Virus record (IMG/VR): IMGVR_UViG_3300041402_000314
Span: 1-64,000 of that record
DNA: 64,000 nucleotides
Direction: 5' to 3' (one strand)
Shown here: positions 1 to 64,000 of the stretch, piece after piece
Layout of the letters: every line of letters starts with the position of its first letter
Position numbering within the stretch: the first letter of the stretch is position 1
The notes under the pieces: model-generated
Told to the model about the DNA's origin: nothing
Databases searched by the model: none
The model's input: only the letters and a program-made list of their open reading frames with translations
Translations under genes and position numbers: made by a program

Positions 1-571
1 TAAGAGGCTTGATGTTAGGGATATTATCAGACTTATCACCGATCATTATCTTGATATCAAGCTGTCTCTGAGGGTCTTCTTCCTCCACGAACTCTTTTTT
101 CATAGGGTCATATAGGGAGACACCATCATGCTTCAATAGTTGAACATAGTCCTTATCAGAAGTCACGATAACACTTTTACCATTAGCTGGTAACATTCTT
201 GAAAGAACACCAATAATATCATCGGCTTCTACCCAATTTATGCGAATGATTTTGAACGGAAAAGACTTCTTGATATCTGCCGTGAACTCATCCATATAAG
301 CATAGTATTTATCCCAAGGGAAAACGTCTTGGTCGCGCTTATCTTTCCTATGAGCCTTATAATCAGCAAAGATTTTCTTTCGCCAGTAATTCTTACCGTC
401 CACCGCTATAATTATTTCAGTCGGCCTAAATTTCTTTATATTATAGAACAGGGAATTCATTACCCTATGCTTATGTAATTTGAAATCTGGATTAGGGTCA
501 TTAATAAGACTCATATCAGCAAATAAAGTACGGATACAAAGATGGTTATAGTCTATATAGAGTCTGGACAT
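1..571 (-). CDS. rnh: T4 RNase H-like 5'-3' exonuclease (FEN1/PIN fold), truncated by the window edge
   Basis: Not in the ORF track. Manual translation from ATG at 571: MSRLYIDYNHL...AVDGKNYWRKKIFADYKAHRK...VEADDIIG...VTSDKDYVQL...IGDKSDNIP; these are the acidic motifs of T4 RNase H. Confidence 0.9.
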   Translation of the reverse strand, partial: MSRLYIDYNHLCIRTLFADMSLINDPNPDFKLHKHRVMNSLFYNIKKFRPTEIIIAVDGKNYWRKKIFADYKAHRKDKRDQDVFPWDKYYAYMDEFTADIKKSFPFKIIRINWVEADDIIGVLSRMLPANGKSVIVTSDKDYVQLLKHDGVSLYDPMKKEFVEEEDPQRQLDIKIMIGDKSDNIPNIKPL

Positions 572-1026
572 TAAGCTAGATTCTCCCTTACTATTTTACT
601 AGCAAGTTTACCATCAAACATACCATCATAATTTTCTTTGATTAGACCCATCACTTTACCCATATCTTTCATAGATGAAAATCCTGAAGTCTCTATAATG
701 TCGTTAATAATGACAGTCAGCTCATCTTCCCTGAGTTGTATAGGGAGATATACGGAAAATAGTAATTTCTCGGCCTCGCATTCGGCAATTTCTACCGTAA
801 GGCTTTCATTTCCATTTTTCTTTTCCATCACTTTAATGGTCTCATCGATGCCTTTGATAAACTTCTTCACAGTCTGAATGACCTCGGCATCAGTAGAGAT
901 TCTATTAGCATCGTTCTTACCGATCATAGATGCTTCTGAATATAGGGTAGTAAGCGCAGTGGCTTTATCGGTCTCTCTTGCCTTTCTAGCTACAAGAGAG
1001 TCTTCTTTGATTTGATCTATTAACAT
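571..1026 (-). CDS. GatB/YqeY domain protein
   Basis: Helical protein with YLPIQL..DEL and MKDMGKVMG..K motifs of YqeY. ATG at 1026 follows an AGGAG RBS; the ORF track start at 1062 lies next to the promoter -10. Confidence 0.85.
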   Translation of the reverse strand: MLIDQIKEDSLVARKARETDKATALTTLYSEASMIGKNDANRISTDAEVIQTVKKFIKGIDETIKVMEKKNGNESLTVEIAECEAEKLLFSVYLPIQLREDELTVIINDIIETSGFSSMKDMGKVMGLIKENYDGMFDGKLASKIVRENLA

Positions 1027-1065
1027 TATAATCACTCCTAAACGAATATTCACATAATCCAATAC

Positions 1066-1094
1066 ATTATACCAAAAAGGTATGATGTTGTCAA
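1066..1094 (-). promoter_or_regulatory. sigma70-type early promoter
   Basis: TTGACA-17 nt-TATAAT with TG at the extended -10 position. Confidence 0.85.
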
Positions 1095-1097
1095 GTT

Positions 1098-1310
1098 TTA
1101 CTTATTATCCAATATGGCTATCCCCAAACATAACAGTATAGCTATTACAAAGAGGAAAGCTACGCCACCAAAGAATAATACAAATGGTAGCCATAGCGGA
1201 GATAATACCCATAACCATGACCAATCTATTGTCTCAGTAACCTTTAAGATAATAAAAATTAAGGTTAAAGGGATAGTTGGTAAGGTTATTACTACTTTAT
1301 TATTTTGCAT
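1098..1310 (-). CDS. small membrane protein
   Basis: Two hydrophobic segments and an IDWSWLWVLSPLW motif seen in small phage membrane proteins. Confidence 0.7.
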   Translation of the reverse strand: MQNNKVVITLPTIPLTLIFIILKVTETIDWSWLWVLSPLWLPFVLFFGGVAFLFVIAILLCLGIAILDNK

Positions 1311-1566
1311 TTCTCTGGATTTCTACTTTAGCACCAGCTACCATGCTTTTCTTGAGACACTTACAGAGAATATGATTCCTAGATTCTACCTGTATAGCGG
1401 TATAACCTCTACCATAACACTTATTACAGTTGGCCTTTGGCTTAAACTTCTTTACGGTCTCTTCAAACTCCTTTGCTTCCAAGAAAGATGGAATAAAGCT
1501 TTCTACATCCATTAAGTCCTTAACTGCGTCCAACATACTATTCATTTTACTCGGTGCTTCTACCAT
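1300..1566 (-). CDS. hypothetical protein with CxxC zinc motif
   Basis: CNKCYGRG...CKC; overlaps neighbours in operon fashion. Confidence 0.6.
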   Translation of the reverse strand: MVEAPSKMNSMLDAVKDLMDVESFIPSFLEAKEFEETVKKFKPKANCNKCYGRGYTAIQVESRNHILCKCLKKSMVAGAKVEIQRNAK

Positions 1567-1981
1567 TTTCTTCCTCCGTTTTGTTTACATAATTGGCTAC
1601 ATCACCTAAAGTTGTACACCATTTACCGCCATTCTTTTCAATCATTTTACCAACCGCAGTGAGAGACCTGAATTGACCCGCATCAAAAAACTTAGTTCCG
1701 TTAAAGTCTGTTATAATAGGCTCGGTAAGAAAACAGAAAATAGTCTTCTCAGGTCTTTTATTCGAGTCATCCGTGACTTCTGCTATCGAATAAACTCCAG
1801 TCATTTCAGGAGTAATCACATATAGAACAAAATCACATGATTCTCTTTGTTTGATCTCTTCCGCCATACAATCTGGAGTCCAATCATCTACCACTGGATT
1901 GAAATAATCAATTGTAAGCATAGGTATTAATTTCTCTCTCCACGTACTGTTATTACATGTCCCTCCGAGGAAGACTTTCAT
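1547..1981 (-). CDS. nucleoside 2-deoxyribosyltransferase-like protein
   Basis: N-terminal KVFLGGTC..STWRE, YFNP, and SIAEV motif with catalytic-type Glu. Confidence 0.75.
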   Translation of the reverse strand: MKVFLGGTCNNSTWREKLIPMLTIDYFNPVVDDWTPDCMAEEIKQRESCDFVLYVITPEMTGVYSIAEVTDDSNKRPEKTIFCFLTEPIITDFNGTKFFDAGQFRSLTAVGKMIEKNGGKWCTTLGDVANYVNKTEEENGRSTE

Positions 1982-1992
1982 ATTTTATCTCC

Positions 1993-2709
1993 TTATATCT
2001 CCGTACAGATTACTTGAATTATTTCTCTACTAGGCATTAATATAGCCGTTAGTTTAGCACCTTCTATCTTACCACATGCGGTATCAATATTTATAGCAGC
2101 TAATTCATCAAGTCTTTTGATATGCTGGACTTCATGATCAGGAGTATGGCCTATTACTTGTATTTTATCCATAACCGCCAATTCATCTCTATTCCACATT
2201 AAATCCATGTTGCTTTTATCGGTTCCGTCATCCCATTTTCCTACCATAAATTCACCAGTAGCTCTCATTGGATGAATACCAGCATGAGAAAGAATGAAAT
2301 CATCGGTCTCTATAAAAATAGGCATCGATAATAGGTATTCCATATGGTCATCAGGTACTTGACAATTAGAACTAATAGTATAGCTCCCATACATATCAGG
2401 CACTTCAAAGGATTCACCACCGTAACTTCTTATGGTTTTATCACCACCATTCATTTCAAAGATACTTTCATCATATTCCTTTGTACCATTAAGGAAGTCG
2501 AGAAACATATCTTCATGATTTCCTCGGACGGCCTTGATATTATTATCCATACAAAGCTGTACAACTCCCTTAGAGTCTGGTCCTCGGTCTACTAGGTCTC
2601 CTACAGAGTATATTTGCTTGATGTCATCAGGAAGAGCATCTAAGAGCCTCTGGAGAGCATCTATACATCCATGTATATCACCTATCACGGCAGTCCTATT
2701 CATTATCAT
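1993..2709 (-). CDS. metallophosphoesterase, PPP/NinI-like Ser/Thr phosphatase
   Basis: GDIHG, GDLVDRG, RGNHE, HAG, GHTP and IDTAC motifs. Confidence 0.9.
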   Translation of the reverse strand: MIMNRTAVIGDIHGCIDALQRLLDALPDDIKQIYSVGDLVDRGPDSKGVVQLCMDNNIKAVRGNHEDMFLDFLNGTKEYDESIFEMNGGDKTIRSYGGESFEVPDMYGSYTISSNCQVPDDHMEYLLSMPIFIETDDFILSHAGIHPMRATGEFMVGKWDDGTDKSNMDLMWNRDELAVMDKIQVIGHTPDHEVQHIKRLDELAAINIDTACGKIEGAKLTAILMPSREIIQVICTEI

Positions 2710-2896
2710 TTCCCTTTAATTTAAAACCAATGATTTCACCAGTTCCTATCCACGTTTCCCTATATTCATATCGACCTATTTTCTTTACTAAGTCCTCATT
2801 ACCGCACTCAGGACATACTTCGTGTTCCCAAACTTTTTCAAACCAGCCACAATCACATGTTGATGTCTTTACGTATTTTCCTAAACTGCTCTTCAT
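2696..2896 (-). CDS. small zinc-ribbon protein
   Basis: CDCG...CPECG. Confidence 0.55.
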   Translation of the reverse strand: MKSSLGKYVKTSTCDCGWFEKVWEHEVCPECGNEDLVKKIGRYEYRETWIGTGEIIGFKLKGNDNE

Positions 2897-2915
2897 TCTC
2901 TATCTTCCTTATATT

Positions 2916-2989
2916 TGGAGCTGGCGATGAGATTTGAACTCACATATCAAGGGTTGCAGCCAAGCACCTAGCCATTCGGACACACCAGC
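2916..2989 (-). tRNA. tRNA-Cys(GCA)
   Basis: Cloverleaf; loop CTGCAAC; U73; encoded CCA. Confidence 0.9.
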
Positions 2990-3148
2990 TTATTTTTAAT
3001 ATACCTTCTTATAAAATCTCCAAAATATCTTATCATAGGAGATAGGGGTTTCATCACCATCCCATTCAACAAACATCATTGCTGGAAAAACCAATTCATC
3101 TTTTATGGTTGATACTTTCTTACCAGTATAAAAGAAATATTTCTTCAT

Positions 3149-3403
3149 TTATTTCTCCGTTTCGATTATCGCAAATACTAAAGCGTTTCCAAATTCTATT
3201 ATCCAAGTACCGTCTTCGGTTATGTCCGTATCTGGGATTCTTTTATTTATAGCACTCCACAAACTATATTTAGCCTGTCTGGTGTCCTCTTTTCTATATT
3301 CGTCCCATAGTCTCCATAACGTTTTTGCATCGGTATCATAAAACTTAAAAATCCTTGGTTCGAATTTTTTCTCTTCCTTCTTTCTCTTCAGAAATTCAAA
3401 CAT
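3149..3403 (-). CDS. hypothetical protein
   Basis: 84 aa ORF with GGAGAG RBS. Confidence 0.6.
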   Translation of the reverse strand: MFEFLKRKKEEKKFEPRIFKFYDTDAKTLWRLWDEYRKEDTRQAKYSLWSAINKRIPDTDITEDGTWIIEFGNALVFAIIETEK

Positions 3404-3651
3404 CTATCTCTCCATTTATATGTATAAACCAAATCCTAGAACTGCTATCATAACGCCTAGAGCTATCATAACTCCTAGAACTTTAACTACTACCATCGCT
3501 TCTTTCACTTTCTTTATCCTCGTTATTTTAAATTGTGTCGCGGTAAGTGTGTTTTCAAGACAACCTATCCGCCTCCCTCCCTAAAGGTGAACGATTTGTA
3601 TGAGATGTTTCAGGGACGATCTCAATTTTGTCATTCCAAATTATGAAGTAT

Positions 3652-3680
3652 ATTATACCAAATCAGTTATCATTTGTCAA
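3652..3680 (-). promoter_or_regulatory. sigma70-type early promoter
   Basis: TTGACA-17-TATAAT. Confidence 0.85.
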
Positions 3681-4351
3681 GTTATATTTTTCTTATTATT
3701 TCTTCTATTGTTAGCTTGTTCTTCATCCGTAGCCCATCTACAATTTGATGGTTCATAATTGCCGTCATTGTCTATCCTATCTATAGACAATCCCACTGGT
3801 CTTTCTCCCATATCTTCTAAGAAATTGATAATACCATCTTTAGATAACCATCTCTCACAAATTGTAATTCCTCTACCACCATAATCTTTATATGCTTTAG
3901 TTTTTTTATTATAGCATCTCGTTTTCATACCATGTAATGTGCGATATTCCACAGTATTTCTTTTTCCGTGAATAATCGAATGGGTATTAAGTTTTTCTTT
4001 ATGTAAACATCCACATGATTTAGTCGCTCCTGTTCTAACTTTGGTTGCTTGGGTTATTATATTACCACCACATTCACATTCGAACAACCAATCCATATGT
4101 TTATATCTACGAGGTGTTGGTTTAATCGCTGTTAATTTGTTAAACTTCTGACCCGTTATATCTCTTTTCTCTCTATCTATACACCCACATGATTTTATAT
4201 TACCTCGTTTGATAAGTTTCATGTCTTTAACAACTTCATTTCCACAATCACATTTTAATAACCAGAATGTCTTTTTATTTTCTCGGTAAGAAAAATCAAC
4301 AGCCGTTAATCTACCAAACTTTTGACTAGTATAATCTTTCCTAGGTGGCAT
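3677..4351 (-). CDS. HNH-type homing endonuclease (YGGRGI family)
   Basis: Two N-terminal (G/S)QKFxxLT..CxCG repeats, [39 protein letters not shown]. Confidence 0.85.
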
Positions 4352-4363
4352 AATTAATCCTTC

Positions 4364-5029
4364 TTATTTTTTCTTAGATCGTCTCTTATTGTTCTCTTGC
4401 TCTTTTTTGGTAGCCCACCTACAGTTGGAAGGTTCATAGTTACCATCATTATATATTCTGTCAATGGACAATCCTTCTGGTCTCTCACCCATATCTTCTA
4501 AGAAATTAACAAAACCGTCTTTACCTAACCATCTTTCACAAACTGTTATCCCTCTACCACCATAGTTTTTATATCCAGTTGCCTTTTCATTAGCACATCT
4601 CTGTTTCATACTACCCCAACTAATGTATGTTCTGGTGCGAATAGCACCATGTTTATAATTAGGATTTACACAACCACAAGTTTTCTTTTCACCTTTTCTT
4701 AATGCGTTACTTCTAGTGGTTATTTTATTCCCACAATCACATATACATTTCCAATATACCGCACCAAAATTATTTTTATGAGAAAATTCAACAGCAGTCA
4801 ATTTACCAAATTTCTGTCCAGATATGTCTAATCTTTTAGGTATACACCCACAAGATTTCGTAAATCCTCTTCGTAAAGAAGCTCCAGCAATATTTTTTTC
4901 ATTTCCACAATCACATAGGCATTTCCAGTAAGCTTTTTTATGTTTGCTGAAATGAGAAAACTTTATAATAGCCAACTTACCAAACTTTTGTCCAGTATAA
5001 TCTTTAACTCTATACGGTAGTTTGTTCAT
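4364..5029 (-). CDS. HNH-type homing endonuclease, tandem paralog
   Basis: Same architecture as 3677..4351 ([32 protein letters not shown]). Confidence 0.85.
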   Translation of the reverse strand: MNKLPYRVKDYTGQKFGKLAIIKFSHFSKHKKAYWKCLCDCGNEKNIAGASLRRGFTKSCGCIPKRLDISGQKFGKLTAVEFSHKNNFGAVYWKCICDCGNKITTRSNALRKGEKKTCGCVNPNYKHGAIRTRTYISWGSMKQRCANEKATGYKNYGGRGITVCERWLGKDGFVNFLEDMGERPEGLSIDRIYNDGNYEPSNCRWATKKEQENNKRRSKKK

Positions 5030-5035
5030 AATACT

Positions 5036-5230
5036 CTAACCTTTATAACCCAAGTGGGAGTCATATTCTTTACCTTCTTTCTTATTTTGTATTACGTATA
5101 TTTCGTGGGTACAAGACTCACAGCGATAGATAAATTTCAGGGGAGAGGTATAAATGGCTTCACCACTATACCTATATTCGGAACCACATTGACATTGGAT
5201 ATCTAACTTCTCTTCAACAGACATAAACAT
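5036..5230 (-). CDS. small zinc-ribbon protein
   Basis: CQCG...CESC. Confidence 0.5.
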   Translation of the reverse strand: MFMSVEEKLDIQCQCGSEYRYSGEAIYTSPLKFIYRCESCTHEIYVIQNKKEGKEYDSHLGYKG

Positions 5231-5245
5231 TGCTCCTAATCAAAT

Positions 5246-5320
5246 TGGTAGGTGAGGTAGGATTCGAACCTACAATCATATCCTTATGAAAGATACAAGG
5301 CTGACCACAACCACACACCC
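5246..5320 (-). tRNA. tRNA-Met/Ile2(CAT), non-initiator
   Basis: TATCT-TTCATAA-GGATA anticodon arm, TTCGAAT T-loop, CCA; atypical D-arm. Confidence 0.75.
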
Positions 5321-5425
5321 AAAAACATTTATTCATCCTACACAACGGTTGTACTTACCGTCCCTCTAGCCCATGTGACGTATATACGTTAGAGTCCACA
5401 TCCTCGGAAGAATAAAATATCAAAA

Positions 5426-5500
5426 TGGTGGTCTTACCCGGAACCGAACCGAGATTTTGCGATTATCAGTCGCGTGTTCTTCCAGTTGAACTATAAGACC
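5426..5500 (-). tRNA. tRNA-Ile(GAT)
   Basis: Loop CTGATAA; GGTCTTA/TAAGACC acceptor stem; CCA. Confidence 0.9.
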
Positions 5501-5507
5501 GTAAATT

Positions 5508-5579
5508 TGGGAGCGAGGCCAGAAATCGAATCTGGGAATTCGGGATATGAACCCAAATGGAATACCAACTCTCCTCGCG
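5508..5579 (-). tRNA. initiator-like tRNA-fMet(CAT)
   Basis: GGG/CCC in anticodon stem, C1 mismatch, loop TTCATAT, CCA; short D-loop. Confidence 0.75.
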
Positions 5580-5591
5580 ACAATTATTATT

Positions 5592-5667
5592 TGGTACGCC
5601 TACGAGGACTCGAACCTCGATTCTAGGTTTAGAAGACCTATGCCTTATCCTGTTAGACGATAGGCGC
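5592..5667 (-). tRNA. tRNA-Arg(TCT)
   Basis: TAGGT-CTTCTAA-ACCTA; CCA. Confidence 0.92.
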
Positions 5668-5677
5668 ACGATTATTT

Positions 5678-5822
5678 TGGTGTGAGTAGGGGGAATTAAA
5701 CCCATCATGCAACTACTAAGAGTGATCAAGCTCCTTTCGCCAACCTCCCTGCTTCGTCGCGAGAGCGCACATTGTATATGTCTCCCATTGTATCCACAGT
5801 GTACTACCTGTACTTTACCCAC
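5678..5822 (-). ncRNA. 145 nt tRNA-like RNA with ~70 nt insertion replacing the anticodon arm
   Basis: GTGGGTA/TACTCAC-A-CCA acceptor, GTAC-AGGTA-GTAC D-like arm, degenerate GGG-TTTAATT-CCC T-arm; no 7 nt anticodon loop found. Confidence 0.55.
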
Positions 5823-5928
5823 ACATTTATTTTAATGGGCGGTAAGTCTTGGCTCTTAACCGATGGCATATTCATACCTCCTCTTTAAAGTTGGTTGCAA
5901 ATGCACTTACCGCCCGATTTTATTTTTG

Positions 5929-6001
5929 TGCGTCTGGTGGGAGTCGAACCCACTACCGTTGGTTTTAGAAACCACGACTCTAGCCGTTGAGTTACAGACG
6001 C
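5929..6001 (-). tRNA. amber suppressor tRNA(CTA)
   Basis: Canonical spacing GCGTCTG-TA-ACTC-AACGGCTA-GAGT-C-GTGGT-TTCTAAA-ACCAA-CGGTA-GTGGG-TTCGACT-CCCAC-CAGACGC-A places CTA at positions 34-36; CCA not fully encoded. Confidence 0.85.
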
Positions 6002-6008
6002 GAACTAA

Positions 6009-6302
6009 TTAAATTAATCTCATACTCTTAAAATGATCATTGTTTCCAAGACTAGCTATAGCAGTCATTTGATCGCCTATATCAGGCTCTCTGAAACTTA
6101 TGTGACATATTCTATCACACTCCAACTTCTTTGTCAAGCTAATTAATTCGTTCTCGTCTCTAATACTTAAATAGACTAGGGTTCCGTTATCCCAATCAGT
6201 GTCGCGGTTGCGAAGGACATACTCAGCTAAAGCATGACCTCCCTGTACCGCCTGTTGGGATTTACTTAAGTCCTTACGCACCACAACATACAGCTTCTTC
6301 AT
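6009..6302 (-). CDS. peptidyl-tRNA hydrolase type 2-like protein
   Basis: KLYVVVRKDL..QQAVQGGHA and FREPDIGDQMTAIA match the phage Pth2-like family. Confidence 0.8.
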   Translation of the reverse strand: MKKLYVVVRKDLSKSQQAVQGGHALAEYVLRNRDTDWDNGTLVYLSIRDENELISLTKKLECDRICHISFREPDIGDQMTAIASLGNNDHFKSMRLI

Positions 6303-6579
6303 TTACTACCTCCCTTGGCTCTATGCTCATCTTTATTTGATTAACATAGGTCATGTTTGGAGCATTACCATTCCGAATATCAGATTCAATTTCTTCCATT
6401 GATCTACCTCTCAGAAGGCAATAAGCTATATGGTGATGCCTAGCTTCGTATCTAAGCCTCAGAAGACCTTCTACGTAGCCATATTCAGACCCTTTTCTGA
6501 GTCCTTTCTTTTCTTTGATCTCTTTAGCGAGACCTTTAATATGTTGCTTTAATTCTATAAATTTCATGTTGTTCTCCAT
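6274..6579 (-). CDS. conserved phage hypothetical protein
   Basis: EARHHHIAYCLLRGRSMEEIE; directly upstream of the Pth2-like gene. Confidence 0.65.
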   Translation of the reverse strand: MENNMKFIELKQHIKGLAKEIKEKKGLRKGSEYGYVEGLLRLRYEARHHHIAYCLLRGRSMEEIESDIRNGNAPNMTYVNQIKMSIEPREVVNEEAVCCGA

Positions 6580-6785
6580 CGTTAAGGTTAAAGATATAGT
6601 TAAATTTCCATATACCCTTACTCTGGAGGACTTCTTTCATTATAACTCTAAAGCATTATTTTCTCCTTTTAAAAGTTTGTTGATCGCTTCTTTAGCTTCA
6701 GCGAGTTTCTTAACATCCGAAAGCTCATCTAAAGACTCTTGTAATTCCTTTGAAAAACTGTATGTAGCGGAATCTGGATATGTGC

Positions 6786-6992
6786 TTACTTTAGGTCTAA
6801 ACATCGTTTATTCCTCTTGTATTTTATACCTTTCCAGAATTCACAATTTTTACCGCTATCGATATCGGTTCTACAATCATGATACTCACATATACCGCTA
6901 TTACCTTTCATATGTTTCATTCTGGTAAAATCTATACAATTTCCACAATTTTTACGTTTCATATGAACTTTTGATATGAACGATATCCTCAA
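6786..6992 (-). CDS. small Cys-rich protein
   Basis: CGNC..CEYHDC..CEFW. Confidence 0.45.
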   Translation of the reverse strand: MRISFISKVHMKRKNCGNCIDFTRMKHMKGNSGICEYHDCRTDIDSGKNCEFWKGIKYKRNKRCLDLK

Positions 6993-7167
6993 GAAATGTA
7001 TTTTCTTTACCGTTGAAATAATTAGCAGCGTTTGTTACGGCTTTAATCATAGCTTCATCATCACCTCTACAAGGATAACCTCCTTCAATATGTTTGTTAA
7101 TTTCTTTTAATATTACATCCAACTCTTCTAACTGTGATTCTGTTATTTCATCATTGCTTATATCCAT
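6952..7167 (-). CDS. hypothetical protein
   Basis: 71 aa ORF with AAGGA RBS. Confidence 0.55.
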   Translation of the reverse strand: MDISNDEITESQLEELDVILKEINKHIEGGYPCRGDDEAMIKAVTNAANYFNGKENTFLEDIVHIKSSYET

Positions 7168-7186
7168 AACACAATTCCTTAAATTT

Positions 7187-7262
7187 TGGTAGCGAAGATC
7201 GGATTCGAACCGATGATTCTCGCCTTATGAGGACGATGAGATGACCACTTCTCTACTTCGCG
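7187..7262 (-). tRNA. tRNA(CAT) with initiator-like C1:U72 acceptor
   Basis: CGCGAAG/CTTCGCT-A-CCA; loop CTCATAA; anticodon stem lacks the three G:C pairs of fMet tRNA. Confidence 0.85.
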
Positions 7263-7274
7263 ACATTTAATTGT

Positions 7275-7499
7275 TTATTTATTTTCACTTAACCAAGATA
7301 GAAATTTTTGTAAAAGTTCTTTATTTATACTCCATTCAGTACCTTGATATCCTATTTGTTCCTCTTCATCATCTAAAGTATCTAAATATTCTAATACTTT
7401 AAGAGACACATAATTATTAGAATATTTTTTTATATCCATCTCTACATGATCAGCATATACATCTAAAATTTTTAACTTTTTCTTATCTTTAGCTTTCAT
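7275..7499 (-). CDS. hypothetical protein
   Basis: 74 aa ORF with GGGAG RBS. Confidence 0.55.
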   Translation of the reverse strand: MKAKDKKKLKILDVYADHVEMDIKKYSNNYVSLKVLEYLDTLDDEEEQIGYQGTEWSINKELLQKFLSWLSENK

Positions 7500-7737
7500 A
7501 ATAAACTCCCATCAATTAGATTGTCGAATGCGAGACCAGCCTGTGAAGTCTTCCACCATCAAGGTTGCTTAAACTCGCGTTTTCAGGCTTGTATCCAAGG
7601 TGCTGATTTTGAGTTTTCGACAAAATTTAATTATAGAGAGAGAGTAGGGATTTACTGGAGAGGATTTCCATGCTGTCCATATAACCCTCGAAGTGGCTCT
7701 CAATACCTCTTTATATTCGTATCTTCACCCTGCCCTC

Positions 7738-8253
7738 TTAATATACTCCTAAATCCTTAAGCATCTGGTTTATACCAAGACTCTCATGGTACTTCTTGAT
7801 GAATTGGCTGATAGTTGGTTGTTTTGGTTCATAACCTCTTTCAATGAAATGCATACCAGCTTCACTTAAGGACATATCACCTTTATAGCTGTTACACTTT
7901 TTACATGAACATACGGTATTCTCGAAAGTATTCTTACCACCTCTAGCTCTCGGAATAACATGATCTATATTAAGCTTTGACCTTCTATCTTCAGGACAAT
8001 AAACACAGGTGAAATTATCCCTCACCATAACATTTCTCTTAGTCCATACAACAGCTCTCTTATAGATACACTTGATAAGATAAACCAGTCTAATTACAAT
8101 AGGTGTCTTATACTCTTCAGAAAATGAACGTACTACTTCATCATCAGAATGCTTTACTACTTCGACTTTACCTTTAGCCATGTAGTGAAGAGCTTTCTTC
8201 AAAGACACTTTATTCAAAAAAGTGTAATCGTAGTTTAATAATATTACGTTCAT
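7738..8253 (-). CDS. HNH endonuclease (McrA/HNH_5-like)
   Basis: RDNFTCVYC, NIDHVIPRARGG, CSCKKCNSYKG. Confidence 0.9.
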   Translation of the reverse strand: MNVILLNYDYTFLNKVSLKKALHYMAKGKVEVVKHSDDEVVRSFSEEYKTPIVIRLVYLIKCIYKRAVVWTKRNVMVRDNFTCVYCPEDRRSKLNIDHVIPRARGGKNTFENTVCSCKKCNSYKGDMSLSEAGMHFIERGYEPKQPTISQFIKKYHESLGINQMLKDLGVY

Positions 8254-8288
8254 CGTACTTTCCTTTTAATTATTTATATCTTCTAAAA

Positions 8289-8365
8289 TGGTGAGACTGA
8301 ACGGATTTGAACCGCTGACGCTCTGCTCTTCAAGCAGACGCTCTACCAGACTGAGCTACAATCCC
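8289..8365 (-). tRNA. tRNA-Phe(GAA)
   Basis: TCTGC-TTGAAGA-GCAGA; CCA. Confidence 0.93.
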
Positions 8366-8369
8366 ATTG

Positions 8370-8429
8370 TATATTTAATTACGTATCCGTAGTGCCATAA
8401 ATGTCAATATAGATACGTAATTAAATATA
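8370..8429. repeat. 18 bp perfect inverted repeat between tRNA-Phe and tRNA-Arg
   Basis: TATATTTAATTACGTATC (8370-8387) / GATACGTAATTAAATATA (8412-8429), 24 nt loop. Confidence 0.9.
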
Positions 8430-8507
8430 TGGAACCCTTAGAGAGATTCGAACTCTCGCATGTCTGACGTTCGTAGCGTCACGCTCTGTCCACTGAGCTA
8501 TAAGGGC
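8430..8507 (-). tRNA. tRNA-Arg(ACG)
   Basis: TGACG-CTACGAA-CGTCA; CCA. Confidence 0.93.
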
Positions 8508-8578
8508 AAAAAAATAATCTGGTGGCAATATTAACGACCTTTGCTCTTATTATCGGGACGGTCAAGCGAGAACCAGAT

Positions 8579-8782
8579 TTATTTACTTTTTTTCAAACAC
8601 GTTTTACATTTTTTAATTTTCAGATCATCATGTCCTATTCCATAATCGCCATTTTTCCAAAGTTCTTCCTTGAAAACAGAACATTTATCAAAACTACTTA
8701 GCTGCGAACAGGCGGTTTCATTAGATTTAATTCTACAATAATCGCCATCTGGTACTTCGATATCAACATTTATAATCATCAA
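8579..8782 (-). CDS. small Cys-rich hypothetical protein
   Basis: VEVPDGDYC...CSQL..CSVF...KCKTC. Confidence 0.5.
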   Translation of the reverse strand: MMIINVDIEVPDGDYCRIKSNETACSQLSSFDKCSVFKEELWKNGDYGIGHDDLKIKKCKTCLKKSK

Positions 8783-8801
8783 TCATCTCTCTTTAAAAAA
8801 T

Positions 8802-8875
8802 TGGTCGATCTTGCGGAGTTTAACCGCTCATCCAAACCCTCACGGTAAGGTATGCTGACGTTACATTAAAGACCG
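8802..8875 (-). ncRNA. degenerate tRNA-like gene
   Basis: CGGTCTT/AAGATCG-A-CCA acceptor with G3:U70, D-arm similar to the tRNA-Gln(TTG) here, TTAAACT T-loop; anticodon arm folds as CCTTA-CCG-TGAGG with no 7 nt loop. Confidence 0.6.
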
Positions 8876-8881
8876 ATAAAT

Positions 8882-9139
8882 TTATTGAGCTATACCAAGA
8901 ACACTTTCAAGATTACCTTTGAGACTCGAAGCCATATTCTTAGCAGCTTCAAGAGTAGTATTAGAATTCTTTACTTCTGTTTCGAGAATAGCAAGCTCTT
9001 CTTTCGCAATATCCACTCTCTGGTTGTTGGCATCGATCACCTGATCAACCTCACCCATACCCTTATTCAAATCGGTAATATCGGTTTTAATCCTCTCTAC
9101 TGTCTTTTCAATCCTAGCCAAACCTTTTTTCTCAAACAT
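8882..9139 (-). CDS. coiled-coil hypothetical protein
   Basis: Heptad pattern; GGAG RBS. Confidence 0.6.
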   Translation of the reverse strand: MFEKKGLARIEKTVERIKTDITDLNKGMGEVDQVIDANNQRVDIAKEELAILETEVKNSNTTLEAAKNMASSLKGNLESVLGIAQ

Positions 9140-9682
9140 TTATAACTCCTCCATTTTTGGTTTATACTGCGTTTTACGAAACTTTTTCCAACACCTATTA
9201 TTATAATCCGATCTACAAACATCATCCCAAGAAGTAGGAAGTCGTCCTCTACCTCTCTTCTTCCTAATATACTTCTTATCATATACACTTTCTATGATGG
9301 CTTGCCTAGTCTTGGGATGTCTATAATACTTTCCATAACCACCCTTTCCTACGAAAGGAACAGGACCATTTCTGAATCCAAGGTAATTTTTGCTTCTAGC
9401 GAGTCTCGACCAATACTTCCTTTCAGGCTTTTTATACTTTTCAATAGCTTCCTCAATTACATAGGTCTGAACTACTCTGTTCATACTATCCAAGACAATG
9501 TAATCTACTGGAATTCTCTCATATACATATCCTATATCATAATAGTTAGTCCCTCTGGTATAAGTATCATTAAAATTGTTACCTATACCATGCATACCAA
9601 TACATGAAATAAGATGTTCAAATGACTCGTATTCTCGAAAGTTATTCTCTCGATCAATCAGGTAATGCTTGTTATTTTTCAT
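9140..9682 (-). CDS. hypothetical basic protein
   Basis: 180 aa; AAGGAG RBS; FRNGPVP and LPTSWDD..RSDY..CWKKFRKTQYK. Confidence 0.65.
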   Translation of the reverse strand: MKNNKHYLIDRENNFREYESFEHLISCIGMHGIGNNFNDTYTRGTNYYDIGYVYERIPVDYIVLDSMNRVVQTYVIEEAIEKYKKPERKYWSRLARSKNYLGFRNGPVPFVGKGGYGKYYRHPKTRQAIIESVYDKKYIRKKRGRGRLPTSWDDVCRSDYNNRCWKKFRKTQYKPKMEEL

Positions 9683-9833
9683 TTTCTAGTCTCCTTTTAT
9701 AGGTTTAACTAGAAAATGTCTTTTTCGAACCTCTTCATATCCTTTCCTTTCTTTTAATTATTTATATTGGGGCGAAGGTCAACCTTTCGGTCATTTTTAC
9801 ACTGGTGATCTGCCAGTCCTCCGCCATAATTTT

Positions 9834-9909
9834 TGGCGACCTTGAGGGGAATCGAACCCCTAACCTATTCGCAGACAACGAACTGCTCTTCCATTTGAGC
9901 TACAAGGCC
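9834..9909 (-). tRNA. tRNA-Asp(GTC)
   Basis: GTTCG-TTGTCTG-CGAAT; G73; CCA. Confidence 0.9.
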
Positions 9910-9927
9910 ATTTAATTTATTAAAGCT

Positions 9928-9956
9928 ATTATACCAAATTCAGTTTTGTTTGTCAA
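9928..9956 (-). promoter_or_regulatory. sigma70-type promoter driving tRNA-Asp
   Basis: TTGACA-17-TATAAT. Confidence 0.85.
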
Positions 9957-9964
9957 GCTTTATT

Positions 9965-10300
9965 TTATATATTTTGCATTTGTTTTAAAGTTTTTCTTCT
10001 ATTTTTAATCCTTTTTATAAGTTCTTCAAATCTAATAATTTCTTCTACGAATGGTAATCTATCGCCTTTTTCTGCATTACATTTTTTATGAGCTAATACA
10101 TGATTGTATCTAAGTACCTTTCCCATTTTATATTTTTTAGCTACAAAATGATCTACTGTATATCCTCGGTTCCTACCTTTATTTTTAGCAAGCCACATAG
10201 GATTACCACAGTAAAAACATTCGCCTTGTTGCGCCATCATAAGTTCCATATGATATCCAGCTAATTCCATAATTTTCTCCTTCTTTGAATTATGAACCAA
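9965..10300 (-). CDS. HNH endonuclease
   Basis: QQGECFYCG, TVDHF, AHKKCNAEKG. Confidence 0.8.
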   Translation of the reverse strand: MVHNSKKEKIMELAGYHMELMMAQQGECFYCGNPMWLAKNKGRNRGYTVDHFVAKKYKMGKVLRYNHVLAHKKCNAEKGDRLPFVEEIIRFEELIKRIKNRRKTLKQMQNI

Positions 10301-10343
10301 TCATAACATGGAGAAAACTATTTGTCAAGAACTTTTTTTATTT

Positions 10344-10417
10344 TGGATGAGGTAGATGGATTCGAACCATCATTAACTCATTCAGAGTGAGTCGTCTTAC
10401 CATTGGACTATACCCCA
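10344..10417 (-). tRNA. tRNA-Gln(CTG)
   Basis: ACTCA-CTCTGAA-TGAGT; U1:A72; CCA. Confidence 0.92.
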
Positions 10418-10428
10418 AAATTTTATTT

Positions 10429-10502
10429 TGGTGGAGATTAGGGGAGTCGAACCCCTTCAAAATCAGTGCAAATGATTTTCGCATCCCGATGCATCAATCC
10501 CC
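10429..10502 (-). tRNA. tRNA-Ala(TGC)
   Basis: G3:U70, loop TTTGCAC, CCA; overlapped by the upstream CDS. Confidence 0.88.
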
Positions 10503-11043
10503 AAAATTTCCTTATTTCCATTTTCTTTATTATGTCTTCAGCCAGTAAATCGATTCCTTCATCAGTTCCACCATCATATTCTACCACACTGATCTCATGT
10601 TTGTCAAGAAGTTTTCTCAGATTTTTATCAATATCTTTCGATTCATCTTCTGTCTGCATCCTACCTATAGGATTATACTCTTTGACTCTCTTCAGGAAGA
10701 CATTCATGGTTTCAAATGAATGATGTGCCTCCATTATAAGAGTATCTAAAGCCTTTCCTACTGTTGTCTTATCCCTGTTGTAATATAGGGATAGAAGCAG
10801 CGGAGAATCGGTTATAACAACATCTACTTGACCATTTAGCCTGAATACCTTATGATGTTGTTTAGCAAATACATATATCTGGTTATCGAAGATCGCTTCA
10901 TGTCTATCCCAGACCTTATCTTTAGCATATTCACTAACATATTCAGCATTAATACCAGCCTGTTTCAACTTACTAAATACACCTGTAGCAGTAGTTGATT
11001 TACCACAACCCGGACCACCAAACAGATTAATCAATAGCATCAA
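10438..11043 (-). CDS. P-loop NadR/AAA_28-like kinase
   Basis: INLFGGPGCGKST Walker A, EYAKD, ITDSPL; C-terminus reads through tRNA-Ala. Confidence 0.8.
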   Translation of the reverse strand: MMLLINLFGGPGCGKSTTATGVFSKLKQAGINAEYVSEYAKDKVWDRHEAIFDNQIYVFAKQHHKVFRLNGQVDVVITDSPLLLSLYYNRDKTTVGKALDTLIMEAHHSFETMNVFLKRVKEYNPIGRMQTEDESKDIDKNLRKLLDKHEISVVEYDGGTDEGIDLLAEDIIKKMEIRKFWGLMHRDAKIICTDFEGVRLP

Positions 11044-11248
11044 AAAATCCTATTCTTTCGGCTTGGTCATCAGTTATAGGAAGAACATTAATTAAAAAGA
11101 TTGTACTACTATCACTTTTCTCTTCTTCCACTCTCTCCAGAAACTCTATCGGACATTTTTCAATAGAGCTACCATATTTACCACCATCATCAAATAGAGC
11201 ATTCTGACAATAATATGTTATCAAATACATATCAAACTCCTTATTCAA
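11027..11248 (-). CDS. hypothetical protein
   Basis: 73 aa ORF coupled to the downstream kinase gene. Confidence 0.5.
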   Translation of the reverse strand: MNKEFDMYLITYYCQNALFDDGGKYGSSIEKCPIEFLERVEEEKSDSSTIFLINVLPITDDQAERIGFFDAID

Positions 11249-11343
11249 AAATCGTTATACCACAATCCTTACATGCCTTATAATCGAGAGAACCATTCAT
11301 AGACAACACTCTGACTTTATTGAGGTGCTTACAAAAAGCTAGT

Positions 11344-11604
11344 CTATATATCCTCCTCATCGCTGTTATTAGTCTTCTCATAGTCTGCCACCGCCTTTAA
11401 AAAAGTTTCATAAGAATACATTCTACCACTATGTTTACTATCTGGATACATTACTTGTCCAGTTACCGTATACAATCTAGGTGATTTTTGATCTAAATAT
11501 TTCTTCGCTTCAATCATCCGTTTTATCAATTCTTCTTGAAACTCTTTACCAGTTTCTTCGCCAAATACTTTCAAGAGTTCTTCTTCAGAATCAATTACTT
11601 TCAT
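11344..11604 (-). CDS. hypothetical protein
   Basis: 86 aa, overlapping start/stop with 11601..11813. Confidence 0.55.
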   Translation of the reverse strand: MKVIDSEEELLKVFGEETGKEFQEELIKRMIEAKKYLDQKSPRLYTVTGQVMYPDSKHSGRMYSYETFLKAVADYEKTNNSDEEDI

Positions 11605-11813
11605 TTCCCTTCAGCAATCAGATTCAAATGCTTTCTAATGTACCTCATGAAAAGAAGAGCTTTATCTTCCTCTAAGAAAGTAGCAGTTCCAGTATCTTCT
11701 ATAGGTACAGGAAACTCAAAACCACATTCGGTTACATACCATAGATTCAAGTCCTTATAACGCTGAAATTTAACTACTTTATTGTCTTTTACCATGTCTT
11801 TAATAATGCTCAT
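11601..11813 (-). CDS. conserved phage hypothetical protein
   Basis: WYVTECGFEFPVPIEDTGTATFLEEDKALLFMRYIRK; GAGGA RBS. Confidence 0.7.
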   Translation of the reverse strand: MSIIKDMVKDNKVVKFQRYKDLNLWYVTECGFEFPVPIEDTGTATFLEEDKALLFMRYIRKHLNLIAEGK

Positions 11814-11820
11814 ATTTTCC

Positions 11821-12075
11821 TCACTTAACTATCTTTAAATGTCGTTCATTCTTTATCTTCTGTTTAAGATCGAGTGTATAAAAATATTCGACCATTTCAT
11901 CTACAAAGTCTGGGTCTCTCATCACCCTATCCATAATACTTATAGCTAAAATACTAGGCATCGGACTTGTGCCGTTTTCTTTCTCTTCGGCAGTGGGTTT
12001 TGGTATATGAGAATGAACCCTTCCATTCGTCTTAAAAATTACCGCTGTATCGCCATTTTCCAGATAAATACTCAT
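11821..12075 (-). CDS. hypothetical protein
   Basis: 84 aa ORF in operon. Confidence 0.55.
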   Translation of the reverse strand: MSIYLENGDTAVIFKTNGRVHSHIPKPTAEEKENGTSPMPSILAISIMDRVMRDPDFVDEMVEYFYTLDLKQKIKNERHLKIVK

Positions 12076-12314
12076 AACAAATCCTGTCCTAGATCACATT
12101 TATCTTTTCTATACTTTTTGTTAAATTTCCACTTACAATCGATATATCTTTTTCTAAATCTAGCTTTGAGACCTACATGAATTGGTAGACCAAAACATAA
12201 TAGTGAATATCTTTTATATGCTTTTTGACTATATTTACCTATACCTATCATAAATAAAATAGAATAGAACTTTTTAACTCCATGAAGATATAAACTTAGA
12301 AAGTAATCATTCAT
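12072..12314 (-). CDS. hypothetical protein
   Basis: Probable ATG at 12314; the longer ORF-track version starts inside tRNA-His. Confidence 0.45.
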   Translation of the reverse strand: MNDYFLSLYLHGVKKFYSILFMIGIGKYSQKAYKRYSLLCFGLPIHVGLKARFRKRYIDCKWKFNKKYRKDKCDLGQDLL

Positions 12315-12336
12315 AACAAACCTATATTCAAATTTT

Positions 12337-12410
12337 TGGGGTGAAGCCGGGAATCGAACCCTAGTCTCCTGATTCACAGTCAGGCATTCTGCCACTGAAC
12401 TAGCAACACC
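12337..12410 (-). tRNA. tRNA-His(GTG)
   Basis: CCTGA-CTGTGAA-TCAGG; G-1:C73 configuration; CCA. Confidence 0.9.
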
Positions 12411-12417
12411 ATAATTC

Positions 12418-12678
12418 TTAAATTTCTTTTATTGTTATCTCTACTTCAACTGCTTCCATATCCTTTTTAGTAAGTTTTTTACCTGATCTATCCCAAAACC
12501 AGTTACCAAGAAAACCTGCTTCAGCTTTCTTCTTTGTGTTATAGGTAAGAACTCTTTTCTTATCAGTCTTATCATCTACCAATATAAGTTCTCTATTCCT
12601 CGGAACGCCTTTGGCTATAACAGTCTTGTCTTGATTCATTATAATCCATTTTCTTTCAGTATATTCAAACTTATCCAT
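12418..12678 (-). CDS. hypothetical protein
   Basis: 86 aa; GGAG RBS. Confidence 0.6.
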   Translation of the reverse strand: MDKFEYTERKWIIMNQDKTVIAKGVPRNRELILVDDKTDKKRVLTYNTKKKAEAGFLGNWFWDRSGKKLTKKDMEAVEVEITIKEI

Positions 12679-12694
12679 TCATCAAACTCCTAAT

Positions 12695-12868
12695 TTAATC
12701 TTCTAACAATCTACATATTTTCTTAAATTTTTCTTTATTTACATAAACTATTCTTTCATCATCAGAAAGATAAATACCTATTGTTTGATTTCTGATTTCT
12801 ATATTCAGGGTCTTACCCTCACAATCAGTATTATAACTATCTTCAACAATATTAAGCTTTACTTCCAT
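12695..12868 (-). CDS. hypothetical protein
   Basis: AGGAG RBS before MEVKLNIV. Confidence 0.5.
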   Translation of the reverse strand: MEVKLNIVEDSYNTDCEGKTLNIEIRNQTIGIYLSDDERIVYVNKEKFKKICRLLED

Positions 12869-12893
12869 GATCAAACTCCTAATCAATTAATTT

Positions 12894-12968
12894 TGGAAGC
12901 CCTACTCAGATTTGAACTGAGACGATAAGGTTCAAAACCTTACATGCTAACCATTACATTATAGGGCA
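12894..12968 (-). tRNA. tRNA-Gln(TTG)
   Basis: TAAGG-TTTTGAA-CCTTA; U1:A72; CCA. Confidence 0.92.
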
Positions 12969-13257
12969 TCATTTATCTCTATCGCGACATTTATCACGTC
13001 ATTTTGTCGCGATTATTATATTACCACAAGAAAAAATATTATCATAATTATAGAAATTAACCACATCAATCCATCTATTTCACCGAGCGTATCATCACAT
13101 ATCATTTCAAGTTCAGGCCACTCAATTTCTTCATCGGTCTTTTCCATAATTTTCCTATTTTATAGTTGGGTGGTGTCTCGCAACTTAGTCATCAGAGTGT
13201 CTTAATCGCTTTGTCTAACACTTTCTCACCCAAGCAGTTAGATTGCTTTATATTTTT

Positions 13258-13341
13258 TGGTAGGAGAGGAGGGATTTGAACCCTCAATCCCGAAGGCACT
13301 GGTTCCTAAGACCAGCGTGTATTCCGTTCCACCACCCTCCC
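13258..13341 (-). tRNA. tRNA-Leu(TAG)
   Basis: CTGGT-CTTAGGA-ACCAG, long variable arm, CCA. Confidence 0.93.
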
Positions 13342-13348
13342 ACATATT

Positions 13349-13645
13349 TTATATCTCTATCGGTTCTGGTAAATCAACATTATTCATAGATATCGCTTTA
13401 GCTTCACCAGTCTTTAAATTAACTTCGATCTCAAATGATATTTCGAATCCAGTACGGCAGAAATTATCAAGAGCCTTTCCACTTAAGCCCATTTCCTTGC
13501 CATTATTATAATTTCCATCTCCATCTGAATGAACAAAAAATGTAGTTTTAACTTTCTCTACTATTTCTAATTCACCACCACATTCTGGACAGAAATTAAA
13601 CTTCTCTACCTGTACAACTTCACAAAATCTACACCACTTAGACAT
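13349..13645 (-). CDS. zinc-ribbon hypothetical protein
   Basis: MSKWCRFC...FCPECG; ATG at 13645 after AGAGG RBS (the ORF-track start lies in tRNA-Leu). Confidence 0.55.
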   Translation of the reverse strand: MSKWCRFCEVVQVEKFNFCPECGGELEIVEKVKTTFFVHSDGDGNYNNGKEMGLSGKALDNFCRTGFEISFEIEVNLKTGEAKAISMNNVDLPEPIEI

Positions 13646-13667
13646 AATCAAACCTCTATTCAAATTT

Positions 13668-13757
13668 TGGTAGGAGTAGTCGGACTCGAACCGACAAGGG
13701 CGCATACGTCCCGCGAGATTTTAAGTCTCGTGTGTATACCAATTCCACCATACTCCC
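13668..13757 (-). tRNA. tRNA-Leu(TAA)
   Basis: CGAGA-CTTAAAA-TCTCG, long variable arm, CCA. Confidence 0.93.
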
Positions 13758-13771
13758 ACATATATTTTATT

Positions 13772-14023
13772 TTAATTAGCTGGTTCAGGCTTTTCTTGCC
13801 AATGGGTTACATTCCAACCCCAATTATATTCTTTCCATGTTTCAAAGTCAAACCATATTTGTTTATTGGCATCAAACCACAACATCATTACTTCTGGGTC
13901 ATCGTTTGGGTCTCTATGACCATCATCGAGTTCGACAGTGACAATATACTCACCAATAACATTCCAATGTTTATTCTTTTCTAAAGGCAATCTATCTTTA
14001 ACTGATATCCAATTACTTTCCAT
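13772..14023 (-). CDS. DUF551-like protein
   Basis: WISVKDRLP...VTHWQEKPEP. Confidence 0.8.
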   Translation of the reverse strand: MESNWISVKDRLPLEKNKHWNVIGEYIVTVELDDGHRDPNDDPEVMMLWFDANKQIWFDFETWKEYNWGWNVTHWQEKPEPAN

Positions 14024-14041
14024 TTCAATCCTTTAGTTTTA

Positions 14042-14116
14042 TGGTCAAGGCGGGGAGATTCGAACTCCCACTTCATGTTCCCAAAACATGGGTGCTACCA
14101 TTAACACTACGCCAAG
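14042..14116 (-). tRNA. tRNA-Pro(TGG)
   Basis: CATGT-TTTGGGA-ACATG; C1:G72, A73; two U:U mismatches at acceptor pairs 2 and 3. Confidence 0.85.
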
Positions 14117-14401
14117 AAATTTAGAGCTACTTTATCACGACATGATTAGAACCACCTGATCTGTTTCGATCAATTTCACTCAAGGTATCGTACTTGCTTC
14201 TACTGGTTAGGTTTCCGCACTCTTATACCTAAATCTTTTTAATTTAACAACTGAGGATGGTTAGTCCTCCCGATATAGCCTTCATTGATCACCATTCAAT
14301 CCATCAGCCAAGTTTTCTCTCTTCTTATCCGCTAAGATAAAAATACTCTTCTTTATACAGTCCTTACCGTACCATCGGCTATTGTCAAAAATCTTTTAAG
14401 T

Positions 14402-14486
14402 TGGCTCCAGCGGTAGGATTCGAACCTACATAGTCCTTTCGGACAGTGATTAACAGTCACCTGCATTGCCAATCTGCCACGCTGGA
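14402..14486 (-). tRNA. tRNA-Asn(GTT) with long variable arm
   Basis: TCCAGCG/CGCTGGA-G-CCA, loop CTGTTAA, extra GTCC-GAAA-GGAC arm. Confidence 0.88.
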
Positions 14487-14497
14487 ACATATATTTT

Positions 14498-14585
14498 TGG
14501 TCTCGCGATCTGGATTCAAACCAGAATCTCCTGTCAGTGTTTTGTCATATTTTGGCTCATCAGCCTTTAATTAAACTACCACGAG
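14498..14585 (-). ncRNA. tRNA-like RNA lacking a canonical anticodon arm
   Basis: CTCGTGG/TCGCGAG-A-CCA, TCTGG-TTTGAAT-CCAGA T-arm; central GGCT-GATG-AGCC hairpin plus an A-rich stretch. Confidence 0.65.
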
Positions 14586-14601
14586 ACATATTTTATATTT
14601 T

Positions 14602-14684
14602 TGGTTGTCCGAGTAGGAATTGAACCTACTAATCAGAGGCGGTTATACCGTCATTCCTCGTTTACCCACCACATGGGACGGACA
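14602..14684 (-). ncRNA. tRNA-like RNA with remodelled D and anticodon arms
   Basis: TGTCCG/CGGACA-A-CCA, GTAGG-TTCAATT-CCTAC T-arm; central GAGG/CCTC stem with bulge and CGGT-ATA-ACCG triloop. Confidence 0.65.
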
Positions 14685-14861
14685 ACATATTTTATTTTAT
14701 TTGCCAGTGTACAACAATTATACTCGCTAACTGGCTACCGAGAGTTTAGAGTCACGACAAGCAAAATAAAATCATATGAGCCAGCTTGTCGCGAATCTTT
14801 GCATTGTTGTCAACGAACGATTAATCAATGACGGCTCATATGCAGAAAAACTTTATATTTT

Positions 14862-14932
14862 TGGTGGGTGTGGATGGATTTGATACCATCATTTCTCTGT
14901 ACATAGTGCCTTCAATCTTAGACGACACACCC
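14862..14932 (-). ncRNA. tRNA-like RNA with truncated anticodon arm
   Basis: GGGTGTG/CACACCC-A-CCA, GTCT/AGGC D-stem, ~12 nt anticodon region, 8 nt T-loop TATCAAAT. Confidence 0.65.
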
Positions 14933-14945
14933 ATAACTTTTTATT

Positions 14946-15281
14946 TTAAGATGTAATTAGTTCAACTATCTTCTTAAAATAATCTTTGGATATAGAATCA
15001 AATCCTATTTCATCCATCCTTTCCACCAAATCATATTTATTAGTTGTTACATACTGAGCTAAATTACAGTGGAAGTCATCACAACCTTCACCGAACAATA
15101 CAAATCCCATTTGCCCGAACTCACCATCATCTATTCGGCTCATTATCTCGTATTTTAAATCAAACTCTTCTGGAAAGTCGATATATCTCTTTGTCGCATA
15201 TTTTATCGACATATTTTTCAATACTTCGAATGTATATCTTTTAAAAACATAATTCCAAATTCTATCAAATCTAGCGATCAT
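14946..15281 (-). CDS. hypothetical protein
   Basis: 111 aa; GAGGA RBS. Confidence 0.6.
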   Translation of the reverse strand: MIARFDRIWNYVFKRYTFEVLKNMSIKYATKRYIDFPEEFDLKYEIMSRIDDGEFGQMGFVLFGEGCDDFHCNLAQYVTTNKYDLVERMDEIGFDSISKDYFKKIVELITS

Positions 15282-15302
15282 AAACTTTCCTCAATAATAT
15301 TT

Positions 15303-15377
15303 TGGCAGGTCGCCAAGGACTTGAACCCTGATTCTCGGCATTGGAAACCGATGCTCTACCAATTGAACTAACGACCC
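15303..15377 (-). tRNA. tRNA-Trp(CCA)
   Basis: TCGGT-TTCCAAT-GCCGA; G73; CCA. Confidence 0.9.
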
Positions 15378-15386
15378 ACATTTTAA

Positions 15387-15578
15387 TTACTCTTCTCTTA
15401 CTATCTTAAATCCTTTTACCTTTTGTATATCTGGAATGAGGCTTTTGGAATATATTAATCTCCATGTTCCATCACCAACCTTTTCTATATTGATCATCTC
15501 AATTTTAGTATCGATCTCTACTACCTTGGAAAGCTCCAATACTTTCCCTATTCCTTCTATCTCAATGCTTCGCTTCAT
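15387..15578 (-). CDS. hypothetical protein
   Basis: 63 aa ORF in operon. Confidence 0.55.
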   Translation of the reverse strand: MKRSIEIEGIGKVLELSKVVEIDTKIEMINIEKVGDGTWRLIYSKSLIPDIQKVKGFKIVREE

Positions 15579-15777
15579 ATTCTTTTATCTTCCTAGCTAC
15601 TAGACTTGGTTTAACTGGATATTCGCCTATCGTATCTCCATATTCGCCATCTGATAATTCAAACAATATTTTCTTATCTTTCCAGACTTTTAACGTATGC
15701 CCTTCCCAATAATCTTGAATACTCCAAGCATATTTAACACCGTCTACAACAATATCCCTAAACTTCTTTTTAGCCAT
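15562..15777 (-). CDS. hypothetical protein
   Basis: MAKKKFRDIVVDGVKYAW; overlapping start/stop. Confidence 0.6.
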   Translation of the reverse strand: MAKKKFRDIVVDGVKYAWSIQDYWEGHTLKVWKDKKILFELSDGEYGDTIGEYPVKPSLVARKIKEYEAKH

Positions 15778-15919
15778 TCGGTATCTCTCCTGTTAGTAAC
15801 CAAAAATCATATTCATCTCTTGTCCAGCCTAACACATCCCAAAGAGTTCTATCATCTTCTTTATCTTCGTGCCATTTATCTATAGCTCCATCTATCTCTT
15901 TTTCGTCCGTAATTTTCAT
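15770..15919 (-). CDS. small hypothetical protein (possibly leaderless mRNA)
   Basis: ATG at 15919 lies 7 nt below the -10 box; WHE...LWDVLGWTRDEY. Confidence 0.55.
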   Translation of the reverse strand: MKITDEKEIDGAIDKWHEDKEDDRTLWDVLGWTRDEYDFWLLTGEIPNG

Positions 15920-15926
15920 AACACCT

Positions 15927-16002
15927 ATTATACCAAAATCAATCTCGTTTGTCAAGCATAAAAAAAGCCTCTTAAACATTTTATTTGTCTAAGAGGCTTT
16001 TT
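15927..16002 (-). terminator. intrinsic terminator fused to a sigma70 promoter
   Basis: AAAAAGCCTCTTA/TAAGAGGCTTTTTTT, then ATGC, then TTGACA-17-TATAAT. Confidence 0.85.
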
Positions 16003-16021
16003 AGAGTTATGTATATTATTA

Positions 16022-16168
16022 CTACTCTATATAGAACTCCCCCTTAGACGATACAAACCAATCCGCATTCAGCGCATTGAGATTTAGATGTAGGTCTGCA
16101 TTACATTGAATTACTGGCAATGTCGGTAAATTATTAAATTGTCTATTATCGTTTCTTCGAATGTTCAT
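16022..16168 (-). CDS. putative attenuator leader peptide 1 (48 aa, Asn-rich)
   Basis: Own promoter at 16195-16224, GAAGGGA RBS; MNIRRNDNRQFNNLPTLPVIQCNADLHLNLNALNADWFVSSKGEFYIE-TAG; its 3' end is complementary to the terminator 5' arm. Confidence 0.5.
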   Translation of the reverse strand: MNIRRNDNRQFNNLPTLPVIQCNADLHLNLNALNADWFVSSKGEFYIE

Positions 16169-16248
16169 TTTCCCTTCTCTAATTTTATATACACATTATA
16201 CCATAAAGGATATGTGTTTGTCAAGTCTTTGTTTTAAGTATTTATATA

Positions 16249-16440
16249 TCAAGAATTTTTCTTGTCCAGAACACCCCATGATGAACCACATGGTTTAGTC
16301 GGAAAACCACACTGCTTTAATTGACTAGCTACCCATTCAGCTATTTCTTCCCTAGTTTTATCTTTGAATCCACTAGGATACATATTCATAGTAATAGCTA
16401 TATCAAAACAAATATCCACAAGCTCTTGTTTTTCACTCAT
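16249..16440 (-). CDS. hypothetical protein
   Basis: 63 aa; GGAG RBS. Confidence 0.55.
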   Translation of the reverse strand: MSEKQELVDICFDIAITMNMYPSGFKDKTREEIAEWVASQLKQCGFPTKPCGSSWGVLDKKNS

Positions 16441-16815
16441 TTACAAACTCCTCCATCAATCTTCTAGCTTCTCTATGATCACAATTTAATGCTCTCTCGA
16501 TATCATAACGAAGTAATGCTTCTGGTTGACCAATAAATTCAAGAGCTAATTTACCTATGATCTCTCTAACAGTAAGATCGTATTTCTCTATTCTATCACT
16601 CAGTTCCATTATATACTCCTCCTATCCAATCAGGAGGTGCTAGAAATACACCCTTCCCATCATGATTCTTACATCCCTTATTAGAGCAGTAATACCACCA
16701 ATCCCATTCATTAGCATCTTTGAAATTAGTAAACTCATTATTACAACAAGCCATTACTACAGGCCATCCACAGTCTTTGCAGTAATTATGTTCATATATT
16801 CTAGCAGAAGAACTA

Positions 16816-17109
16816 CTATTCTTCGCTTTCACCGAACATCTCCTTGAATCTTTCGCCAGCTTCTCTTCCCGATCTACCTGCTTCAAGAAAGTCTTCGACT
16901 TGTTCCATAGTTTCCAATGTTACCACAGGATGTTCGCCCGACTCATTATCTATCAGGTTATTTAATCGTACTTCCATAGCCCCAGATTCCATTAGGATAT
17001 GGTATATGTCGCCTTTCGACTTCTCAAGCTCTTCCAAGAACTGTTCTCTAGGCATTGCCCTTAGTTCCTCAAAGACCACATCCATCGCTTTTCTCATTTT
17101 ATCATTCAT
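16816..17109 (-). CDS. hypothetical protein
   Basis: 97 aa acidic ORF. Confidence 0.55.
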   Translation of the reverse strand: MNDKMRKAMDVVFEELRAMPREQFLEELEKSKGDIYHILMESGAMEVRLNNLIDNESGEHPVVTLETMEQVEDFLEAGRSGREAGERFKEMFGESEE

Positions 17110-17112
17110 TAT

Positions 17113-17304
17113 CTAACCTGCTGTTGGGTCTTCGATATAACCATTTCTCGATGCAGTAATGAGTTGGCAAAAGAATCGTAGAGTCTCTTCATCCGCTATT
17201 TTTCGATAAAGACCAATAGCAACGAAATCATCTTCTGACCCTTCAATTTTATTGTATATTGATGTTAATTCATGAACATTTGTCATTTCAAACTCCTTAT
17301 TCAA
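17113..17304 (-). CDS. hypothetical protein
   Basis: AAGGAG RBS. Confidence 0.5.
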   Translation of the reverse strand: MNKEFEMTNVHELTSIYNKIEGSEDDFVAIGLYRKIADEETLRFFCQLITASRNGYIEDPTAG

Positions 17305-17492
17305 TATTTCTTTCCTTTAAGTATTTCATCAAACATGCTCATGAAATTAGTATCTTGAAGGTCGGGTGTTTTATGATGCTTCCTCATATTTGTACATGAA
17401 CTACATATATGAGAGATATTCTTCTTTAATTTAGCATCTCTAATTTCGCCTAAATATGTTCCACAATCAACACAATGGATATCTCTAGCCAC
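17301..17492 (-). CDS. small zinc-finger protein
   Basis: HCVDCG...ICSSC; GTG start after AGGAG. Confidence 0.55.
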   Translation of the reverse strand: MARDIHCVDCGTYLGEIRDAKLKKNISHICSSCTNMRKHHKTPDLQDTNFMSMFDEILKGKKY

Positions 17493-17515
17493 ATTAAACT
17501 CCTATTCAAATATTT

Positions 17516-17592
17516 TGGTGGGTCTGACTGGAATTGAACCAGCGTTTTTCTCCGTAAGAGGGAGCTACAAAGCCAACTTTTGTTACAAACCC
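17516..17592 (-). tRNA. tRNA-Lys(CTT)
   Basis: CTCC-CTCTTAC-GGAG; GGGTTTG/CAGACCC-A-CCA. Confidence 0.85.
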
Positions 17593-17605
17593 ATTTAATT
17601 TATTT

Positions 17606-17680
17606 TGGTGAGGCCACTCGGAACTGCCCCGAGATTGACTGGTTAAAAGCCAGATATTCTTCTAGTTGAATTATAGCCCC
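17606..17680 (-). tRNA. tRNA-Lys(TTT)
   Basis: Loop CTTTTAA; non-canonical T-loop GGCAGTT; CCA. Confidence 0.88.
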
Positions 17681-17692
17681 ATTAATTTATAT

Positions 17693-17779
17693 TGGTGGGA
17701 TTGGAAGGATTTGAACCTTCGATGCATCTCTGCGTTCGGTTATGAGCCGAGTGCCTTAACCAGACTAGGCAACAATCCC
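17693..17779 (-). tRNA. tRNA(CAT) Met/Ile2 with long variable arm
   Basis: Loop CTCATAA; extra GCA-GAGA-TGC arm; GGGATTG/CAATCCC-A-CCA. Confidence 0.87.
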
Positions 17780-17785
17780 AATATT

Positions 17786-18061
17786 TTATTTCCGATTTTC
17801 CTTTAATGCTTTTTCGAGAGCTTCTAAATATTTTTCAAAATTTCCAGTTAGCCCAATGCCTTCTCTTTGTCTAAGTCCAGTGATATGAGCTATGAAATCT
17901 TTTTCATCAACCTTTTCTGGAAGTTCTTCAAACGGAATTCCGTTTCTTTTATAATAAATGAAGCCTGATATCATCCACCAAGCATCACAGTCATCTTCGA
18001 AACAGGCATCATATTCGAAGAGCAATGCTTTATGTTTTTTATTAAATATTTCAGAATCCAT
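17786..18061 (-). CDS. hypothetical protein
   Basis: 91 aa, TAATG coupling to the upstream ORF. Confidence 0.55.
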   Translation of the reverse strand: MDSEIFNKKHKALLFEYDACFEDDCDAWWMISGFIYYKRNGIPFEELPEKVDEKDFIAHITGLRQREGIGLTGNFEKYLEALEKALKENRK

Positions 18062-18246
18062 TAATCTTCCTCAAATATCGCTTCACATTTCTTTACATCT
18101 TTTTGTTTCAAGAGACCAACCATGAACTTCTGTATATGATATAAAACTTCTATATCATCACGATCTTGAGTTGGTTGATTAGGAGTTATTTCAGGACTCC
18201 TTAATTTTGTACCATCTTCAAGATGGATTTCTAAGTAATATGGCAT
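18061..18246 (-). CDS. hypothetical protein
   Basis: GAGG RBS. Confidence 0.5.
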   Translation of the reverse strand: MPYYLEIHLEDGTKLRSPEITPNQPTQDRDDIEVLYHIQKFMVGLLKQKDVKKCEAIFEED

Positions 18247-18258
18247 AGCCTCTTATTT

Positions 18259-18334
18259 TGGTGTTCCCACCGAGGCTTAAACTCGGTTCTCCATATTGAG
18301 AGTATGGTATCCTAATCAGGTAGACGATAGGAAC
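18259..18334 (-). tRNA. tRNA-Glu(CTC)
   Basis: CCATA-CTCTCAA-TATGG; CCA. Confidence 0.88.
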
Positions 18335-18349
18335 AATATTTAATTTTAA

Positions 18350-18427
18350 TGGTACACCTACGGGGTACTGACCCCCCCCGATCTCCAACGTGAAAGGCTG
18401 GCGAATTGTCCACTATTCGATAGGTGT
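18350..18427 (-). tRNA. tRNA-Glu(TTC) with disrupted T-loop
   Basis: CCAGC-CTTTCAC-GTTGG; T-arm reads CGGGG-GGGGTCAGTA-CCCCG (G8 run); 5' end overlapped by the endonuclease CDS. Confidence 0.7.
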
Positions 18428-19312
18428 ATAATCTTTTCTCTGATAATATTCTACTTCTGGATGGTATTTTTTAATCCATCTCTTAGTTTGTGTATGGCTT
18501 AATTCCCATATATCAGCTACTTGCTGTAACCATCCGAATTTATTTTTATCGACAGATTCTAAAGTTTTTCCTCTTTTACCTATAATTTTTTGGGTCGCTT
18601 TCTGTCTCTTTTCCTTTTCTCTTTTAACCTCTAGTACCTTCTTCTCTTTTCCTGTTAGAAGTTCACAAGTTTTACTAACCTCATTGATATCACCAATAAA
18701 CTGTTCTAAATCTATTATGATAGAGTTAACATCACTCAATACCTGTTTTGCCTTAACTCTATAGACTCTCCAACCTTGAGTTATTAGAAGAGTATCTTTT
18801 TTATCGTCACTAGCTTTTCTCTCAGGTTGTTCATGTTGCCCACCATCTATTTCAACTGCTACTTTAACATTCTCGAAAGCAAAATCTACAAAATATGGAT
18901 AGAAGCTTTTCTCTCTAGTTATTTCAAACTTATCATACCATCCATGTCTTTTCACCGCATTAATAAATACCTTTTCAGGCCAACTCATTTCATTACCAGT
19001 TCGCCAAGCTGTACAACTAGGATTCGCTTTCATATATGCGAGTCGCTTTTTTCTTATTTTCTCTCTAGTCTCTTCCGAAACAGATTTCCGATCTAATAAC
19101 GTTTCGATACACTTCTTATCACCACAACTCTTCTGGAAGGATATGGATTTTCTTAATTTAGCGTCTTTCCCACATACTTCACATTTCGGGATTAAAAATT
19201 TTTTATGAACAATAACATATTCTAATAGAGAAATATCATGTTGATTTTTTAAATGAATACTTAATCCTAAGTTTGATTTAGTCTTTTTATTACATATTTT
19301 ACATTCTTCCAT
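18413..19312 (-). CDS. DUF559/Vsr-like (PD-D/ExK) endonuclease with N-terminal zinc fingers
   Basis: CKIC..HLKNQH, CEVC, YFVDFAFENVKVAVEIDGGQH, DKKDTLLITQGWRVYR. Confidence 0.85.
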   Translation of the reverse strand: MEECKICNKKTKSNLGLSIHLKNQHDISLLEYVIVHKKFLIPKCEVCGKDAKLRKSISFQKSCGDKKCIETLLDRKSVSEETREKIRKKRLAYMKANPSCTAWRTGNEMSWPEKVFINAVKRHGWYDKFEITREKSFYPYFVDFAFENVKVAVEIDGGQHEQPERKASDDKKDTLLITQGWRVYRVKAKQVLSDVNSIIIDLEQFIGDINEVSKTCELLTGKEKKVLEVKREKEKRQKATQKIIGKRGKTLESVDKNKFGWLQQVADIWELSHTQTKRWIKKYHPEVEYYQRKDYTPIE

Positions 19313-19399
19313 TCGAAAATTCTCCGTTTTTAAGTATTTATACTTTCGGAAAAGTTTCGAACCTGTTTTAAAAGAGCAAGTTAAAAATCCTATTAATTT

Positions 19400-19476
19400 T
19401 GGTAGAGCTAGGGGGAATCGAACCCATCCGTTTTATGGTTGAAAACCATATGTCCTAACCGTTAGACGATAGCTCC
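19400..19476 (-). tRNA. tRNA-Glu(TTC)
   Basis: TATGG-TTTTCAA-CCATA; CCA; weak T-stem. Confidence 0.88.
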
Positions 19477-19486
19477 AAAATTATTT

Positions 19487-19699
19487 TTAATTTCTTTCCA
19501 TTTGTACCGTTCCACATTCAGGACAGCCGTATAAATTTACCTGGCGATCGGGTGACCAACTTTCACCAGTTTCTATAACAAAGTATCCCTTTATCTTTCT
19601 AAATTTATCACCATCAGGATTCACTTCAATATATTCATCCGCATCAATTCCATTATCAACCCAACCCATACCCTGTTCATATCCACAAACACATTTCAT
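19487..19699 (-). CDS. small zinc-ribbon protein
   Basis: MKCVCGY...LYGCPECG; GGAGA RBS. Confidence 0.6.
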   Translation of the reverse strand: MKCVCGYEQGMGWVDNGIDADEYIEVNPDGDKFRKIKGYFVIETGESWSPDRQVNLYGCPECGTVQMERN

Positions 19700-19701
19700 G
19701 A

Positions 19702-19926
19702 TTATCTCCTATGTACACAAAAGCTAGACACAATACAATCCAGATTACATTCTATTTTTCTCTCACATGGAGGATAGGCTTTCTTGTTAAATACTGCATT
19801 AACAAATCCTACTCCCATATGCGCTCCCATGATATCAGTGAACTCTTTCTCGGTGAAAGCATCACTGTTTAGAAGCATTAAATCCATTACTGTAACGAAG
19901 GTTACGTTTTCCTGAAAGTCATTCAT
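19702..19926 (-). CDS. hypothetical protein (possibly leaderless mRNA)
   Basis: ATG at 19926 is 7 nt below the TATAAT at 19934-19939; the ORF-track TTG start is the -35 box. Confidence 0.5.
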   Translation of the reverse strand: MNDFQENVTFVTVMDLMLLNSDAFTEKEFTDIMGAHMGVGFVNAVFNKKAYPPCERKIECNLDCIVSSFCVHRR

Positions 19927-19933
19927 AAGACAC

Positions 19934-20006
19934 ATTATAACAAATTGTTTTCCAGAAGTCAAGCATAAAAAAAAGCCTTTCAGAAATTAAATTCTTGAAA
20001 GGCTTT
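19934..20006 (-). terminator. intrinsic terminator fused to a sigma70 promoter
   Basis: AAAGCCTTTCA/TGAAAGGCTTT + T8, then ATGC, then TTGACT-17-TATAAT. Confidence 0.85.
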
Positions 20007-20033
20007 GGTGTTAATAATTGTATAGGAGTGGTA

Positions 20034-20150
20034 TTACTCGTCAGGCCACTCCATAGATACACGAAAGCCTTTATCTTTGAACTCTTTAGGTTCAAGTATA
20101 TTCTTTTTCTCTATTGCTATGTGTTTAGATAATTCTTTCGTTATTTGCAT
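20034..20150 (-). CDS. putative attenuator leader peptide 2 (38 aa, Lys/Glu-rich)
   Basis: AAGGA RBS; MQITKELSKHIAIEKKNILEPKEFKDKGFRVSMEWPDE-TAA; late promoter TATAAATA at 20178-20185. Confidence 0.5.
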   Translation of the reverse strand: MQITKELSKHIAIEKKNILEPKEFKDKGFRVSMEWPDE

Positions 20151-20402
20151 TTCGTGTCCTTTTATTAGTGTTTCAAGTATTTATATCTTTAGAAAATTTT
20201 CTAGGGTCTCCGAAATTTATAGAGCAACCCCTACACTCATAATAAATTGTTTTATTGTGAGTTGTCAGACCCAAACTAATGATATCCACTCTACTTATAC
20301 TTCTATATCTATTATGTCCGCATATCGGACAAATAAAATCTTCCAATTTTTATACCCCTATTATACCACAACTGGTATCAGTTTGTCAAGTCTTATTATT
20401 TT

Positions 20403-20476
20403 TGGTACTCCCTGATGGTACTGCCCCACCGCTTATTGGATGTAAACCAATCGCACTACTATTATACTAAGGGAGC
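20403..20476 (-). tRNA. tRNA-Val(TAC)
   Basis: ATTGG-TTTACAT-CCAAT; T-loop GGCAGTA; CCA. Confidence 0.87.
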
Positions 20477-20482
20477 AAATAT

Positions 20483-21394
20483 TTAATCTGTCTTTAATCT
20501 AAATCTACCCATTTCAGGACAACCTTCTCTCTTGAAATGAGTTCCTTCATACCTATTTATAACACCTTTTACTACCTTACCATCGACACAATCTGAATTC
20601 TTAAGAGCCTCATATATCTTAACGGCTTCTGGAGAATACATTATGTCATTTTTGGCAAGTCCTAATTCCATTCTCTCCATTACCATGATAGCATCAAAGG
20701 TCTTATAATCACAGCCTAGTTGTGCCTCATCGGTATTATCATCGGTCACACCAAGTCCATCACTAGGAGCCTGAGTTATGATATCTTCTCTAACACCCAA
20801 TAACCTAGCTATCGTAGGTAGTTCAAATCCCTTGAATATATATTGTATCGGTGCGAGGTCTCCAACGTCTCCGTGTAGTGTCCAGAAACCAGCGAGATAT
20901 TCACTGTAATTATCTGTACTCAGAACCAGACCATCATTCAGTCTAGCCATATCATAGAGCGTCATCATTCTCAACCGAGCTTTTATATTTCCCTGTCTGA
21001 TAGCACCATGATTAATTTTACCTGCTATGATGTCGTTATGTCTTAACACATTAGGTATAAATGTTTCCATAGTTTCATCTAACCAATGGACGCTATCATA
21101 GACAGTACAATGATTTGCACCAACCCATCCAGCCTGTTCACTATGCTTATCCGTTGTCGAAAGAGGTATATGGAGTCCGATCAAAGGAACGCCTATATAT
21201 TTCTCCTGACAAAGTGCAGCTATAACCGCACTATCGAGGCCACCAGAAACACCAACAACCAAAGATTTGAGCTTATTCTTATATACATAATCAGATACAA
21301 ATCTTCGCATTCTTCCTATGATGTCTTCAGCTTGCTCATCACTTAAGGTATATTTTGGTTCAACTGCTTCGACTAATCTCTTCAACTCAGACAT
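20483..21394 (-). CDS. nadE: NH3-dependent NAD+ synthetase
   Basis: VGVSGGLDSA PP-loop, GNIKARLRMMTLY, STDNYSE, FWTLHGD, APSDGL, TDEAQLG. Confidence 0.92.
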   Translation of the reverse strand: MSELKRLVEAVEPKYTLSDEQAEDIIGRMRRFVSDYVYKNKLKSLVVGVSGGLDSAVIAALCQEKYIGVPLIGLHIPLSTTDKHSEQAGWVGANHCTVYDSVHWLDETMETFIPNVLRHNDIIAGKINHGAIRQGNIKARLRMMTLYDMARLNDGLVLSTDNYSEYLAGFWTLHGDVGDLAPIQYIFKGFELPTIARLLGVREDIITQAPSDGLGVTDDNTDEAQLGCDYKTFDAIMVMERMELGLAKNDIMYSPEAVKIYEALKNSDCVDGKVVKGVINRYEGTHFKREGCPEMGRFRLKTD

Positions 21395-21426
21395 CCCAAA
21401 CCTCCATTATCAATTAAATGTATTTT

Positions 21427-21819
21427 TCAATAATCTTTATTCTTCAAAATTTCTTCCGCACCCTCATATAGTTCTTTAGCACCTTCGATATCTCCCTCAA
21501 CCCATCTTTCGAAAGAACTATTATTAGATTGGCAAGGAACTATTATAAGTCGTCCGTCTGAATAACCTGCTCCATGAGGCCATAGTTTATATAAAGGACA
21601 ATAATCTTCACAATCCATATCACCAAACGCATGAGGTTTTCTATCAGCATATTCACAACAAAAACATTCATTTTTCACATAACCATATTTATCCCATTCA
21701 GGCCATGCCCTTTTATCATGTGATTTATTTTCATAAACCCACTTCCAAAGCTCAATAGTCAATTCTATAACTTTTTTCTTAGTCAATCTAAAAGGTTTCT
21801 GGTGATCTAAATCAAACAT
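21427..21819 (-). CDS. Cys-rich hypothetical protein
   Basis: CFCCEY...CEDYCPL; GGAG RBS. Confidence 0.6.
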   Translation of the reverse strand: MFDLDHQKPFRLTKKKVIELTIELWKWVYENKSHDKRAWPEWDKYGYVKNECFCCEYADRKPHAFGDMDCEDYCPLYKLWPHGAGYSDGRLIIVPCQSNNSSFERWVEGDIEGAKELYEGAEEILKNKDY

Positions 21820-21845
21820 ATTTCATATCTCCTAATCAATATTGT

Positions 21846-22061
21846 TTAAAACCAATTTCCTTGCGAATCTTGCATAACTTCTTTTCCACATTTCGAACAT
21901 GTAGCAAGGGCAGAGCATCCATCAAAACTATTATTACCACCACTTCCATTATGCCATCCGAATGTCGAGCAGCTATAATGAGTACCTTTAAATCTGTCTA
22001 TCAGACAAAGAATGAATGGTAATAAAAATACCATAATCAAAATAATTAAAATAATTTTCAT
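21846..22061 (-). CDS. small membrane-anchored zinc-finger protein
   Basis: N-terminal hydrophobic helix; CSTFGWH...CSKCG. Confidence 0.6.
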   Translation of the reverse strand: MKIILIILIMVFLLPFILCLIDRFKGTHYSCSTFGWHNGSGGNNSFDGCSALATCSKCGKEVMQDSQGNWF

Positions 22062-22347
22062 GGGTTCTCCTCAAAAAATAGTGTATTGACCGTTCTCTTC
22101 TTCAACTTTCCTAATATATTCTTTGAGCTTTTTTACAGTTTTTTCCCGAAGAATTAACTTACCTTTATGGTAAAGATCATATCCCTCTTCTTTCATATGA
22201 TAACAATTATATTTATCAGTCACCGCCTTTATATTCCAAAGATAACCCATAACATTATCTGGTTTTTCTCTAGGAAAGTAATGATTACCATCATCTACAT
22301 AATGTGATCGTTGGTTTCTACTATATTCCCATTCAAGTTCTATCATT

Positions 22348-22539
22348 TTATTTCTCTTTTGGGTGTATGAACACCGTTGTTTTTTCTGGTGGTTTTGGTT
22401 CACATCTACTACAATGTCTTACTATTTCAAAATGTTCTGGACTATGACATTCACATTTAATATCATAGTAATAATATTTTCTACTTAGTTCAGAACTCTG
22501 TCCGCAAATATCACATACCCCGACTTCTATCTCACCCAT
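22348..22539 (-). CDS. small Cys-rich protein
   Basis: CDIC...CECH...HCSRC. Confidence 0.55.
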   Translation of the reverse strand: MGEIEVGVCDICGQSSELSRKYYYYDIKCECHSPEHFEIVRHCSRCEPKPPEKTTVFIHPKEK

Positions 22540-23011
22540 TTGACGTTCCCCAGATATTATACGGATTCTTTATCAAATTCGAATTAAGATATCTCGCATC
22601 ATCCGTAACTTCTTCTGTAACCCATTTAGGTTTCGCAAAGGTCTGATCTTCAGATTCTAATTCTATCTCTGCTACTATTAGTCCTTCGTTATCACCCCTA
22701 AATACATCGATTTCCCATGTCATACCAAAAACGACATATTCTAACCTAGTCTTCTCTAAAACACATTCACATTGTCCTAAAAGTCTCTCGGCATCGGCTA
22801 TCGGAATAGATAGTTCATATTCTACTCGCGTAATAGATTTATCACTCGATTTATAGGTCAAGAAGGCATCGTTACCGCTAGTTCTAACTCTTAATACTTT
22901 AAGACCAGACTCCATGAGATATCCTTGCCTGATTTTATGTATTTTATTACATGTATCACAAGACGGTAAATTAACATGGTCTACCAAAAACTTTCTTTCA
23001 ATTTCTACCAT
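22532..23011 (-). CDS. CYTH domain protein (adenylate cyclase/triphosphatase-like)
   Basis: EIERKFLV, IRQGYL, RVR, LTYK, EKTR, WEIDVF, AEIEL, YLNSNL. Confidence 0.9.
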   Translation of the reverse strand: MVEIERKFLVDHVNLPSCDTCNKIHKIRQGYLMESGLKVLRVRTSGNDAFLTYKSSDKSITRVEYELSIPIADAERLLGQCECVLEKTRLEYVVFGMTWEIDVFRGDNEGLIVAEIELESEDQTFAKPKWVTEEVTDDARYLNSNLIKNPYNIWGTSNG

Positions 23012-23032
23012 CTCAATCCTCTTTCAATTTTT

Positions 23033-23120
23033 TGGCGGTGAGGGTGGGAGTCGAACCCACGCACCTGTTACAGCCTAACGGTTTAGCAAACCGTCCTCTT
23101 AACCACTTGAGTACCCCACC
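23033..23120 (-). tRNA. tRNA-Ser(GCT)
   Basis: ACGGT-TTGCTAA-ACCGT, long variable arm, G73, CCA. Confidence 0.93.
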
Positions 23121-23280
23121 TAAATTATAATCTATATCCACACACTCTACAAACCATTTTAATCTCGAATTCAGTTTTACCTATCTGAACTTTGACTAAT
23201 CCAATTTCTTCAGCTTTACAGTGAGGACATTTCTTACCAGCTATTATTATATTAATATTTCTCTCACTCATTTAAAAAGT

Positions 23281-23309
23281 ATTATACTACATCCTTATCT
23301 GTTTGTCAA
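23281..23309 (-). promoter_or_regulatory. sigma70-type promoter
   Basis: TTGACA-17-TATAAT. Confidence 0.8.
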
Positions 23310-24181
23310 GTCCTATATAGACAGTTTTTAATAATATATCCCAACACATCATTATCCACCAACCGTTTAGCCATCGGAATATTCTGTGTATCTATAGCAC
23401 TTCTAACCACTGTAGACGAACAATCTATTGGAGCATCGGCATCTACCAGCATATGAGGTTCTTTCAGGAACCACGAGCTACTTGTTATATTCAAATCTTC
23501 TTCAGCTCTCGGAACAACTACAAAGGGTATTCTTCTTTCCAGTTCATCCCAACCAACCCATTTATTGGTGGTCATAGCATTATCAGCTCCCATTATGAAA
23601 GAGAACTGGTAATTATCATACTCAGGGTCATCGAGGATGCGATTCACGCAGTTTAAAGTCTCTCCCTTGAGCATGTGCCTTATTTCATAATCAAAAGCCT
23701 TTATACGTCCATCTACGGCTACAGCCATCTCTACCATTTTCAATCTTTGTTCTGGAGAAGTCATTTCCTTTCCGAACAGATGTTGGTAGCAAGGCATCAA
23801 CCAGACTTCATCAAATTTACCTGTAGCATCCAGAACCAATTGAGCTGTTTCTATATGACCTTTAGTAACAGGGTCAAAAGCTCCACCCAATATGGCTACC
23901 TTAGTCTTACGGCCTAATGATTTATATTGCTGTTCTCTTCTCTTTATCTTCTCATGAGCCATAGCTATGACATTAGATGCGTCCTCGCCCATTTCAGAGA
24001 TACCAGCTAGAACAGAACAAAGCAGATCGCCATATTCTTCTTTGAGATGATTTATATCAAGAAATCTACCGACCTCTTCTGCTTCTCTCTGGATATCCTT
24101 AACTCTTTCCGTTAATGGAGTCCTACCGAACATCTTTTGGAAGAGTTCATAATTCCTGTCTTGAAGGTCTTTTATACTCAT
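23306..24181 (-). CDS. nadD: MazG-like domain fused to NadD/NMNAT nucleotidyltransferase
   Basis: N-terminal REAEEV...EEYGDLL (MazG-like); C-terminal AILGGAFDPVTKGH (HxGH), FIMGAD, CSSTVVR. Probable ATG at 24181; the ORF track extends to 24283. Confidence 0.85.
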   Translation of the reverse strand: MSIKDLQDRNYELFQKMFGRTPLTERVKDIQREAEEVGRFLDINHLKEEYGDLLCSVLAGISEMGEDASNVIAMAHEKIKRREQQYKSLGRKTKVAILGGAFDPVTKGHIETAQLVLDATGKFDEVWLMPCYQHLFGKEMTSPEQRLKMVEMAVAVDGRIKAFDYEIRHMLKGETLNCVNRILDDPEYDNYQFSFIMGADNAMTTNKWVGWDELERRIPFVVVPRAEEDLNITSSSWFLKEPHMLVDADAPIDCSSTVVRSAIDTQNIPMAKRLVDNDVLGYIIKNCLYRT

Positions 24182-24355
24182 AGTTAATCCACAAATATCT
24201 CTAAAGGTTTTATCAGATAAATCCCTAATCATAGGCATTAATATTTTAGGAATTTCTTCATCCACAGTTAATCCCACTACCAACTATCATCATTATTAAT
24301 CCAGCGATAATGATGATAGTACCAAATATCAATTCAAACAGTCTCCATTTGTCCA

Positions 24356-24580
24356 TTATTTTATCACCCAAGCGTCAACAACACCCTTTATACGACCTGT
24401 TTGAAGTGCTTCAGAATACCCCCTTAACATACCTTCTTCGATGGTTCTCACTAATCTATCACCACATTTATCGAAGACGGTTTGGGCGAATGTTTCCTTA
24501 TCCTCTTCGGATGCCCAATCAGGACAAATATTATCCAAAAATTCTAAGATCGTTTTCTTATATTTGATATCAGTTTCCAT
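24356..24580 (-). CDS. hypothetical protein
   Basis: GAGGAG RBS. Confidence 0.55.
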   Translation of the reverse strand: METDIKYKKTILEFLDNICPDWASEEDKETFAQTVFDKCGDRLVRTIEEGMLRGYSEALQTGRIKGVVDAWVIK

Positions 24581-24645
24581 AAACGTTTCTCCTCAATTTT
24601 CAAACCATTATATTGTATATCAAATCAAAAGTCAAGTATTAATTT

Positions 24646-24720
24646 TGGAGCGGATATCGGAATTCGAATCCGACCTTTAAACTTGGCAAGCTTACGTGCT
24701 ACCACTAACACTATATCCGC
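24646..24720 (-). tRNA. tRNA-Gly(GCC)
   Basis: TAAGC-TTGCCAA-GTTTA; U73; CCA. Confidence 0.9.
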
Positions 24721-24726
24721 AAATTT

Positions 24727-24805
24727 TGGAGCGGATGGGGCGAGTCGAACGCCTTATTTACAGTTTGGAAAACTGCTTACCAATACCCTTGGCTTAACCA
24801 CCCGC
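24727..24805 (-). tRNA. tRNA-Gly(TCC) with enlarged D region
   Basis: GCAGT-TTTCCAA-ACTGT; GCGGGTG/CATCCGC-T-CCA; D region refolded as GCCAA-GGGTA-TTGGT. Confidence 0.8.
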
Positions 24806-24997
24806 ATTATCTAAACATTCTTTACATTTAAAAATTTCTGTACCATCATACATTTCAGTTTTAGAGTCGATTTTCCATAACCCCATACCAAACAATATAC
24901 AACTACTATCTTGCAAAAACCTACATATAACATATGCTCCTTCGGCATTCAAACTTCTACAAAGCTTACCATCTGGAACTTGAACTTGAACTAACAT
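24794..24997 (-). CDS. small Cys-rich protein, paralog-like to 8579..8782
   Basis: VQVPDGKLC...CRFL..CILF...KCKECL; stop codon lies inside tRNA-Gly(TCC). Confidence 0.5.
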   Translation of the reverse strand: MLVQVQVPDGKLCRSLNAEGAYVICRFLQDSSCILFGMGLWKIDSKTEMYDGTEIFKCKECLDNAGG

Positions 24998-25018
24998 TTT
25001 ATTCGCCTTTTTATTTTT

Positions 25019-25114
25019 TGGAGGAGAGGAGGAGATTTGAACTCCCATCGGAACCCGAAGACCCCGAATACGCTTTTCAAGAGCGTTCGACTATTCCCCA
25101 CTGTCAACCTCTCC
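25019..25114 (-). tRNA. tRNA-Ser(TGA)
   Basis: ACGCT-CTTGAAA-AGCGT, long TTCG-capped variable arm, U73 discriminator (G is usual for Ser), CCA. Confidence 0.85.
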
Positions 25115-25121
25115 AAATATT

Positions 25122-25322
25122 TTATAATCTAATACGTGACCCATCATTCCAAACCCATTCAAATACGGTATCGGAATCCCTGAATTTAATGAGATAACCA
25201 CTTCTCCAGTCAAGGCCACCTGTTTCTATTTTATGTTTCACCCACTCATCAATTTGCTTTCTTGTGGACAAATCGGTTCCTGTTTCTTCTGTATTATTTT
25301 TAATCAGTTTATAACGTGCCAT
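25122..25322 (-). CDS. hypothetical protein
   Basis: GAGGAAGG RBS. Confidence 0.5.
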   Translation of the reverse strand: MARYKLIKNNTEETGTDLSTRKQIDEWVKHKIETGGLDWRSGYLIKFRDSDTVFEWVWNDGSRIRL

Positions 25323-25323
25323 T

Positions 25324-25554
25324 TCAAACCTTCCTCAATTTCCATGCTAACCAATGGATAAATCCTTTAGAATATTTATAGTCATAAAATACAATAGCAG
25401 GTCTCATATTTTCAACATGTTTAATAAAATCTTTAGACATGTAAGGTGCTTTCAAAATTACCTTCGGTGATGATATATAAGGTAATATTTCTTCTATCTC
25501 TAAAAAATCTATTTGATGGATTCTAGCTATATTTTCAATATCTTCTTTAGTCAT
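25324..25554 (-). CDS. hypothetical protein
   Basis: 76 aa in operon. Confidence 0.5.
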   Translation of the reverse strand: MTKEDIENIARIHQIDFLEIEEILPYISSPKVILKAPYMSKDFIKHVENMRPAIVFYDYKYSKGFIHWLAWKLRKV

Positions 25555-25786
25555 TATTACCTTTGTATGTAAAATGATACCAATACCTAATACTCAAAAC
25601 AACCCAAAGGACAATCCATATTACATTAATAACTGGCACTGCTAATATTCCGCTCATATACCATATTATAGGGTTTTTATAATTATAACCGAATTTATGA
25701 TCAGGACCGCGAAATATATCTTCGCCAATGCAATACAAATAAAAACAAATAGCCAATCCTAAACCAACATACAAATAATATAACAT
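25547..25786 (-). CDS. membrane protein
   Basis: Two hydrophobic helices; GAGGA RBS. Confidence 0.6.
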   Translation of the reverse strand: MLYYLYVGLGLAICFYLYCIGEDIFRGPDHKFGYNYKNPIIWYMSGILAVPVINVIWIVLWVVLSIRYWYHFTYKGNND

Positions 25787-25802
25787 ATTATCCTCAATTT
25801 TT

Positions 25803-25890
25803 TGGCGGAGCGTGAGGAATTCGAATCCTCGTAGCTGTTACGCTAACCATCGCTTTCCAAGCGAGTACCTTACCACTCAGTCAACACTCC
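25803..25890 (-). tRNA. tRNA-Ser(GGA)
   Basis: Loop TTGGAAA, long variable arm, G73, CCA. Confidence 0.92.
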
Positions 25891-26180
25891 TAGAATTTTT
25901 TCATAACTTCTTTTATATCTTTACCATAACATTCTCTATTCAACTGACAAGTTTTTATATTGGCGGTTATATCGAAATCTTTAACTTTATCTAATTTCAA
26001 ATTCATTAATGTATTAGTAATGAATGATTCTGTTCGGTCTTGTATTTCCAGATCATCCTCATCATATTTATAATCAATACCAGCTTCAGTCAATGCCTGT
26101 TCTATTATAAAAGCAACAGTTGATTTACCAGCACCAGCGGTTCCGCCTATTTTTATTATCACATCGCTATTCATAATCAA
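25890..26180 (-). CDS. short P-loop-containing hypothetical protein
   Basis: IKIGGTAGAGKST Walker A-like motif in a 96 aa ORF. Confidence 0.55.
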   Translation of the reverse strand: MIMNSDVIIKIGGTAGAGKSTVAFIIEQALTEAGIDYKYDEDDLEIQDRTESFITNTLMNLKLDKVKDFDITANIKTCQLNRECYGKDIKEVMKKF

Positions 26181-26199
26181 ACTCCTTATTCAATTTTAA

Positions 26200-26285
26200 T
26201 GGTGGGTATGGAATGATTCGAACATTCTCAGCCTAAGACAGTGGATTTACAGTCCACTTCAGCTCTCCAACTCTGACGCATACCC
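26200..26285 (-). tRNA. tRNA-Tyr(GTA)
   Basis: GTGGA-CTGTAAA-TCCAC, variable arm, A73, CCA. Confidence 0.92.
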
Positions 26286-26299
26286 ATTTATTTAATTTT

Positions 26300-26385
26300 T
26301 GGTGGTCGTAGTAAGAATCGAACTTACACAGTACAAAGACGAGAGGTTTACAATCTCCGAGGCTCACCACCTGCCCAATACGACC
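26300..26385 (-). tRNA. second tRNA-Tyr(GTA)
   Basis: Loop TTGTAAA, variable arm, GGTCGTA/TACGACC-A-CCA; mismatch at pair 31:39. Confidence 0.82.
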
Positions 26386-26511
26386 TTATTTTTAATGCTG
26401 GAGTTAAGTTGTATCCAGCTACCCACATAGCTAAATTATGAAGTGCTACATCAGGAACCGTTGCGCGTCCTTGTTAGGCAATCAAGCTTCCTTCATAATC
26501 GCGGTATTTTT

Positions 26512-26659
26512 AATATGTATTCATGGTGAGTGGCACTAAGCCCTTACAATCTAGTTCATTAATCGTCATTAATGCTATTATTTTATCGGTTTGGCTGTCT
26601 ACTTTAACCGCTAGATCAAGCATTTACAGCTACCTTATGCCTCCCCATCAATACATATT
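26512..26659 (-). ncRNA. candidate rod-shaped ncRNA
   Basis: Nested stems AATATGTATT/AATACATATT, ATGG/CCAT, GGCA/TGCC, TAAG/CTTA, ATCTAG/CTAGAT, CGGTT/AACCG, CATTAAT/ATTAATG. Confidence 0.5.
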
Positions 26660-26666
26660 TAATTTT

Positions 26667-26742
26667 TGGAGCCTCCAGAGACAATCGAAATCTCATCTAT
26701 GGGTTACAAATCCATTGTTCTTGCCACTTGAACTATAGAGGC
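26667..26742 (-). tRNA. tRNA-Thr(TGT)
   Basis: Loop TTTGTAA; GCCTCTA/TGGAGGC-T-CCA. Confidence 0.9.
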
Positions 26743-26751
26743 ATATTTTTC

Positions 26752-26941
26752 TTATTTTATCCTATCTCTCAATTCTAACAACTCAAAATGAGTCTTGCGA
26801 AGTGTTTCTCTAAACTTCTGATTATACTCTTCAGAACCCCCAACATTCTTCAACCACGATCTCTGATAAATTTTTAATCGCAGACTGAAGGTGTGCTTTA
26901 ACGTCATCCAATCTTTCATCCGCTGTTGTAGTAACACTCAT
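26752..26941 (-). pseudogene. frameshifted small protein gene
   Basis: GGGAG RBS + ATG at 26941: MSVTTTADERLDDVKAHLQSAIKNLSEIVVEECWG, then a stop; removing one G from the G5 run (26837-26841) continues as SEEYNQKFRETLRKTHFELLELRDRIK. Confidence 0.6.
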
Positions 26942-26959
26942 CTCAAACTCCCTTTAATT

Positions 26960-27400
26960 ATTGGTCATAGTGATACGGACTATGACCGATCTCTATTTTT
27001 CACTACCGCACTAGCTACACTACACTTAGTAGTAGTCACCCCTTATAGTCAGTGTTATCAGCTTCTATGGCTTATTGCGTCTCTATGAGAAGACCTACCT
27101 CCACTTTTACCCTTGTTAGGGTGATAACCTTTCTATATCGTACAGGGATTATTCCGTCACGTTAATTAGAGTACGCATCTAATATCGTCTATTCCTACCT
27201 ACTCTTTTTTCAATAGGAACGGAAAGATTAATGGTGTTCAGGTCGCTCTATTGTCTCCTAGTCAGGTATTAAAAAAGAACCACTTCCTTTCAGAGAATCG
27301 AACTCCAACATCGTTTTGCCTAGAATTTATTGATGTCTCCTACCCATTACAAGAAACCATTCTACTTAGATACGATAGCCCTCAATGCACCATTAAAATT
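26960..27400 (-). ncRNA. candidate large structured ncRNA (~440 nt)
   Basis: No credible ORF; consensus promoter at 27416-27444; several long-range stems and a TTCGATT T-loop hairpin. Confidence 0.55.
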
Positions 27401-27415
27401 ATTCATTATTAAACC

Positions 27416-27444
27416 ATTATAACAAATTCCTTTTCATTTGTCAA
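27416..27444 (-). promoter_or_regulatory. sigma70-type promoter upstream of the large ncRNA candidate
   Basis: TTGACA-17-TATAAT. Confidence 0.85.
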
Positions 27445-27452
27445 GAACTATT

Positions 27453-28511
27453 TTACATTTGTTCTTGTTGGAAGAAATAATCTCTTACTACCTTAGAGAC
27501 TTTGTTGTTTACTTCCTTGACATCCAGACCAGCATCGGTAATGATGTCGAGGTCTTCCTTTACGATATCACCAATAACCCATCTGATGAAATCTCCCATT
27601 CCTTTACGATCTATCTCTCCGCCATTCAGAGTATCGAATGTTTCCTGTATGCCTTGCTCCATACGGAAAGCAGGAGTAATCTTATTTACCACTTCATTAA
27701 CAAGATTCATTTTAGCTTCGTCTACTTTAGGCAGCTTCTTTACTTTACTGGTAGAATGCTTTTCTCCCTTGACCTTAAAGCGAAAGTCATTGCCGTTAAA
27801 AACGCCTTTCCAGACCACACCCTCACCAACACCTTCATTTCCTAATTGGAAGGCCACAGGGCATCTTTCCTCGACTTCCAAAGTGATTTCATTCAACTTA
27901 TTCTGAAAAGCCTCTGGTTTATTGAAATCTATTTTTATTTCGAAGGTAGGAAATTCATCTATAAAGTAAATGTTATGATCATTAATTTTACTACCTCTAT
28001 TATTCGGACATACTTTACTTAAGTCTAACCAGAATCCATCTTCTTCATCATCATGAGACGTTATCTTAACATCGAAGATAACGAACATCTTATCAAGCCC
28101 ATTGACCCCAACACCTTTCTGAATAGACCCACCGCTGACTTCCCCGAAAATAGAAATGATGTTATTAATAGTATCGATATTAAAATCCTTAATTATTTCA
28201 GCTACGATATTATTGAATGAAACTTTTCTCGCATGTACGAAACAAGAAAACCCACAATTATCTTTTTCTGGGGTGATGATATTTTTCCTAGATTGCGTCC
28301 AAATACCACTTTCAGCATTAAAGCATACTGCACCATTACTTCCATGAATTTTAGTGGTTCCTGTTAATTTCAGAACTGGTTTCGGTCTCATCCCATCATA
28401 TACGGGTTCACCATCTTCTCCTATTCCTACAAAACTAGCAGAATGGCTTATATGTTTAACAATATTTCTATACTGTTCTATACTTGGGTACTTAATAAAC
28501 TTCTTTTCCAT
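27453..28511 (-). CDS. ATP-dependent RNA ligase (Rnl2-like)
   Basis: KYPSI, TKIHGSN (motif I KxxG), IFGEV, VIFDV, GEGVVW, FKVKGEKH. Confidence 0.88.
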   Translation of the reverse strand: MEKKFIKYPSIEQYRNIVKHISHSASFVGIGEDGEPVYDGMRPKPVLKLTGTTKIHGSNGAVCFNAESGIWTQSRKNIITPEKDNCGFSCFVHARKVSFNNIVAEIIKDFNIDTINNIISIFGEVSGGSIQKGVGVNGLDKMFVIFDVKITSHDDEEDGFWLDLSKVCPNNRGSKINDHNIYFIDEFPTFEIKIDFNKPEAFQNKLNEITLEVEERCPVAFQLGNEGVGEGVVWKGVFNGNDFRFKVKGEKHSTSKVKKLPKVDEAKMNLVNEVVNKITPAFRMEQGIQETFDTLNGGEIDRKGMGDFIRWVIGDIVKEDLDIITDAGLDVKEVNNKVSKVVRDYFFQQEQM

Positions 28512-28579
28512 TTTTATTCAATCTCCTATTTTATTCTTTATATAAATAATTAAAACACTTAATATCTTAGGACTAATAT

Positions 28580-29365
28580 ATGTTTCATTATGTTTATAGA
28601 ATAACCAATATAACGCCTCGATTAGAAAAATATTATATTGGAGTTCGATCTTCTTTAGATGAACCAAATGATGATAATTATTGGTCTTCATCGAAATATT
28701 TAAAGGAAGATATTAGTACCTTTGGTTTATCAAATTTTAAAAAGAAAATCATCAAAATTTTCAACAACCGAAAAGAAGCCATTGATTTCGAAATCAAAAT
28801 TCAAACTAAATTACAAGTTCATCACCATCCCTTATTTTATAATAAATCTACACAACCTTCAAATAAATTCAACAATCAAGGAAATCCAGAAATTATTAAA
28901 AGAAAAGTTCAAACAATGCAAAATACTATCATTGATGGTAAAACACTTTATCAAATAGCCGTCGCTAAAGGTATTGAAACTAAAAAGACAAAAATTTTAC
29001 CAAATGGTTTAACTGTATCAGAAAATCAAGTAGCTAATTTTATCGCCAATTTAGATATTCCCGATTCTAAAACTGGATTGACTCTTAGACAAAAATTACG
29101 GAAACCAAAAAACAATACATCTAATTATACTGGCAATCCAAAAACAGTCATTTTATATGATAGTAAAGATAATATCAAACATACTATCAATGATGGATTC
29201 CAAAAATACTGTCTTTTGTATAATTTACCATATACTGCTTTCAGAAAATCATACGGCGAACAAATACCAGTATATGAAAATATAACAAATCCCCGTACTA
29301 TTACCCTATTAAAGAACAAAAAATATTGGCAATATAAAGGTTGGTATGCCATTTTAAAGGTTTAG
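28580..29365 (+). CDS. GIY-YIG (Seg-like) homing endonuclease
   Basis: HYVYRITN...YYIGVRS, YWSSS, AIDFEIK, FYNK; opposite strand to neighbours; TATAAATA late promoter upstream. Confidence 0.85.
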   Translation: MFHYVYRITNITPRLEKYYIGVRSSLDEPNDDNYWSSSKYLKEDISTFGLSNFKKKIIKIFNNRKEAIDFEIKIQTKLQVHHHPLFYNKSTQPSNKFNNQGNPEIIKRKVQTMQNTIIDGKTLYQIAVAKGIETKKTKILPNGLTVSENQVANFIANLDIPDSKTGLTLRQKLRKPKNNTSNYTGNPKTVILYDSKDNIKHTINDGFQKYCLLYNLPYTAFRKSYGEQIPVYENITNPRTITLLKNKKYWQYKGWYAILKV

Positions 29366-29383
29366 TTCTTAATTCTAGGTTTC

Positions 29384-29686
29384 TCAATCTCCCTTATAAT
29401 ATTCACTTCTTCGTTTGGTAAAATTTTCTTTGTACAGCTCTTCTAGTCTTTCCTCAGTATTCTTCTCTGGTAGAACTGCATCTACTCCACATACAGGACA
29501 CATAGCAGTTTGTCCATCATCGACATATTCTGTTATCCCAGAACCTTTATAATTAGTACAACAACAGTAACAGCTACAATCGGTATCATCATTTATCAGA
29601 TGAGCATTTTTAAAAGACATTTCAGTTGCATTCCTTGTTGTAGAAAACATAGTATCAGGGCAATTATCTTCAAAATGTTTAGTCAT
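29384..29686 (-). CDS. conserved Cys-rich zinc-binding protein
   Basis: CSCYCC...DDGQTAMCPVCGVDAVLP; GGAG RBS. Confidence 0.65.
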   Translation of the reverse strand: MTKHFEDNCPDTMFSTTRNATEMSFKNAHLINDDTDCSCYCCCTNYKGSGITEYVDDGQTAMCPVCGVDAVLPEKNTEERLEELYKENFTKRRSEYYKGD

Positions 29687-29715
29687 TTTTCAATCTCCTT
29701 AATTATTTAAAGACT

Positions 29716-29784
29716 ATTGTAACAAATTTGTTTTCAGATGTCAAGCACAAAAAAGCCTCTCATCCGATTATGGAGAAGAGGCTT
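29716..29784 (-). terminator. intrinsic terminator fused to a sigma70 promoter
   Basis: AAGCCTCT..TCC/GGA..AGAGGCTT + T run, then GTGC, then TTGACA-17-TACAAT. Confidence 0.85.
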
Positions 29785-29811
29785 ATTGATAACAAAATTT
29801 TCCGTTACGTC

Positions 29812-29922
29812 TTACAATAAACCCTCTCCATTAGATATAGCTGTGCCAGTATAGCTGGAACTCTCGGTTCCGACTACTGAATACGAATAGCTATATGTTG
29901 TGGTTGTGTTTATTGCGTTCAT
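29812..29922 (-). CDS. putative attenuator leader peptide 3 (36 aa, Thr/Ser/Tyr-rich)
   Basis: AAGGA RBS; MNAINTTTTYSYSYSVVGTESSSYTGTAISNGEGLL-TAA. Confidence 0.55.
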   Translation of the reverse strand: MNAINTTTTYSYSYSVVGTESSSYTGTAISNGEGLL

Positions 29923-29968
29923 TTTGTTTCCTTTATTTTTAATTAATTTTTCGAAATGTTCTATTACA

Positions 29969-30223
29969 TTATCCTTTTTTTCCAGTTACATAACTTGGTT
30001 TCGTAACCGTTACATTCTTATTTTTAATAGTAACGACATCATCTTTAAAGATAGTTACATCTTTACCATTGATTTTAACCGAAAATTTACCATTAGGCTC
30101 TACATTTGAATCGAAACCAGCTTTATTTAAAAGTTTGCGTATTTTCTCTTGATTCTTACTGCCCTCATACGTAACACTACCTTCATTCAGGGCTTCATCT
30201 ATCCTTTCTATAATATCGGTCAT
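29969..30223 (-). CDS. late hypothetical protein with MxDIIERIDxxLxE N-terminus
   Basis: TATAAATA at 30242-30249; AAGGA RBS. Confidence 0.65.
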   Translation of the reverse strand: MTDIIERIDEALNEGSVTYEGSKNQEKIRKLLNKAGFDSNVEPNGKFSVKINGKDVTIFKDDVVTIKNKNVTVTKPSYVTGKKG

Positions 30224-30241
30224 GACAATCCTTATTTTAAG

Positions 30242-30249
30242 TATTTATA
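30242..30249 (-). promoter_or_regulatory. T4-type late promoter
   Basis: TATAAATA just upstream of an RBS. Confidence 0.7.
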
Positions 30250-30413
30250 TCTTCTATTTTTCTTCTCTGAATGCGTGACTAACTAAGGCGGAATCTTCAC
30301 CGCAATCAGGACATCTTTCTGTATGAGGTGGAGTCAAAGCCTTCGCAACTGATTTCTCAAAATATTTATGACACTTCTTACAAAAGTATTTATATAATGC
30401 CATATTTATCTCC

Positions 30414-31193
30414 TTAAATGTCTAGTGAGATAGCGACATCGCTATAGAATTTAGCCCATCCACTAAGAAATTCATTTCTTTCTTTCTCACCATTGAATAT
30501 GATGAAGAAGTCAGCGTGTACATCATCTCCCTCTGTATCTTGAGTCATCTTTATTTCGTTTTCTCCATAATTCACGTTTACGGTGATATCAATATCGCCT
30601 ACACTCAGGAATAAATTCTCGTTGTCACCATAGCGAAGATTAGAGAATATATCATTTAGTTTTCTAAAGAACTCTATATTGGTATCATTTATCGGTAAAA
30701 AGTTCCCACCAACAGTTGATACCATGTCAGAACCTACGAATACAGAGACACCGAAGTTAATATAACCATTAGACTTCTCAAAATCCATATTAATATATTC
30801 ATCTCGACCAGCCATTGGAATATTGATAGAAGTGATATCTTCTAATACCTCTTCTTTTAGTTTCCTCAAGAAAGTCATATCAGTTCCACCCGTCTCATGA
30901 ATGACTTTACCTTCTGGTTTATGGTCAGCTAGAAGAAGAGCAGTCAAACCAATTTTCAAGAAAAGATGGTCTCCAACTATAGTACGAATCTTAAGAATGA
31001 AACGGTCTAAACTGGTAAAACTGTTTTTTTCCTCTTTTGTGGTTAGCTTCTTTTTGAGGATTTTTCCTTTCTCGTCAATTATTCCAAGGTCAAAACTTTT
31101 CCATTTTTTGAACGGAGTTATGAACTTTTTGGCAAGATAGAAGACTATTGCTAAATCTGTATATTTTCCTTCTCTAAGTAATTTTTGATTCAT
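30414..31193 (-). CDS. T4-like conserved hypothetical protein, apparently two-domain
   Basis: FYLAKKFITPFKKWKSFDLGIIDEKGKILKK resembles a family conserved in T4-like phages; internal MTFLRKLKEE restart-like motif. Confidence 0.6.
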   Translation of the reverse strand: MNQKLLREGKYTDLAIVFYLAKKFITPFKKWKSFDLGIIDEKGKILKKKLTTKEEKNSFTSLDRFILKIRTIVGDHLFLKIGLTALLLADHKPEGKVIHETGGTDMTFLRKLKEEVLEDITSINIPMAGRDEYINMDFEKSNGYINFGVSVFVGSDMVSTVGGNFLPINDTNIEFFRKLNDIFSNLRYGDNENLFLSVGDIDITVNVNYGENEIKMTQDTEGDDVHADFFIIFNGEKERNEFLSGWAKFYSDVAISLDI

Positions 31194-31196
31194 ATT

Positions 31197-31748
31197 TTAC
31201 CATTTATTAGGGGTATCGTTATGTGCGTTTCCTTTAGAATCTAAACCACCTTTCCACTCGCCTTTCTTCCAGATAGCGAATTTCTCATTCCATGTACCCA
31301 GAACCCAAGTTCCGTTATACCAGACCAATTTATTACCTTTCTTACCGATCACAGCATCTTTGATACCTGCCATTATAACCCAATGCCAATGAGGATTTTT
31401 CTGAATATCTTCTAATTCAAGACCATCCTTTAGCTCACGTATTCCAAGGATACCAAGATTATCATTCTCATTCTGCTCATTCATATAGTCTTTGAAGCTC
31501 ATACTTTCTTTTACTCCTGTAGCTGGTTCAAATGAAATAGTTTTATGGTCATGATCGGCTAACCATTTCTTAGCTTCACTGGCACTGAATTTTTTAGCAT
31601 CGAATCTGATAGCCTGAATTTCAGACTTATTATTCTTTACTCCCCAGATCACATCTATCCCAGAACCGAATTTATCATTCTCTCTTCGGATTCTATCAAA
31701 TTGATCAGGGTCTTTAAGTCTTCCGCTATGTTCATTTGGAAATGGCAT
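31197..31748 (-). CDS. hypothetical virion-associated protein
   Basis: PFPNEHSGRLKDP...IQAIRFDAKKFSASEAKKWL domain, then an internal MSFKDYMNE segment. Confidence 0.55.
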   Translation of the reverse strand: MPFPNEHSGRLKDPDQFDRIRRENDKFGSGIDVIWGVKNNKSEIQAIRFDAKKFSASEAKKWLADHDHKTISFEPATGVKESMSFKDYMNEQNENDNLGILGIRELKDGLELEDIQKNPHWHWVIMAGIKDAVIGKKGNKLVWYNGTWVLGTWNEKFAIWKKGEWKGGLDSKGNAHNDTPNKW

Positions 31749-31754
31749 AATTCT

Positions 31755-32027
31755 CTACATTCCCTTTTCGATAACAGATTTTAAAAGTTTATCTTTAGTA
31801 TCTAAAACAAAGGCTTTTCCTTTATCCTTGATAGTACCCTTTATTTCTTCGGCTCTATTGTATAAATTTATCGTTTTTGAGCCTTCCATTTCTGGAACCG
31901 TATCAATATCTTTCCAACCTTTTATATGATTGAAGAGGTCTTTGATGTTCTTAATATTAAAGGTATATTTATAGGAAAATACAGCTTCCTCGATAACCTG
32001 TTTATCTAAAAAATCTGAAAATTTCAT
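31755..32027 (-). CDS. late hypothetical protein
   Basis: MKFSDFLDKQVIEE N-terminus. Confidence 0.55.
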   Translation of the reverse strand: MKFSDFLDKQVIEEAVFSYKYTFNIKNIKDLFNHIKGWKDIDTVPEMEGSKTINLYNRAEEIKGTIKDKGKAFVLDTKDKLLKSVIEKGM

Positions 32028-32492
32028 TTATTTCACCTTTAAATAGTTGTTAGAGTATTTAATTAGAAAAGGAGAACGATAACCAGACTCCTTCATAAAT
32101 GCCTTTACTTTCTCGTTGTTTATCTTATATCTAGCTCCCTTTTCTCTGTATGTAGATGCCCTGAAATAATCCTCGGATTCAACTTCAAAACAAGGATAGC
32201 CATGCTCATGACTATCGGGACATATTTTACCTTTCTCATCTCTCTTATAAAGAGGAGTATCAGGAATAGCTATATCAGTAGAAAGAGTTCCAGATGATGC
32301 GCTAACTGCCTCTTCTTCTCTTAGAACTTTCGTTTCGAGACTCTTATACAAGGACTCGTCTTTCTGTACCAGAATCCAAGATGTTTCAGATTCATTGACA
32401 ACGTTGTGCTTAAAATCATTGAGCCTAGCCCAATAACATGCAGAATTTCTATCATATTTCTCCTTTGGGAAAATAAGTGACTGAATATCCAT
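32028..32492 (-). CDS. late hypothetical protein
   Basis: IQSLIFPKEKY..W domain similar to 31197..31748; TATAAATA at 32522-32529. Confidence 0.55.
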   Translation of the reverse strand: MDIQSLIFPKEKYDRNSACYWARLNDFKHNVVNESETSWILVQKDESLYKSLETKVLREEEAVSASSGTLSTDIAIPDTPLYKRDEKGKICPDSHEHGYPCFEVESEDYFRASTYREKGARYKINNEKVKAFMKESGYRSPFLIKYSNNYLKVK

Positions 32493-32542
32493 CTGATCTC
32501 CTAAAATATAAATGTTTTAATTATTTATACTTTAGAAATCTT

Positions 32543-32944
32543 TTATAATATAATTAGTTCCTGTCCTCTACGATATTTCTCAAACTCGGATATGGTATGA
32601 TTAGTTCCTTTCGAATTTTTAGAGGTAAGGGCTATAAGAACAGTAGATCGTTTAGCTATTTCCGTGTTCCTATTATAGCATAATATTCCATAATCTCTTT
32701 TGGGATTTCCTGTATCAGGGTCATTTTGTTTATCAGGGTAGAATATGAGAATAGGTATTCCATAAGTACGTGCAATATCTTCAGCGAAACGATCACCACC
32801 TTCGGGGCAACCACCTGACACCAATATCAGATTTCTTTCATGTATATCATAAAAGGAGAATATACGATCTTCTATTAATTTATAATCTTCTTTTGAACAT
32901 CTTTCCCTCGAACCAACTACACCCAGAAAAAATCTTTTAGCCAT
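32543..32944 (-). CDS. SLOG (DprA/YspA-like) family protein
   Basis: GVVGSR, LVSGGCPEGGDRFAE, RNTEIA, SKGTNHTI. Confidence 0.8.
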   Translation of the reverse strand: MAKRFFLGVVGSRERCSKEDYKLIEDRIFSFYDIHERNLILVSGGCPEGGDRFAEDIARTYGIPILIFYPDKQNDPDTGNPKRDYGILCYNRNTEIAKRSTVLIALTSKNSKGTNHTISEFEKYRRGQELIIL

Positions 32945-32964
32945 ACACAAACTCCTCTTTATGA

Positions 32965-33201
32965 TTATTTATACACCTTTCTCTTCACGGTAAATACATT
33001 TGCTGCTTTCAGTGAAATCTCTATTTCACTATCGAGCATTACATCATTATGCTTAACACATCCACCAGAACTGATCTCCAGACCGCCATCAGATTTTTCG
33101 TATATAGTGAATAATACTCTACCATCATCGGCAATAATATCTATTTCCCTAACATCAATTGCATCAAGTACCTTTGTGTTAGATATCGGTTTAATTTTCA
33201 T
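32965..33201 (-). CDS. hypothetical protein
   Basis: AAGGAG RBS. Confidence 0.55.
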   Translation of the reverse strand: MKIKPISNTKVLDAIDVREIDIIADDGRVLFTIYEKSDGGLEISSGGCVKHNDVMLDSEIEISLKAANVFTVKRKVYK

Positions 33202-33342
33202 TTTATACTCCTTTTTGGTTTCATATCGAGGATACTCTTTTTATTCTTTCTCTTAGGATTATTACACATACAACACCAGCCTCTTCATGGAATATAATAG
33301 GCTACATTACCACATTCACAATCATATGTTTTTGTTTTCATT

Positions 33343-33804
33343 TTAGGCCACCGCTGATTGAAGGAAAGCTGCACCTTTAGGAGTGATTGAATAGTAATCA
33401 CCTTTCAATGGTAGCTTTTCTACCAGACCGTTATTAACGAACTTATGGAAAGCCCTTGTAAAGGCTCTGATATGTCCATTTCTTACAGTTAATTTCCTTC
33501 CTAGCTTCTCTTGGAGGCTTTCGACTATGACTTCCAGATCATTCCTTTTGATCTTAGGAGCAGAACCGAGAATCATAAGAGCATAGTAAGGAATCTTATT
33601 CCTCTTAATATAACTCTTCGAGTCTGATAGTTTCGCTATATCAGACATCTTCATATGCTCATAATCATGGAGGTGAATAGTAGGACTGAAAGGTTTAACC
33701 TCTCTCCTAGCTATGATAGTCTCAGGCTTAATTGATCTCTGACTATCATCAGAAGTCCCTATTGAACCATCTCTCTTTCTGAATACATATTCTATAATTT
33801 TCAT
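33343..33804 (-). CDS. hypothetical protein, possible C-terminal winged helix
   Basis: AAGGAG RBS before ATG at 33804; ends FVNNGLVEK...YYSITPKG. Confidence 0.55.
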   Translation of the reverse strand: MKIIEYVFRKRDGSIGTSDDSQRSIKPETIIARREVKPFSPTIHLHDYEHMKMSDIAKLSDSKSYIKRNKIPYYALMILGSAPKIKRNDLEVIVESLQEKLGRKLTVRNGHIRAFTRAFHKFVNNGLVEKLPLKGDYYSITPKGAAFLQSAVA

Positions 33805-33881
33805 TTCGATCTCCTTTATTAATGTTTCCCTCACCTACAACTACATCTTATCAAAAGAGAGATTGTTTGTCAAGAGAAAAA

Positions 33882-34094
33882 TCATTCTTCCTCTATACTT
33901 TCATCAACATCACATTTATTACAATGAAATTTTACCTCTGTACCTCCACTACCCTCTTCTTCTGAAAACCAAGAAAAAACCTCGATTTCTACACTTTCAT
34001 GTCCGCACTTTTTACATTTGATATCGAAGCCTTGGATTTCATGATATGTTGTATCGCCCTCAGTATCTTCTCCGAAATTAATATGGCTTTTCAT
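33882..34094 (-). CDS. small zinc-ribbon protein
   Basis: CKKCG...CNKC. Confidence 0.55.
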   Translation of the reverse strand: MKSHINFGEDTEGDTTYHEIQGFDIKCKKCGHESVEIEVFSWFSEEEGSGGTEVKFHCNKCDVDESIEEE

Positions 34095-34390
34095 TTTTCA
34101 ATCTCCTTTATCATTTTTTCGAATTTATGATAGTTTTCAGTTACCCAGACAAAAGGAGAAACCCAACCAATAACAGGGTTGCCGTCTCTAACTTCTTTAC
34201 AATACGGACTCTCCTTAGTCAGGATATATAATGCTACGCCATGACTAAAAGGTATTCCGTTCCTTTTCCATATTGATTCGTAAGTATAACATTTATCGCC
34301 ATCCGCCACGATTATACCACTAGAATAACTCAAATTCAACTTCTTATAGATAGCAGGTAAATACTTTTCTAACCACTCATAATGATTCAT
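34091..34390 (-). CDS. hypothetical protein
   Basis: 99 aa; GGAG RBS. Confidence 0.6.
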   Translation of the reverse strand: MNHYEWLEKYLPAIYKKLNLSYSSGIIVADGDKCYTYESIWKRNGIPFSHGVALYILTKESPYCKEVRDGNPVIGWVSPFVWVTENYHKFEKMIKEIEK

Positions 34391-34681
34391 TTTATTTCTC
34401 CTAATATATTAGTTCCGATCAGGTCTGCTAATTTCTCTTTGTTCCGACCTATCGGATTTCTCAGAAATTCTCTGATCACTGATTCTAATTCGATGATCTT
34501 TATTTGTTCTTTCTCTCTCAGTCTTTTAGCTAAATCCTTACTTATTTCTCGACATATATCATGATGTTTTTCTGTAATGCTACCCACGCCCTTACAACAC
34601 AAACAAGGATTGTTGGTATTACCAAAAGGCGATACTTTAATACCTTTACATACAGGACAAGTGATCATCTTCAAGTCTCCT

Positions 34682-34984
34682 TTAGTTCTTGAAAAGGGCA
34701 ATAGCACCCGGATTATCCCACTCATATCGTAGACCATTCTTTTCGAGGTAGCTTTCAAGTTTTGGATTAGCCCAAGGATATCCGCCTCTGAATTCTCCAT
34801 AATAATCGATGACCGTAACCTCGAAGTCTTCTGAGCCATCTTCGAGCTGTACGGTTTCTTTAGCATAGGACTCGCTGGTTACTTTAACATAACCATCTAT
34901 CTCAAAACATACTGGATAGTCTTTATGGACAGGCGGAAACATCTTATTGATGTCTTTAATGATGGTAGCGTTTCGTTTCATTAC
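34682..34984 (-). CDS. hypothetical protein
   Basis: GGAG RBS; promoter upstream at ~35025-35050. Confidence 0.55.
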   Translation of the reverse strand, partial: VMKRNATIIKDINKMFPPVHKDYPVCFEIDGYVKVTSESYAKETVQLEDGSEDFEVTVIDYYGEFRGGYPWANPKLESYLEKNGLRYEWDNPGAIALFKN

Positions 34985-35106
34985 AGTCTCCAATTAGTGG
35001 TTAACTCTCACTTACATATACATCGTATCATAGTAGAATATGATTGTCAACAAAAAAAGACCATCCTCGAAAGAATGGTCTTTGATGTTACTCATGTTAT
35101 TATGTT

Positions 35107-35325
35107 TTAATCTATATCCAGATCGTCATCGTCCAGATCGTCAATTTCTTCTTTATCGATATACTTCTGTTTAAGCTTATCAAAAATTTCGATAGCTTCT
35201 TTCATAGCTTCTTTAGTTGTTTCTCCATAGGTTTTTACATTAAAAGTAGCGTCACCTTTCGCTGACATTTTGATCTCTACCGAATTTGAATTTAACGCCT
35301 TTGTGTACTGTACATCTTCACTCAT
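35107..35325 (-). CDS. hypothetical acidic protein
   Basis: 72 aa with Asp-rich tail. Confidence 0.55.
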   Translation of the reverse strand: MSEDVQYTKALNSNSVEIKMSAKGDATFNVKTYGETTKEAMKEAIEIFDKLKQKYIDKEEIDDLDDDDLDID

Positions 35326-35327
35326 AT

Positions 35328-36077
35328 TTAAACTCCTCTCATTTTGATTTTATGTTTCTTTGCTAATGAATATATTACACCACCTATAAATTGAACTGAA
35401 GTAGCTCCAATCCAAGGAAATGTTAAACCTGTTACAACACCAGTCGTAAACAACAGCATTAGTTTTATACCTTCCTTACCAGTAAATATAGATGATAATG
35501 TTACGTTTCCAGCTAAAGCATCTAACATATCAGAGAAATTAAAGTCGTATGTAGGGTCTCCAGTAAAGCTCATATTGAGCCAGATGAAGATTAATATGCT
35601 GGCTACACCTACACCAATAATCCTTTTAGTCTTTGGATGCTTCTTAAGATATTCATCTAGCTTCTTGAACTCTGTTTCAGTCCATTTAGATATGCCTTTC
35701 TTCTCTGCATATTCAGCGATGGTATCAGCTAGTATACTAGCCATTTTAAAGCCCTTCTTAGCGATATCAAATAGCTTTTTCAGATTCCATCCTATTCTTT
35801 GGAAGAACTTAAACACTTCTTTATTCATGAAGAGCTTTACCAGTTCACTCGCTTCTATCTTTAGTTGTGAAGCTAGTTCCCTGATAAAGTCTAGTTTCTT
35901 TCTTATAGAGGCTGATATATCACTAAATACCCCTTCATTTAATCTCTTATATGTCTTACTCTTGACGAATAAAAGAAAGTCGAAATATTCAGTCTCTTCA
36001 ACGATATGTTCTTGTATGATAGGTTGGATATCGGTATAATCGAAATCCGAATATTCGATATGATTCTTTAAAGTCAT
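35328..36077 (-). CDS. hypothetical protein with C-terminal hydrophobic segments
   Basis: 249 aa; GGAG RBS. Confidence 0.6.
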   Translation of the reverse strand: MTLKNHIEYSDFDYTDIQPIIQEHIVEETEYFDFLLFVKSKTYKRLNEGVFSDISASIRKKLDFIRELASQLKIEASELVKLFMNKEVFKFFQRIGWNLKKLFDIAKKGFKMASILADTIAEYAEKKGISKWTETEFKKLDEYLKKHPKTKRIIGVGVASILIFIWLNMSFTGDPTYDFNFSDMLDALAGNVTLSSIFTGKEGIKLMLLFTTGVVTGLTFPWIGATSVQFIGGVIYSLAKKHKIKMRGV

Positions 36078-36087
36078 TTCTTCTCCG

Positions 36088-36591
36088 TTATAAATTATCT
36101 ATTATAATATCCAAAGTATTATCTTTACCTTTCAATCCTTTGAAAAATTTACTATTCAAATACTCATTTTTCATCGTTTCACTTTTTATGATAGCTTCTT
36201 TTTCAAATGGTAAATCTGAGTATTCTTGATAGACTAACTTATTATATTCGGACACGCTGATTATTTCCTTACCTTTCCAAGTTATTTGTTTATAATCATC
36301 AGAAATTCCTAATTCTTTTTTAACTACTTGTTTTACATGTACTAATTCATGTATCAATGCAGAAATATTAAATTTATATCCAGATTTATTATTATAATGA
36401 ACGGTGAAATTGCTGTTATTAATCGAATCTTTATTTAATGAAATATCACCGAAAGTCTTTTTAATCGGTTTAGATTTCAACTTAATTTTAGCCTTAATTT
36501 TAAATTTATCTATACAAAAATCTATCACACTCTGAAAGAGTATTTTTTCAAATGGTTTAATTCCTTCTCTTAAATATTCTTTTAATTGCAT
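36088..36591 (-). CDS. HExxH metalloprotease-like protein
   Basis: ALIHELVHVKQ...LPFEKEA. Confidence 0.7.
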   Translation of the reverse strand: MQLKEYLREGIKPFEKILFQSVIDFCIDKFKIKAKIKLKSKPIKKTFGDISLNKDSINNSNFTVHYNNKSGYKFNISALIHELVHVKQVVKKELGISDDYKQITWKGKEIISVSEYNKLVYQEYSDLPFEKEAIIKSETMKNEYLNSKFFKGLKGKDNTLDIIIDNL

Positions 36592-36602
36592 ATTTACTCC
36601 GT

Positions 36603-37745
36603 TTATTTGATATTGACCAATCTACGACCATGTTCACCACCATCTTTTCTGAAAATAACACATTCCATAGTTCTTGTGGCTCTATATCCAGAACTATATG
36701 TCCATGCATCTTTAGCTGTAATGGCTCTGAATGCCTCGACAATACAGCCCGGATGCTCTTTGACCTCTTTATGATGAATATGACCTGTCCAGAAAGTTCG
36801 GTATGTTGTGTTACCCCATTCACGAGGCTTATCAGTTGCCATGATACCCGGTAATCTATCTGCCTTTAAACCACCATGAGTAATGCCTATAAGATTTTTA
36901 CCGAAAACGTGATAGGCAAAAGACCCAACGGGTAATTCGATTTCAACTCTAGGATTGTTTTCAAAATATGCTTTCATCATCATAGCTAACCACATACTAC
37001 TATGATCGTCATGATTTCCAACACCAGATTTAACAATGACTTTTTCGTGTTTTTCTAACGCTAAATTGATAACATTTCTGTAAGTTCGAACACCAACTTG
37101 AATAATTTTACCCCACCTACCATCAACATCCAAAACATGCCCAGATCGCATAGTTTTATTTTCAGTTGAATCAGTATGGAAAAAATCTGCTAAGTTAGCT
37201 ATCAGACATTCTTTAGTTGCGGGTGCTGAGTCCACTAATTCTTTTATGGAGGAAGTGATAATTTCTTCGCATATTTTCAGGTCATAATCTTTTCCAGTTT
37301 CTTCATGCCATGACAACATACCGAGATGTGCATCAGCAATCGGATACGTAACTAATAAATCGTCTATGGTGTTGTTAGGTTTTTTTATAACAGAGGAAGC
37401 GTTTTTACAAGGCTCTAAAATTCCTTCTACTGCTTCTTTGATTTTATCAAGAAGTTCGGTTTTACTTTTATCGGTCTTGACCCATTGCTGTTTTACATTT
37501 CCTTCGCCATCATAGTTAGTCGAAATTCCTTTTATGAAATGATCGGGAAGAACATCGTTTATCCTTTCCCCTACAACAGGGGAATGTTCGGGACTATATT
37601 TTATTTTATATTTTTTCCTTTCGATAGCTTTTACAGTTCTATCAAAACCATTTTCCGATAATAATTTTTGAATTACACTTCTAGATTTACTAAAATTTCT
37701 TAATAAAATTTCTTCCTCGTCTCTACTCCAAGCATTATTGACCAT
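36603..37745 (-). CDS. calcineurin-like phosphoesterase-fold protein with N-terminal HTH
   Basis: WSRDEEEIL (Myb/HTH-like), ADAHLG, ADFFH, GNHD, THG, GHIHH. Confidence 0.75.
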   Translation of the reverse strand: MVNNAWSRDEEEILLRNFSKSRSVIQKLLSENGFDRTVKAIERKKYKIKYSPEHSPVVGERINDVLPDHFIKGISTNYDGEGNVKQQWVKTDKSKTELLDKIKEAVEGILEPCKNASSVIKKPNNTIDDLLVTYPIADAHLGMLSWHEETGKDYDLKICEEIITSSIKELVDSAPATKECLIANLADFFHTDSTENKTMRSGHVLDVDGRWGKIIQVGVRTYRNVINLALEKHEKVIVKSGVGNHDDHSSMWLAMMMKAYFENNPRVEIELPVGSFAYHVFGKNLIGITHGGLKADRLPGIMATDKPREWGNTTYRTFWTGHIHHKEVKEHPGCIVEAFRAITAKDAWTYSSGYRATRTMECVIFRKDGGEHGRRLVNIK

Positions 37746-37871
37746 ATATCAAACTCCTATTGTTTACTATTTTAAATACTTATACCCAAAAATAAAGGGT
37801 CTCCTACTTAAAGAAGACCCTATTATAACACAAACTTATTTAAAATTGCAAATCAGAGGAAATTTTAACCA

Positions 37872-38279
37872 TTACTTTTTCTTTTTCTTATAAGTATACG
37901 CAGGAGCCTCTTCTACTTCCTCTTCATCATCATCATCGTCTTTCTTTTTATCGATGAAGGGATTTTTCTTTTTCTTCTTACCTTTATCATCATCTTTATC
38001 ATCTTTATCATCTTCATCCGCTTGCTCTTCTACAGAACCGAGAACTTCCTTACCGATCTTGGTATAAGCATCAGAGAGCTTTGCCATGAAATCATTGGCT
38101 TCTTTGCTATCATTGGTAGCAAGACCCTTAAGAAGCTGGAGACCTTTCATCTGCTCTTCATTAGAGCCTTTGAAGTCAGTCTTCATTAAGTCCTGAATGA
38201 TTTTCTTTACATCGAACGCCTCAACCACTAACTCTGTACCGATTATATCTGCTAACTTTTCTAAAATATTTTCTTTCAT
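37872..38279 (-). CDS. acidic late protein, possible prohead core/internal protein
   Basis: MKENILEKL N-terminus; D/E/K-rich tail. Confidence 0.5.
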   Translation of the reverse strand: MKENILEKLADIIGTELVVEAFDVKKIIQDLMKTDFKGSNEEQMKGLQLLKGLATNDSKEANDFMAKLSDAYTKIGKEVLGSVEEQADEDDKDDKDDDKGKKKKKNPFIDKKKDDDDDEEEVEEAPAYTYKKKKK

Positions 38280-38302
38280 ATATCTTCTCCTTTAAAAGTT
38301 TA

Positions 38303-38812
38303 TTATCTTGAACCCGGTCTACGTTTTGTTCTACCGAGTCGTTTACCCTTAAGTCCTTTACCTGTCTTCTGAACTCTCTTGAGTTTCATTTTATTACTTC
38401 TTTTATACTTCTTCTTCCATTGTCTGAGCTTAACCTTATTCTTTCTTCTATAGACCCTAGCCTTTCTTTTCTGTCCAGAGGTCATCTTCTTCAAGAATTT
38501 CTTTTCTTGAAGACTCTCATCTACTTCATCTTCGTCATCATCCTCGATCATATCCATGATTTCATCCAGCTTCTTAGTGCTACTATCATCCAGCTTCTCA
38601 TCATCAATAGAGATAACAAAATCAACTATGGTATCGAAGAGAGTAGTTAATGATTCACTACTCACCTCATCCAGTTTCTCATTATCTATGGATTTTATGA
38701 AGGCAAGCATCTTGTCTAATAGCTGATCTTCGAAATCACTGTCTATGGTATCATCATCTTCAGTTGCTTCTGACATCAGTAAATCCAACTTCTTTATTAA
38801 ATCTTCATTCAT
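38303..38812 (-). CDS. acidic-N/basic-C late protein, possible prohead core (gp68-like)
   Basis: MNEDLIKKLDLLMSE; acidic half, then a K/R-rich C-terminus. Confidence 0.45.
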   Translation of the reverse strand: MNEDLIKKLDLLMSEATEDDDTIDSDFEDQLLDKMLAFIKSIDNEKLDEVSSESLTTLFDTIVDFVISIDDEKLDDSSTKKLDEIMDMIEDDDEDEVDESLQEKKFLKKMTSGQKRKARVYRRKNKVKLRQWKKKYKRSNKMKLKRVQKTGKGLKGKRLGRTKRRPGSR

Positions 38813-38835
38813 ATTCTACTCCTTAATTCTTATCT

Positions 38836-38913
38836 ATTATTACTCTGACTTGACAAACCAATATTGCTTATGGTATAATAAAGACAACTTGGACAGAAAA
38901 GCCAATTAAAATT
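38836..38913 (+). repeat. 78 bp direct repeat copy 1, contains TTGACA-18-TATAAT
   Basis: Identical to 39361-39438 except TG/GT at two adjacent positions. Confidence 0.95.
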
Positions 38914-38926
38914 AGTTATAATTGAT

Positions 38927-39286
38927 TTATACTCTAGCTTTTATTTTAGTATTATCTAGTAAGTCACTGATTTGAATTATCCATAGATCATCTATTTTAT
39001 CTTCATCATAGAAACCATTAATGTCAAATGATTCAGAGATAAAATAGCCTATTAGGTTCTTACCATCATCACTATCATTGTTACGTATTATCTGTTCAAA
39101 GAGAAATGATTCATGAAATGATCTCCTAAGAACAACTATCCTATTGTAAATGGAATGTAGCTTATCTGTATTAGGACGTTTAATATATGAATTAGTTGTC
39201 CTCTTAATACTTCTAAACATCATATAATCTTCCTCAAAATCATCTGCTACCATACTTCTATAATTCATTAAAAATTTATCTTCCAT
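38927..39286 (-). CDS. T4-like conserved hypothetical protein
   Basis: FEEDYMMFRSIKR...YNRIVVLRRSF; GAGG RBS; flanked by the 78 bp repeats. Confidence 0.6.
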   Translation of the reverse strand: MEDKFLMNYRSMVADDFEEDYMMFRSIKRTTNSYIKRPNTDKLHSIYNRIVVLRRSFHESFLFEQIIRNNDSDDGKNLIGYFISESFDINGFYDEDKIDDLWIIQISDLLDNTKIKARV

Positions 39287-39360
39287 ATTCCTCTCGTTTT
39301 CCTATTGACTTAAAATTATGAATGTAATATAATAACAGTTTTAATTATTTATATATCTTG

Positions 39361-39438
39361 ATTATTACTCTGACTTGACAAACCAATATGTCTTATGGTA
39401 TAATAAAGACAACTTGGACAGAAAAGCCAATTAAAATT
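39361..39438 (+). repeat. 78 bp direct repeat copy 2, contains TTGACA-18-TATAAT
   Basis: See copy 1; located at the minus-to-plus strand switch. Confidence 0.95.
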
Positions 39439-39493
39439 GATTAAAACTAATATTAGACTAAAGAATACATACGGTAAATGAGATTACTTTAGT

Positions 39494-39501
39494 TATAAAT
39501 A
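39494..39501 (+). promoter_or_regulatory. T4-type late promoter
   Basis: TATAAATA upstream of uvsY. Confidence 0.7.
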
Positions 39502-39526
39502 CTTATACATGAAATGGAGAGAGTAA

Positions 39527-39952
39527 ATGGCTATTGATGGAATGACTATTGATGAATTTGATGAGAAGGTATGTGAAGAAATTAAATATGATAAGACTGT
39601 AGCTGGATGTATCATAGCTGAAGGTGAACAGATAGATAAGATACAAGGATTTATGAGATTGAAGCATATTGCTCAAGAGGAACTACGTGCAAGGGAATCT
39701 AGGTTAGCTAGAGTATATAAAGAAAGATATAATCATTATAAATTTGATTATGATCGTACTTTAACTGCTGAAGAAATCAAGAGATATGTATCTGGTGATG
39801 ATGCTTATAGAAAAACTAATAAAGCCTGTAATCTAAAGAAATTGGAACTGGAAGCTATAGAAGATGCTATTGCTGGATATAAAGATAGAGGATGGAGAGT
39901 AAAGAATCTAATTGAGTTAATGAAAATGAATATGGAGTACGGAATCTATTGA
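39527..39952 (+). CDS. uvsY: UvsY-like recombination mediator
   Basis: Helical 141 aa; YVSGDD..Y, AIEDAIAGYKDRGWRVKNLIE; directly upstream of uvsW. Confidence 0.75.
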   Translation: MAIDGMTIDEFDEKVCEEIKYDKTVAGCIIAEGEQIDKIQGFMRLKHIAQEELRARESRLARVYKERYNHYKFDYDRTLTAEEIKRYVSGDDAYRKTNKACNLKKLELEAIEDAIAGYKDRGWRVKNLIELMKMNMEYGIY

Positions 39953-41658
39953 TTAATATAAGAAAGAAAAATAATAGCTATCTGAGTATAACTGGTCATC
40001 TCGAAGACTTATATGTACTCAGGGAATGGTTCGGTAAAGAAAAGAAAAATTGGAGATTCGATAAGAAAAGGGTCGAAGAAGGTTGGGATGGTAAGATCAG
40101 ACATTTTAATATGTTTGAAAAAACTCTTCCTTATGGTCTTATTGGTGAACTGTTTGATTGTATAGAAGCTCATGATATGGCTTGTGATATAGATGATAAG
40201 CTGTTAAAAGAGATAGATTCTAAGAAGTTAACCGACTTCGAAGAGTATGCCTTCATGAACGTCAATCCTAAATATCTTAAGGGTGGGGAATGTGAGCCTA
40301 GAGATTATCAAGATGAGGGAGCTAGGCTTCTTCTCGAAGATAAGAGAGGTATATTAGAACACGCCACCCGTTCTGGTAAATCTTTGACATCTTTCTATGC
40401 CGTAAATTATATCTTTAATAAATTTAAGGAACAGATACTTGAGAAAAATATCAAGATCATGGTAATAGTTCCTACCACCCATCTCATACTTGCATTCAGT
40501 AAGGATTTTGTAGAGTATGGTATAGATGAGAAATATGTGGGTAGGTATTATGCGAAAGAAAAAGATAATGATACTCCTATAGTTGTAGGTACTTGGCAAT
40601 CATTAAGAAGTGCGAACCATTTTCATAAGAATGTAGTATTTGCTGTCGGTGATGAGTGTCATGGCGGTAAAGCCTATGAAGTTAAACAACTTCTGGAAAA
40701 ACTCATTAACGCTAAGATTAGATTAGGTATGACAGCTACTCTTCCATCTGATGAGAATGAGAGATTTACTATCATAGGAAGTTTCGGTCCTATCCTAAGT
40801 TCGGTTGGTGCTAGAGAGCTTATTAATAGAGGCATATTAGCAGAGCCTCATATCAAATTTTTGATGTTAAATTATCCTAGAGGTACTGATGCTGAAGTAA
40901 AGAGAAAGACTGATGCTATTAAGAAGAATGAAGAAGCTAAGTTTCAATATGTTATTGAACGTTTGAAAGAGAAATTGACTCCATATTATCATAGTATCGA
41001 GAAGCTGGAAGAAAGTATCGAAAACCATTGCAATTTCAAGACTTTTAGTATTGGGAATGGTGTCTTTACCGAAACCGATAAGAAAATAACCGATAAAAAG
41101 GTTGCGAAAATTAGATCAGAAGTTCGGAAATTTAATGAGAAAACATTACGGTTTATCTTAGAAAAGGAGACTGTTAGGGATAATACCAACCGAAAGAAAA
41201 TAACTAGGAATATCATAAAGAAGCATGGTGATGAAACTATGTTATTCCTCTTCAATGAGGAAAAATTCGGATTGGATTATCTGGATTATCTGAGAGAACA
41301 ATACCCAGATAAGATAATCCATTTCGTAAACTATCGTGTTGATGTAAAGGAAAGAGAGAAGATAATAAAAGATGCTGTCGAAAAGAAAGGCGTGATATTG
41401 GTTGCTTCTCTCAAGACATTTGCATTGGGTGTTACTATTCCAAATCTAAGTGTTATAGGTTTATTATGGGGTGGTAAGTCTGAGATAACCGTTCCTCAAG
41501 CATTGGGTAGAGGATTGATGATATGTGGAACCAAAAATACAGTTACTTTATATGACTATGCAGATCAGTTATTCTATACTAAGAAACATGCGAATGAGAG
41601 GCTTAAAATCTACATGAAGGAATCGCACAAAGTTCAGATACATGAAATGAATTTATAA
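39949..41658 (+). CDS. uvsW: UvsW-like SF2 DNA helicase
   Basis: WDGKIRHF, PRDYQ, ATRSGKS, DECH, GMTAT, QALGRG. Confidence 0.92.
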   Translation: MINIRKKNNSYLSITGHLEDLYVLREWFGKEKKNWRFDKKRVEEGWDGKIRHFNMFEKTLPYGLIGELFDCIEAHDMACDIDDKLLKEIDSKKLTDFEEYAFMNVNPKYLKGGECEPRDYQDEGARLLLEDKRGILEHATRSGKSLTSFYAVNYIFNKFKEQILEKNIKIMVIVPTTHLILAFSKDFVEYGIDEKYVGRYYAKEKDNDTPIVVGTWQSLRSANHFHKNVVFAVGDECHGGKAYEVKQLLEKLINAKIRLGMTATLPSDENERFTIIGSFGPILSSVGARELINRGILAEPHIKFLMLNYPRGTDAEVKRKTDAIKKNEEAKFQYVIERLKEKLTPYYHSIEKLEESIENHCNFKTFSIGNGVFTETDKKITDKKVAKIRSEVRKFNEKTLRFILEKETVRDNTNRKKITRNIIKKHGDETMLFLFNEEKFGLDYLDYLREQYPDKIIHFVNYRVDVKEREKIIKDAVEKKGVILVASLKTFALGVTIPNLSVIGLLWGGKSEITVPQALGRGLMICGTKNTVTLYDYADQLFYTKKHANERLKIYMKESHKVQIHEMNL

Positions 41659-41686
41659 TGAAAAAGAAGGGTGGTAAATAAACAAC

Positions 41687-41971
41687 ATGGGAATAGACAT
41701 AAAAGAATCGATAAGAATAGCGAAAATATTTAAAGAGAAAAAAGCTAGGGGTGAAAACTTAAATAAAGGAGAAGAAGTTATCTTGACTTTGGCTTCGGAA
41801 TATGCTAAAATACATGCTCAAGATTTTAAAATATCTAATGAATTATGTGTCGATATAATATCTGTACATAAAGAAAGAATTGGACAATCTAAAGAATCTT
41901 CTATACCAGTAGATACTATGGAAATGAATATGCTACTCGATGGTTTATTAGAAAGATTATACATTAGTTAA
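41687..41971 (+). CDS. hypothetical protein
   Basis: 94 aa ORF. Confidence 0.55.
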   Translation: MGIDIKESIRIAKIFKEKKARGENLNKGEEVILTLASEYAKIHAQDFKISNELCVDIISVHKERIGQSKESSIPVDTMEMNMLLDGLLERLYIS

Positions 41972-41987
41972 ATGATAAGGAGAAAAC

Positions 41988-42632
41988 ATGTTAAAAGTAT
42001 TTTTATTGTTGATTGGATTGTTAGTAACTTCTAATTCATACGCTGGAACAATCGAGGTTGGGCATGAAGAGACAAGTAATGGTATATCCAATAACTATGC
42101 CTCAACTTTAAATATCGTTGATAAAATCGAAGATATGGCGATAAAGGTTAGTTATGAATATGGAAAGACTGATGATATTATAATAAAAGATTCTGGAAAC
42201 ATTAGCCTTGGTTATGACCCCGAATTAAATGAAAGATGGGGTCTATGGTTAGATGAGACCATAGGATATAATAAGATCATCAATATAGACTATGAAAATA
42301 TGCTAGGTATCGGTCTTAGATATTATATCATGAAAAACGATTATGGAAAATTATCTATTAGTGGTGGTATATTATATCATTATATTTCTGAACAAGAAGA
42401 AGGTAGATATTCGTGGATGTTAAAATATGGGAATGATATATATGAAGTCCTGTATTTTTACCAACCATCTTTTAAAGATAGTAATGATTATATAACAAAA
42501 GTTGATAGTTCTATTAAAGTAGCAGAATTAAATGATTTTCTTACTATGAAATTGTATTATAAGACTGAGTATAGGTCTATAATCGAGTATGATTATGAAA
42601 AGATTGGTGTAAAATTTAGTATAGAATATTAA
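41988..42632 (+). CDS. DUF481-like outer-membrane beta-barrel protein
   Basis: Signal peptide ending SYA; alternating aromatic beta strands (YEYGKT, LGIGLRYY, KIGVKFSIEY). Confidence 0.65.
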   Translation: MLKVFLLLIGLLVTSNSYAGTIEVGHEETSNGISNNYASTLNIVDKIEDMAIKVSYEYGKTDDIIIKDSGNISLGYDPELNERWGLWLDETIGYNKIINIDYENMLGIGLRYYIMKNDYGKLSISGGILYHYISEQEEGRYSWMLKYGNDIYEVLYFYQPSFKDSNDYITKVDSSIKVAELNDFLTMKLYYKTEYRSIIEYDYEKIGVKFSIEY

Positions 42633-42646
42633 TAAAGGAGACTAAT

Positions 42647-43249
42647 TTGAAAGGATTTTTAACAGCTTTTATAATGCTGTGTTACATTTTTATGTCTAGT
42701 GTAGCATATAGTGATGGCGTAAAGAGACATAGCGATATTCCAAAAGAAGTATATTATAAGTTCATAAAGAAGGTAAGACCTCATATTTCAGATCATGAGA
42801 TGAATCAGATTTTAAATGCTGTGATCTATTATAGTCCTAGATATTTTGGTGATGATATAGAAGGTATCGAGTGGACTCTTTCGATAATAGCGGGAGAAAG
42901 TTCTTTTAGAAATGTTTTAGGAGACTTAGATAAAGGTATTTCACATGGATATATGCAGATACAAAAACGAACTTGCGATGAGACACGAAAATTCAATGGT
43001 ATAAAGAGGAAGTTGGATTTAAACAAACTGTATCAGAATATTCACTGTGGGATGGGACATCTTTCTCAACTACATAAAAGATATGATGGTAATTTTATTT
43101 ATGCTGTTATAGCTTACAATAACGGTTATCCGTCTACAGATAGATGGATTAGAAGAGGAACTATTAGCACTAAGACCGAATATTTGTCGTGGATTTTAAG
43201 TAAGAAAAATAAGTTAAATAAACTTAAAAATTCTCCGAAGTATAAATAA
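42647..43249 (+). CDS. lytic transglycosylase (SLT domain)
   Basis: N-terminal hydrophobic helix, ESSF catalytic Glu, GYMQI, AVIAYNNG. Confidence 0.88.
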   Translation: MKGFLTAFIMLCYIFMSSVAYSDGVKRHSDIPKEVYYKFIKKVRPHISDHEMNQILNAVIYYSPRYFGDDIEGIEWTLSIIAGESSFRNVLGDLDKGISHGYMQIQKRTCDETRKFNGIKRKLDLNKLYQNIHCGMGHLSQLHKRYDGNFIYAVIAYNNGYPSTDRWIRRGTISTKTEYLSWILSKKNKLNKLKNSPKYK

Positions 43250-43348
43250 TTAAAAGAGAGTAAGCTAAGTAGTTGGTGCTACTTAGCAACAGGTGGAGTG
43301 ATTTACCTGCTGTCCTCTCTCATACCTATTTATATAAGGAGTGGTGTC

Positions 43349-44299
43349 ATGTCAACAACTATAAATCCCGAAAATCCAATTTTTTACACTTACTTAATTT
43401 TAGACCCGAGATATAAAGGAACCTTCGTCTATGATGATGGTAAACTAATATCAGATTATTTACCTATCTATGGGGGAAAGGGATATGATGATAGATGTAA
43501 TGACCATTTGAGAGATGCTATCAATTCTATTAAAAAATCTGATAAATTAAATCTTCTTAGAAAAATATTAGAAGAAGGATTTGAACCTAAAATTTTTAAA
43601 GTATTAGAAAACGTAACTGAGAAAGAAGCATTTGCTAAAGAAAGATATGTAATAAGAGTAATTGGTAGACTAGATAAAGGATTGGGAACCTTACTCAATA
43701 AAACCGATGGCGGGGAAGGTTGGGGTGGTTTTATTAGAACCAGAGAACATAAAAGAAAAATAAGCGAAGCTAATAAAGGCCAAGATAGTGATAAATTGTG
43801 GTATAATGATGGTAAAAATGAAAGAAGATATAAAGAAGACAAACAACCAGAGGATTGGGTCTTGGGTAGATTAAAATTTTCAGACAAACACATAAAATCC
43901 TTGAGCAAGATATCTAAAAATAAAATATGGTATAATGATGGTAAAAACTTGACAAGATGTCTTATCGGAGAACAGCCAATAGGATGGGTGGAGGGTCCAT
44001 TACCAATGAAAAGAGAAACCAAAGAAAAACTTAGTAAAATATTTAAAAATGTGCCGAATTTATTTAGAAAGGGGCGACGTTATTATAACGATGGTGAATT
44101 AGAGCGATTTTATTTAGAGAATCAACAACCAGATGGGTGGGTATTGGGTAGATTGAGTAAAGGACGTAAACATCATTGTTATAAAAAATCTCCTAAAAAT
44201 AAAGGGAAGCGTTGTTATAATAACGGAAGTATAAACAAATGTTTTCTCGAAGACAAACAACCAGAGGATTGGGTCTTGGGTATGCTTAGAAAATTATGA
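43349..44299 (+). CDS. GIY-YIG-type homing endonuclease with NUMOD3 and repeated C-terminal DNA-binding modules
   Basis: YTYLILDPR..YGGKG, LLNKTDGGEG, EHKRKISEA, about four (W/Y)YNDG..QPxxWVxG repeats; ATG at 43349 after AAGGAG. Confidence 0.82.
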   Translation: MSTTINPENPIFYTYLILDPRYKGTFVYDDGKLISDYLPIYGGKGYDDRCNDHLRDAINSIKKSDKLNLLRKILEEGFEPKIFKVLENVTEKEAFAKERYVIRVIGRLDKGLGTLLNKTDGGEGWGGFIRTREHKRKISEANKGQDSDKLWYNDGKNERRYKEDKQPEDWVLGRLKFSDKHIKSLSKISKNKIWYNDGKNLTRCLIGEQPIGWVEGPLPMKRETKEKLSKIFKNVPNLFRKGRRYYNDGELERFYLENQQPDGWVLGRLSKGRKHHCYKKSPKNKGKRCYNNGSINKCFLEDKQPEDWVLGMLRKL

Positions 44300-44306
44300 G
44301 TCGAAT

Positions 44307-44335
44307 TTGACAAATGAGACCTAGAATGATATAAT
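44307..44335 (+). promoter_or_regulatory. sigma70-type promoter
   Basis: TTGACA-17-TATAAT. Confidence 0.8.
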
Positions 44336-44456
44336 GTAGACAATAAAAAAAGGCTATCAGTGGAGGAGTACCGATAGCCCTAAAAATAGGAGGTAGTAGG
44401 ATTCTTTCAATCCATGCCTTTTAATTATTTATATATCGAATATTTTTGGAGAAATT

Positions 44457-44711
44457 ATGTATTTAGATGATGTGAATGTAGGCGATATGGTTATAGCCGA
44501 TTTTAAACTTGGGAATATAATAGGTTCTTTAAAAGGAAAGATAGTCGATAAATGGGTTACTGATCTACCATATGAGATCAGAATAGGCGTAGAATTTCCA
44601 GATATATTGATTGATGAAAACTTTGAATGTAAAGGACATTCTTGTAGAGGAAATGGAAAGGATGGATTCTGTTACTATCTAAACTTAAACGAAATTAAAC
44701 TACAAGGATAA
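44457..44711 (+). CDS. SH3-like hypothetical protein
   Basis: VGDMV...GKIV...IGVEF...GHSC.G.GKDGFCYY. Confidence 0.55.
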   Translation: MYLDDVNVGDMVIADFKLGNIIGSLKGKIVDKWVTDLPYEIRIGVEFPDILIDENFECKGHSCRGNGKDGFCYYLNLNEIKLQG

Positions 44712-44714
44712 TCA

Positions 44715-45002
44715 ATGCTGAATGGTGACAGAGTAGGTGCTGTTAAGAGTTTTGATCATGGTACATTAAAGGTTTTTGGATTCGGTGAATATGTTGGTGA
44801 AGAAGTACCACCAGAAGAGGGTATAGGTTATAGTAAGTTTTTATATGAAGGACAACAAAAAGACCATAAAATTCTGTTAGATGATGGACATGTTATTTAC
44901 GGCAGTGAGTGTTGGTTATTCGATGAGCTGGAAGTAAGAAAATCCATGAAAGAATATGATCATGTTGAATACGTGGATATAGATGAATTGAGAAAGGGTT
45001 AA
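44715..45002 (+). CDS. hypothetical protein
   Basis: 95 aa; ILLDDGHVIYGSECW. Confidence 0.55.
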   Translation: MLNGDRVGAVKSFDHGTLKVFGFGEYVGEEVPPEEGIGYSKFLYEGQQKDHKILLDDGHVIYGSECWLFDELEVRKSMKEYDHVEYVDIDELRKG

Positions 45003-45016
45003 GAGGAGTAGAAAAA

Positions 45017-45577
45017 TTGAGTAATATGTTCGTATGTGGAGACCATCATTTTTTTCATAAGAATTGTATAAAATATGATGGAAGACCATTTTCATCAGTA
45101 AAGGAAATGAATGAGACTATGATTGAAAGACATAATGAGATAGTCGGTAAAGGCGATCTTGTTTATAGTGTCGGTGATTTTTGTTTCGGTGGAACGGAAG
45201 CATGGAAGAAAATAAGATCAAGGATGAATGGAGACTGGCATCTAGTCATGGGAAATCATGACAGACAAAGTTCTCATTTTCTAAAGACTCTATTTTCCAC
45301 CATCCATGAGATAAAGAACCTTAGAATAGGTAAACATACCATCGTTCTTTCTCACTATCCGATGTACGCATGGGAGAAATCCCATTATGGAAGCTTTCAT
45401 TGTCATGGACATGAGCATGGTTCTCTGAAGGACGGCTACGATCAGACAGGTAAAATTCTGGATGTGGGAGTCATGACCAATAATTATTACCCATATTCAG
45501 TAGAAGACATCATAGATCATATGAAAACCAAACCTGATAACTGGAATCAACTTGATAATAGGAGATTGAAGAAATGA
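45017..45577 (+). CDS. calcineurin-like phosphoesterase
   Basis: GDHHFFH, VGDF, GNHD, LSHYP, HGHEH, DVGV. Confidence 0.88.
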   Translation: MSNMFVCGDHHFFHKNCIKYDGRPFSSVKEMNETMIERHNEIVGKGDLVYSVGDFCFGGTEAWKKIRSRMNGDWHLVMGNHDRQSSHFLKTLFSTIHEIKNLRIGKHTIVLSHYPMYAWEKSHYGSFHCHGHEHGSLKDGYDQTGKILDVGVMTNNYYPYSVEDIIDHMKTKPDNWNQLDNRRLKK

Positions 45578-45786
45578 GCGAACAGATTGAAAAGGCTATG
45601 AAAACTTTGAAAGAAGCTATGTTAGCCGACCCAGACTATGCTCATGCTTGGCATTGTAATCTCGCTATGGCTTTCTATGATGCGATGGATGATAATTGTA
45701 TCGATGAAAACTGTAAGGAAGTATGGCGAAACGAAGGTGCTTCAAGATTTATGAAATTAGCTTTTGGTGTTGATACCGAAGCATAA
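45574..45786 (+). CDS. hypothetical protein
   Basis: DPDYAHAWHCNLAMAFYD. Confidence 0.6.
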   Translation: MSEQIEKAMKTLKEAMLADPDYAHAWHCNLAMAFYDAMDDNCIDENCKEVWRNEGASRFMKLAFGVDTEA

Positions 45787-45805
45787 CTTTAAATAGGAGT
45801 CTTAA

Positions 45806-46141
45806 ATGAGTGAGAATGTCCGTGAAGACGTAATAAGTAAGATCGTTAGGGTAAAGATCAATGGAGAAGAATATAGCGGTTTAGATACCAAAGAGGCCGT
45901 TGGAATAGCTCTTCAGCCTATGCTACCACATCTAAAATACATGTCGAGGGAAAATGTTGGAAAATATATCAATGACATAAAGGAAATGTTGGAAAATGAC
46001 TTGAGTATGAAGGTATCAACTACAGTTACGAATTTTTTAACCAATATAAAAGAGATGAGAGAAGATAAAGTTATGGTAGCTGTTTATGATTTACTACTTA
46101 ATATTGAAGGGCTTGGGATGGGTAAGAGGTATGGGTCTTAA
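45806..46141 (+). CDS. hypothetical protein
   Basis: AGGAG RBS. Confidence 0.55.
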   Translation: MSENVREDVISKIVRVKINGEEYSGLDTKEAVGIALQPMLPHLKYMSRENVGKYINDIKEMLENDLSMKVSTTVTNFLTNIKEMREDKVMVAVYDLLLNIEGLGMGKRYGS

Positions 46142-46647
46142 TGGAGAAAGTGAGAGAATGGGATATCCAGAATCTCCTATATAAACATCTCCAGTACGAT
46201 AAGCAACATGAATGTATATACCCCAATAATTGTAGTTTGTTTGGTTGGGAAGCTGATATGATTAGTGCTACTAAAGCAGGATACGTGAATGAATATGAGA
46301 TCAAGGTTAGTCGTTCAGACTTTAAAGCTGATTTCAAGAAGCCTAAACATAGGTATTTTCTGAAGGAGTCTATACGACATAAACATTACCCTGCTTATTT
46401 CTGGTATGTTACATATGGATTTGAGATAACTGACGATATGATACCTTCCTATGCTGGACATATAGAAATAGTACATCATAGAGTTAGAAAGAACCAGTTA
46501 ATGCTCGATGTAAAGAAGAAGGCTCCTAAGATCAATGATTATAAGCTTGATGAAAAGCGGAGAAATAGATTGTATTCTGGTATGTACTATAAGTATTGGA
46601 ATATAAGAGAAAAAGAACTTAAACTTTTAGAAGAGGAGAACAAATGA
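46141..46647 (+). CDS. MmcB-like PD-(D/E)xK endonuclease
   Basis: WEADM...EYEIKVSRSDFKADFKK. Confidence 0.75.
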   Translation: MEKVREWDIQNLLYKHLQYDKQHECIYPNNCSLFGWEADMISATKAGYVNEYEIKVSRSDFKADFKKPKHRYFLKESIRHKHYPAYFWYVTYGFEITDDMIPSYAGHIEIVHHRVRKNQLMLDVKKKAPKINDYKLDEKRRNRLYSGMYYKYWNIREKELKLLEEENK

Positions 46648-46925
46648 GACCGATTGGAGAAAGAGTAATTGTAAAGAGAGAAGAGATATCTAATGTGACT
46701 GATAGTGGTATTGTTACGTCTACAGGACAGCAAGAATTATCTGATAGAGCAGAGGTAATTGCCGTAGGAAGCGGTAAAAAATTAAATGATGGTACAACCC
46801 TAGCTCTATCTGTTAAAGTAGGCGATAACGTCATTATTAACAGGTATGCTGGACAAGAAGTTATTATTGAAGAGGAAAGTCATATTCTTCTCAATGAAGC
46901 CGATATTTTTGCTGTGATAGATTGA
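46644..46925 (+). CDS. groES: co-chaperonin GroES
   Basis: MRPIGERVIV, SGIV, VIAVGSG, VKVGDNV, YAGQEV, EADIFAVI. Confidence 0.93.
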   Translation: MRPIGERVIVKREEISNVTDSGIVTSTGQQELSDRAEVIAVGSGKKLNDGTTLALSVKVGDNVIINRYAGQEVIIEEESHILLNEADIFAVID

Positions 46926-47001
46926 ATCGAATAAATTATAAATATATGAACAAAGGAGAGCTACTATGATTAAATAAATCAGAACCCTTAAGGAGGGCAA
47001 T

Positions 47002-47259
47002 ATGAAAGATCATAGTAAGAGAGCTTTAAGAAGACATCACCTAGAGAGGCTTAAACGGAAACGTGCGTCATATTATTGGTGGTGGGCTGGTAGTGATGTT
47101 AAACGTCTTGGTAAGGTAGTAACCACACCTTGTATGTGTAGTTGCTGGATGTGCGGAAATCCTAGAAAGTATTATAAAGGACAATGGGGAGAAGAACGTA
47201 CTATTCAGGAAAGAAAGTATTTTCAGGAATCCATCGAAGAACTTTTGGAAGAAGTATAA
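47002..47259 (+). CDS. conserved hypothetical basic protein
   Basis: RALRRHH...TPCMCSCWMCGNPRK...TIQE. Confidence 0.65.
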   Translation: MKDHSKRALRRHHLERLKRKRASYYWWWAGSDVKRLGKVVTTPCMCSCWMCGNPRKYYKGQWGEERTIQERKYFQESIEELLEEV

Positions 47260-47288
47260 ATACTTAAAAACCTTACGGAGATAGATAT

Positions 47289-47558
47289 ATGAACGAAGAA
47301 TTAATGAAGAAGATAGATGGGTTGATTCCAGAAGAAGAAGAGGTTGTGGAGGAAGCTAAGTCCATAGTTATCATAAATGAACTCAAAAGAGAAATTGAAA
47401 AACTGGTATCATGGTTAGAAAATAAATCTAAAGATAATCAAATTTCTAAGAAAATGGTAGTAGATAATATAGATTTGAAATGTAGGGGTATTGTACCAGA
47501 ATTAATGTTAAATATTGTTAGAAAATCTTTGAAGAAGAACGGAATTGATATAACTTAA
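47289..47558 (+). CDS. late hypothetical protein
   Basis: MNEELMKKIDGLIPE; TATAAATA at 47255-47262. Confidence 0.6.
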   Translation: MNEELMKKIDGLIPEEEEVVEEAKSIVIINELKREIEKLVSWLENKSKDNQISKKMVVDNIDLKCRGIVPELMLNIVRKSLKKNGIDIT

Positions 47559-47593
47559 AAAAGAGGTGCTAATATAATTTAGCACCTCTTTTC
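47557..47593. terminator. bidirectional intrinsic terminator between convergent genes
   Basis: AAGAGGTGCTAA/TTAGCACCTCTT with A and T tails. Confidence 0.85.
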
Positions 47594-47749
47594 ATTTCTA
47601 CTCTTCTAACAATGTTTTTTCTTCCTTTACGGTCTCAGTTTCTTCAACTAATTTTTCTCCGCATTTAGGACAATAATTGTCTTTTTCTTCAACTTTAGCT
47701 TTACATCTAGTACAAATTGTTTCCATATAATTCTCCTTAATATTTTTTA

Positions 47750-48058
47750 TTACTCTTCTTTATCTGATAGAAAGCCCCGACCCCTCAGTTTTTTATCCAG
47801 ATTATGATGTCTCAGAATCTTAGATTTGTCACCCTTTGCTGCGTTATTCGCTTTACAATCAGTATATTCATAGGTATAGCCGTCACTGCTGTTACATTCT
47901 CCAGAAAATTTAAAAGCCGTTCCAGTAGAAACATCTTTACTAAAACTTTCTTTTTCTTTACATTCGGGACAATCTTTAATAACTTCTCCTTCTGATATTC
48001 TTTCTATATTTTCATCAGTAAACCCACATTTTGAACATGTTCTTTGATAAATCGGCAT
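47750..48058 (-). CDS. FmdB-family zinc-ribbon protein
   Basis: MPIYQRTCSKCG...CPEC. Confidence 0.75.
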   Translation of the reverse strand: MPIYQRTCSKCGFTDENIERISEGEVIKDCPECKEKESFSKDVSTGTAFKFSGECNSSDGYTYEYTDCKANNAAKGDKSKILRHHNLDKKLRGRGFLSDKEE

Positions 48059-48192
48059 ATTAATTCTCCATTGTATAAATACTTATAAAAGAGAGTTAGC
48101 TTTGATGGTCGAATCATCTCAGCAACAAGTAGGAGCTATCTTACTTGATGTCCTCTCACTACTATTTATATCACTTATAAAGGAGCTATATC

Positions 48193-49026
48193 ATGCTAGA
48201 AGAAACCCATATCTATTATACCTATGTTCTAATCAATCCACTAAAACCAAGCAAAGAATCTTATATAGGAGGAATCTCTTTATATGATAATGAACCATTT
48301 TATTTTGGTATCAGTAAAAGAGAAGAAAGATTAAATGAACATCTAGCATGTTATGATACCGATAAAAATGGACATAAGAAGAATACCATCAAGAAGATAC
48401 AAAGAAATGGTTCAGACCCAATTTTTATTAAAATATTAGAAAATGTAGATGAGCAAATTGCGAAGAATAAAGAAATAGAAATGATTGCTTATTATGGACG
48501 ATTCGATAAAAAATTAGGTCCATTGACTAATATGACCGATGGAGGAGATGGTTTCAGTGGTTTTATTAGAACTGAAGAACATAAAAGAAAAATAAGTGAA
48601 GCACTGAAAGGATGTAAAGGCAGGAAGAAAAATCAAGACGAAAAAGATAAAATTTCTTTTACTTGTAAAAAATTCTACCAGACAGAAGAAGGGAAAGAAA
48701 TAAAGAAAAATCAATCAGAAAATAGTAGAGGAAATGGTAATTATAATTTTGGTAAAAAATTATCTGAAGAATCAATAGAAAAACGTACAAAGACTAGACA
48801 TGAAAATGGTAATTATAAACAATCCGAATCCGCAAAAGAAAAATGTAGACAAGTATCAAATGACTATTGGAATTCTCCAGAAGGCCAAAAACGGAAAACG
48901 AAATTGAAAAATAAAATACCTCTTAATAAAGGAAAGAAACTTTATAATAATGGAATCCTTCAGAAATGTTTCAAAGAAGGTAAACAACCTGAAGGATGGA
49001 CAAAGGGTTCAATTAAGAACCCTTAG
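48193..49026 (+). CDS. GIY-YIG-type homing endonuclease with NUMOD3
   Basis: YYTYVLINP..PFYFG, LTNMTDGGDG, EHKRKISEALKG, LYNNG..QPEGW; related to 43349..44299. Confidence 0.8.
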   Translation: MLEETHIYYTYVLINPLKPSKESYIGGISLYDNEPFYFGISKREERLNEHLACYDTDKNGHKKNTIKKIQRNGSDPIFIKILENVDEQIAKNKEIEMIAYYGRFDKKLGPLTNMTDGGDGFSGFIRTEEHKRKISEALKGCKGRKKNQDEKDKISFTCKKFYQTEEGKEIKKNQSENSRGNGNYNFGKKLSEESIEKRTKTRHENGNYKQSESAKEKCRQVSNDYWNSPEGQKRKTKLKNKIPLNKGKKLYNNGILQKCFKEGKQPEGWTKGSIKNP

Positions 49027-49219
49027 TTTGGTAGCCGTCAGAAAACCATCCTTTTCCTTTTAATATAAATCCGCCAGAATTCCCTATGGATTTTTTGAAA
49101 GTCTTAGAAGATTTGCAAACTTTACAAAAGAGAACGCACTGAGATTTAGCTTCATCCATTTTTAAGTATCGCTCTATATTATCATCACAATGCTCACAGC
49201 GATACTCATATATTGCCAT
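49013..49219 (-). CDS. FmdB-family zinc-ribbon protein
   Basis: MAIYEYRCEHC...CKVC...FILKGKGWF..GY. Confidence 0.8.
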   Translation of the reverse strand: MAIYEYRCEHCDDNIERYLKMDEAKSQCVLFCKVCKSSKTFKKSIGNSGGFILKGKGWFSDGYQTKGS

Positions 49220-49367
49220 TCTCTTCGTTCTCCTTAATCGCTTTCTTTTTATACATTTCAGCTAAACCCACGATTTCATAACCATCTAATCTGAAATCAA
49301 AAGTATCTTCCCACTTACCTGTATCCTGAAGATATTTCTTTGCTTCTTCGAAATCGTTGGTATCCAT

Positions 49368-49670
49368 TCAGTCTCCTTCTTCAGCACTTAGTCTTTCTAT
49401 TTCGTTATTTATCTCTACCATTTTTTCAGCTATTTCTTTACCTGATAACGGATGGGTAAGAGGTGCTACTAAAAATCTTACTTGATTAGCAATTTCACAA
49501 AGACCGAATTCATCATCTTCTTTCAATTCTCTTCTCAGATCATCTAAATCATGTTTAACTGGTTCCTGTGTATAACCTACAGAATGTATAATAGACTCAT
49601 TAAAATATACCAATATAACATAATTCCATTTCTCATCTAACATAACATCTATTTTTTCAACTATGTCCAT
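49368..49670 (-). CDS. late hypothetical protein
   Basis: MDIVEKIDVMLDE; TATAAATA at 49690-49697. Confidence 0.6.
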   Translation of the reverse strand: MDIVEKIDVMLDEKWNYVILVYFNESIIHSVGYTQEPVKHDLDDLRRELKEDDEFGLCEIANQVRFLVAPLTHPLSGKEIAEKMVEINNEIERLSAEEGD

Positions 49671-49702
49671 AATTTGTTCCTCTCGTAAGTATTTATATCT
49701 AT

Positions 49703-51493
49703 TTATTCCTCTACCTTGATCTTAGAGAAATCTCCTTCCTTATAACATTCAATTCTAGTAGCATCTTCTATGACCAAATCCTTGTTATGGGACACGACAA
49801 AAATATTCTTAAGTTGTTCCTTCTTAACCTTCTCTTTGAGTATAGAAATGAAGATACCTTGAGCAATAGAATCTATGGAACCATCAAGCAGCTCATCGAG
49901 AACCAATATGTTAGTATGAACACTATTTTTGTTTCTGGTCATGTCGATGAAAGATAGAAGAATAGCAAGATCGATTCTCTTCTTTTCACCAGCGGACAAG
50001 TTGTAATAGTTCAAACCTTTCTTAGAGAATCCCTTTAATGTGATATCGAAAGTATCAGAGAATTCTACATGGAAATTCTTTTCAAAATCACTCATATACT
50101 TCTTGATAGAGGAATTCAGGAAAGGAAGGTCTTTCTTGATAGCGGAAGCCTTTACACCTTCATCCGATAAAATGGTTTTGAGAGAGGTCAGGAGCTTGAG
50201 TTTGGCTTCGAAGCTTTCCTTCTCGACCTTGAGCTTCTTGTACTTCTCTACATAGTCCTTTATCTTCTGCTTATCAATGAGTCCAGAGATATGATTATCG
50301 ATAGTATCTAATTTCTTTGAGTTGATATCCCTTTCTATTCTTTCAATACGTGTCTCAATACCAGATACTTTAACATCTATATCGCTGTTAGTAGCCCATA
50401 TAGCTTCGATAGTATCTTTAAGACTTTCTTTTTCTTCATTAACAACAGTTTGTTCCGTTGCAATAGCATCTTTCTTCTTACTATCAAGCTTAATCTTTTT
50501 CTTCAGATCAGCGATTTCTTTCTTATAGGTCTTAATATGTCCTTGGCGGTGCTTATCATCCATCTCAGAAGCGCATGTAGGACACGTAGAATTGTCCTCA
50601 AAGAACGTTATCTCCTTCTCCTTGCCCTCGATATCCCTTTCATAGTTTTCTACGCTTAAATCGAGTTTTGTGAACTCCTGCCTGAGAGCATCGTATTTTG
50701 ATTCCTTGGTGGAAAGTTCATCTTTCTCTTTCTTTATCTTCTTTTCATCGACCAACTTACTTTCAAGAGGTTCAATCTGGCTTTCCAGTTCTTTCAATTC
50801 CTTCTCAAGAGCCTCAATAGCATCTAGTTTATCCTGCTCGAACTTTTCCTTCAGCTCTTTATACTTCTTAAGCTTATCCTTACCATCTATGACTATCTCT
50901 TTAGTGAATTCAAAGTCCTTTTTGGTATTGTTAAGCATGTCCTTAGTATCTTTAATTCTCTTCTTAACGTTGTCTAACATCAGGGAGTATATCTTGAGTC
51001 CCATCAAATTCTCTGTTATACTTCTAGTCTCGGTTGGTTCAAGATCGACAAAAGGCTTAGATGTATTCACACTCAGTACAGAAATATTCTTGAAGGTGAG
51101 AGCATCCATCTGAATGATTCTATCCAGCTCTTTTTGAACGAGAACAGCGGAAGAAAGGCTATCCATTTTCTTACCATCTTTCCATAGTTCAAGGTAGTTA
51201 GGCTTCAAACCTCTTTTAACCGTATATTTGGTTCTACCGTCTATAGTAAAATCAAGAGTAACCTCACATTCTTTCTTGTTGATGTTGTTGATTACCTGTT
51301 TCTGGGTTATCTTCTTTCTATGAATCTTTCCGAATAGAGCAAAGGATATAGCATCGACTATTGAGGTAGACTTACCAGTTCCATTTTCTCCTGTGATCAG
51401 AGTGAAGGCACTCTTATTTAAAAATATCTCGGTAATAGCATTACCATAACTCAAAAAATTCTTTAACGTTATTTTTCCAAAATCAATTCTCAT
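49703..51493 (-). CDS. recombination endonuclease subunit gp46 (Rad50/SbcC-like)
   Basis: LKNFLSYGN, GENGTGKST, CPTC zinc hook, LSAGEKKRIDLA, LVLDE, VVSH. Confidence 0.93.
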   Translation of the reverse strand: MRIDFGKITLKNFLSYGNAITEIFLNKSAFTLITGENGTGKSTSIVDAISFALFGKIHRKKITQKQVINNINKKECEVTLDFTIDGRTKYTVKRGLKPNYLELWKDGKKMDSLSSAVLVQKELDRIIQMDALTFKNISVLSVNTSKPFVDLEPTETRSITENLMGLKIYSLMLDNVKKRIKDTKDMLNNTKKDFEFTKEIVIDGKDKLKKYKELKEKFEQDKLDAIEALEKELKELESQIEPLESKLVDEKKIKKEKDELSTKESKYDALRQEFTKLDLSVENYERDIEGKEKEITFFEDNSTCPTCASEMDDKHRQGHIKTYKKEIADLKKKIKLDSKKKDAIATEQTVVNEEKESLKDTIEAIWATNSDIDVKVSGIETRIERIERDINSKKLDTIDNHISGLIDKQKIKDYVEKYKKLKVEKESFEAKLKLLTSLKTILSDEGVKASAIKKDLPFLNSSIKKYMSDFEKNFHVEFSDTFDITLKGFSKKGLNYYNLSAGEKKRIDLAILLSFIDMTRNKNSVHTNILVLDELLDGSIDSIAQGIFISILKEKVKKEQLKNIFVVSHNKDLVIEDATRIECYKEGDFSKIKVEE

Positions 51494-52533
51494 ATTTGTA
51501 CCTCACCATGTATTTCGTGGCTTAATTTTATAAGCTCAAGTTTATCAATATCATCGGAAAACTCCGATTCCTTTATGAAGACATTAAGATATTCCAGAGG
51601 ATTAGAAAGGTTCTCATCCATCTCATCTGGGGTCTCTATTTCACCATCATCAAAACCATCTATTGTAAGTGATAATAGATTTTTTGTTAATATCTTTTCT
51701 TGAAGCTTCAGGACCGCCTTCTCAGTAACATCTTCATCGATAGTTAATTTCACGAAGTTATGAGCGAGATCAGAACTCGTTACAGTCTTATTTTTTATCT
51801 GGCTCAGAAGAACCTTCTTATACTGCGGTGACATGGTATTAGGGATGAAGTCTAGGTCTCCGCTCCTGAAGTTAAGAATATAGACTCCTTTCTCATTACC
51901 ACAATCACCCCAATCCATATGGAAGGGATTTCCGACATAAGTGATACCATCCGATTCTTGTCTGATATGAAAATGTCCTGAGAATGTCTTTCCGAACGCC
52001 TTCTTAAATTTGGAAGCATCCAGACCTGTTTTTTCAGTGACTCCAGACACTAACTCGAAGCCGTTTATCTCGAAATGACCAAAACAATAATCCGCTTTCT
52101 GGGAAAACAATTCTTTGGCCTCATCTGAGTTTATAATCCAAGGACATAGAACGACATCTTTATTATCTATTGAGAATCTTTTGATATCCTTTACTACCTT
52201 GAAGTTAGGATGGGTATTTTCGAACATCCTCAGACTAGATATATTCCTCGTATTCTTATAGTATATATCATGGTTCCCTGTAAGAAGCTCAATATTTAGA
52301 TCAGGAAATTCAGTAACTATCGATTCGAAACAATCAATAGCTATGTTAATGGTTTTCGTATTAATAGCGTTTCTGTTATTAAAGAAGTCCGCTAATATAA
52401 AAAGATAATCTATGTTATTTTCTTGGATGGTAGGGATAAGAAAATTCTCTAACCAGTCCAAGAAAATATCGTGATAAGTATCTGAATCTCCCCGAACTCC
52501 AACATGCCAATCTGACGTAATCAATGCTTTCAT
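51490..52533 (-). CDS. recombination endonuclease subunit gp47 (Mre11/SbcD-like)
   Basis: SDWHVG, GNHD, GHFE, SGHFH, YVGNP; adjacent to gp46. Confidence 0.92.
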   Translation of the reverse strand: MKALITSDWHVGVRGDSDTYHDIFLDWLENFLIPTIQENNIDYLFILADFFNNRNAINTKTINIAIDCFESIVTEFPDLNIELLTGNHDIYYKNTRNISSLRMFENTHPNFKVVKDIKRFSIDNKDVVLCPWIINSDEAKELFSQKADYCFGHFEINGFELVSGVTEKTGLDASKFKKAFGKTFSGHFHIRQESDGITYVGNPFHMDWGDCGNEKGVYILNFRSGDLDFIPNTMSPQYKKVLLSQIKNKTVTSSDLAHNFVKLTIDEDVTEKAVLKLQEKILTKNLLSLTIDGFDDGEIETPDEMDENLSNPLEYLNVFIKESEFSDDIDKLELIKLSHEIHGEVQI

Positions 52534-52738
52534 ATTTTTCCTCTCTTATATTTTTATTAAAAATAAAACACCTAATACCGCAACTACTATTAATACTTGA
52601 AGTGCTAACATTGCTCCAGCATATCCACAATTATGTTCTTCGCCTTCTTGGTATACTACTCCACATCCATAACAATGATACTCAAAATCAGGAATCTTAA
52701 TATTTTTATCTGGTTTACTCATTATTTTCTCCTAACTG

Positions 52739-53050
52739 TTATAATTCAATACTATCAGGTATATTAAATCCTTCGATAATATATAGTTCATGAAACATAG
52801 GTCTCGTAAAATCTCGTTCTTTTTTAACTGTAGTGACACCCTCAACTTCTATCAATAAACACTGTACATATCCGACCCATCTCCCTGTCTTATCTGGAGG
52901 CCATAACATACAGTTATCAACAACACATTTCATCATATCGTTAACTCTATCTTCCGATATAAGCCCTGTAACCATCTCAGCATATCGTTCCTGTAGTTTA
53001 AGATAGAGTAGGTTGGTCAAATTCGTCATGATAAGATTATTGTTGATCAT
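52739..53050 (-). CDS. hypothetical protein
   Basis: DKTGRWVGYVQ...ERDFTRP. Confidence 0.55.
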   Translation of the reverse strand: MINNNLIMTNLTNLLYLKLQERYAEMVTGLISEDRVNDMMKCVVDNCMLWPPDKTGRWVGYVQCLLIEVEGVTTVKKERDFTRPMFHELYIIEGFNIPDSIEL

Positions 53051-53465
53051 ATTCCGATTCACAATCTCCAGAATCTTGTGAATCTATATATAAATTTTCT
53101 CTTTGTAAGAATTCATCGTAAGCTTGTTTTCTTATTTTCTCTATATTCATATTACCTTTCTTTTCCTTCTTAATTCTCATTATGAATGCGTTTATGATTG
53201 TTCTGGTAAAATACGCGAAAGGATTAGAACTTTTTGTTCTATCGAAAGTACCAGCATATCTACAAAGATTGAAAAGTGCGTCTGATTGCATTTCAGCTTT
53301 CCAGTCATCCGAATAGTTTATGAACTGCCTTGAGAATAAAAGATTTTTGGTCATATCCACAAAAATCTTACCTAGCTTTTCGGTTAAAACTTTTGTTTCT
53401 TTATATTCGTCTAAGAGTACCAAGAACTCAGTGTTATTTACAAAATATTTTTTCTTTATTGTCAT
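53037..53465 (-). CDS. T4 gp55-like late sigma factor
   Basis: YFVNNTEF, FINYS, EMQSDAL, FDRTKSSNPFAYFT..IINAF..RIKKEKK. Confidence 0.9.
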   Translation of the reverse strand: MTIKKKYFVNNTEFLVLLDEYKETKVLTEKLGKIFVDMTKNLLFSRQFINYSDDWKAEMQSDALFNLCRYAGTFDRTKSSNPFAYFTRTIINAFIMRIKKEKKGNMNIEKIRKQAYDEFLQRENLYIDSQDSGDCESEYDQQ

Positions 53466-53599
53466 CTATACTCCTTGTAGGTTTCCAACATGTTATTTTA
53501 AAAAATTCAACATGTTATTTAAAAGCCTATATTATACTACATTATAAGGGGTTTTGTCAAATCAGCCTATAAATATTTATATCGCATATTTGTGGCGAT

Positions 53600-53629
53600 T
53601 TGACAAAATGAGGTCAGATGAGTTATAAT
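53600..53629 (+). promoter_or_regulatory. sigma70-type promoter
   Basis: TTGACA-18-TATAAT. Confidence 0.8.
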
Positions 53630-53661
53630 GCAGTTAATAAATTTGAGGAGAAAAAACATCT

Positions 53662-54414
53662 ATGATTGAAAAAACTAGAGTAGTAGAAATTAGGAAGGGA
53701 GGTGAGTTATTTTATACAGATTGGGAAGATGGGGAATGGATTGAAACGAACGTAACAGAAACTATAAATAATCATTTATTTGACCCATGTTATTTCGCAG
53801 ATGATCTAATATTAAAGGATATATTCGATGTGGTAGAACCTAACATCGATCTATTTAAGATCATGATGCCATATGAGCAAATAGATAAAATAATAACGGA
53901 ATCTAAAACAGCTTGTTCTCCTGAAAACAACGAAAAACAAGACATTAGCCTATTGTTGGGTTGGTGTGTAGAACATGAGAAAGAGTTCAAGGAATTAGCA
54001 GTTCACACCACGTTCGATGGTGTTACCCATGAAGACAGAGAACAGGAAATAGAAGGTGATATAGGCAATGGTAGAATAGGTTTAGATTTTCTTCCTGCTA
54101 ATCATCTCATCGACTGTGAAATAAGACAGAATACGAGATTTGATGTCTGGGGCGGAATCGGATATGGTATAGAAGTGTCTAAAGAGCCTCTTATGCGGTT
54201 AGATTGTAAAAGTTTTACCTTGCTGGAAGTCATTTATGGGATTTTCTTCGAACTTTCCTTTCACGGTCCTCCAAGAGAGCGAGAGAGAAGAGGAAACGAA
54301 TTAGTAGAAACCATCAAGAAAGCAGAAGCGGATATGGCAGAAGGTAGGCTTAAAAGTATGACGATGGAAGAATTTGAAGATAAATATAAAGACTTATTAG
54401 GAGAAGATGAATAA
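53662..54414 (+). CDS. hypothetical protein
   Basis: 250 aa; GAGGAG RBS; [20 protein letters not shown]. Confidence 0.65.
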
Positions 54415-54842
54415 TGGATTTAAAAATAGTATATCATAGTAAAGAGTTGGTGAAGATAGTAAAAGAAGATCATGGAGATTGGATAGATTTGAGATCGGCA
54501 GAAACCGTGACCCTCAAAAAAGGTGAGTTCAAATACATTAGTTTGGGTATCTCGATTCATTTACCTGAAGGATATGAAGCGAATGTCGTGCCTAGAAGCA
54601 GCACATTCAAAAATTTCAAAATCATTCAGACTAATCATATGGGTGTGATCGATGAAACTTATTGTGGTAATGATGACATCTGGCATATGCCTGTTTATGC
54701 AATAGAAGATACCGTTATCAGCTTCAATGATAGGATTTGTCAGTTCAGAATCAATAAAAAACAGCCTCATATAACCTTCGATGAAGTAGAGAATCTTGAT
54801 AATGAATCTCGTGGTGGTTTGGGAAGTACAGGCATAAAATAG
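54414..54842 (+). CDS. dut: trimeric dUTPase
   Basis: [30 protein letters not shown]. Confidence 0.92.
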
Positions 54843-54871
54843 GATATAAATAATTTATATAGGGAGTAGAA

Positions 54872-55048
54872 ATGACTACAGAAAAAATTGATTTTTTGTT
54901 AACCGAATTACAAGATTATGAAGATAGATTAACCGAATGGGAAAACGATTTTATTGATCACGTTATTGATGACTTTGAAATACAAGGACATTTGACCGAA
55001 TCGCAAGTAGAAAAGATAACCCAGATACATCATAAATTAAATATATAG
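54872..55048 (+). CDS. small hypothetical protein
   Basis: Not in the track; GGGAG RBS, MTTEKIDFLL...LTEWENDFI...LTESQVEKI. Confidence 0.5.
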   Translation: MTTEKIDFLLTELQDYEDRLTEWENDFIDHVIDDFEIQGHLTESQVEKITQIHHKLNI

Positions 55049-55063
55049 AAGGAGTAAGGCTGT

Positions 55064-56953
55064 ATGGATTTATACCAACAAGTAATTTACAAATCAAAAT
55101 ATTCTAGGTGGCTAGAATCAGAAAAGAGAAGGGAAACATGGGACGAAACTGTAGATAGATATATTGATTTCTTTAAGGCTAAATTTGAAGACACTAAAGG
55201 CATTCCTTGGAAAGATTTGAGAACAGCTATTTTCAATCTTGAAGTAATGCCGTCAATGAGAGCTTTGATGACGGCTGGAAAGGCTCTTGATAGAGATAAT
55301 GTAGCTGGTTATAACTGCTCTTATATAGTTATTGACTCGCCTAGAGCCTTTGATGAGGCTCTATATATTTTATGTTGTGGAACAGGCGTGGGCTTCTCAG
55401 CGGAACGTCAATATGTATCCCAACTTCCTATCATCTCTGAAGATTTTCATGAAACTGATAGCGTTATTGTAGTAAAGGACTCTAAAATAGGATGGGCTTC
55501 TGCATTCAGGGAATTACTTTCTCTGTTATGGATAGGCCAAATTCCTAAATGGGATACGTCTAAAATAAGACCTGCTGGCGCGAAGCTGAAAACCTTTGGT
55601 GGTAGAGCATCTGGACCAGCACCTTTGGAAGACCTCTTTAGGTTTTCTGTGGCTATGTTTAAGAATGCTCAAGGTAGAAAACTCTCATCTATCGAATGCC
55701 ATGATTTGATGTGTAAGGTTGCCGATATAGTGGTTGTCGGTGGAGTAAGAAGATCAGCTCTTATATCTCTTTCTAATCTATCGGATGATAAAATAAGAGT
55801 GGCTAAACATGGACAATGGTGGGTAGATAATCCTCAGAGACAATTGGCTAATAATTCTGCGGTCTATACCGAGAGACCTGATAGTGGAATATTCATGAAT
55901 GAGTGGTTAGCATTATATGATAGTAAAAGTGGTGAACGTGGTATTGTAAATAGACAGGGATTGAAGAAACAGGCTAAGAAGACCGAGCGTAGAGATATTA
56001 ATCATGATTTCGGTGTTAATCCTTGTGGTGAAATCATTTTGCGACCATATCAGTTCTGTAATCTAACTGAAGTTGTGATCAGGCCAGAAGATACTAGAGA
56101 AACATTGGAAAGAAAGGTAAGGCTGGCTTCTATTCTCGGTACTATTCAAGCAAGTCAGGTTAATTTTAGGTATCTAAGAGCTATCTGGAAGAGAAATACT
56201 GAAGAGGAAGCACTATTAGGCTTATCCTTCACTGGAATAATGGATAACCTTCATACGGCAAATAGAGGTGATACCGCTAAAGAGCTGGCTATAGACCTTG
56301 ATTATTTAAAGAATTATGCTATTGAAGTCAATCAGAAATTTGCTAAGAAGATAGGTGTAAATCCTGCTACTTCTGTTACTGCGGTAAAGCCTTCAGGAAC
56401 AGTTTCACAGCTCGTAGATTCTGCATCTGGTATTCATCCTAGATTTGCACCACATTACATTAGGAGAATTCGTTTAGATAAGAAAGACCCTATCTGTCAG
56501 GTGTTGAAGGAACATAATATACCTGTCGAGGATGATGAGATGTCTCCTACTAATTATGTGTTTTCATTTCCTCGTAAATGTCATGAAGATTCTGCATTCG
56601 TAAAAGATTTTTCTGCTATCAAACAGTTAAATCATTGGCTTCTTTATAAGCAACAATGGTGTGAACATAATCCATCTGTTACCATTTATGTTAATGAAGA
56701 TGAATGGATGAAAGTCGGAGCATGGGTATATGATAACTTTGACGAGGTAGGTGGTTTGTCTTTCTTCCCCACATCTAATTCTACTAACAAACAACAGCCA
56801 TATACTGAGATCAATAAGGAAGAGTATGAAGAAGCTGCTGCTAAAATGCCTGAAGTTATTAATTGGGATTTGTTAAGTGAGTATGAAAAGGAAGATATGA
56901 CTGAGAGCCAACAGACTTTGGCGTGTACTGGAGCTGGTGGTTGTGAGATATAA
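55064..56953 (+). CDS. nrdJ: class II (adenosylcobalamin) ribonucleotide reductase
   Basis: RRETWDETVDRY, MPSMR, YNCS, GGVRRSA, NPCGEI, CNLTE, TAVKPSGT, C-terminal ACTGAGGCEI. Confidence 0.93.
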   Translation: MDLYQQVIYKSKYSRWLESEKRRETWDETVDRYIDFFKAKFEDTKGIPWKDLRTAIFNLEVMPSMRALMTAGKALDRDNVAGYNCSYIVIDSPRAFDEALYILCCGTGVGFSAERQYVSQLPIISEDFHETDSVIVVKDSKIGWASAFRELLSLLWIGQIPKWDTSKIRPAGAKLKTFGGRASGPAPLEDLFRFSVAMFKNAQGRKLSSIECHDLMCKVADIVVVGGVRRSALISLSNLSDDKIRVAKHGQWWVDNPQRQLANNSAVYTERPDSGIFMNEWLALYDSKSGERGIVNRQGLKKQAKKTERRDINHDFGVNPCGEIILRPYQFCNLTEVVIRPEDTRETLERKVRLASILGTIQASQVNFRYLRAIWKRNTEEEALLGLSFTGIMDNLHTANRGDTAKELAIDLDYLKNYAIEVNQKFAKKIGVNPATSVTAVKPSGTVSQLVDSASGIHPRFAPHYIRRIRLDKKDPICQVLKEHNIPVEDDEMSPTNYVFSFPRKCHEDSAFVKDFSAIKQLNHWLLYKQQWCEHNPSVTIYVNEDEWMKVGAWVYDNFDEVGGLSFFPTSNSTNKQQPYTEINKEEYEEAAAKMPEVINWDLLSEYEKEDMTESQQTLACTGAGGCEI

Positions 56954-56985
56954 ATCCGAAAATCATAAATAATTAAGAGAGTGAT

Positions 56986-57282
56986 ATGATAAAGCTAAAA
57001 AATAATTGGAATCTTAACATAGGCTTGGTTAGAGTCCGAGAAAATCTTTATAAAGTCATACTAGATGAAAATAGTCATTATTTCTCTAAGGGATATGACG
57101 CAATGGACTTGAATACCATAATCTCTATCGGTTTCGAGGGAGGCACTAAATTATATGTCGGTGAACATATCGAAACGATAGAAGAGAAGGTCATAGCCCA
57201 AACAGAAGATGAAGATAACGTAGTAGAATATCATATTACTTTCAAAGGAGAAGTGCCTAAAGAAATAATAGCAGAGGAATGA
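56986..57282 (+). CDS. hypothetical protein
   Basis: 98 aa in operon. Confidence 0.5.
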   Translation: MIKLKNNWNLNIGLVRVRENLYKVILDENSHYFSKGYDAMDLNTIISIGFEGGTKLYVGEHIETIEEKVIAQTEDEDNVVEYHITFKGEVPKEIIAEE

Positions 57283-57286
57283 AACT

Positions 57287-57586
57287 ATGGAAAAGGAAGG
57301 AAAGAAGAAAAGGAAAGTAAAGGTTCCTGTAAATCAGAAAAAGGAAGTCACTTTTGTAGATATAGAGCCTAAATTCGTGGGAGTTAAAGATAGTTACTTA
57401 CCTCACGTACTAGTTAAGTTGGATATCTGTTCGAGTAATAGTGAAGCTAGACAATATATCAGGTCTAAAGGCGTACTCTTAAACAGTGTCCAGACTAATA
57501 GCTGTGATGCCGTTTCAGAGGGTCTTAAGATAGAGCAGTTTGAATTGGCGGTGGACGGTGGACTATATCATATTTTTTTGATATAG
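57287..57586 (+). CDS. possible S4-like RNA-binding domain protein
   Basis: LVKLDICSSNSEARQYIRSKGVLLN resembles the S4 motif at the TyrRS C-terminus. Confidence 0.5.
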   Translation: MEKEGKKKRKVKVPVNQKKEVTFVDIEPKFVGVKDSYLPHVLVKLDICSSNSEARQYIRSKGVLLNSVQTNSCDAVSEGLKIEQFELAVDGGLYHIFLI

Positions 57587-57598
57587 TCAACCACCAAT

Positions 57599-57628
57599 TT
57601 GACAAAACAGCTCCGAATCTGTTATAAT
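57599..57628 (+). promoter_or_regulatory. sigma70-type promoter for DNA polymerase
   Basis: TTGACA-18-TATAAT. Confidence 0.8.
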
Positions 57629-57658
57629 GTTAGTTTAATTTGAGGAGTAAAATAGTTT

Positions 57659-60214
57659 ATGAGTTATGCCAATGTATATTTTGCCAGAAAGAAAACTGGT
57701 GATACGATTTATTTGTATGAATATGATAAAAATGGACAAAGACAGTTAAGAGAAGAAGAGTATGAATCCTATTGCTACATCCCAAGTGATGATGGTGATT
57801 ATAAAGATTTGTTCGGAAATCGTTGCAAGAAGAAAGTTTTTGATAGCTATTATGGTGATCAAAGGCCATACGTGAAAGATAAAACCACTTATGAAGGAGA
57901 TATACCACCCGAAGACAGGTTCTTAATAGACAATTACCATGATAAGAATCTACTAGAAACCATCCCAAAATTACAGGTTCATACCATAGACATCGAAACC
58001 GACTCCTGTGGTGGTATGTCTACTGCTTCTAGGATAGAAGATGAGATACTTCTCATCACTGTCTATTCTAATGTTACTAAAAAATATCATGTTTTCGGTG
58101 TAAAGGACTATACCCCAGAAGCGGATAATGTCGAATATAATTACTGTGAAGATGAGAGAGAACTACTTAAGAAATATTTTAAGTGGCATACTCAGAATTT
58201 CCCAGATGTTATAACTGGATGGAACAGTAAATGGTTCGATATACCTTACATTTTGGATAGAACTCTTCATTATAGCGAGAACATGCATAAAAGATATTCC
58301 CCTTTCAAAAACGTGAGAGAGTTGAACTTCGGAAATAAGGGATTTAATGATAGGGAATATGATATAGCAGGTATAACACAACTCGACTATCTTGATCTGT
58401 ATAAGGAATTTTCCATCAATGAATCAGAGTCTTATAAGCTTAACCATATTACTCATTTAGAACTAGGTGAAGAAAAGCTTAAGTTCGACGGCACTCTTTT
58501 TGACCTATGGAAGACAGATTGGAAGAAATATGTTGATTATAACATAAAAGACGTGGAACTTGTTAAGAAACTAGATGATAAACTGGCCTTCATCGATCTG
58601 ATTCAAGTACAGGCTTATATCTGTAAAGTTCCTCTGAAAAAGGTAAGTTCCTCCATAAAGAAGTTTGATAACTATCTGATGACTACATTGAAATCTCGTA
58701 AAATTGTGTTGCCTACTCTCAAGAGAAAAAGTAAGCAAGATTTTATAGGTGGATATGTGGCGAAACCACAAAGAGGATTCTATGCACATATAACCAGTTT
58801 TGACTTCAGGGCGTTGTATCCACATATTATATTTGCCCTGAATCTCTCTCCTGAGACGTTTGTTGGAGTTATCCTTGATGACATAGGCCAACCTTTTAGA
58901 GAGTTGGATATGGGCAAGATATGGGACGATAATGAGTATATTATTGTAGATCGTAAGAAGAATGAAAAGACGGTCAATGGTCTTAAGCTGAAGAAGTGGA
59001 TAAGGAAGAAGAAATACATGCTTTCCCCAAATGGTCTTATGTTCAAATCAGAAGAAGGATTTCTCCCTAAAGTAGTGCAAGGTGTCTTTAGTAAGAGAAA
59101 AGAATATAAGAAAATCATGCAACAACATAAGATGCAATACGAGAAGACCCAAAGCCAAGAAGATGCAGATTTGGCTCATAAGTATGATTTGTATCAGTAC
59201 GCTATGAAGATATTCGCTAACTCCATATATGGCATCATGGGTAACGCAAATTTCCGATTCTTTAATCCAGACTTCGCGGAAGCTATTACCTTAACAGGTA
59301 GGAAGGTTATCATATACTCTTCTGATAAAACCAATGAGTTATTTAAGGAAAAATTTGATTTGGATTATGACGCTGTTGTGTATGGAGACACAGATAGTAT
59401 ATATGTTAACTACCTACCAGTAGTAGAAAAATTCGGTCTCGAAAAAGACACTCTGATATCAGGCATAAATACTTTTAATGAAGAAACCATGCAGCCTTTT
59501 TTCGATGAGATATTTGATGAATTTTCAATGAATCTCATGAATACAGGCAAGAACTGGTTCGAGCTTGAGAGAGAATCTATCTCCACTGGTGCTATCTTCA
59601 TTGAGCCTAAGAAGTATTGCTGTCGTGTTATAGATGAGGAGTATACTACCTTTGCCGAGCCTAAGTTAAAAGTCAAAGGCATGGAAATAGTCAGGAGTTC
59701 TACACCAGCATTTTGTAGGGAAAAGATTAAGGAAGTTGTGAACCTGATAATAGATACGATGGATAGACAAAAGGTAATAGATGATATCCGAGATATCAGA
59801 CTGGATTTCTACAAACAGGACATTGAAGATATTGCTTTTCCTAGAGGAGTTAAGACTATAGATAAATATCTGGGTAGTCGAGGAAATATACTGAGTGGAT
59901 GTACTATTCAAGCAAGAGCCTCGATAAATTTCAACAATTTACTCAATCGTTTTGAAGTCAATGGGAAGTATACTGAGATACACCAAGGAGATAAGATAAA
60001 GTTCATATATATGAAAGAATCGAATACCGTTTTAACTGGTCAGAATATAATAGGATTCTCTGAGGTTTTACCAGAAGAATTTGGGCTTCATAAGTTCATA
60101 GATAAAGATACACAGTTTGAGAAATCATTCATGGGTCCAATCAAGAAACTTTTTGATGCGGTTGGTTTCGGTTATCCTAATATTGATGTTACTAACATGG
60201 AGGAATTTTTCTAG
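57659..60214 (+). CDS. family B DNA polymerase (T4 gp43-like)
   Basis: DIET, TGWNSKWFD, YNIKDV, SFDFRALYP, KIFANSIYG, YGDTDS, KKYC; intact, ends at TAG. Confidence 0.97.
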   Translation: MSYANVYFARKKTGDTIYLYEYDKNGQRQLREEEYESYCYIPSDDGDYKDLFGNRCKKKVFDSYYGDQRPYVKDKTTYEGDIPPEDRFLIDNYHDKNLLETIPKLQVHTIDIETDSCGGMSTASRIEDEILLITVYSNVTKKYHVFGVKDYTPEADNVEYNYCEDERELLKKYFKWHTQNFPDVITGWNSKWFDIPYILDRTLHYSENMHKRYSPFKNVRELNFGNKGFNDREYDIAGITQLDYLDLYKEFSINESESYKLNHITHLELGEEKLKFDGTLFDLWKTDWKKYVDYNIKDVELVKKLDDKLAFIDLIQVQAYICKVPLKKVSSSIKKFDNYLMTTLKSRKIVLPTLKRKSKQDFIGGYVAKPQRGFYAHITSFDFRALYPHIIFALNLSPETFVGVILDDIGQPFRELDMGKIWDDNEYIIVDRKKNEKTVNGLKLKKWIRKKKYMLSPNGLMFKSEEGFLPKVVQGVFSKRKEYKKIMQQHKMQYEKTQSQEDADLAHKYDLYQYAMKIFANSIYGIMGNANFRFFNPDFAEAITLTGRKVIIYSSDKTNELFKEKFDLDYDAVVYGDTDSIYVNYLPVVEKFGLEKDTLISGINTFNEETMQPFFDEIFDEFSMNLMNTGKNWFELERESISTGAIFIEPKKYCCRVIDEEYTTFAEPKLKVKGMEIVRSSTPAFCREKIKEVVNLIIDTMDRQKVIDDIRDIRLDFYKQDIEDIAFPRGVKTIDKYLGSRGNILSGCTIQARASINFNNLLNRFEVNGKYTEIHQGDKIKFIYMKESNTVLTGQNIIGFSEVLPEEFGLHKFIDKDTQFEKSFMGPIKKLFDAVGFGYPNIDVTNMEEFF

Positions 60215-60226
60215 TGGAGGATGTGA

Positions 60227-60553
60227 ATGAGTAAGAAAATAGAAGAGATAATAAAGGTTAGCACTTCGGGTTTGTTGGAGAGATTTTATGGTGATTATAA
60301 TGACATCATAACTAGAAAGACTATTACATCACAAGTCGATGATTTTTTAGAGTCATTAGAAATAAATGATTATGAAATCGTGTGTAATGATACCAACAAC
60401 CCTGCTAAAATGATCGATGAGAATAAACTTTTATTGGAAATATATATTCAATATCAAAACGATGAAGAGTATAAGAAATATAGATTTGAAATGAGCAGGG
60501 AAGGTGCAGACTTTTCAGAATTATTAGACAAAACGGAGGAAGTAAATGGGTAA
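60227..60553 (+). CDS. standalone tail-sheath C-terminal-like domain protein
   Basis: TRKTITSQVDDFLESL..DYEIVCNDTNNPAKMIDENKLLLEIYIQ resembles the C-terminus of contractile sheath (gp18-like) proteins. Confidence 0.55.
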   Translation: MSKKIEEIIKVSTSGLLERFYGDYNDIITRKTITSQVDDFLESLEINDYEIVCNDTNNPAKMIDENKLLLEIYIQYQNDEEYKKYRFEMSREGADFSELLDKTEEVNG

Positions 60554-61589
60554 ATTGTTAAAGAAGTTGAAGAAAATGAATGAGGAATCTGGAAATATGG
60601 TAACTAAGGGCATCGAGAATTATATTTCGACTGGTTCTTATGCGTTCAATGGCATACTTTCAGGAAAGTTGATCGATGGCGGTATCCCATGCGGAAGAGT
60701 AACAAGTATTATCGGTCAAAGTAGTTCTGGTAAGAGTCTTTTAGCTGGTATGATAAGTGCTAATGCTCAGAAGAAAAAATATGATGTTATTTGGCATGAC
60801 TCCGAAAAGGCTAATAGTGAACAGTTCATGGAAGGTGTGGGTTGTGAATGGGATAAAGTAGGCCATTCCGAGATATATACTCTCGAAGAATATAGAAATC
60901 AAATGTTCCAACTATTAAAAGAAGCTGAAACTGAAAAGAATCCTAAGTATCTATTTGTTCTCGATTCTCTTGGAAATCTGCCGACTAAGAAGGAATTATC
61001 GGATGCTGAAAAGGGTCATGATGCTATGGATATGGGTCTTAGAGCTAAGATCATTAAGAGTATGACTAGAATCCTTACTGGACATCTAGCTAAACTAGAC
61101 ATACCCTATCTCATACTTAATCATGGATATCAAGACCCTTCTAATCCTATGCAGAAGAGATTGAATCCTAGTGGTGGTCAAGGTGTTAAATACATCTCTA
61201 CTATTATGGCTGAAATGACAAAATCTAGGAAAAGAGATAGCCAGAAGCAGATAACAGGTAACATTTTTAAGATGACTACCACTAAAAACAGGTTAGTTCC
61301 TGAAGAGCAGACGGCAGAAGTCTTGATTGACTATGAAAAGGGTATTAATCCTTACTACGGTCTCTTGGCATATGCTATAGATTTTGGATTCATAAAGCAA
61401 ATAACCAAAATAAAGTATACTGTTAATCATATCGAAGGTAAGGAATTTAAGGTAAGTAATATCTATACTCCTGCTGTATGGGAGCCTATTATGGTAGAAC
61501 TGGATAAGTTATATCAGGAGAAGTATAAATTCTCCTCTATTGTTATGGATATGGATGGAAAAGAACCTGAATTGTTAGAAGAAGGTTAA
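60546..61589 (+). CDS. uvsX: UvsX/RecA-like recombinase
   Basis: STGSYAFN, GQSSSGKS Walker A, DSE, LDSLGNL, DMGLRAK, SGGQG. Confidence 0.92.
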   Translation: MGKLLKKLKKMNEESGNMVTKGIENYISTGSYAFNGILSGKLIDGGIPCGRVTSIIGQSSSGKSLLAGMISANAQKKKYDVIWHDSEKANSEQFMEGVGCEWDKVGHSEIYTLEEYRNQMFQLLKEAETEKNPKYLFVLDSLGNLPTKKELSDAEKGHDAMDMGLRAKIIKSMTRILTGHLAKLDIPYLILNHGYQDPSNPMQKRLNPSGGQGVKYISTIMAEMTKSRKRDSQKQITGNIFKMTTTKNRLVPEEQTAEVLIDYEKGINPYYGLLAYAIDFGFIKQITKIKYTVNHIEGKEFKVSNIYTPAVWEPIMVELDKLYQEKYKFSSIVMDMDGKEPELLEEG

Positions 61590-62048
61590 ATGCGTTTCCT
61601 AGATAAAATATTCGGTAAGAAAAAGGCTGGAGAAACTTTCATAGGCGAGAGACCAGACCCTACGGATAATCCACCTACAGAAAGACCTACGCTTACTGAA
61701 GGAAATACGAAAGGTGGAAATGGTCATGTTAAGGAGACAGGGGTGAGAAAGAAACCAAATTCTCCGCCTCCGTCACCTACACCGAAGAAGAGAAAGAAGA
61801 AAACAATAACAACTAAGAAAAGGAGTGTGAAAAAGATGGCAGGGGAAATAGTATACGAATATGTACAATGTAAATGTGAGGACTGGAAGACCCATCTACC
61901 TCAAATAGTTGAGCAACAACAATACGCTGTAAAGGAGGGTAGAAAAAAAGGTATTAATTTGGCCTACAATATGAAACCTTTTGTGTTCTGTCCTTGGTGT
62001 GGCTATAAAAGATATCGTTCTAATCGAGGTAAAAAGGCTAGTAAATAA
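61590..62048 (+). CDS. hypothetical protein, Pro-rich linker with C-terminal Cys motif
   Basis: CKCEDW...FVFCPWCG. Confidence 0.55.
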   Translation: MRFLDKIFGKKKAGETFIGERPDPTDNPPTERPTLTEGNTKGGNGHVKETGVRKKPNSPPPSPTPKKRKKKTITTKKRSVKKMAGEIVYEYVQCKCEDWKTHLPQIVEQQQYAVKEGRKKGINLAYNMKPFVFCPWCGYKRYRSNRGKKASK

Positions 62049-62062
62049 GGAGAAAAAATATT

Positions 62063-62326
62063 ATGGAAGATGCTAAAGTATGTGCAGTAAAAGAAGATAA
62101 ACATAGAGATTTAGATAATGCTATTGGGTCTATGGATGATGTTATTCATCGAGCGTATAGTATACTTAGACGTATTCAAGATGCTAGTGATGGTGATAGT
62201 GAAGGTACGGCTGAATGTAAAACACCTAGTCTTAAAGAAGTCTTGGATTTTGGAGCGGATAGAATACGAGAAAAAAATGGGGAACTCCATAAAATATTAG
62301 ATGAGATAACAGATAACCTCTTTTAG
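62063..62326 (+). CDS. coiled-coil hypothetical protein (paralog A)
   Basis: KH.DLDNAI...PSLKEVLD.GA.RI; similar to the next ORF. Confidence 0.6.
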   Translation: MEDAKVCAVKEDKHRDLDNAIGSMDDVIHRAYSILRRIQDASDGDSEGTAECKTPSLKEVLDFGADRIREKNGELHKILDEITDNLF

Positions 62327-62337
62327 GAGAATATATT

Positions 62338-62598
62338 ATGAATAAACCTGAAATTTTAGAGAATAAAGAAAATAAACATGTTGGCTTGAACGATGCTATT
62401 GATAATGTTGAGAGCATATTACATAGAGTTGAACGATTATATGAAAAAATTATGGAAATTTTACCAGAAGATAAGCCTTGCTCCGAAAAATTAAAACCTT
62501 CTCTTCATAATGTTCTTGAAGGCGGTGCTAAAAGACTTTATACTACAACGGATGAGATACATATGACGATCAATAAAATAGAAGATGTAATATTTTAA
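62338..62598 (+). CDS. coiled-coil hypothetical protein (paralog B)
   Basis: KH.GLNDAI...PSLHNVLE.GA.RL. Confidence 0.6.
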   Translation: MNKPEILENKENKHVGLNDAIDNVESILHRVERLYEKIMEILPEDKPCSEKLKPSLHNVLEGGAKRLYTTTDEIHMTINKIEDVIF

Positions 62599-62617
62599 AA
62601 ATAAAAATTAAATAAGC

Positions 62618-62668
62618 TTGACAAATCCTCCTAGAGTTGGTATAATACTATCAATTATAGGAGGATTT
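62618..62668 (+). promoter_or_regulatory. sigma70 promoter with an RBS-masking inverted repeat
   Basis: TTGACA-17-TATAAT; AAATCCTCCTA (62623-62633) pairs with TAGGAGGATTT (62658-62668), which contains the SD. Confidence 0.8.
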
Positions 62669-62676
62669 TTTAATTT

Positions 62677-63591
62677 ATGGGAAGTTTTTATACTACTGAG
62701 ATAAGTAAATATTCGCCTCTTTCGAGAGAAGAGGAGAAAGAAATAGCAATAAGATACAAAAAAGAAGGACATGATGTTGATGCCAATAAACTCATTACTA
62801 GCAATCTTAGATATGTGGTAAGAGTAGCTAATAAACTTTCTGTACGTTATAGAGATGTTGATATATCGGAGTTGATTCAGGAAGGAAATATAGGTTTAAT
62901 GAAAGCATTGGAAAAGTTCGAGCCTGAGAAAGGATTTAAACTCATTACATATGCTAATCAATGGATATTAACGTATATGAAAAGATTTATAGCTAAGAAT
63001 AATAATATTTGTTCCGCTACATTTGAGAATAACTATGAGCGGTTGTTTATGAAATCTCAAGGCAAAACAAAAGCTATTCACGATATTGATATTGGTACTT
63101 ATGAAGAGACGAATTTCAATGCTCTATATACTAATTGTACTGCTGAAGATAGATTAGCTGAAAAGAACTGGTTAAGATCAGTTCACGAAATAACAGATGA
63201 TGTCAATGAAAAATATAGTTTCGTTATTAAAAATCGATTGATAAGCGATGTTCCTTTGAAATTGGATGATATAGCGGAACATTTTAACATCAGTCGATCG
63301 GGCGCACATGATCTTGAGAAAAGAATAAAAGATAATCTGAAGAAGAGATTTATGGAGAGTCCAGACATAATGGAGTTTTTGGGTGAAGATACGATAAAAG
63401 TAAATGTTGAAATGGAAACGGTCAGAAGAAAGAAGAAAAAAATAGGCCATATTATTGACGAATTTGATTTTGACTTAGCAAAAGAACTACTCAAGAAAGA
63501 AACTTATAAAACGGTAGCTGAAAAAATGGGTATATCTAGGGGTTATCTACACACAATCATAAATCGTAAAGGTAAGGGAGCTGTGAAATGA
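62677..63591 (+). CDS. RpoH/RpoD-like sigma70-family sigma factor
   Basis: LSREEE, LITSNLRYVVRVA, ELIQEGNIGLMKALEKFEPEKGFKLITYANQWI, region 4 HTH LDDIAEHFNISR. Confidence 0.9.
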   Translation: MGSFYTTEISKYSPLSREEEKEIAIRYKKEGHDVDANKLITSNLRYVVRVANKLSVRYRDVDISELIQEGNIGLMKALEKFEPEKGFKLITYANQWILTYMKRFIAKNNNICSATFENNYERLFMKSQGKTKAIHDIDIGTYEETNFNALYTNCTAEDRLAEKNWLRSVHEITDDVNEKYSFVIKNRLISDVPLKLDDIAEHFNISRSGAHDLEKRIKDNLKKRFMESPDIMEFLGEDTIKVNVEMETVRRKKKKIGHIIDEFDFDLAKELLKKETYKTVAEKMGISRGYLHTIINRKGKGAVK

Positions 63592-63833
63592 AGAATGATG
63601 AGTGGACAACAGAATTTCCTAAAGAAAAAGGGGAATATTGGTTTTATGGGTATAGATATGGTAAGATTAGTGTAGGTAGAGAATGTGAACCTGAATTAAT
63701 GTTTGTTGAAGTTATAAAATCCTCTAATGGGTTTCTTTATAATGCTGCTGGACAAATGATGTGGGAGAGTGAAGTCGAGGAGCCTCATTTTAAAAAGGCT
63801 GATCTGCCCGAACTACCAGAAATGGAGAAATAA
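63588..63833 (+). CDS. hypothetical protein
   Basis: WTTEFPKEKGEYWFYG. Confidence 0.55.
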   Translation: MKNDEWTTEFPKEKGEYWFYGYRYGKISVGRECEPELMFVEVIKSSNGFLYNAAGQMMWESEVEEPHFKKADLPELPEMEK

Positions 63834-64000
63834 GATGAGATGTTATTGTGATACTTTACCAAAAGGTGAAATTTGTTGGAAATGTATAGATAATATAATC
63901 ACCTCGGATGACGTTGATACGGAGTTAGACTTGATTAGAAAAGACTTGGTTCATCAATTGAACATACCTGATGAACTTGATTGGGATTATTTTTTAGAGA

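What the first reader, a model, noticed from the sequence alone, without database searches (positions are those of the whole stretch)
20483..24283. Phage NAD+ module: NadE plus a MazG-NadD fusion
Seen: complete NadE and a NadD-type adenylyltransferase fused to a MazG-like N-terminal domain, 2 kb apart, with a CYTH enzyme between. A NadR-like kinase (10438), an NDT-like protein (1547) and a SLOG protein (32543) lie elsewhere in the window. Established: phage NARP1 (Adps+Namat) and NARP2 (Nampt+Nmnat) rebuild NAD+ against Thoeris/SIR2/TIR defences. Inference: NadD+NadE would be a different, deamidated (NaMN to NaAD to NAD) route. The MazG domain might hydrolyse alarmones or damaged nucleotides. 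No NaPRT/Nampt is visible in this window.
Basis: partly seen in the sequence, partly recalled or inferred. Interest (0 to 1): 0.66.

Follow-up and report, generated by a model that had tools for sequence, protein, structure and literature searches.

The report
Phage NadE plus virus-specific MazG-NadD fusion
A 204-kb T4-like phage from marine sediment encodes the last two enzymes of NAD+ synthesis, one of them fused to a MazG nucleotide-pyrophosphatase domain in an arrangement found almost only in large phages; phage NAD+ genes of this type are already known, but I found no description of the fusion.

Summary
ORF 20483-21394(-) is a single-domain, ammonia-type NAD synthetase (NadE). ORF 23306-24181/24283(-) is a MazG domain fused in frame to a bacterial-type NadD. 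A NeuTTM-like CYTH gene lies between them.

The 204-kb phage record has no NaPRT/Nampt, Prs, PncA, PnuC or NadK. It does encode an NAD-dependent DNA ligase.

The fusion is a large, conserved family. It has over 500 clusters at 90% identity, and the catalytic motifs of both domains are invariant. The closest ESM Atlas cluster is 96% viral. Only three MAG contigs among the 80 best hits from 185,579 species genomes carry it.

In relatives, the fusion travels with PncB-type NaPRT, PncA and NadE. This supports the deamidated route NaMN to NaAD to NAD+.

That route was already reported from sequence analysis in "NAD-jumbo phages" (PMC11662467). So the pathway is a known kind, and the fusion is the new variant.

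A counter-defence role and the MazG substrate remain inference. The "NadR-like kinase" is not specifically supported. CYTH is conserved only in this phage's close clade.

The parts
23306..24181 (-). MazG-NadD fusion gene. The probable start is ATG 24181, giving 291 aa. The longest ORF runs to TTG 24283, and a database gene call starts at GTG 24265.
   Evidence: AF2 model pLDDT 91.6.
23909..24181 (-). MazG-type all-alpha NTP pyrophosphohydrolase domain. It has four helices and the metal motif E33-x2-E36-x12-E49-x2-D52, plus K78 and R82 (numbering of the 291-aa protein).
   Evidence: PF03819 is matched by 21 of 21 family members. The PDB profile's best hit is E. coli MazG 3cra at 1.8e-7. All of the top 50 Foldseek hits are MazG, YpjD, HisE, DCTPP1 or MazZ folds. 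The listed residues are invariant in 41 sequences.
23306..23908 (-). NadD-type nicotinate-mononucleotide adenylyltransferase domain, with motifs GGAFDPVTKGH and SSTVVR.
   Evidence: The 11 NCBIfam hits scoring 33-104 bits are all nadD models. Foldseek gives TM 0.84-0.90 to Bacillus, Enterococcus and Mycobacterium NadD.
23033..23120 (-). tRNA-Ser(GCT) between the fusion and CYTH. It belongs to a 28-gene tRNA array.
22532..23011 (-). CYTH / triphosphate-tunnel enzyme, closest to the Nitrosomonas NE1496 (NeuTTM) inorganic triphosphatase. It is conserved between the fusion and NadE only in this phage's close clade.
   Evidence: It is 92% identical in L159 and present in L005 and L160. It is unlinked in other records.
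21427..22539 (-). Four small ORFs with no recognised family (130, 71, 110 and 63 aa). This interval varies among relatives.
20483..21394 (-). NadE, a single-domain (ammonia-type) NAD+ synthetase with PP-loop SGGLDS.
24607..24635 (-). Sigma-70-like promoter match (TTGACT-17-TATAAT) upstream of the small ORF and the fusion. This is a consensus match only.
23281..23309 (-). Perfect sigma-70 consensus (TTGACA-17-TATAAT) just after the fusion's stop codon and upstream of tRNA-Ser, CYTH and NadE. This is a consensus match only.

Best explanation
The phage encodes the two terminal enzymes shared by de novo and Preiss-Handler NAD+ synthesis.

Proposed mechanism:
- The NadD domain of the fusion adenylylates host-made nicotinate mononucleotide (NaMN + ATP -> NaAD + PPi).
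- The ammonia-type NadE amidates NaAD to NAD+.
- Both genes sit in a tRNA-rich region that contains sigma-70-like promoter matches, so they may be transcribed by the host polymerase. The pair would then raise flux through the last steps of NAD+ synthesis in the infected cell.

Why the phage would need this:
- It keeps NAD+ available for phage needs. The genome encodes an NAD-dependent DNA ligase.
- It would also refill NAD+ when host NADase defences break it down. In that case the host's PncA and PncB would have to turn the released nicotinamide into NaMN, because this phage carries neither enzyme.

The fused MazG domain keeps every catalytic residue and is predicted to be an active NTP pyrophosphohydrolase working beside NadD. 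Its substrate is unknown. The most likely guess is that it clears non-canonical or by-product nucleotides that compete at ATP-using NAD(P) enzymes.

Shown here: domain identities, motif conservation, family distribution and co-occurrence. Inferred: substrates, timing of expression and any counter-defence effect.
For: Enzyme assignments:
- NadE scores above the curated cut-off and has an intact PP-loop.
- The NadD fold matches solved NadDs at TM 0.84-0.90, with (T)xGH and SxTxxR motifs intact and invariant.
- The MazG EXXE-12-EXXD motif is invariant in 41 homologues at about 45-50% identity.

Pathway context in relatives:
- Of 13 fusion-bearing viral records that are at least 65% complete, 10 carry a NAPRTase-family gene and 8 carry NadE.
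- Nine of 10 PRTases typed are PncB (TIGR01514, 343-447 bits).
- PncA is frequent.
- Clusters occur, for example fusion-PncB-PncA-NadE within 10 kb on G018/L028, and fusion-PncA-PncB on L069.
- MazG-NadD-NAD kinase triple fusions exist, one directly downstream of a Gln-type NadE.
- Fusion-NadE linkage is kept in clade relatives at 88, 76 and 70% identity.

NAD+ consumer:
- The phage's own LigA-type ligase lies at genome 82864-84735.
- Among those 13 records, 7 of 8 with NadE also have LigA, against 1 of 5 without NadE. My Fisher one-sided p is about 0.03, not corrected for phylogeny.

Against: - There is no biochemical or expression evidence, and no RNA run holds the region.
- TIGR00482 scores just below its cut-off.
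- This phage lacks PncA and PncB, so it cannot itself recycle nicotinamide. None of the 13 well-covered relatives shows NadE without a PRTase, so this combination is unusual or a gene is missing. CheckV estimates 89% completeness, although the record's ends join into one open frame.
- Three near-complete relatives carry the fusion with neither NadE nor a PRTase. The fusion therefore has value on its own.
- NadE's closest solved relatives include the Francisella enzyme 3fiu, which I recall works as an NMN synthetase. NaAD specificity is therefore not proven.
Confidence: 0.62

Rival explanations
1. Amidated variant (Francisella-type order). NadE acts as an NMN synthetase (NaMN -> NMN), and the NadD domain then adenylylates NMN to NAD+. 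NMN might also come from nicotinamide riboside through the AAA_28 kinase.
For: NadE belongs to the short NadE subgroup. Solved members of that subgroup include Francisella 3fiu (E 2e-18, close to the best hit 3p52 at 9e-21). A clade relative carries a PnuC-like fragment and a 5'-nucleotidase between CYTH and NadE. Homologues of the AAA_28 protein lie about 5 kb from NadD clusters in two other phages.
Against: The adenylyltransferase is NadD-type by sequence and by fold, not NadM or NadR. Relatives pair it with PncB, whose product is NaMN, and with NadE. The AAA_28 protein's PHROG family is annotated thymidylate kinase, and it has no NadR hit among solved structures. No PnuC was found in this genome.
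Confidence: 0.12
2. A dedicated fourth NAD+ reconstitution pathway against NADase defences (Thoeris, SIR2, TIR, DSR). The MazG domain removes a defence-derived or stress nucleotide while NadD and NadE rebuild NAD+.
For: Three phage NAD+ reconstitution pathways have been shown to work as counter-defences. A 2026 preprint reports phage proteins that both degrade ADPR-based signals and feed NAD+ synthesis. The fusion is virus-restricted and widespread. Complete PncA-PncB-NadD-NadE sets occur in relatives.
Against: No experiment exists. I found no paper linking NadD and NadE to counter-defence. This phage cannot convert nicotinamide itself. No defence system or host is known for it. The association with LigA gives a housekeeping reason.
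Confidence: 0.2
3. The fusion's main job is nucleotide-pool sanitation or regulation, not NAD+ supply. The adenylyltransferase domain would act on another substrate, or the genes would be dispensable cargo in a hypervariable tRNA and homing-endonuclease region.
For: The region is full of small ORFs, HNH, GIY-YIG and DUF559 endonucleases and tRNAs. Three near-complete relatives have the fusion with no other NAD gene.
Against: Both active sites are under strong purifying selection across hundreds of sequences. The 11 NCBIfam hits scoring 33-104 bits and all top structural matches are NadD. Genomic and fusion partners are repeatedly NAD(P) enzymes.
Confidence: 0.06

Closest known systems
Preiss-Handler gene sets (pncB-nadD-nadE) of 'NAD-jumbo phages' (Microbiome 2024, PMC11662467)
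   Same: These are phage-encoded NadD and NadE read as the deamidated route. That paper also lists the nadD of the 735-kb phage LR756501, which is this protein's best phage-database hit (42% identity). NAD-consuming phage genes such as ligase occur alongside.
   Different: That work is bioinformatic and does not mention a MazG domain (0 occurrences). This phage has only the last two steps, with no pncB or pncA. It is a 204-kb T4-like phage from marine sediment or cold seep, not from gut.
NARP2 (Nampt + Nmnat; KVP40 NadV/NatV type)
   Same: A two-enzyme phage module that ends in an adenylyltransferase making a pyridine dinucleotide.
   Different: NARP2 starts from nicotinamide through Nampt and needs no NadE. 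Here there is no NAPRTase-family gene, the transferase is NadD-type and NadE is present.
NARP3 (PnuC + bifunctional NadR; PMC13464706)
   Same: It rebuilds NAD+ from a salvaged precursor using a phage adenylyltransferase.
   Different: This genome has no PnuC. The adenylyltransferase is not NadR-type. The AAA_28 protein is a separate gene 13 kb away and of uncertain specificity.
NARP1 (Adps + Namat)
   Same: It is a phage NAD+ restoration system.
   Different: No Prs-like gene and no NAPRTase-family gene were found. The chemistry is unrelated.
Adenylyltransferase-pyrophosphatase fusions: NadM-Nudix and NadD-YqeK (HD domain), e.g. NCBIfam PRK07152
   Same: An NMN/NaMN adenylyltransferase is joined to a nucleotide pyrophosphatase domain. 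PRK07152 is the top NCBIfam hit for the NadD part. Nudix genes sit next to stand-alone NadD in other phages.
   Different: The partner here is an N-terminal all-alpha MazG domain, a different fold from Nudix or HD. What the Nudix and YqeK partners do is from my own knowledge and was not tested here.
Stand-alone phage MazG / MazZ (cyanophage MazG, S-2L MazZ 7ody)
   Same: The same four-helix NTP-PPase fold and metal motif.
   Different: The domain here forms its own subfamily. It was found only fused in frame to NadD, or to NadD plus NAD kinase, in the loci examined.

Membership tests
NadD (nicotinate-nucleotide adenylyltransferase, TIGR00482) | Score above the curated equivalog cut-off | tested here: not met
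   104.1 bits against a cut-off of 112.45. The 11 NCBIfam hits scoring 33-104 bits are all nadD models. This is a narrow miss in a fused, viral, divergent sequence.
NadD (nicotinate-nucleotide adenylyltransferase, TIGR00482) | Nucleotidyltransferase motifs (H/T)xGH and SxTxxR | tested here: met
   GGAFDPVTKGH and SSTVVR are present. G99, G100, F102, H109, S255 and S256 are invariant in 41 homologues.
NadD (nicotinate-nucleotide adenylyltransferase, TIGR00482) | NadD fold rather than NadM, NadR or PPAT | tested here: met
   The 49 best Foldseek hits are bacterial or Plasmodium NadD (NaMNAT) structures, and rank 50 is an NMNAT entry. TMt to the best Bacillus, Enterococcus and Mycobacterium NadDs is 0.84-0.90.
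NadD (nicotinate-nucleotide adenylyltransferase, TIGR00482) | Preference for NaMN over NMN | not testable with these tools
   Only context bears on this: relatives pair it with PncB and NadE.
NadE (NH3-dependent NAD+ synthetase, TIGR00552) | Score above the curated cut-off, and a PP-loop SGGxDS | tested here: met
   143.4 bits against 63.65. S50-G-G-L-D-S55 is present.
NadE (NH3-dependent NAD+ synthetase, TIGR00552) | Single domain without a CN-hydrolase glutaminase | tested here: met
   The protein is 303 aa, and only PF02540 plus a weak PP-loop cross-hit are found. Glutamine-type models match only in their synthetase part.
NadE (NH3-dependent NAD+ synthetase, TIGR00552) | NaAD rather than NaMN as substrate | not testable with these tools
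   The solved relatives include both ordinary NadEs and Francisella 3fiu.
MazG (PF03819, all-alpha NTP pyrophosphohydrolase) | Profile match above the gathering score | tested here: met
   The domain alone scores 23.9 bits against 22. All 21 family members match, with a best E-value of 1.4e-9. Within the whole protein the score is 20.5 bits.
MazG (PF03819, all-alpha NTP pyrophosphohydrolase) | EXXE-(12-28)-EXXD metal motif and a four-helix fold | tested here: met
   E33, E36, E49 and D52 are invariant. The model has four helices at pLDDT 91. All of the top 50 PDB fold hits are from this superfamily.
MazG (PF03819, all-alpha NTP pyrophosphohydrolase) | NTP pyrophosphohydrolase activity and its substrate | not testable with these tools
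CYTH / triphosphate tunnel metalloenzyme (PF01928) | Profile match above the cut-off and an N-terminal ExExK motif | tested here: met
   54.9 bits against 23.2. The sequence begins MVEIERK. The closest solved protein is NE1496, 2fbl, at 2.4e-18.
Complete Preiss-Handler pathway (PncA, PncB, NadD, NadE) | All four enzymes encoded | tested here: not met
   Only NadD and NadE are present. PF04095 has no match and PF00857 has one hit at 11 bits, below its cut-off, in the 204-kb record. Relatives do have all four.
NARP1 / NARP2 / NARP3 | Adps + Namat; Nampt + Nmnat; PnuC + NadR | tested here: not met
   No Prs-like gene, no NAPRTase-family gene and no PnuC gene were found in the record.

The most novel reading that the evidence does not exclude
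MazG-NadD is a virus-specific bifunctional enzyme. Its MazG domain would destroy a nucleotide made by host defence or stress. Candidates are ITP/dITP, p4A/Ap4A by-products (with the neighbouring NeuTTM-like CYTH clearing the tripolyphosphate released), an alarmone, or an ADPR-derived signal. Meanwhile the NadD domain and NadE rebuild NAD+. Together with PncA and PncB in relatives, this would be a fourth, Preiss-Handler-type NAD+ reconstitution pathway of large phages.
Probability: 0.15. Interest if true: 0.78.

Novelty: new variant of a known kind. Interest (0 to 1): 0.5.

Why it matters
NAD+ is a central battleground between bacteria and phages, and three phage NAD+ reconstitution pathways have been proven experimentally. 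The NadD/NadE (Preiss-Handler) genes of large phages have only been catalogued.

This work shows that in many of these phages NadD is not a plain bacterial copy. It is a conserved, virus-restricted fusion to an apparently active MazG pyrophosphatase. That fusion is sometimes extended by an NAD kinase.

This gives a concrete pair of proteins to test:
- Does a deamidated route rescue phages from NADase defences, or does it mainly feed the phage's own NAD-dependent ligase?
- Which nucleotide does a MazG domain need to remove next to an NAD(P)-making enzyme?

If the answers are ordinary, the finding is one more auxiliary metabolic module.

Tried and rejected
- Megablast of 20000-25000 against 50,697 phage records found nothing, so there is no close cultured relative.
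- PHROGs has no family for the fusion.
- CYTH as a general member of the module is rejected. It occurs in only 3 of 46 related records and is unlinked there. It is conserved only in the close clade.
- 'NadR-like kinase' is not supported specifically. The protein matches AAA_28 only, its PHROG family is annotated thymidylate kinase, and no solved NadR is hit by sequence.
- An alternative genetic code was considered because of a CTA-anticodon tRNA. It is rejected: table 11 gives 90% coding, and TAG ends 43 of 383 ORFs. No other code was used.
- Tpt1, Macro, SIR2, NAD kinase and PnuC were sought in the genome and none was found.
- I tried to show that the record is a closed circle. The ends join into a 342-codon open frame. 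Only the N-terminal half hits a PHROG family, an exonuclease, so this is suggestive and not proven.
- MazG as an NAD+/NaAD pyrophosphatase appears only as a pathway-map placement in NMN-engineering papers, without a direct assay. I did not adopt it.
- No RNA run holds the region. Read laying and complex prediction were not used, because no claim here depends on them.

Full report
**1. Setting**

The window is the first 64 kb of an IMG/VR virus record of 204,149 bp. CheckV estimates 89% completeness and no terminal repeats were found. Under the standard code the record is 90% coding.

The window carries T4-type replication genes: a UvsW-like helicase, an SbcC-like ATPase (AAA_23/SMC_N) next to a metallophosphoesterase, family-B DNA polymerase, a RecA/UvsX-like protein, ribonucleotide reductase and a sigma factor. 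The polymerase is only about 35% identical to those of T4-like cyanophages. Megablast of the region finds no phage record.

Near-identical DNA occurs in one marine-sediment metagenome. Partial matches occur in cold-seep metagenomes. No RNA run holds the region.

Positions 5.2-26.7 kb on the minus strand hold 28 tRNA genes. These are interleaved with small ORFs and with HNH, GIY-YIG and DUF559 endonucleases. The finding lies inside this array.

**2.

- *NadE.* ORF 20483-21394(-) is a 303-aa NadE. It matches PF02540 at 1.1e-41 and TIGR00552 at 143 bits against a cut-off of 63.65. It has the PP-loop SGGLDS and no glutaminase domain. Its closest solved relatives are short ammonia-dependent NadEs: 3p52, 2e18, 1xng, and also Francisella 3fiu.
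- *Fusion.* ORF 23306-24283(-) has two domains.
  - Residues 126-325 are NadD. The 11 NCBIfam hits scoring 33-104 bits are all nadD models, and TIGR00482 scores 104 bits, just under its cut-off of 112.
  - The AlphaFold model (pLDDT 91.6) superposes on Bacillus, Enterococcus and Mycobacterium NadD structures at TM 0.84-0.90.
  - The GGAFDPVTKGH and SSTVVR motifs are present.
  - Residues 35-125 are a MazG domain. Alone it scores 23.9 bits against a PF03819 cut-off of 22.
  - A profile of the domain finds E. coli MazG, a Thermotoga MazG-related protein and YpjD among solved structures.
  - The separate model is a four-helix bundle. All of its 50 best structural matches are all-alpha NTP pyrophosphohydrolases.
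- *Start codon.* The longest ORF overlaps a small hydrophobic upstream ORF, and homologues are about 290 aa. The true start is therefore probably ATG 24181.
- *Between the two enzymes.* A CYTH gene (22532-23011) with an ExExK motif, closest to the NE1496 triphosphatase, lies here. So do tRNA-Ser and four small ORFs with no recognised family.

**3. The rest of the genome**

The whole record has no NAPRTase-family gene (neither PncB nor Nampt), no Prs, no convincing PncA, no PnuC and no NAD kinase. It does encode an NAD-dependent (LigA-type) DNA ligase at 82.9-84.7 kb and a Nudix hydrolase at 97.2 kb. No Tpt1, Macro or SIR2 gene was found.

The two ends of the record join into one 342-codon open frame. 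A relative's contig is almost the same length, 204,679 bp. The record may therefore be essentially complete, but this is not proven.

**4. The fusion is a family, and a viral one**

- More than 500 clusters (at 90% identity) of proteins about 290 aa long match the fusion end to end. Most are annotated with both PF03819 and PF01467, and some lie on contigs of up to 669 kb.
- In an alignment of 41 members at about 45-50% identity, two sets of residues are invariant:
  - the MazG metal motif E33-x2-E36-x12-E49-x2-D52, together with K78 and R82;
  - the NadD motifs.
- A scan of IMG/VR gave 59 loci. About 38 carry the full fusion and about 20 carry a stand-alone NadD.
- A profile of the MazG domain finds it in those loci only fused in frame to NadD.
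- Searching 1.84 billion representative proteins with that profile gives 223 clusters. Most are proteins of fusion length (about 280-330 aa) or shorter pieces, and a few are longer.
- The longer ones include MazG-NadD-NAD kinase triple fusions.
- Among 185,579 species genomes, only three of the 80 best loci have the full fusion, and all three are MAG contigs.
  - One has 22% GC, looks like a phage, and has PncA and PncB beside the fusion.
  - One encodes a 779-aa MazG-NadD-NAD kinase protein directly downstream of a glutamine-type NadE.
- The closest ESM Atlas cluster is 96% viral.
- PHROGs has no family for the fusion.
- In a quick maximum-likelihood tree of NadD domains, viral sequences fall on one side (SH-aLRT 94). 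The fusions sit in one subclade (support 87) with a few NadD-only rows inside it. This is compatible with one origin and some losses, but it is not strongly supported.

**5. What travels with it**

I searched the whole records behind 46 viral loci, 28 of them with the fusion. The table gives counts for the 13 fusion-bearing records that are at least 65% complete.

| Feature | Records |
|---|---|
| NAPRTase-family gene | 10 of 13 |
| NadE | 8 of 13 |
| Neither of the two | 3 of 13 |
| NadE without a PRTase | 0 of 13 |

One is a longer protein of the PRK09198 type.
- PncA-like genes are frequent.
- Loose clusters occur, for example fusion-PncB-PncA-NadE within 10 kb on one contig.
- Stand-alone viral NadDs often sit in tight PncB-(Nudix)-NadD-NadE-PncA operons.
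- CYTH is found in only 3 of the 46 records and is unlinked there.
- In this phage's own clade the order fusion-CYTH-...-NadE is kept in relatives whose fusion is 88, 76 and 70% identical. The CYTH of the 76% relative is 92% identical, more conserved than its neighbours. That relative also has a 5'-nucleotidase and an 85-aa PnuC-like fragment in the interval.
- NAD-dependent ligase is present in 7 of the 8 records with NadE and in 1 of the 5 without it. My Fisher one-sided p is about 0.03, with no phylogenetic correction.

**6. Mechanism**

The best-supported reading is that the phage supplies the last two steps of NAD+ synthesis. NaMN plus ATP gives NaAD through the NadD domain. NaAD plus ATP and ammonia gives NAD+ through NadE. 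The repeated pairing of this fusion family with PncB and PncA in relatives argues that NaMN is its physiological substrate.

This phage has no PRTase, so NaMN must come from the host. The phage therefore boosts flux rather than creating an independent pathway.

Sigma-70 consensus matches stand upstream of the fusion. A perfect one stands upstream of the tRNA-Ser-CYTH-NadE stretch. These hint at host-polymerase transcription, but they are consensus matches only.

The reason for wanting NAD+ is inferred. A direct consumer, LigA, is encoded by the phage. Refilling NAD+ after NADase defences is plausible by analogy with NARP1-3, but it is untested.

The MazG domain is predicted to be catalytically competent, and its substrate is unknown. 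It is found joined only to ATP-using NAD(P) enzymes (NadD and NAD kinase). This points to a role tied to their nucleotide substrates or by-products.

I hold only as ideas the clearing of dATP/ITP-type competitors, and the clearing of p4A/Ap4A-type by-products with the neighbouring NeuTTM-like CYTH removing the tripolyphosphate. The analogy with NadM-Nudix and NadD-YqeK fusions comes from my own knowledge.

**7. What is known already**

A 2024 paper on gut and environmental jumbo phages reports NAD+ synthesis pathways in 174 such phages. These include pncB-nadD-nadE clusters read as the Preiss-Handler route. It also notes the nadD of the 735-kb phage, which is this protein's best hit in the phage collection at 42% identity. 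It does not mention MazG.

The papers on NARP1 and NARP2 and on NARP3 do not involve NadD or NadE. I found no paper describing a MazG-NadD fusion, and none with an experimental test of NadD and NadE as counter-defence. MazG appears in NMN-engineering papers only as a pathway-map enzyme.

**8. Verdict**

The genes are real and correctly named. The deamidated-route reading is supported by context but is a known kind. The new element is the conserved, virus-restricted MazG-NadD architecture and its extension with NAD kinase. The counter-defence role and the function of MazG remain to be tested.

No alternative genetic code was used.

Noticed in passing
window 5246-26742, minus strand: An array of 28 tRNA genes includes one with a CTA anticodon (5928-6001; ARAGORN labels it Pyl), which is amber-suppressor-like. 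TAG still ends 43 of 383 called ORFs, and table 11 gives 90% coding. There is no sign of genome-wide recoding.
   Followed up: partly
window 1-595 and genome 203719-204149: Joining the two ends of the 204,149-bp record gives one 342-codon open frame on the minus strand. Its N-terminal half matches phrog_107, an exonuclease. The record may therefore be a complete, circularly permuted genome despite CheckV's 89% estimate.
   Followed up: partly
window 27453-28511 and 1993-2709: An RNA ligase (PF09414) and a calcineurin-like phosphoesterase (phrog_246; it also hits an RNA-ligase-associated PHROG) flank the tRNA array. This may be an RNA or tRNA repair set. No Tpt1 was found in the genome.
   Followed up: no
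window 22532-23011 versus L159:9321-9794: The CYTH protein is 92% identical in a relative whose fusion (76%) and NadE (62%) are much more diverged. This suggests unusually strong constraint or a recent exchange.
   Followed up: no
L159:9898-10909: In a clade relative, the interval between CYTH and NadE holds a 5'-nucleotidase (NT5C) and an 85-aa PnuC-like fragment. An AAA_33 kinase lies just upstream of the fusion. None of these is in the window.
   Followed up: no
L070:4942-7281 (Schlesneria MAG contig); P0150, P0160, P0152: MazG-NadD-NAD kinase triple fusions of about 630-780 aa exist. In L070, one lies directly downstream of a glutamine-type NadE on a contig with 53% GC that may be cellular.
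   Followed up: partly
L037, L038, L039 at about 9908-10875: Three IMG/VR records share a fusion gene whose MazG domain is split over two reading frames. This could be a frameshift or a sequencing error.
   Followed up: no
window 21574-21790 versus genome 157814-158039: Part of the Cys-rich 130-aa ORF between CYTH and NadE has a 66%-identical DNA copy elsewhere in the genome, so a paralogue exists.
   Followed up: no
window 18413-19312, 7738-8253, 28580-29365, 43298-44299: Several homing-endonuclease-like genes (DUF559/MTES_1575, HNH, and two GIY-YIG) are scattered through the region. This fits a hypervariable accessory zone.
   Followed up: no
genome 97189-97647: The phage's Nudix hydrolase is homologous (32-43% identity) to Nudix genes that sit next to, or within about 4 kb of, stand-alone NadD (or NadD-like genes) in six other viral loci (L052, L058, L060, L065-L067). 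Here it lies 73 kb from the fusion.
   Followed up: partly

Follow-up and report, generated by a model that had tools for sequence, protein, structure and literature searches.

The window analysed here, the first 64,000 nucleotides (64 kb) of the 204-kb IMG/VR virus record IMGVR_UViG_3300041402_000314, carries an Rnl2-type RNA ligase gene followed on the minus strand by a perfect sigma-70-type promoter, a stretch of roughly 450 bases with no gene for a protein, a small ORF, and tRNA-Thr (UGU), the first tRNA of a long array (Table). The ligase gene ends 9 bases before the promoter, and its product matches Pfam PF09414 (E = 4.5e-11) and has tblastn hits annotated as RNA ligase 2. ARAGORN finds 28 tRNAs and Rfam 3 more, giving an array of 31 tRNA genes, all on the minus strand between 2919 and 26742, and none lies upstream of the element. 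One of these tRNAs has the anticodon CUA and is labelled 'Pyl' by ARAGORN; it is an amber suppressor, so the phage may read through or recode TAG. The record has 35% G+C and encodes gp46/47-like SbcCD, a family B DNA polymerase, UvsX, a helicase and ribonucleotide reductase. The polymerase is at most 36% identical to those of cultured T4-like cyanophages, and the phage is therefore a deep-branching T4-like phage.

Table. Features at the head of the tRNA array and elsewhere in the window. Positions are those of the window unless another sequence is named.
Feature	Position	Strand	Description
SegE-type GIY-YIG homing endonuclease gene	28580-29365	+	just upstream of the ligase gene, on the opposite strand
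RNA ligase gene	27453-28511	-	Rnl2-type, 352 aa
Promoter	27416-27444	-	TTGACA at 27444-27439, 17-nt spacer with TG (extended -10), TATAAT at 27421-27416; 12 of 12 matches
Proposed RNA gene	26963-27409	-	about 447 nt, from the inferred start of transcription (near 27409) to the end of the terminal hairpin; both ends inferred
5' domain	27228-27396	-	long irregular stem, P1 and its extensions
P1	27396-27388 with 27236-27228	-	TTAATGGTG/CACCATTAA; continues inward as UU/AA, AGG/CCU and a further covarying stem
Variable distal module	27249-27377	-	within the 5' domain
T-loop-like hairpin	27292-27306	-	GGAG, TTCGATT, CTCT; inside the variable module
9-mer repeat, copy 1	27334-27342	-	TAGGAGACA
9-mer repeat, copy 2	27252-27260	-	TAGGAGACA
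Middle domain	27152-27224	-	three-way junction closed by P2, with arms P3 and P4
P2	27224-27219 with 27157-27152	-	TTCCGT/ACGGAA
P3	27219-27192	-	hairpin, A-rich loop
P4	27188-27159	-	hairpin, loop UGCGUAC
3' domain	27006-27145	-	P5-P10, two nested three-way junctions
P5	27145-27140 with 27011-27006	-	
P6	27137-27133 with 27048-27044	-	
P7	27128-27122 with 27060-27054	-	GTTATCA/TGATAAC
P8	27122-27109	-	hairpin
Junction strand	27109-27099	-	TAAAAGTGGAG
P9	27099-27069	-	variable hairpin
Junction strand	27069-27061	-	CATAGAAGC
P10	27036-27019	-	hairpin
Invariant 21-nt block	26998-27018	-	GTAGCTAGTNCGGTAGTGAAA; overlaps the 3' strands of P10 and P5
P11	26987-26979 with 26971-26963	-	GGTCATAGT/ACTATGACC; terminal 9-bp hairpin, conserved loop CCGTA(T)C
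Motif before the small ORF	26955-26948	-	AAAGGGAG
Small ORF	26752-26941	-	ATG at 26941; split by a frameshift in the window
tRNA-Thr (UGU)	26667-26742	-	first tRNA of the array
Cytidylyltransferase-like protein with a weak MazG match (possibly NadR-like) and an NAD synthetase gene	23306-24283 and 20483-21394	-	both embedded among the tRNAs
tRNA, anticodon CUA	5928-6001	-	
Three tRNAs found by the Rfam tRNA model but not by ARAGORN	2919-2989, 17609-17680, 20406-20476	-	
Near-perfect promoters, 16 sites	e.g. 1066, 3652, 9928, 15927, 23281, 27416, 44307, 62618		TTGACAAA...TTTGnTATAAT
CCA-adding-type nucleotidyltransferase	G000:C1:69383-69754 (phage genome, outside the window)		PolyA_pol domain, 443-aa frame
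tRNA-Leu-like element in relatives	L010 ~1308-1515; L007 ~2752-2865; L004 ~4225-4260		acceptor, D arm (GTGGCGGAAGATAGACGC) and T arm, separated by 100-200 nt of extra sequence
Nested tRNA-like element in relatives	L002 ~4404-4535; L008 ~1440-1575		closing stem of 9-13 bp ending next to a GCGAG-TTCGAGT-CTCGC T arm

The observation made in the initial annotation, of an ORF-free, multi-domain RNA candidate with its own consensus promoter at the head of the tRNA array, is confirmed. Each element that it listed (the promoter, the absence of an ORF, three long-range stems, the 3' hairpin, the T-loop hairpin and the repeated 9-mer) is present at the stated coordinates on the minus strand. There is no minus-strand ORF of 25 aa or more between the ligase stop codon and the ATG of the small ORF. 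The promoter is one of 16 near-perfect sites of the TTGACA-17-TATAAT type in the window, against 1.1 expected by chance; all are co-oriented with the genes, about ten lie inside the tRNA array, and together they look like the early-promoter set of a T4-type phage. The 9-mer occurs in 3 copies in the window against 0.73 expected, and 4 of 100 shuffles reach 3, so by itself this repeat is weak evidence. However, both copies in the element are kept as TAGGAGAC in L011. Each follows a TGGTT(T)CTT motif, which by eye looks like a partial internal duplication.

We found homologous sequence at the same place in about eight related metagenomic phage contigs. A blastn search of 50,697 phage records returned no match to the region, and a peptide-pattern scan of IMG/VR for the ligase found nothing, but a search with the ligase protein gave homologues of 60-79% identity, whose contigs we refer to as L002/L003, L004, L005, L006, L007, L008/L009, L010 and L011. 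In each contig that reaches far enough, the order is ligase, conserved promoter block, element and then tRNA-Thr (UGU), often followed by tRNA-Tyr. The promoter block is 79-96% identical over about 50 nt in L002, L004, L007, L008, L010 and L011, whereas L005, L006 and a further contig, L022, keep a TTGACT promoter at this place. In L022 an ORF follows the promoter and the contig ends before the RNA could appear. A profile of the core finds exactly one copy in the phage genome and one in each of these loci, but none in three more distant ligase loci (L013, L014 and L016), which also have no tRNAs nearby. The element therefore goes with the head of the tRNA array rather than with the ligase, and its position directly downstream of the ligase gene, pointed out in the initial annotation, is conserved gene order in the close clade only. 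Pattern scans for the invariant block and the junction motifs in IMG/VR, JGI metagenomes and GTDB genomes gave only three chance matches, all in unrelated coding DNA (L012, L017 and L018). In these collections the family is seen only in this phage clade. The public runs that hold the sequence or close relatives are marine-sediment and cold-seep metagenomes, and no RNA sequencing run holding the sequence was listed, so both ends and the stability of the RNA are inferred.

The region around the promoter is a hot spot for insertions. Relatives have different ORFs inserted around the promoter, none of which matches Pfam, and tRNA-like elements lie between the promoter and the RNA in L002, L007, L008 and L010. 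One of these, also located in L004 (Table), is tRNA-Leu-like and may be an intron-bearing or otherwise expanded tRNA. The other, in L002 and L008, is a nested element with a second T-arm-like hairpin and a D-arm-like stretch inside. Neither is called by ARAGORN or Rfam. Downstream of the RNA, relatives have one intact gene of 62-68 aa with no Pfam match, which is absent in L005. In the window this ORF is split by a frameshift in a run of five G near 26835 into a 36-aa piece and a 61-aa frame, which could be an assembly error or a real pseudogene. It is not part of the RNA.

The element has no conserved reading frame but is under purifying selection. The longest stop-free stretches fall in different frames and places in each of 8 homologues, variable alignment columns show no three-base period (53, 54 and 51 of about 92 each in the three phases), and indels are not multiples of three. 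The core is 64-81% identical to the window, about the same as the ligase gene as a whole (70-80%) and far above ligase third-codon positions (54-65%).

Comparison with relatives supports an elaborate fold. RNAalifold on seven sequences predicted 62 pairs, 18 of them with compensatory double changes. We then set up a hand model of 62 pairs in 11 helices on an 8-sequence alignment. In this model 91.6% of 465 cells form a standard pair, against a mean of 86.6% and a maximum of 88.8% in 1000 column shuffles, and 17 pairs have double changes, against a mean of 7.0 and a maximum of 13. When the 3' partner was slid by 1-3 columns, 30-50% of cells paired and 2-4 pairs had double changes. Two columns were used twice in the model, at the P2/P3 and P7/P8 boundaries, a small error that does not change the picture. 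The covariation rests on few independent events, because there are only about eight distinct homologues, all from one phage clade, and related sequences can beat column shuffles without any structure. In addition, the folding energy of the single sequence is not unusual (z = -0.96), and the support comes from comparison with relatives, not from thermodynamics.

All three long-range stems proposed in the initial annotation (P1, P2 and P7) are supported. For the 5' closing stem, RNAalifold on 5 sequences independently predicts 23 pairs, 8 with double changes; the three in P1 come from L005, in which P1 keeps pairing. P2 has 84% of cells paired, and relatives have TTCGT/ACGAA, so the window carries one extra C-G pair on both sides. 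P7 has double changes in L008 and in an independent contig of a sediment run, X3. The best-supported helices are P8, P10, the base of P9, P7, P6, P3 and P1. P8, the base of P9, and P10 pair in 100% of cells, each with 2-3 pairs showing double changes. In relatives, P8 changes from ACCCT/AGGGT to ACCTT/AAGGT, ACCAT/ATGGT or ACTCA/TGAGT, and P10 changes from ACTAC/GTAGT to ACCAC/GTGGT, ATTAC/GTAAT or AATAC/GTATT. P6 also has double changes, and in L004 it keeps all five pairs through two double and two wobble changes. P3 pairs in 89% of cells and is fully exchanged in L004 (TCTCTCCA/TGGAGAGA), and the two parts of P4 pair in 92% and 82% of cells. P11 pairs in 95% of cells and has one A-T to G-C exchange in L004. 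Logan contigs of four other sediment runs carry further compensatory variants not seen in our loci: in P7, G-C becomes A-U and U-A becomes C-G, and in P10, C-G becomes U-A and U-A becomes C-G. These contigs show natural variants and say nothing about expression. P5 is the weakest helix, with one-sided changes only and poor pairing in L006. A competing pairing explains the same changes, that of the P4 loop (CGUAC) with GUACG at 27143-27139, which becomes CAUAC with GUAUG in L005. We could not establish any pseudoknot: a pairing between the P3 loop (AGAGTA) and the P4 stem (TACTCT) is not kept in L004 or L010, and one between the P10 loop and the 3' tail is seen only in L005.

The element is modular. 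The distal part of the 5' stem differs among the window/L011/L007, L002, L005/L010 and L004, with breakpoints at the same two places, and a contig of run X3 skips 27248-27378 with 120 other letters in between. In the window, L011 and partly L007, this module holds the T-loop hairpin, identical in L011 and reading TTCGAAT in L007, and the two TAGGAGAC copies, the form in which both 9-mers are kept in L011. The T-loop hairpin is present only in these three because the module that holds it is replaced in other relatives. By eye, three pairs in the module differ on both sides or improve between the window and L011. L008 has an 85-aa ORF in place of the 5' domain. The middle domain is missing or decayed in L006, the most distant relative, which keeps only the 3' domain, with its nearly invariant junction strands, and P11. 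The 3' domain is therefore the essential core. The 21-nt block is identical in all seven relatives that reach it except at N, and it appears to resemble the D-arm and D-loop consensus of tRNAs. No T-run follows P11 in the window, L004, L005 or L006, whereas L002, L008 and L010 have T5 two or three bases after it. In L005, where the RNA is about 360 nt, P11 ends 9 nt before tRNA-Thr.

The element does not match any family in Rfam 15. Searches with gathering thresholds on the window, at E<=10 on the region and at E<=1 on 8 homologous loci returned only tRNAs and chance-level hits. In the region, DUF805b scores 14.4 bits over the A-rich P3 loop (gathering score 35.6) and RAGATH-7 scores 17.5 bits over the ligase 3' end (gathering score 111.8). 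These searches covered RNase P RNA, tmRNA, group I and II introns, OLE, raiA, HEARO, 6S and riboswitches. RNase P, group I intron and T-box readings were considered because of short look-alike motifs (GGGTAAAAGTGG, CATAGAAGC and GATATAG) and were dropped because no covariance model gives any hit. Neither ARAGORN nor Rfam calls a tRNA or tmRNA within the element, which has only the isolated T-loop hairpin. The GOLLD model (RF02032, gathering score 150 bits), run alone on the whole phage genome, gives a single chance hit of 10.2 bits at 187545-187612 and none at this locus. The ROOL model (RF03087, gathering score 99.1 bits) gives no match in the genome at E<=10, although the control genomes gave no match either. 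The interpretation offered in the initial annotation, a relative of GOLLD and ROOL or a new large ncRNA class, is thus partly supported: the first alternative is not supported and the second is.

Based on these results, we conclude with good confidence that the element is a gene for a stable, highly structured non-coding RNA of a family not yet catalogued. Our analysis shows a modular element directly after a consensus early promoter at the 5' end of the tRNA array, without a conserved reading frame, conserved about as well as the neighbouring protein gene, and with helices that keep pairing through compensatory changes; it also shows that the distal 5' stem is swapped among relatives while the 3' multi-junction domain and a 21-nt single-stranded block are nearly invariant. 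Expression, processing, stability and function, in contrast, are inferred. We postulate that host sigma-70 RNA polymerase transcribes the RNA early, as the first part of a multi-gene precursor that, with no T-run after P11 in the window, should run on through the small ORF into the tRNAs, and that the enzymes that cut tRNAs out of this precursor also release the RNA. RNase P cutting at the 5' end of tRNA-Thr would release it on the 3' side, and in L005 such cleavage would set the 3' end; processing of the tRNA-like elements that some relatives carry upstream would act on the 5' side, so that in L002, L007, L008 and L010 the RNA would be bracketed by tRNA-type processing sites. P1 and P11 would then protect it from exonucleases, so that it accumulates and acts in trans, and its invariant junction strands and loops would form a tertiary core that binds a partner. 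We can only tentatively suggest that the partner lies in tRNA or translation biology, with the RNA acting as a decoy or platform for tRNA-directed enzymes, or as a self-assembling particle of the kind found for GOLLD and ROOL. The grounds for this weak guess are the fixed place of the RNA in the array, its tRNA-like pieces, and the phage's own tRNA repair and maturation genes (Rnl2 and the CCA-adding-type enzyme).

The main rival, which we consider unlikely, is that the element is a cis-acting leader of the tRNA-array transcript. It could be a processive antiterminator of the put/EAR/boxA kind, making RNA polymerase resistant to Rho or to hairpin terminators across a long untranslated array, or an attenuator using P11 as a terminator. 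It is the first transcribed element after the promoter in the window, with 21 kb of mostly untranslated tRNA genes downstream, untranslated operons such as rRNA operons need antitermination, and P11 is followed by T5 in three relatives. However, at 360-450 nt with 11 helices it is far larger than known antitermination RNAs, the promoters inside the array mean that read-through from the first one is not required, P11 lacks a T-run in the window and three relatives, and we found no conserved alternative pairing that would switch P11 on and off. ORFs or tRNA-like genes are also inserted between the promoter and the RNA in five relatives without loss of the RNA. The inferred bracketing by tRNA-type processing sites, the size and the number of helices fit a free, stable RNA better than a leader.

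The remaining alternatives seem very unlikely. A very divergent member of GOLLD or ROOL would share the setting beside phage tRNAs and the GOLLD layout, but the covariance models give no hit here at E<=10 or in 8 homologues at E<=1, and the element is about half the length of GOLLD. Decaying debris, made of pseudo-tRNAs and remnants of mobile insertions in a recombination hot spot, without a function of its own, would fit a slot that gains and loses ORFs and tRNA-like genes, and a variable module with a T-loop hairpin and a partial duplication, but not the conservation of the core, the double changes in helices or the invariant block. That the element encodes one or more small proteins is the remotest possibility. 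Gene callers placed a 71-aa gene over part of it in L004 and a 34-aa gene in L006, but no frame is open in the same place in different homologues, there is no three-base periodicity, indels break the frame, and the L004 product has no Pfam match. 

We also speculate, although we consider it doubtful, that this could be a new class of large phage RNA with a biochemical job of its own. It might recognise or process tRNAs, since it is rich in tRNA-like pieces and invariant junctions and sits in the array, it might be a ribozyme, or it might self-assemble into a particle as GOLLD and ROOL do. If any of these holds, it would help a T4-like phage take over or protect translation in its host.

Bacterial and phage RNAs above about 300 nt with many conserved helices are rare, and those understood so far are mostly ribozymes or large assemblies. 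GOLLD and ROOL, the two known large RNAs tied to phage tRNA islands, still have no known function. A third, unrelated and much smaller RNA in the same genomic setting, in a T4-like phage, suggests that carrying a large structured RNA with the tRNAs is a recurring solution. The compact form of about 360 nt, with a core of about 200 nt, would be easier to probe, crystallise or image, and the strong sigma-70 promoter of the RNA means that the RNA could be expressed directly in E. coli.

Several known RNAs invite comparison. Bacterial Y RNAs (YrlA) have a long closing stem plus a tRNA-like module (PMC4201824). Some are encoded next to an RNA ligase operon. However, we found no Ro60 (TROVE) gene in the 204-kb record, which is estimated to be 89% complete, and no Rfam match, and the tRNA-like module here is not conserved among relatives. 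Phage T4 encodes two stable small RNAs of unknown function inside its tRNA gene cluster, species 1 and 2 (rnaC and rnaD; NC_000866), and rnaC carries a T-arm-like 3' part. They are 139 and 119 nt and lie at the 3' end of the cluster, not at its head. There is no credible sequence similarity: the best nhmmer match in the T4 region (E = 0.22) lies on the opposite strand in the tRNA-Ile gene, not in rnaC or rnaD. ROOL is a phage or prophage RNA near tRNA islands, with a complex fold, no known protein partner and unknown function (PMC12286853); the RNA described here is shorter. GOLLD is a large, many-helix RNA of phages and prophages, often next to tRNA islands, with unknown function, a conserved 3' region and a variable 5' region that can hold tRNAs, and sometimes with tRNAs in its linker (PMC12286853). 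At more than 800 nt it is much longer than the present RNA, and no shared sequence motif was found. Here too, the 3' domain is the conserved part, and the 5' domain is swapped among relatives and carries a T-loop hairpin, a likeness to GOLLD of layout and setting, not evidence of homology.

What the first reader, a model, noticed from the sequence alone, without database searches (positions are those of the whole stretch)
29716..29922. thrL-like leader peptide with antiterminator/terminator: apparent ribosome-dependent attenuator in a phage
Seen: leader MNAINTTTTYSYSYSVVGTESSSYTGTAISNGEGLL with tandem Thr codons and a Ser/Tyr run. Its 3' end ATGGAGAGGGTTTATTG can pair with CAATAAGCCTCTTCTCCAT, the 5' arm of the downstream terminator, giving mutually exclusive folds. 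Established: this is the layout of amino-acid attenuators such as E. coli thrL (Thr-rich, ending NGAG). Inference: read-through from late genes into the RNA ligase/tRNA island may respond to charged-tRNA shortage, for example after host tRNA cleavage.
Basis: partly seen in the sequence, partly recalled or inferred. Interest (0 to 1): 0.74.

Follow-up and report, generated by a model that had tools for sequence, protein, structure and literature searches.

The report
Leader-peptide attenuators gating phage tRNA genes
A T4-like phage from marine sediment carries short reading frames in front of transcription stop signals, each rich in the amino acids whose tRNA genes lie just downstream, which suggests that the phage makes more tRNA when those tRNAs run short.

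Summary
On the minus strand a 36-codon ORF (29812-29922) with a Shine-Dalgarno site ends 25 nt before an intrinsic terminator (29753-29784 plus T-run). Its 3' end can pair either with the ORF's own 5' part or with the terminator's 5' arm. The layout matches E. coli thrL, which I checked directly.

The ORF, terminator and alternative pairing recur in seven variants from related metagenomic phages.

It is not a threonine-specific sensor. The Thr run decays (TTTT, TITT, TSTTS, TST), while a T/Y/S/G/V content of 67-76% is kept.

Two further cassettes in the same tRNA island (terminators at 19973-20005 and 15965-15999) share the design. Each short ORF is enriched in amino acids whose tRNA genes fill the next terminator-bounded block:
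- Thr, Tyr, Ser, Gly, Val
- Glu, Met, Lys
- Trp, Asn, Pro, Leu, Gln, His, Ala, Asp

Permutation gives p of about 1e-4.

Best reading (confidence about 0.5): these are multi-amino-acid leader-peptide attenuators that raise read-through into the matching tRNA genes when charged tRNAs are scarce.

The main objection is a consensus sigma-70 promoter right after each terminator. No transcript data exist.

The parts
30242..30249 (-). T4-type late promoter motif TATAAATA(cttaaaa), upstream of the 84-aa gene and the leader. In five relatives the same motif sits directly in front of the leader.
   Evidence: gp55 homologue in the genome
29969..30223 (-). 84-aa ORF of unknown function, co-transcribed with the leader in this genome. 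It is variable or absent in relatives.
29929..29933 (-). Shine-Dalgarno site AAGGA of the leader ORF, 6 nt before the ATG
   Evidence: conserved in relatives
29812..29922 (-). Leader ORF of 36 codons plus TAA. 24 of 36 residues are T/Y/S/G/V.
   Evidence: Conserved in 7 variants with frame-preserving indels. pN/pS 0.1-0.96, mostly below 0.45.
29896..29907 (-). Four tandem Thr codons (ACA ACC ACA ACA). Not conserved across the family.
29908..29916 (-). Segment 1 (GCAAUAAAC, codons 3-5). It pairs with the 3' end of segment 2 and closes the ORF into a long hairpin.
29857..29871 (-). Apical hairpin GGAAC-N5-GUUCC of the ORF-internal fold. The stem is invariant apart from one C-to-U change that keeps a G-U pair in L029, and the loop is variable (residue E/G/K).
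29815..29832 (-). Segment 2 (AAUGGAGAGGGUUUAUUG, codons 31-36). It pairs either with segment 1 or with segment 3. The core GGAGAGG is kept exactly or with one base changed, three codons before the stop, in all variants.
29789..29808 (-). Small conserved hairpin between the stop codon and the terminator (GUAAC...GUUAU). Its role is unknown; it may be a spacer or a pause element.
29770..29788 (-). Segment 3: 5' flank and 5' arm of the terminator (CAAUAAGCCUCUUCUCCAU)
29749..29784 (-). Intrinsic terminator: hairpin 29753-29784 (3' arm, segment 4, at 29753-29765) and T-run 29749-29754
   Evidence: six pairs with compensatory changes among relatives
29716..29744 (-). Sigma-70-type promoter TTGACA-17-TACAAT with extended -10, 4 nt after the T-run. 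Conserved in all variants.
27453..29686 (-). First genes after the terminator: Cys-rich 100-aa ORF (29384-29686) and RNA ligase (27453-28511). A GIY-YIG homing endonuclease lies between them on the plus strand (28580-29365).
20406..26742 (-). tRNA block 1, up to the next terminator: Thr, Tyr, Tyr, Ser, Ser, Gly, Gly, Ser, Val
19973..20185 (-). Sister cassette 2. Late promoter at 20178-20185; 38-codon ORF at 20034-20150 (7 K, 6 E by a direct count of the printed peptide); antiterminator segment at 20062-20072; terminator at 19973-20005. A TTGACT promoter follows at 19934-19962.
17516..19476 (-). tRNA block 2: Glu, Glu, Glu, Met, Lys, Lys
15965..16246 (-). Sister cassette 3. Late and sigma-70 promoters at 16195-16246; 48-codon ORF at 16022-16168 (N10, L6); antiterminator segment at 16039-16050; terminator at 15965-15999. 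A TTGACA promoter follows at 15927-15955.
9834..15377 (-). tRNA block 3: Trp, Asn, Pro, Leu, Leu, Gln, His, Ala, Gln, Asp. Further downstream lie Arg, Phe, Met, suppressor, Arg, Met, Ile, Met, Cys (2916-8507).

Best explanation
The element is one of at least three leader-peptide transcription attenuators that divide this T4-like phage's tRNA island into blocks.

Each cassette reads: late (TATAAATA) and/or sigma-70 promoter, Shine-Dalgarno site, short ORF, intrinsic terminator, constitutive sigma-70 promoter. The upstream two-thirds of each ORF is rich in codons for the amino acids whose tRNA genes lie in the next block. The 3' end of each ORF (segment 2) is complementary to the terminator's 5' arm (segment 3).

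Proposed mechanism:
- When the matching charged tRNAs are scarce, the ribosome stalls in the 5' part of the leader. This also covers segment 1. Segment 2 is then free to pair with segment 3, the terminator cannot form, and RNA polymerase reads on into the RNA ligase and tRNA genes.
- When those tRNAs are plentiful, the ribosome reaches the stop codon and masks segment 2, so the terminator forms.
- Without translation, segment 1 holds segment 2 and the terminator also forms.
- The promoter after each terminator gives unconditional early expression. The attenuator would add demand-driven expression, chiefly from late promoters once sigma-70 promoters are shut off.

Shown by sequence and computation: the ORFs, the helices, their conservation, and the match between leader composition and tRNA genes.

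Inferred: translation of the leaders, ribosome stalling, the effect on termination, and the early/late division of labour.
For: 1. Layout. SD, a 36-codon ORF, mutually exclusive 1:2, 2:3 and 3:4 helices, and a T-run. This is the same layout as E. coli thrL, read from NC_000913.

2. The 2:3 complementarity is unlikely by chance. It is -20.8 kcal/mol; 6 of 2000 shuffles and 0.12-0.13% of genome windows reach it.

3. Conservation. Seven distinct variants keep the ORF, the GGAGAGG core three codons before the stop, the 2:3 pairing (genome-window fractions 0.004-0.04) and the terminator.
- 85% of cells of the 2:3 helix are paired, against 37-50% for slid controls; four pairs changed on both sides.
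- Synonymous divergence in the ORF (pS 0.04-0.27) is two to three times lower than in the large neighbouring genes (0.45-0.71).

4. Composition is conserved, not sequence. T/Y/S/G/V make up 69-76% of residues after the initiator Met in the window, L029 and L034 (baseline 28%; binomial 7e-7 to 2e-8). The window and L029 peptides share about half their residues, by manual alignment of the sequence.

5. Recurrence. The three lowest shuffle p-values among 39 terminators (0.007, 0.010, 0.013) belong to the three AAGCC-type terminator-promoter cassettes of the tRNA island. Each has its own, different complementary segment inside the upstream short ORF. All three switch fold in silico.

6. Match to tRNA genes (aa level).
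- Each leader against its own block scores 0.67, 0.39 and 0.56; against the other blocks 0.08-0.29.
- Only 0.2-0.7% of 554 same-size ORFs of the genome reach these values. At codon level the figure is 0.4-0.7%.
- Permuting runs of tRNA genes gives p of about 1e-4 for the set statistic and at most 5e-5 for the weighted one.
- In leader 3 the part before segment 2 is 92% residues with downstream tRNA genes, and the tail only 22%.

7. The tails after segment 2 vary in sequence in leader 1, and in sequence and length in leader 3, while segment 2 is kept.

8. T4-type late promoters precede the leaders, and the genome has a gp55 homologue.
Against: - A near-consensus sigma-70 promoter lies 4 nt after the T-run in every variant. 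More promoters lie inside block 1 (27416-27444, 24607-24635, 23281-23309, 20360-20389). The downstream genes therefore do not need read-through.
- About 3 kb of protein-coding genes separate the terminator from the first tRNA gene.
- Covariation support for helices 1:2 and 2:3 is thin, because most columns are invariant. A cross-table of segment 2 against segment 3 shows no own-partner advantage. In relatives the 2:3 shuffle p-values are only 0.02-0.14.
- The ORF-internal hairpin is not significant in L029 (z = -0.5).
- The peptides are also conserved as sequences (91-94% among close variants; leader 3 at 77-86%) with pN/pS below 1, as expected for functional small proteins.
- The low pS could reflect recent exchange of the cassette: L034 has a near-identical core although its neighbour gene is only 66% identical.
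- The composition match was noticed after looking at the data, and block boundaries rest on my own terminator scan.
- Phage T5's tRNA region shows no such match.
- No RNA data could be found.
Confidence: 0.5

Rival explanations
1. Ordinary small-protein genes. Each short ORF would be a self-contained mini-gene (own promoter, SD, ORF, terminator) that makes a functional 34-48-residue peptide. The terminator simply ends the unit and insulates the next promoter. The alternative pairings and the match to the tRNA genes would be incidental.
For: - Own late or sigma-70 promoter directly upstream in relatives.
- The peptides are conserved, with S/T exchanges and pN/pS mostly 0.1-0.45.
- A strong promoter right after the terminator makes regulation by read-through look dispensable.
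- L032 has the terminator-promoter module without the short ORF.
- Promoter-ORF-terminator cassettes are common in phage early regions (general knowledge).
Against: - It does not explain why three unrelated short ORFs are each enriched in the amino acids of the next tRNA block (p of about 1e-4).
- It does not explain why the three lowest complementarity p-values of 39 terminators fall on these cassettes.
- It does not explain why the residues after segment 2 vary while segment 2 is kept.
- No family, domain or structural relative was found for the peptide.
Confidence: 0.25
2. A translation-gated terminator that is blind to codon identity. Segment 2 inside the ORF would make termination depend only on whether a ribosome keeps pace with RNA polymerase. 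This is a general coupling sensor, as in pyrBI attenuation. Any slowing of translation would raise read-through, and the amino-acid composition would be irrelevant.
For: - The tandem Thr codons are not conserved.
- Complementarity of an ORF's 3' end to the terminator's 5' arm also occurs behind the long 258-aa gene in L032 (genome-window fraction 0.005).
- The same fold switch is seen in all three cassettes.
Against: - The composition match to the downstream tRNA genes would remain unexplained.
- The ORF-internal 1:2 helix, which restores termination without translation, would not be needed.
Confidence: 0.12
3. A threonine-specific thrL-type attenuator. Stalling at the four tandem Thr codons alone would set read-through.
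For: - TTTT at codons 6-9, just 3' of segment 1.
- The peptide resembles thrL at both ends, and the helix layout is the same.
- tRNA-Thr is the first tRNA gene downstream, here and in relatives.
Against: - The Thr run is TITT in L023 and L025, TSTTS in L029 and TST in L034.
- No match to Rfam Thr_leader at E up to 10.
- There are no threonine biosynthesis genes downstream.
Confidence: 0.05
4. A structured small RNA or dual-function RNA. The roughly 190-nt transcript from promoter to terminator would be the product, acting in trans or as a processing or stability element. The ORF would be secondary.
For: - Low synonymous divergence and a stable fold (z = -3.4 to -4.9 in the window and L014).
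- An invariant spacer hairpin.
- Phage T5's tRNA region encodes several stable RNAs of unknown function (record annotation).
Against: - The frame, start codon, SD and stop position are kept through indels in all seven variants.
- The fold is not significant in L025 or L029.
- No Rfam family matches.
- No target was identified.
Confidence: 0.05

Closest known systems
E. coli thr operon leader (thrL) and the other leader-peptide attenuators of amino-acid operons (trpL, hisL, leuL, pheL, ilvL)
   Same: - A short translated ORF lies just upstream of an intrinsic terminator.
- The ORF's 3' end is a near copy of the terminator's 3' arm, so it can pair with the 5' arm.
- The ORF's 5' part pairs with its 3' end.
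- Regulatory codons lie upstream of segment 2.
All of this was checked on thrL of NC_000913 and on the window.
   Different: - The leader samples several amino acids (T, Y, S, G, V) instead of one or two.
- It is longer: 34-37 codons with an inserted apical hairpin, and the stop codon lies after segment 2.
- The downstream genes are tRNA genes and an RNA ligase, not biosynthetic enzymes.
- A constitutive promoter follows the terminator.
- It sits in a phage.
- It has no detectable homology to Rfam Thr_leader.
pheM-pheST attenuator of E. coli (leader-peptide control of a translation-apparatus operon; from my own knowledge, not checked here)
   Same: Leader-peptide attenuation is used to adjust a component of the translation apparatus, an aminoacyl-tRNA synthetase, to the supply of the cognate charged tRNA.
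   Different: It controls a synthetase, not tRNA genes. It senses a single amino acid and is chromosomal. No promoter follows the terminator.
T-box riboswitches (uncharged-tRNA-sensing antiterminators)
   Same: A terminator/antiterminator switch reports tRNA charging and controls translation-related genes.
   Different: T-boxes bind tRNA directly and need no ribosome or ORF. No T-box or other Rfam family matches here.
Promoter-small ORF-terminator cassettes and tRNA regions of T4 and T5 phages
   Same: - tRNA genes are interspersed with small ORFs, homing endonucleases, promoters and terminators.
- An RNA ligase lies next to the tRNA genes.
- T4-type late promoters and a gp55 homologue are present.
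   Different: In T5 the small ORFs show no clear enrichment for the next tRNA genes. I found no paper that describes leader-peptide control of phage tRNA genes.

Membership tests
Leader-peptide (ribosome-mediated) transcription attenuators | Short ORF with a ribosome-binding site immediately upstream of an intrinsic terminator | tested here: met
   SD AAGGA, a 36-codon ORF, then a hairpin plus T6 starting 25 nt after the stop. Kept in 7 variants.
Leader-peptide (ribosome-mediated) transcription attenuators | Overlapping, mutually exclusive helices 1:2, 2:3 (antiterminator) and 3:4 (terminator) | tested here: met
   Tested in silico only. All three are predicted in the window. Helices 2:3 and 3:4 are predicted in all variants. 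Helix 1:2 is weak in L025 and L029.
Leader-peptide (ribosome-mediated) transcription attenuators | Clustered codons for the sensed amino acid(s) in the leader, conserved among relatives | tested here: inconclusive
   The tandem Thr run is not conserved (TTTT, TITT, TSTTS, TST). Enrichment of T/Y/S/G/V is conserved at 69-76% of residues after the initiator Met, against a 28% baseline.
Leader-peptide (ribosome-mediated) transcription attenuators | Downstream genes functionally tied to the sensed amino acids | tested here: met
   The tie is statistical. The tRNA genes of the next block match the leader's composition in three cassettes, with permutation p of about 1e-4.
Leader-peptide (ribosome-mediated) transcription attenuators | Downstream genes are expressed through the attenuator, with no promoter in between | tested here: not met
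   TTGACA-17-TACAAT lies 4 nt after the T-run and is conserved in all variants. Further promoters lie inside the block.
Leader-peptide (ribosome-mediated) transcription attenuators | Read-through rises when the cognate charged tRNA is limiting and depends on leader translation | not testable with these tools
   No RNA run was listed for this sequence. The phage is uncultured and comes from a marine sediment metagenome.
Rfam Thr_leader (RF00506) | Match to the family covariance model | tested here: not met
   No hit at E up to 10 in the region or in the whole 204-kb genome.
T-box riboswitch or any other curated cis-regulatory RNA | Match to an Rfam model at the gathering score | tested here: not met
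   Only tRNAs pass the gathering score in the window. The best sub-threshold hit in the region is PyrG_leader at 20.5 bits against a cut-off of 65.
Stand-alone small phage protein gene | Own promoter and terminator, purifying selection on the peptide, and relatives with a known role | tested here: inconclusive
   Own promoter and terminator: yes. pN/pS is mostly 0.1-0.45. No Pfam or PHROG family. There is a single 50%-identity cluster among 1.8 billion representatives. Atlas look-alikes score only 0.83.

The most novel reading that the evidence does not exclude
The whole tRNA island would be a chain of demand sensors. Each leader peptide samples the aminoacyl-tRNA pools that the next block of phage tRNA genes replenishes. 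Late transcription would then read into a block, and into the RNA ligase at its head, only when those tRNAs are depleted, for instance by host anticodon nucleases or other tRNA-targeting defences. That would make it an inducible repair-and-replace response to tRNA loss. It would also be the first case of leader-peptide attenuation controlling tRNA genes.
Probability: 0.3. Interest if true: 0.9.

Novelty: new variant of a known kind. Interest (0 to 1): 0.78.

Why it matters
Why phages carry tRNA genes, and how those genes are expressed, is still debated. The two main ideas are codon compensation and escape from tRNA-cleaving host defences (for example PMC10264068 and PMC11464382).

If these cassettes work as proposed, phage tRNA supply is regulated by demand. 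The sensor is a short peptide whose composition lists the tRNAs encoded next to it. This would extend leader-peptide attenuation, known for amino-acid operons and one synthetase operon, in three ways:
- to tRNA genes;
- to multi-amino-acid sensing;
- to viruses.

It would also give a sequence signature for finding more cases: a short ORF, a terminator, an antiterminator segment in the ORF's 3' end, and a composition that matches the downstream tRNA genes.

The hypothesis can be tested directly with reporter fusions in laboratory E. coli, because the promoters are of the sigma-70 type.

Tried and rejected
Searches that found nothing:
- BLAST of the region and of the neighbouring 259-aa protein against 50,697 phage records: no match.
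- IMG/VR scans with the Cys-rich protein, a back-translated TTTTYSYSYS pattern, a back-translated C-terminal pattern and a conserved DNA pattern. They returned nothing or only unrelated long Thr/Tyr-repeat proteins.
- The single JGI metagenome scan gave one spurious high-GC hit.
- No RNA sequencing run was listed.

Searches that gave no useful lead:
- L002, the only IMG/VR relative of the 259-aa protein, is not syntenic.
- The representative-protein search with the peptide profile found only the peptide's own cluster and two low-complexity repeat proteins.
- Atlas look-alikes (RHS repeats, score 0.83) are at chance level.
- Rfam gave no family. PyrG_leader at 20.5 bits is far below its cut-off.

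- The peptide is too short for the search for homologous proteins and the search for related loci.
- The genome search could not reach the relatives' contigs. Conservation of cassettes 2 and 3 at the DNA level is therefore untested.

Ideas rejected:
- Co-evolution of segments 2 and 3: the cross-table shows no diagonal advantage.
- Generality in phage T5: its small ORFs do not match the next tRNA genes. The only weak hints are T5.065 (K, V) and T5.070 (C).
- Thr-specific sensing (see the rival explanations).

Full report
WHAT IS THERE

The window is the first 64 kb of a 204,149-bp IMG/VR virus record with 35% G+C. The same sequence is held by a marine sediment metagenome run. The virus is T4-like:
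- UvsW helicase, gp46/47-like nuclease and family B DNA polymerase;
- a gp55 late sigma homologue at 53031-53393;
- the T4 late-promoter motif TATAAATA, about twice as frequent as expected and typically followed by cttaaaa, a Shine-Dalgarno site and an ATG.

The finding lies on the minus strand. In order:
- SD AAGGA at 29929-29933.
- A small hairpin at 29789-29808.
- An intrinsic terminator: hairpin 29753-29784 and T-run 29749-29754.
- Four bases later, a TTGACA-17-TACAAT promoter at 29716-29744.
- A Cys-rich 100-aa ORF, a GIY-YIG homing endonuclease on the other strand, an RNA ligase, and then the tRNA island.

- The ORF's last 18 nt pair with the terminator's 5' flank and arm: 17 bp with a 2-nt bulge, -20.8 kcal/mol.
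- Only 6 of 2000 dinucleotide shuffles and 0.12-0.13% of genome windows do as well.
- The RNA without the ORF's 5' part folds into this antiterminator.
- The full RNA folds into the terminator plus a long ORF-internal hairpin, in which codons 3-5 pair with the same 3' segment.
- There are therefore three overlapping helices.
- I read E. coli thrL from NC_000913 and it has the same arrangement.

RELATIVES

Homologues of the flanking genes led to contigs of related uncultured phages. Seven distinct variants carry the short ORF.
- The frame, start codon, SD and stop position survive indels.
- The core GGAGAGG, exact or with one base changed, sits three codons before the stop in all of them.
- The terminator shows six pairs with compensatory changes.
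- The 2:3 helix is 85% paired, against 37-50% in slid controls, with four pairs changed on both sides.
- Support is modest in several respects. Relatives' 2:3 energies are -14 to -18 kcal/mol, with shuffle p 0.02-0.14 and genome-window fractions 0.004-0.04. A cross-table shows no co-evolution. The internal hairpin is not significant in L025 or L029.
- Synonymous divergence in the ORF (0.04-0.27) is well below that of the large neighbours (0.45-0.71) but close to that of the adjacent 84-aa gene (0.24-0.31).
- L034 has a nearly identical core although its neighbour protein is only 66% identical, so cassette exchange may contribute.
- L032 has the terminator-promoter module without the short ORF.

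NOT A THREONINE SENSOR

- The Thr run reads TTTT, TITT, TSTTS and TST across the family.
- No Rfam Thr_leader match exists.
- What is kept is composition. T/Y/S/G/V make up 69-76% of residues after the initiator Met, against a 28% baseline.

THE UNEXPECTED PART

A genome-wide scan found 39 hairpin-plus-T-run terminators. For each I tested complementarity between the 5' arm and the preceding 72 nt.
- The three lowest p-values (0.007, 0.010, 0.013) are the three AAGCC-type terminators that are followed by a TGCTTGAC promoter. All three lie in the tRNA island: this one, and those at 19973-20005 and 15965-15999.
- Each follows a short ORF (36, 38 and 48 codons) that has a late promoter in front (directly in cassettes 2 and 3; ahead of the 84-aa gene here). 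Each has its own, different antiterminator segment inside the ORF's 3' part.

With a relaxed ARAGORN run and Rfam, the island holds 34 tRNA genes. Between successive terminators they read:
- Block 1: Thr, Tyr, Tyr, Ser, Ser, Gly, Gly, Ser, Val.
- Block 2: Glu, Glu, Glu, Met, Lys, Lys.
- Block 3: Trp, Asn, Pro, Leu, Leu, Gln, His, Ala, Gln, Asp, and onwards.

The leaders match these blocks:
- Leader 1 is rich in S, T, Y, G and V; leader 2 in K and E; leader 3 in N and L.
- The fraction of each leader's residues covered by its own block is 0.67, 0.39 and 0.56. Off-diagonal values are 0.08-0.29.
- Only 0.2-0.7% of 554 same-size ORFs of this genome reach the diagonal values.
- Permuting runs of tRNA genes gives p of about 1e-4, and at most 5e-5 with a weighted statistic.
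- In leader 3 the part before the antiterminator segment is 92% residues with downstream tRNA genes, and the tail only 22%.
- Four relatives keep leader 3 up to the SKG codons that form the antiterminator segment. The tail after it varies in length and sequence.

INTERPRETATION

The best reading is that these are leader-peptide attenuators. Each senses several charged tRNAs at once and gates read-through into the block that encodes those tRNAs.

The main difficulty is the constitutive promoter after each terminator, together with further promoters inside block 1. One possible answer is that early expression is unconditional, and that attenuation acts on transcription from the late promoters after sigma-70 promoters are shut off, as happens in T4. 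That step is inference.

Caveats:
- The composition match was noticed after looking at the data.
- It rests on three cassettes in one phage lineage.
- The small ORFs of phage T5's tRNA region do not show it.
- No transcript data are available.
- I found no paper that describes leader-peptide control of phage tRNA genes.

I put the attenuator reading at about 0.5, ordinary small-protein genes at 0.25, a codon-blind coupling sensor at 0.12, and the original Thr-specific version and a small-RNA reading at 0.05 each.

Noticed in passing
window 19973-20185 and 15965-16246 (minus strand): Two more cassettes with the same design: late promoter, short ORF, AAGCC-type terminator, TGCTTGAC promoter. Each has an ORF-internal segment complementary to its own terminator's 5' arm and a composition that matches the next tRNA block.
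   Followed up: yes
window 28580-29365 (plus strand): A GIY-YIG (SegE-like) homing endonuclease gene lies on the opposite strand between the Cys-rich gene and the RNA ligase. It is absent at this position in all relatives examined, so it looks like a recent insertion.
   Followed up: partly
window 26950-27415 (minus strand): About 450 nt without a convincing ORF, downstream of a perfect TTGACA-17-TATAAT promoter (27416-27444) and upstream of tRNA-Thr. Parts are 78-96% identical in L014. No Rfam family matches. It may be an unknown structured RNA.
   Followed up: no
window 26752-26941 (minus strand): The small gene just before tRNA-Thr is split into two overlapping frames (36 and 55 codons) at a G5 run. 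The relative L014 has one 68-aa gene there. This may be a frameshift or an assembly error. The peptide begins MSVTTT.
   Followed up: no
window 9709-9738 (minus strand): A nine-codon ORF (MKRFEKDIF) follows a late promoter (9759-9766). Its end is part of a hairpin that also covers the start codon of the 180-aa ORF at 9140-9682, so it may be a translational-coupling uORF. The next tRNA genes are Arg and Phe.
   Followed up: no
window 5928-6001 (minus strand): A tRNA with anticodon CTA, a putative amber suppressor, among the phage tRNA genes.
   Followed up: no
window 17606-17680, 18259-18427, 20406-20476, 24727-24805, 2916-2989: Six further tRNA-like genes that default ARAGORN missed: Lys-ttt, Glu-ctc, Glu-ttc, Val-tac, Gly-tcc and Cys-gca. 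Some have unusual T-loops. The Val anticodon was read by eye.
   Followed up: partly
window 53031-53393 (minus strand): The gp55 late-sigma homologue match contains one in-frame TAA. This may mean two ORFs, an intervening element or an error.
   Followed up: no
L032 960-1115: In a more distant relative the terminator-promoter module follows the 258-aa gene directly. The 3' end of that long gene is also complementary to the terminator's 5' arm (genome-window fraction 0.005).
   Followed up: partly
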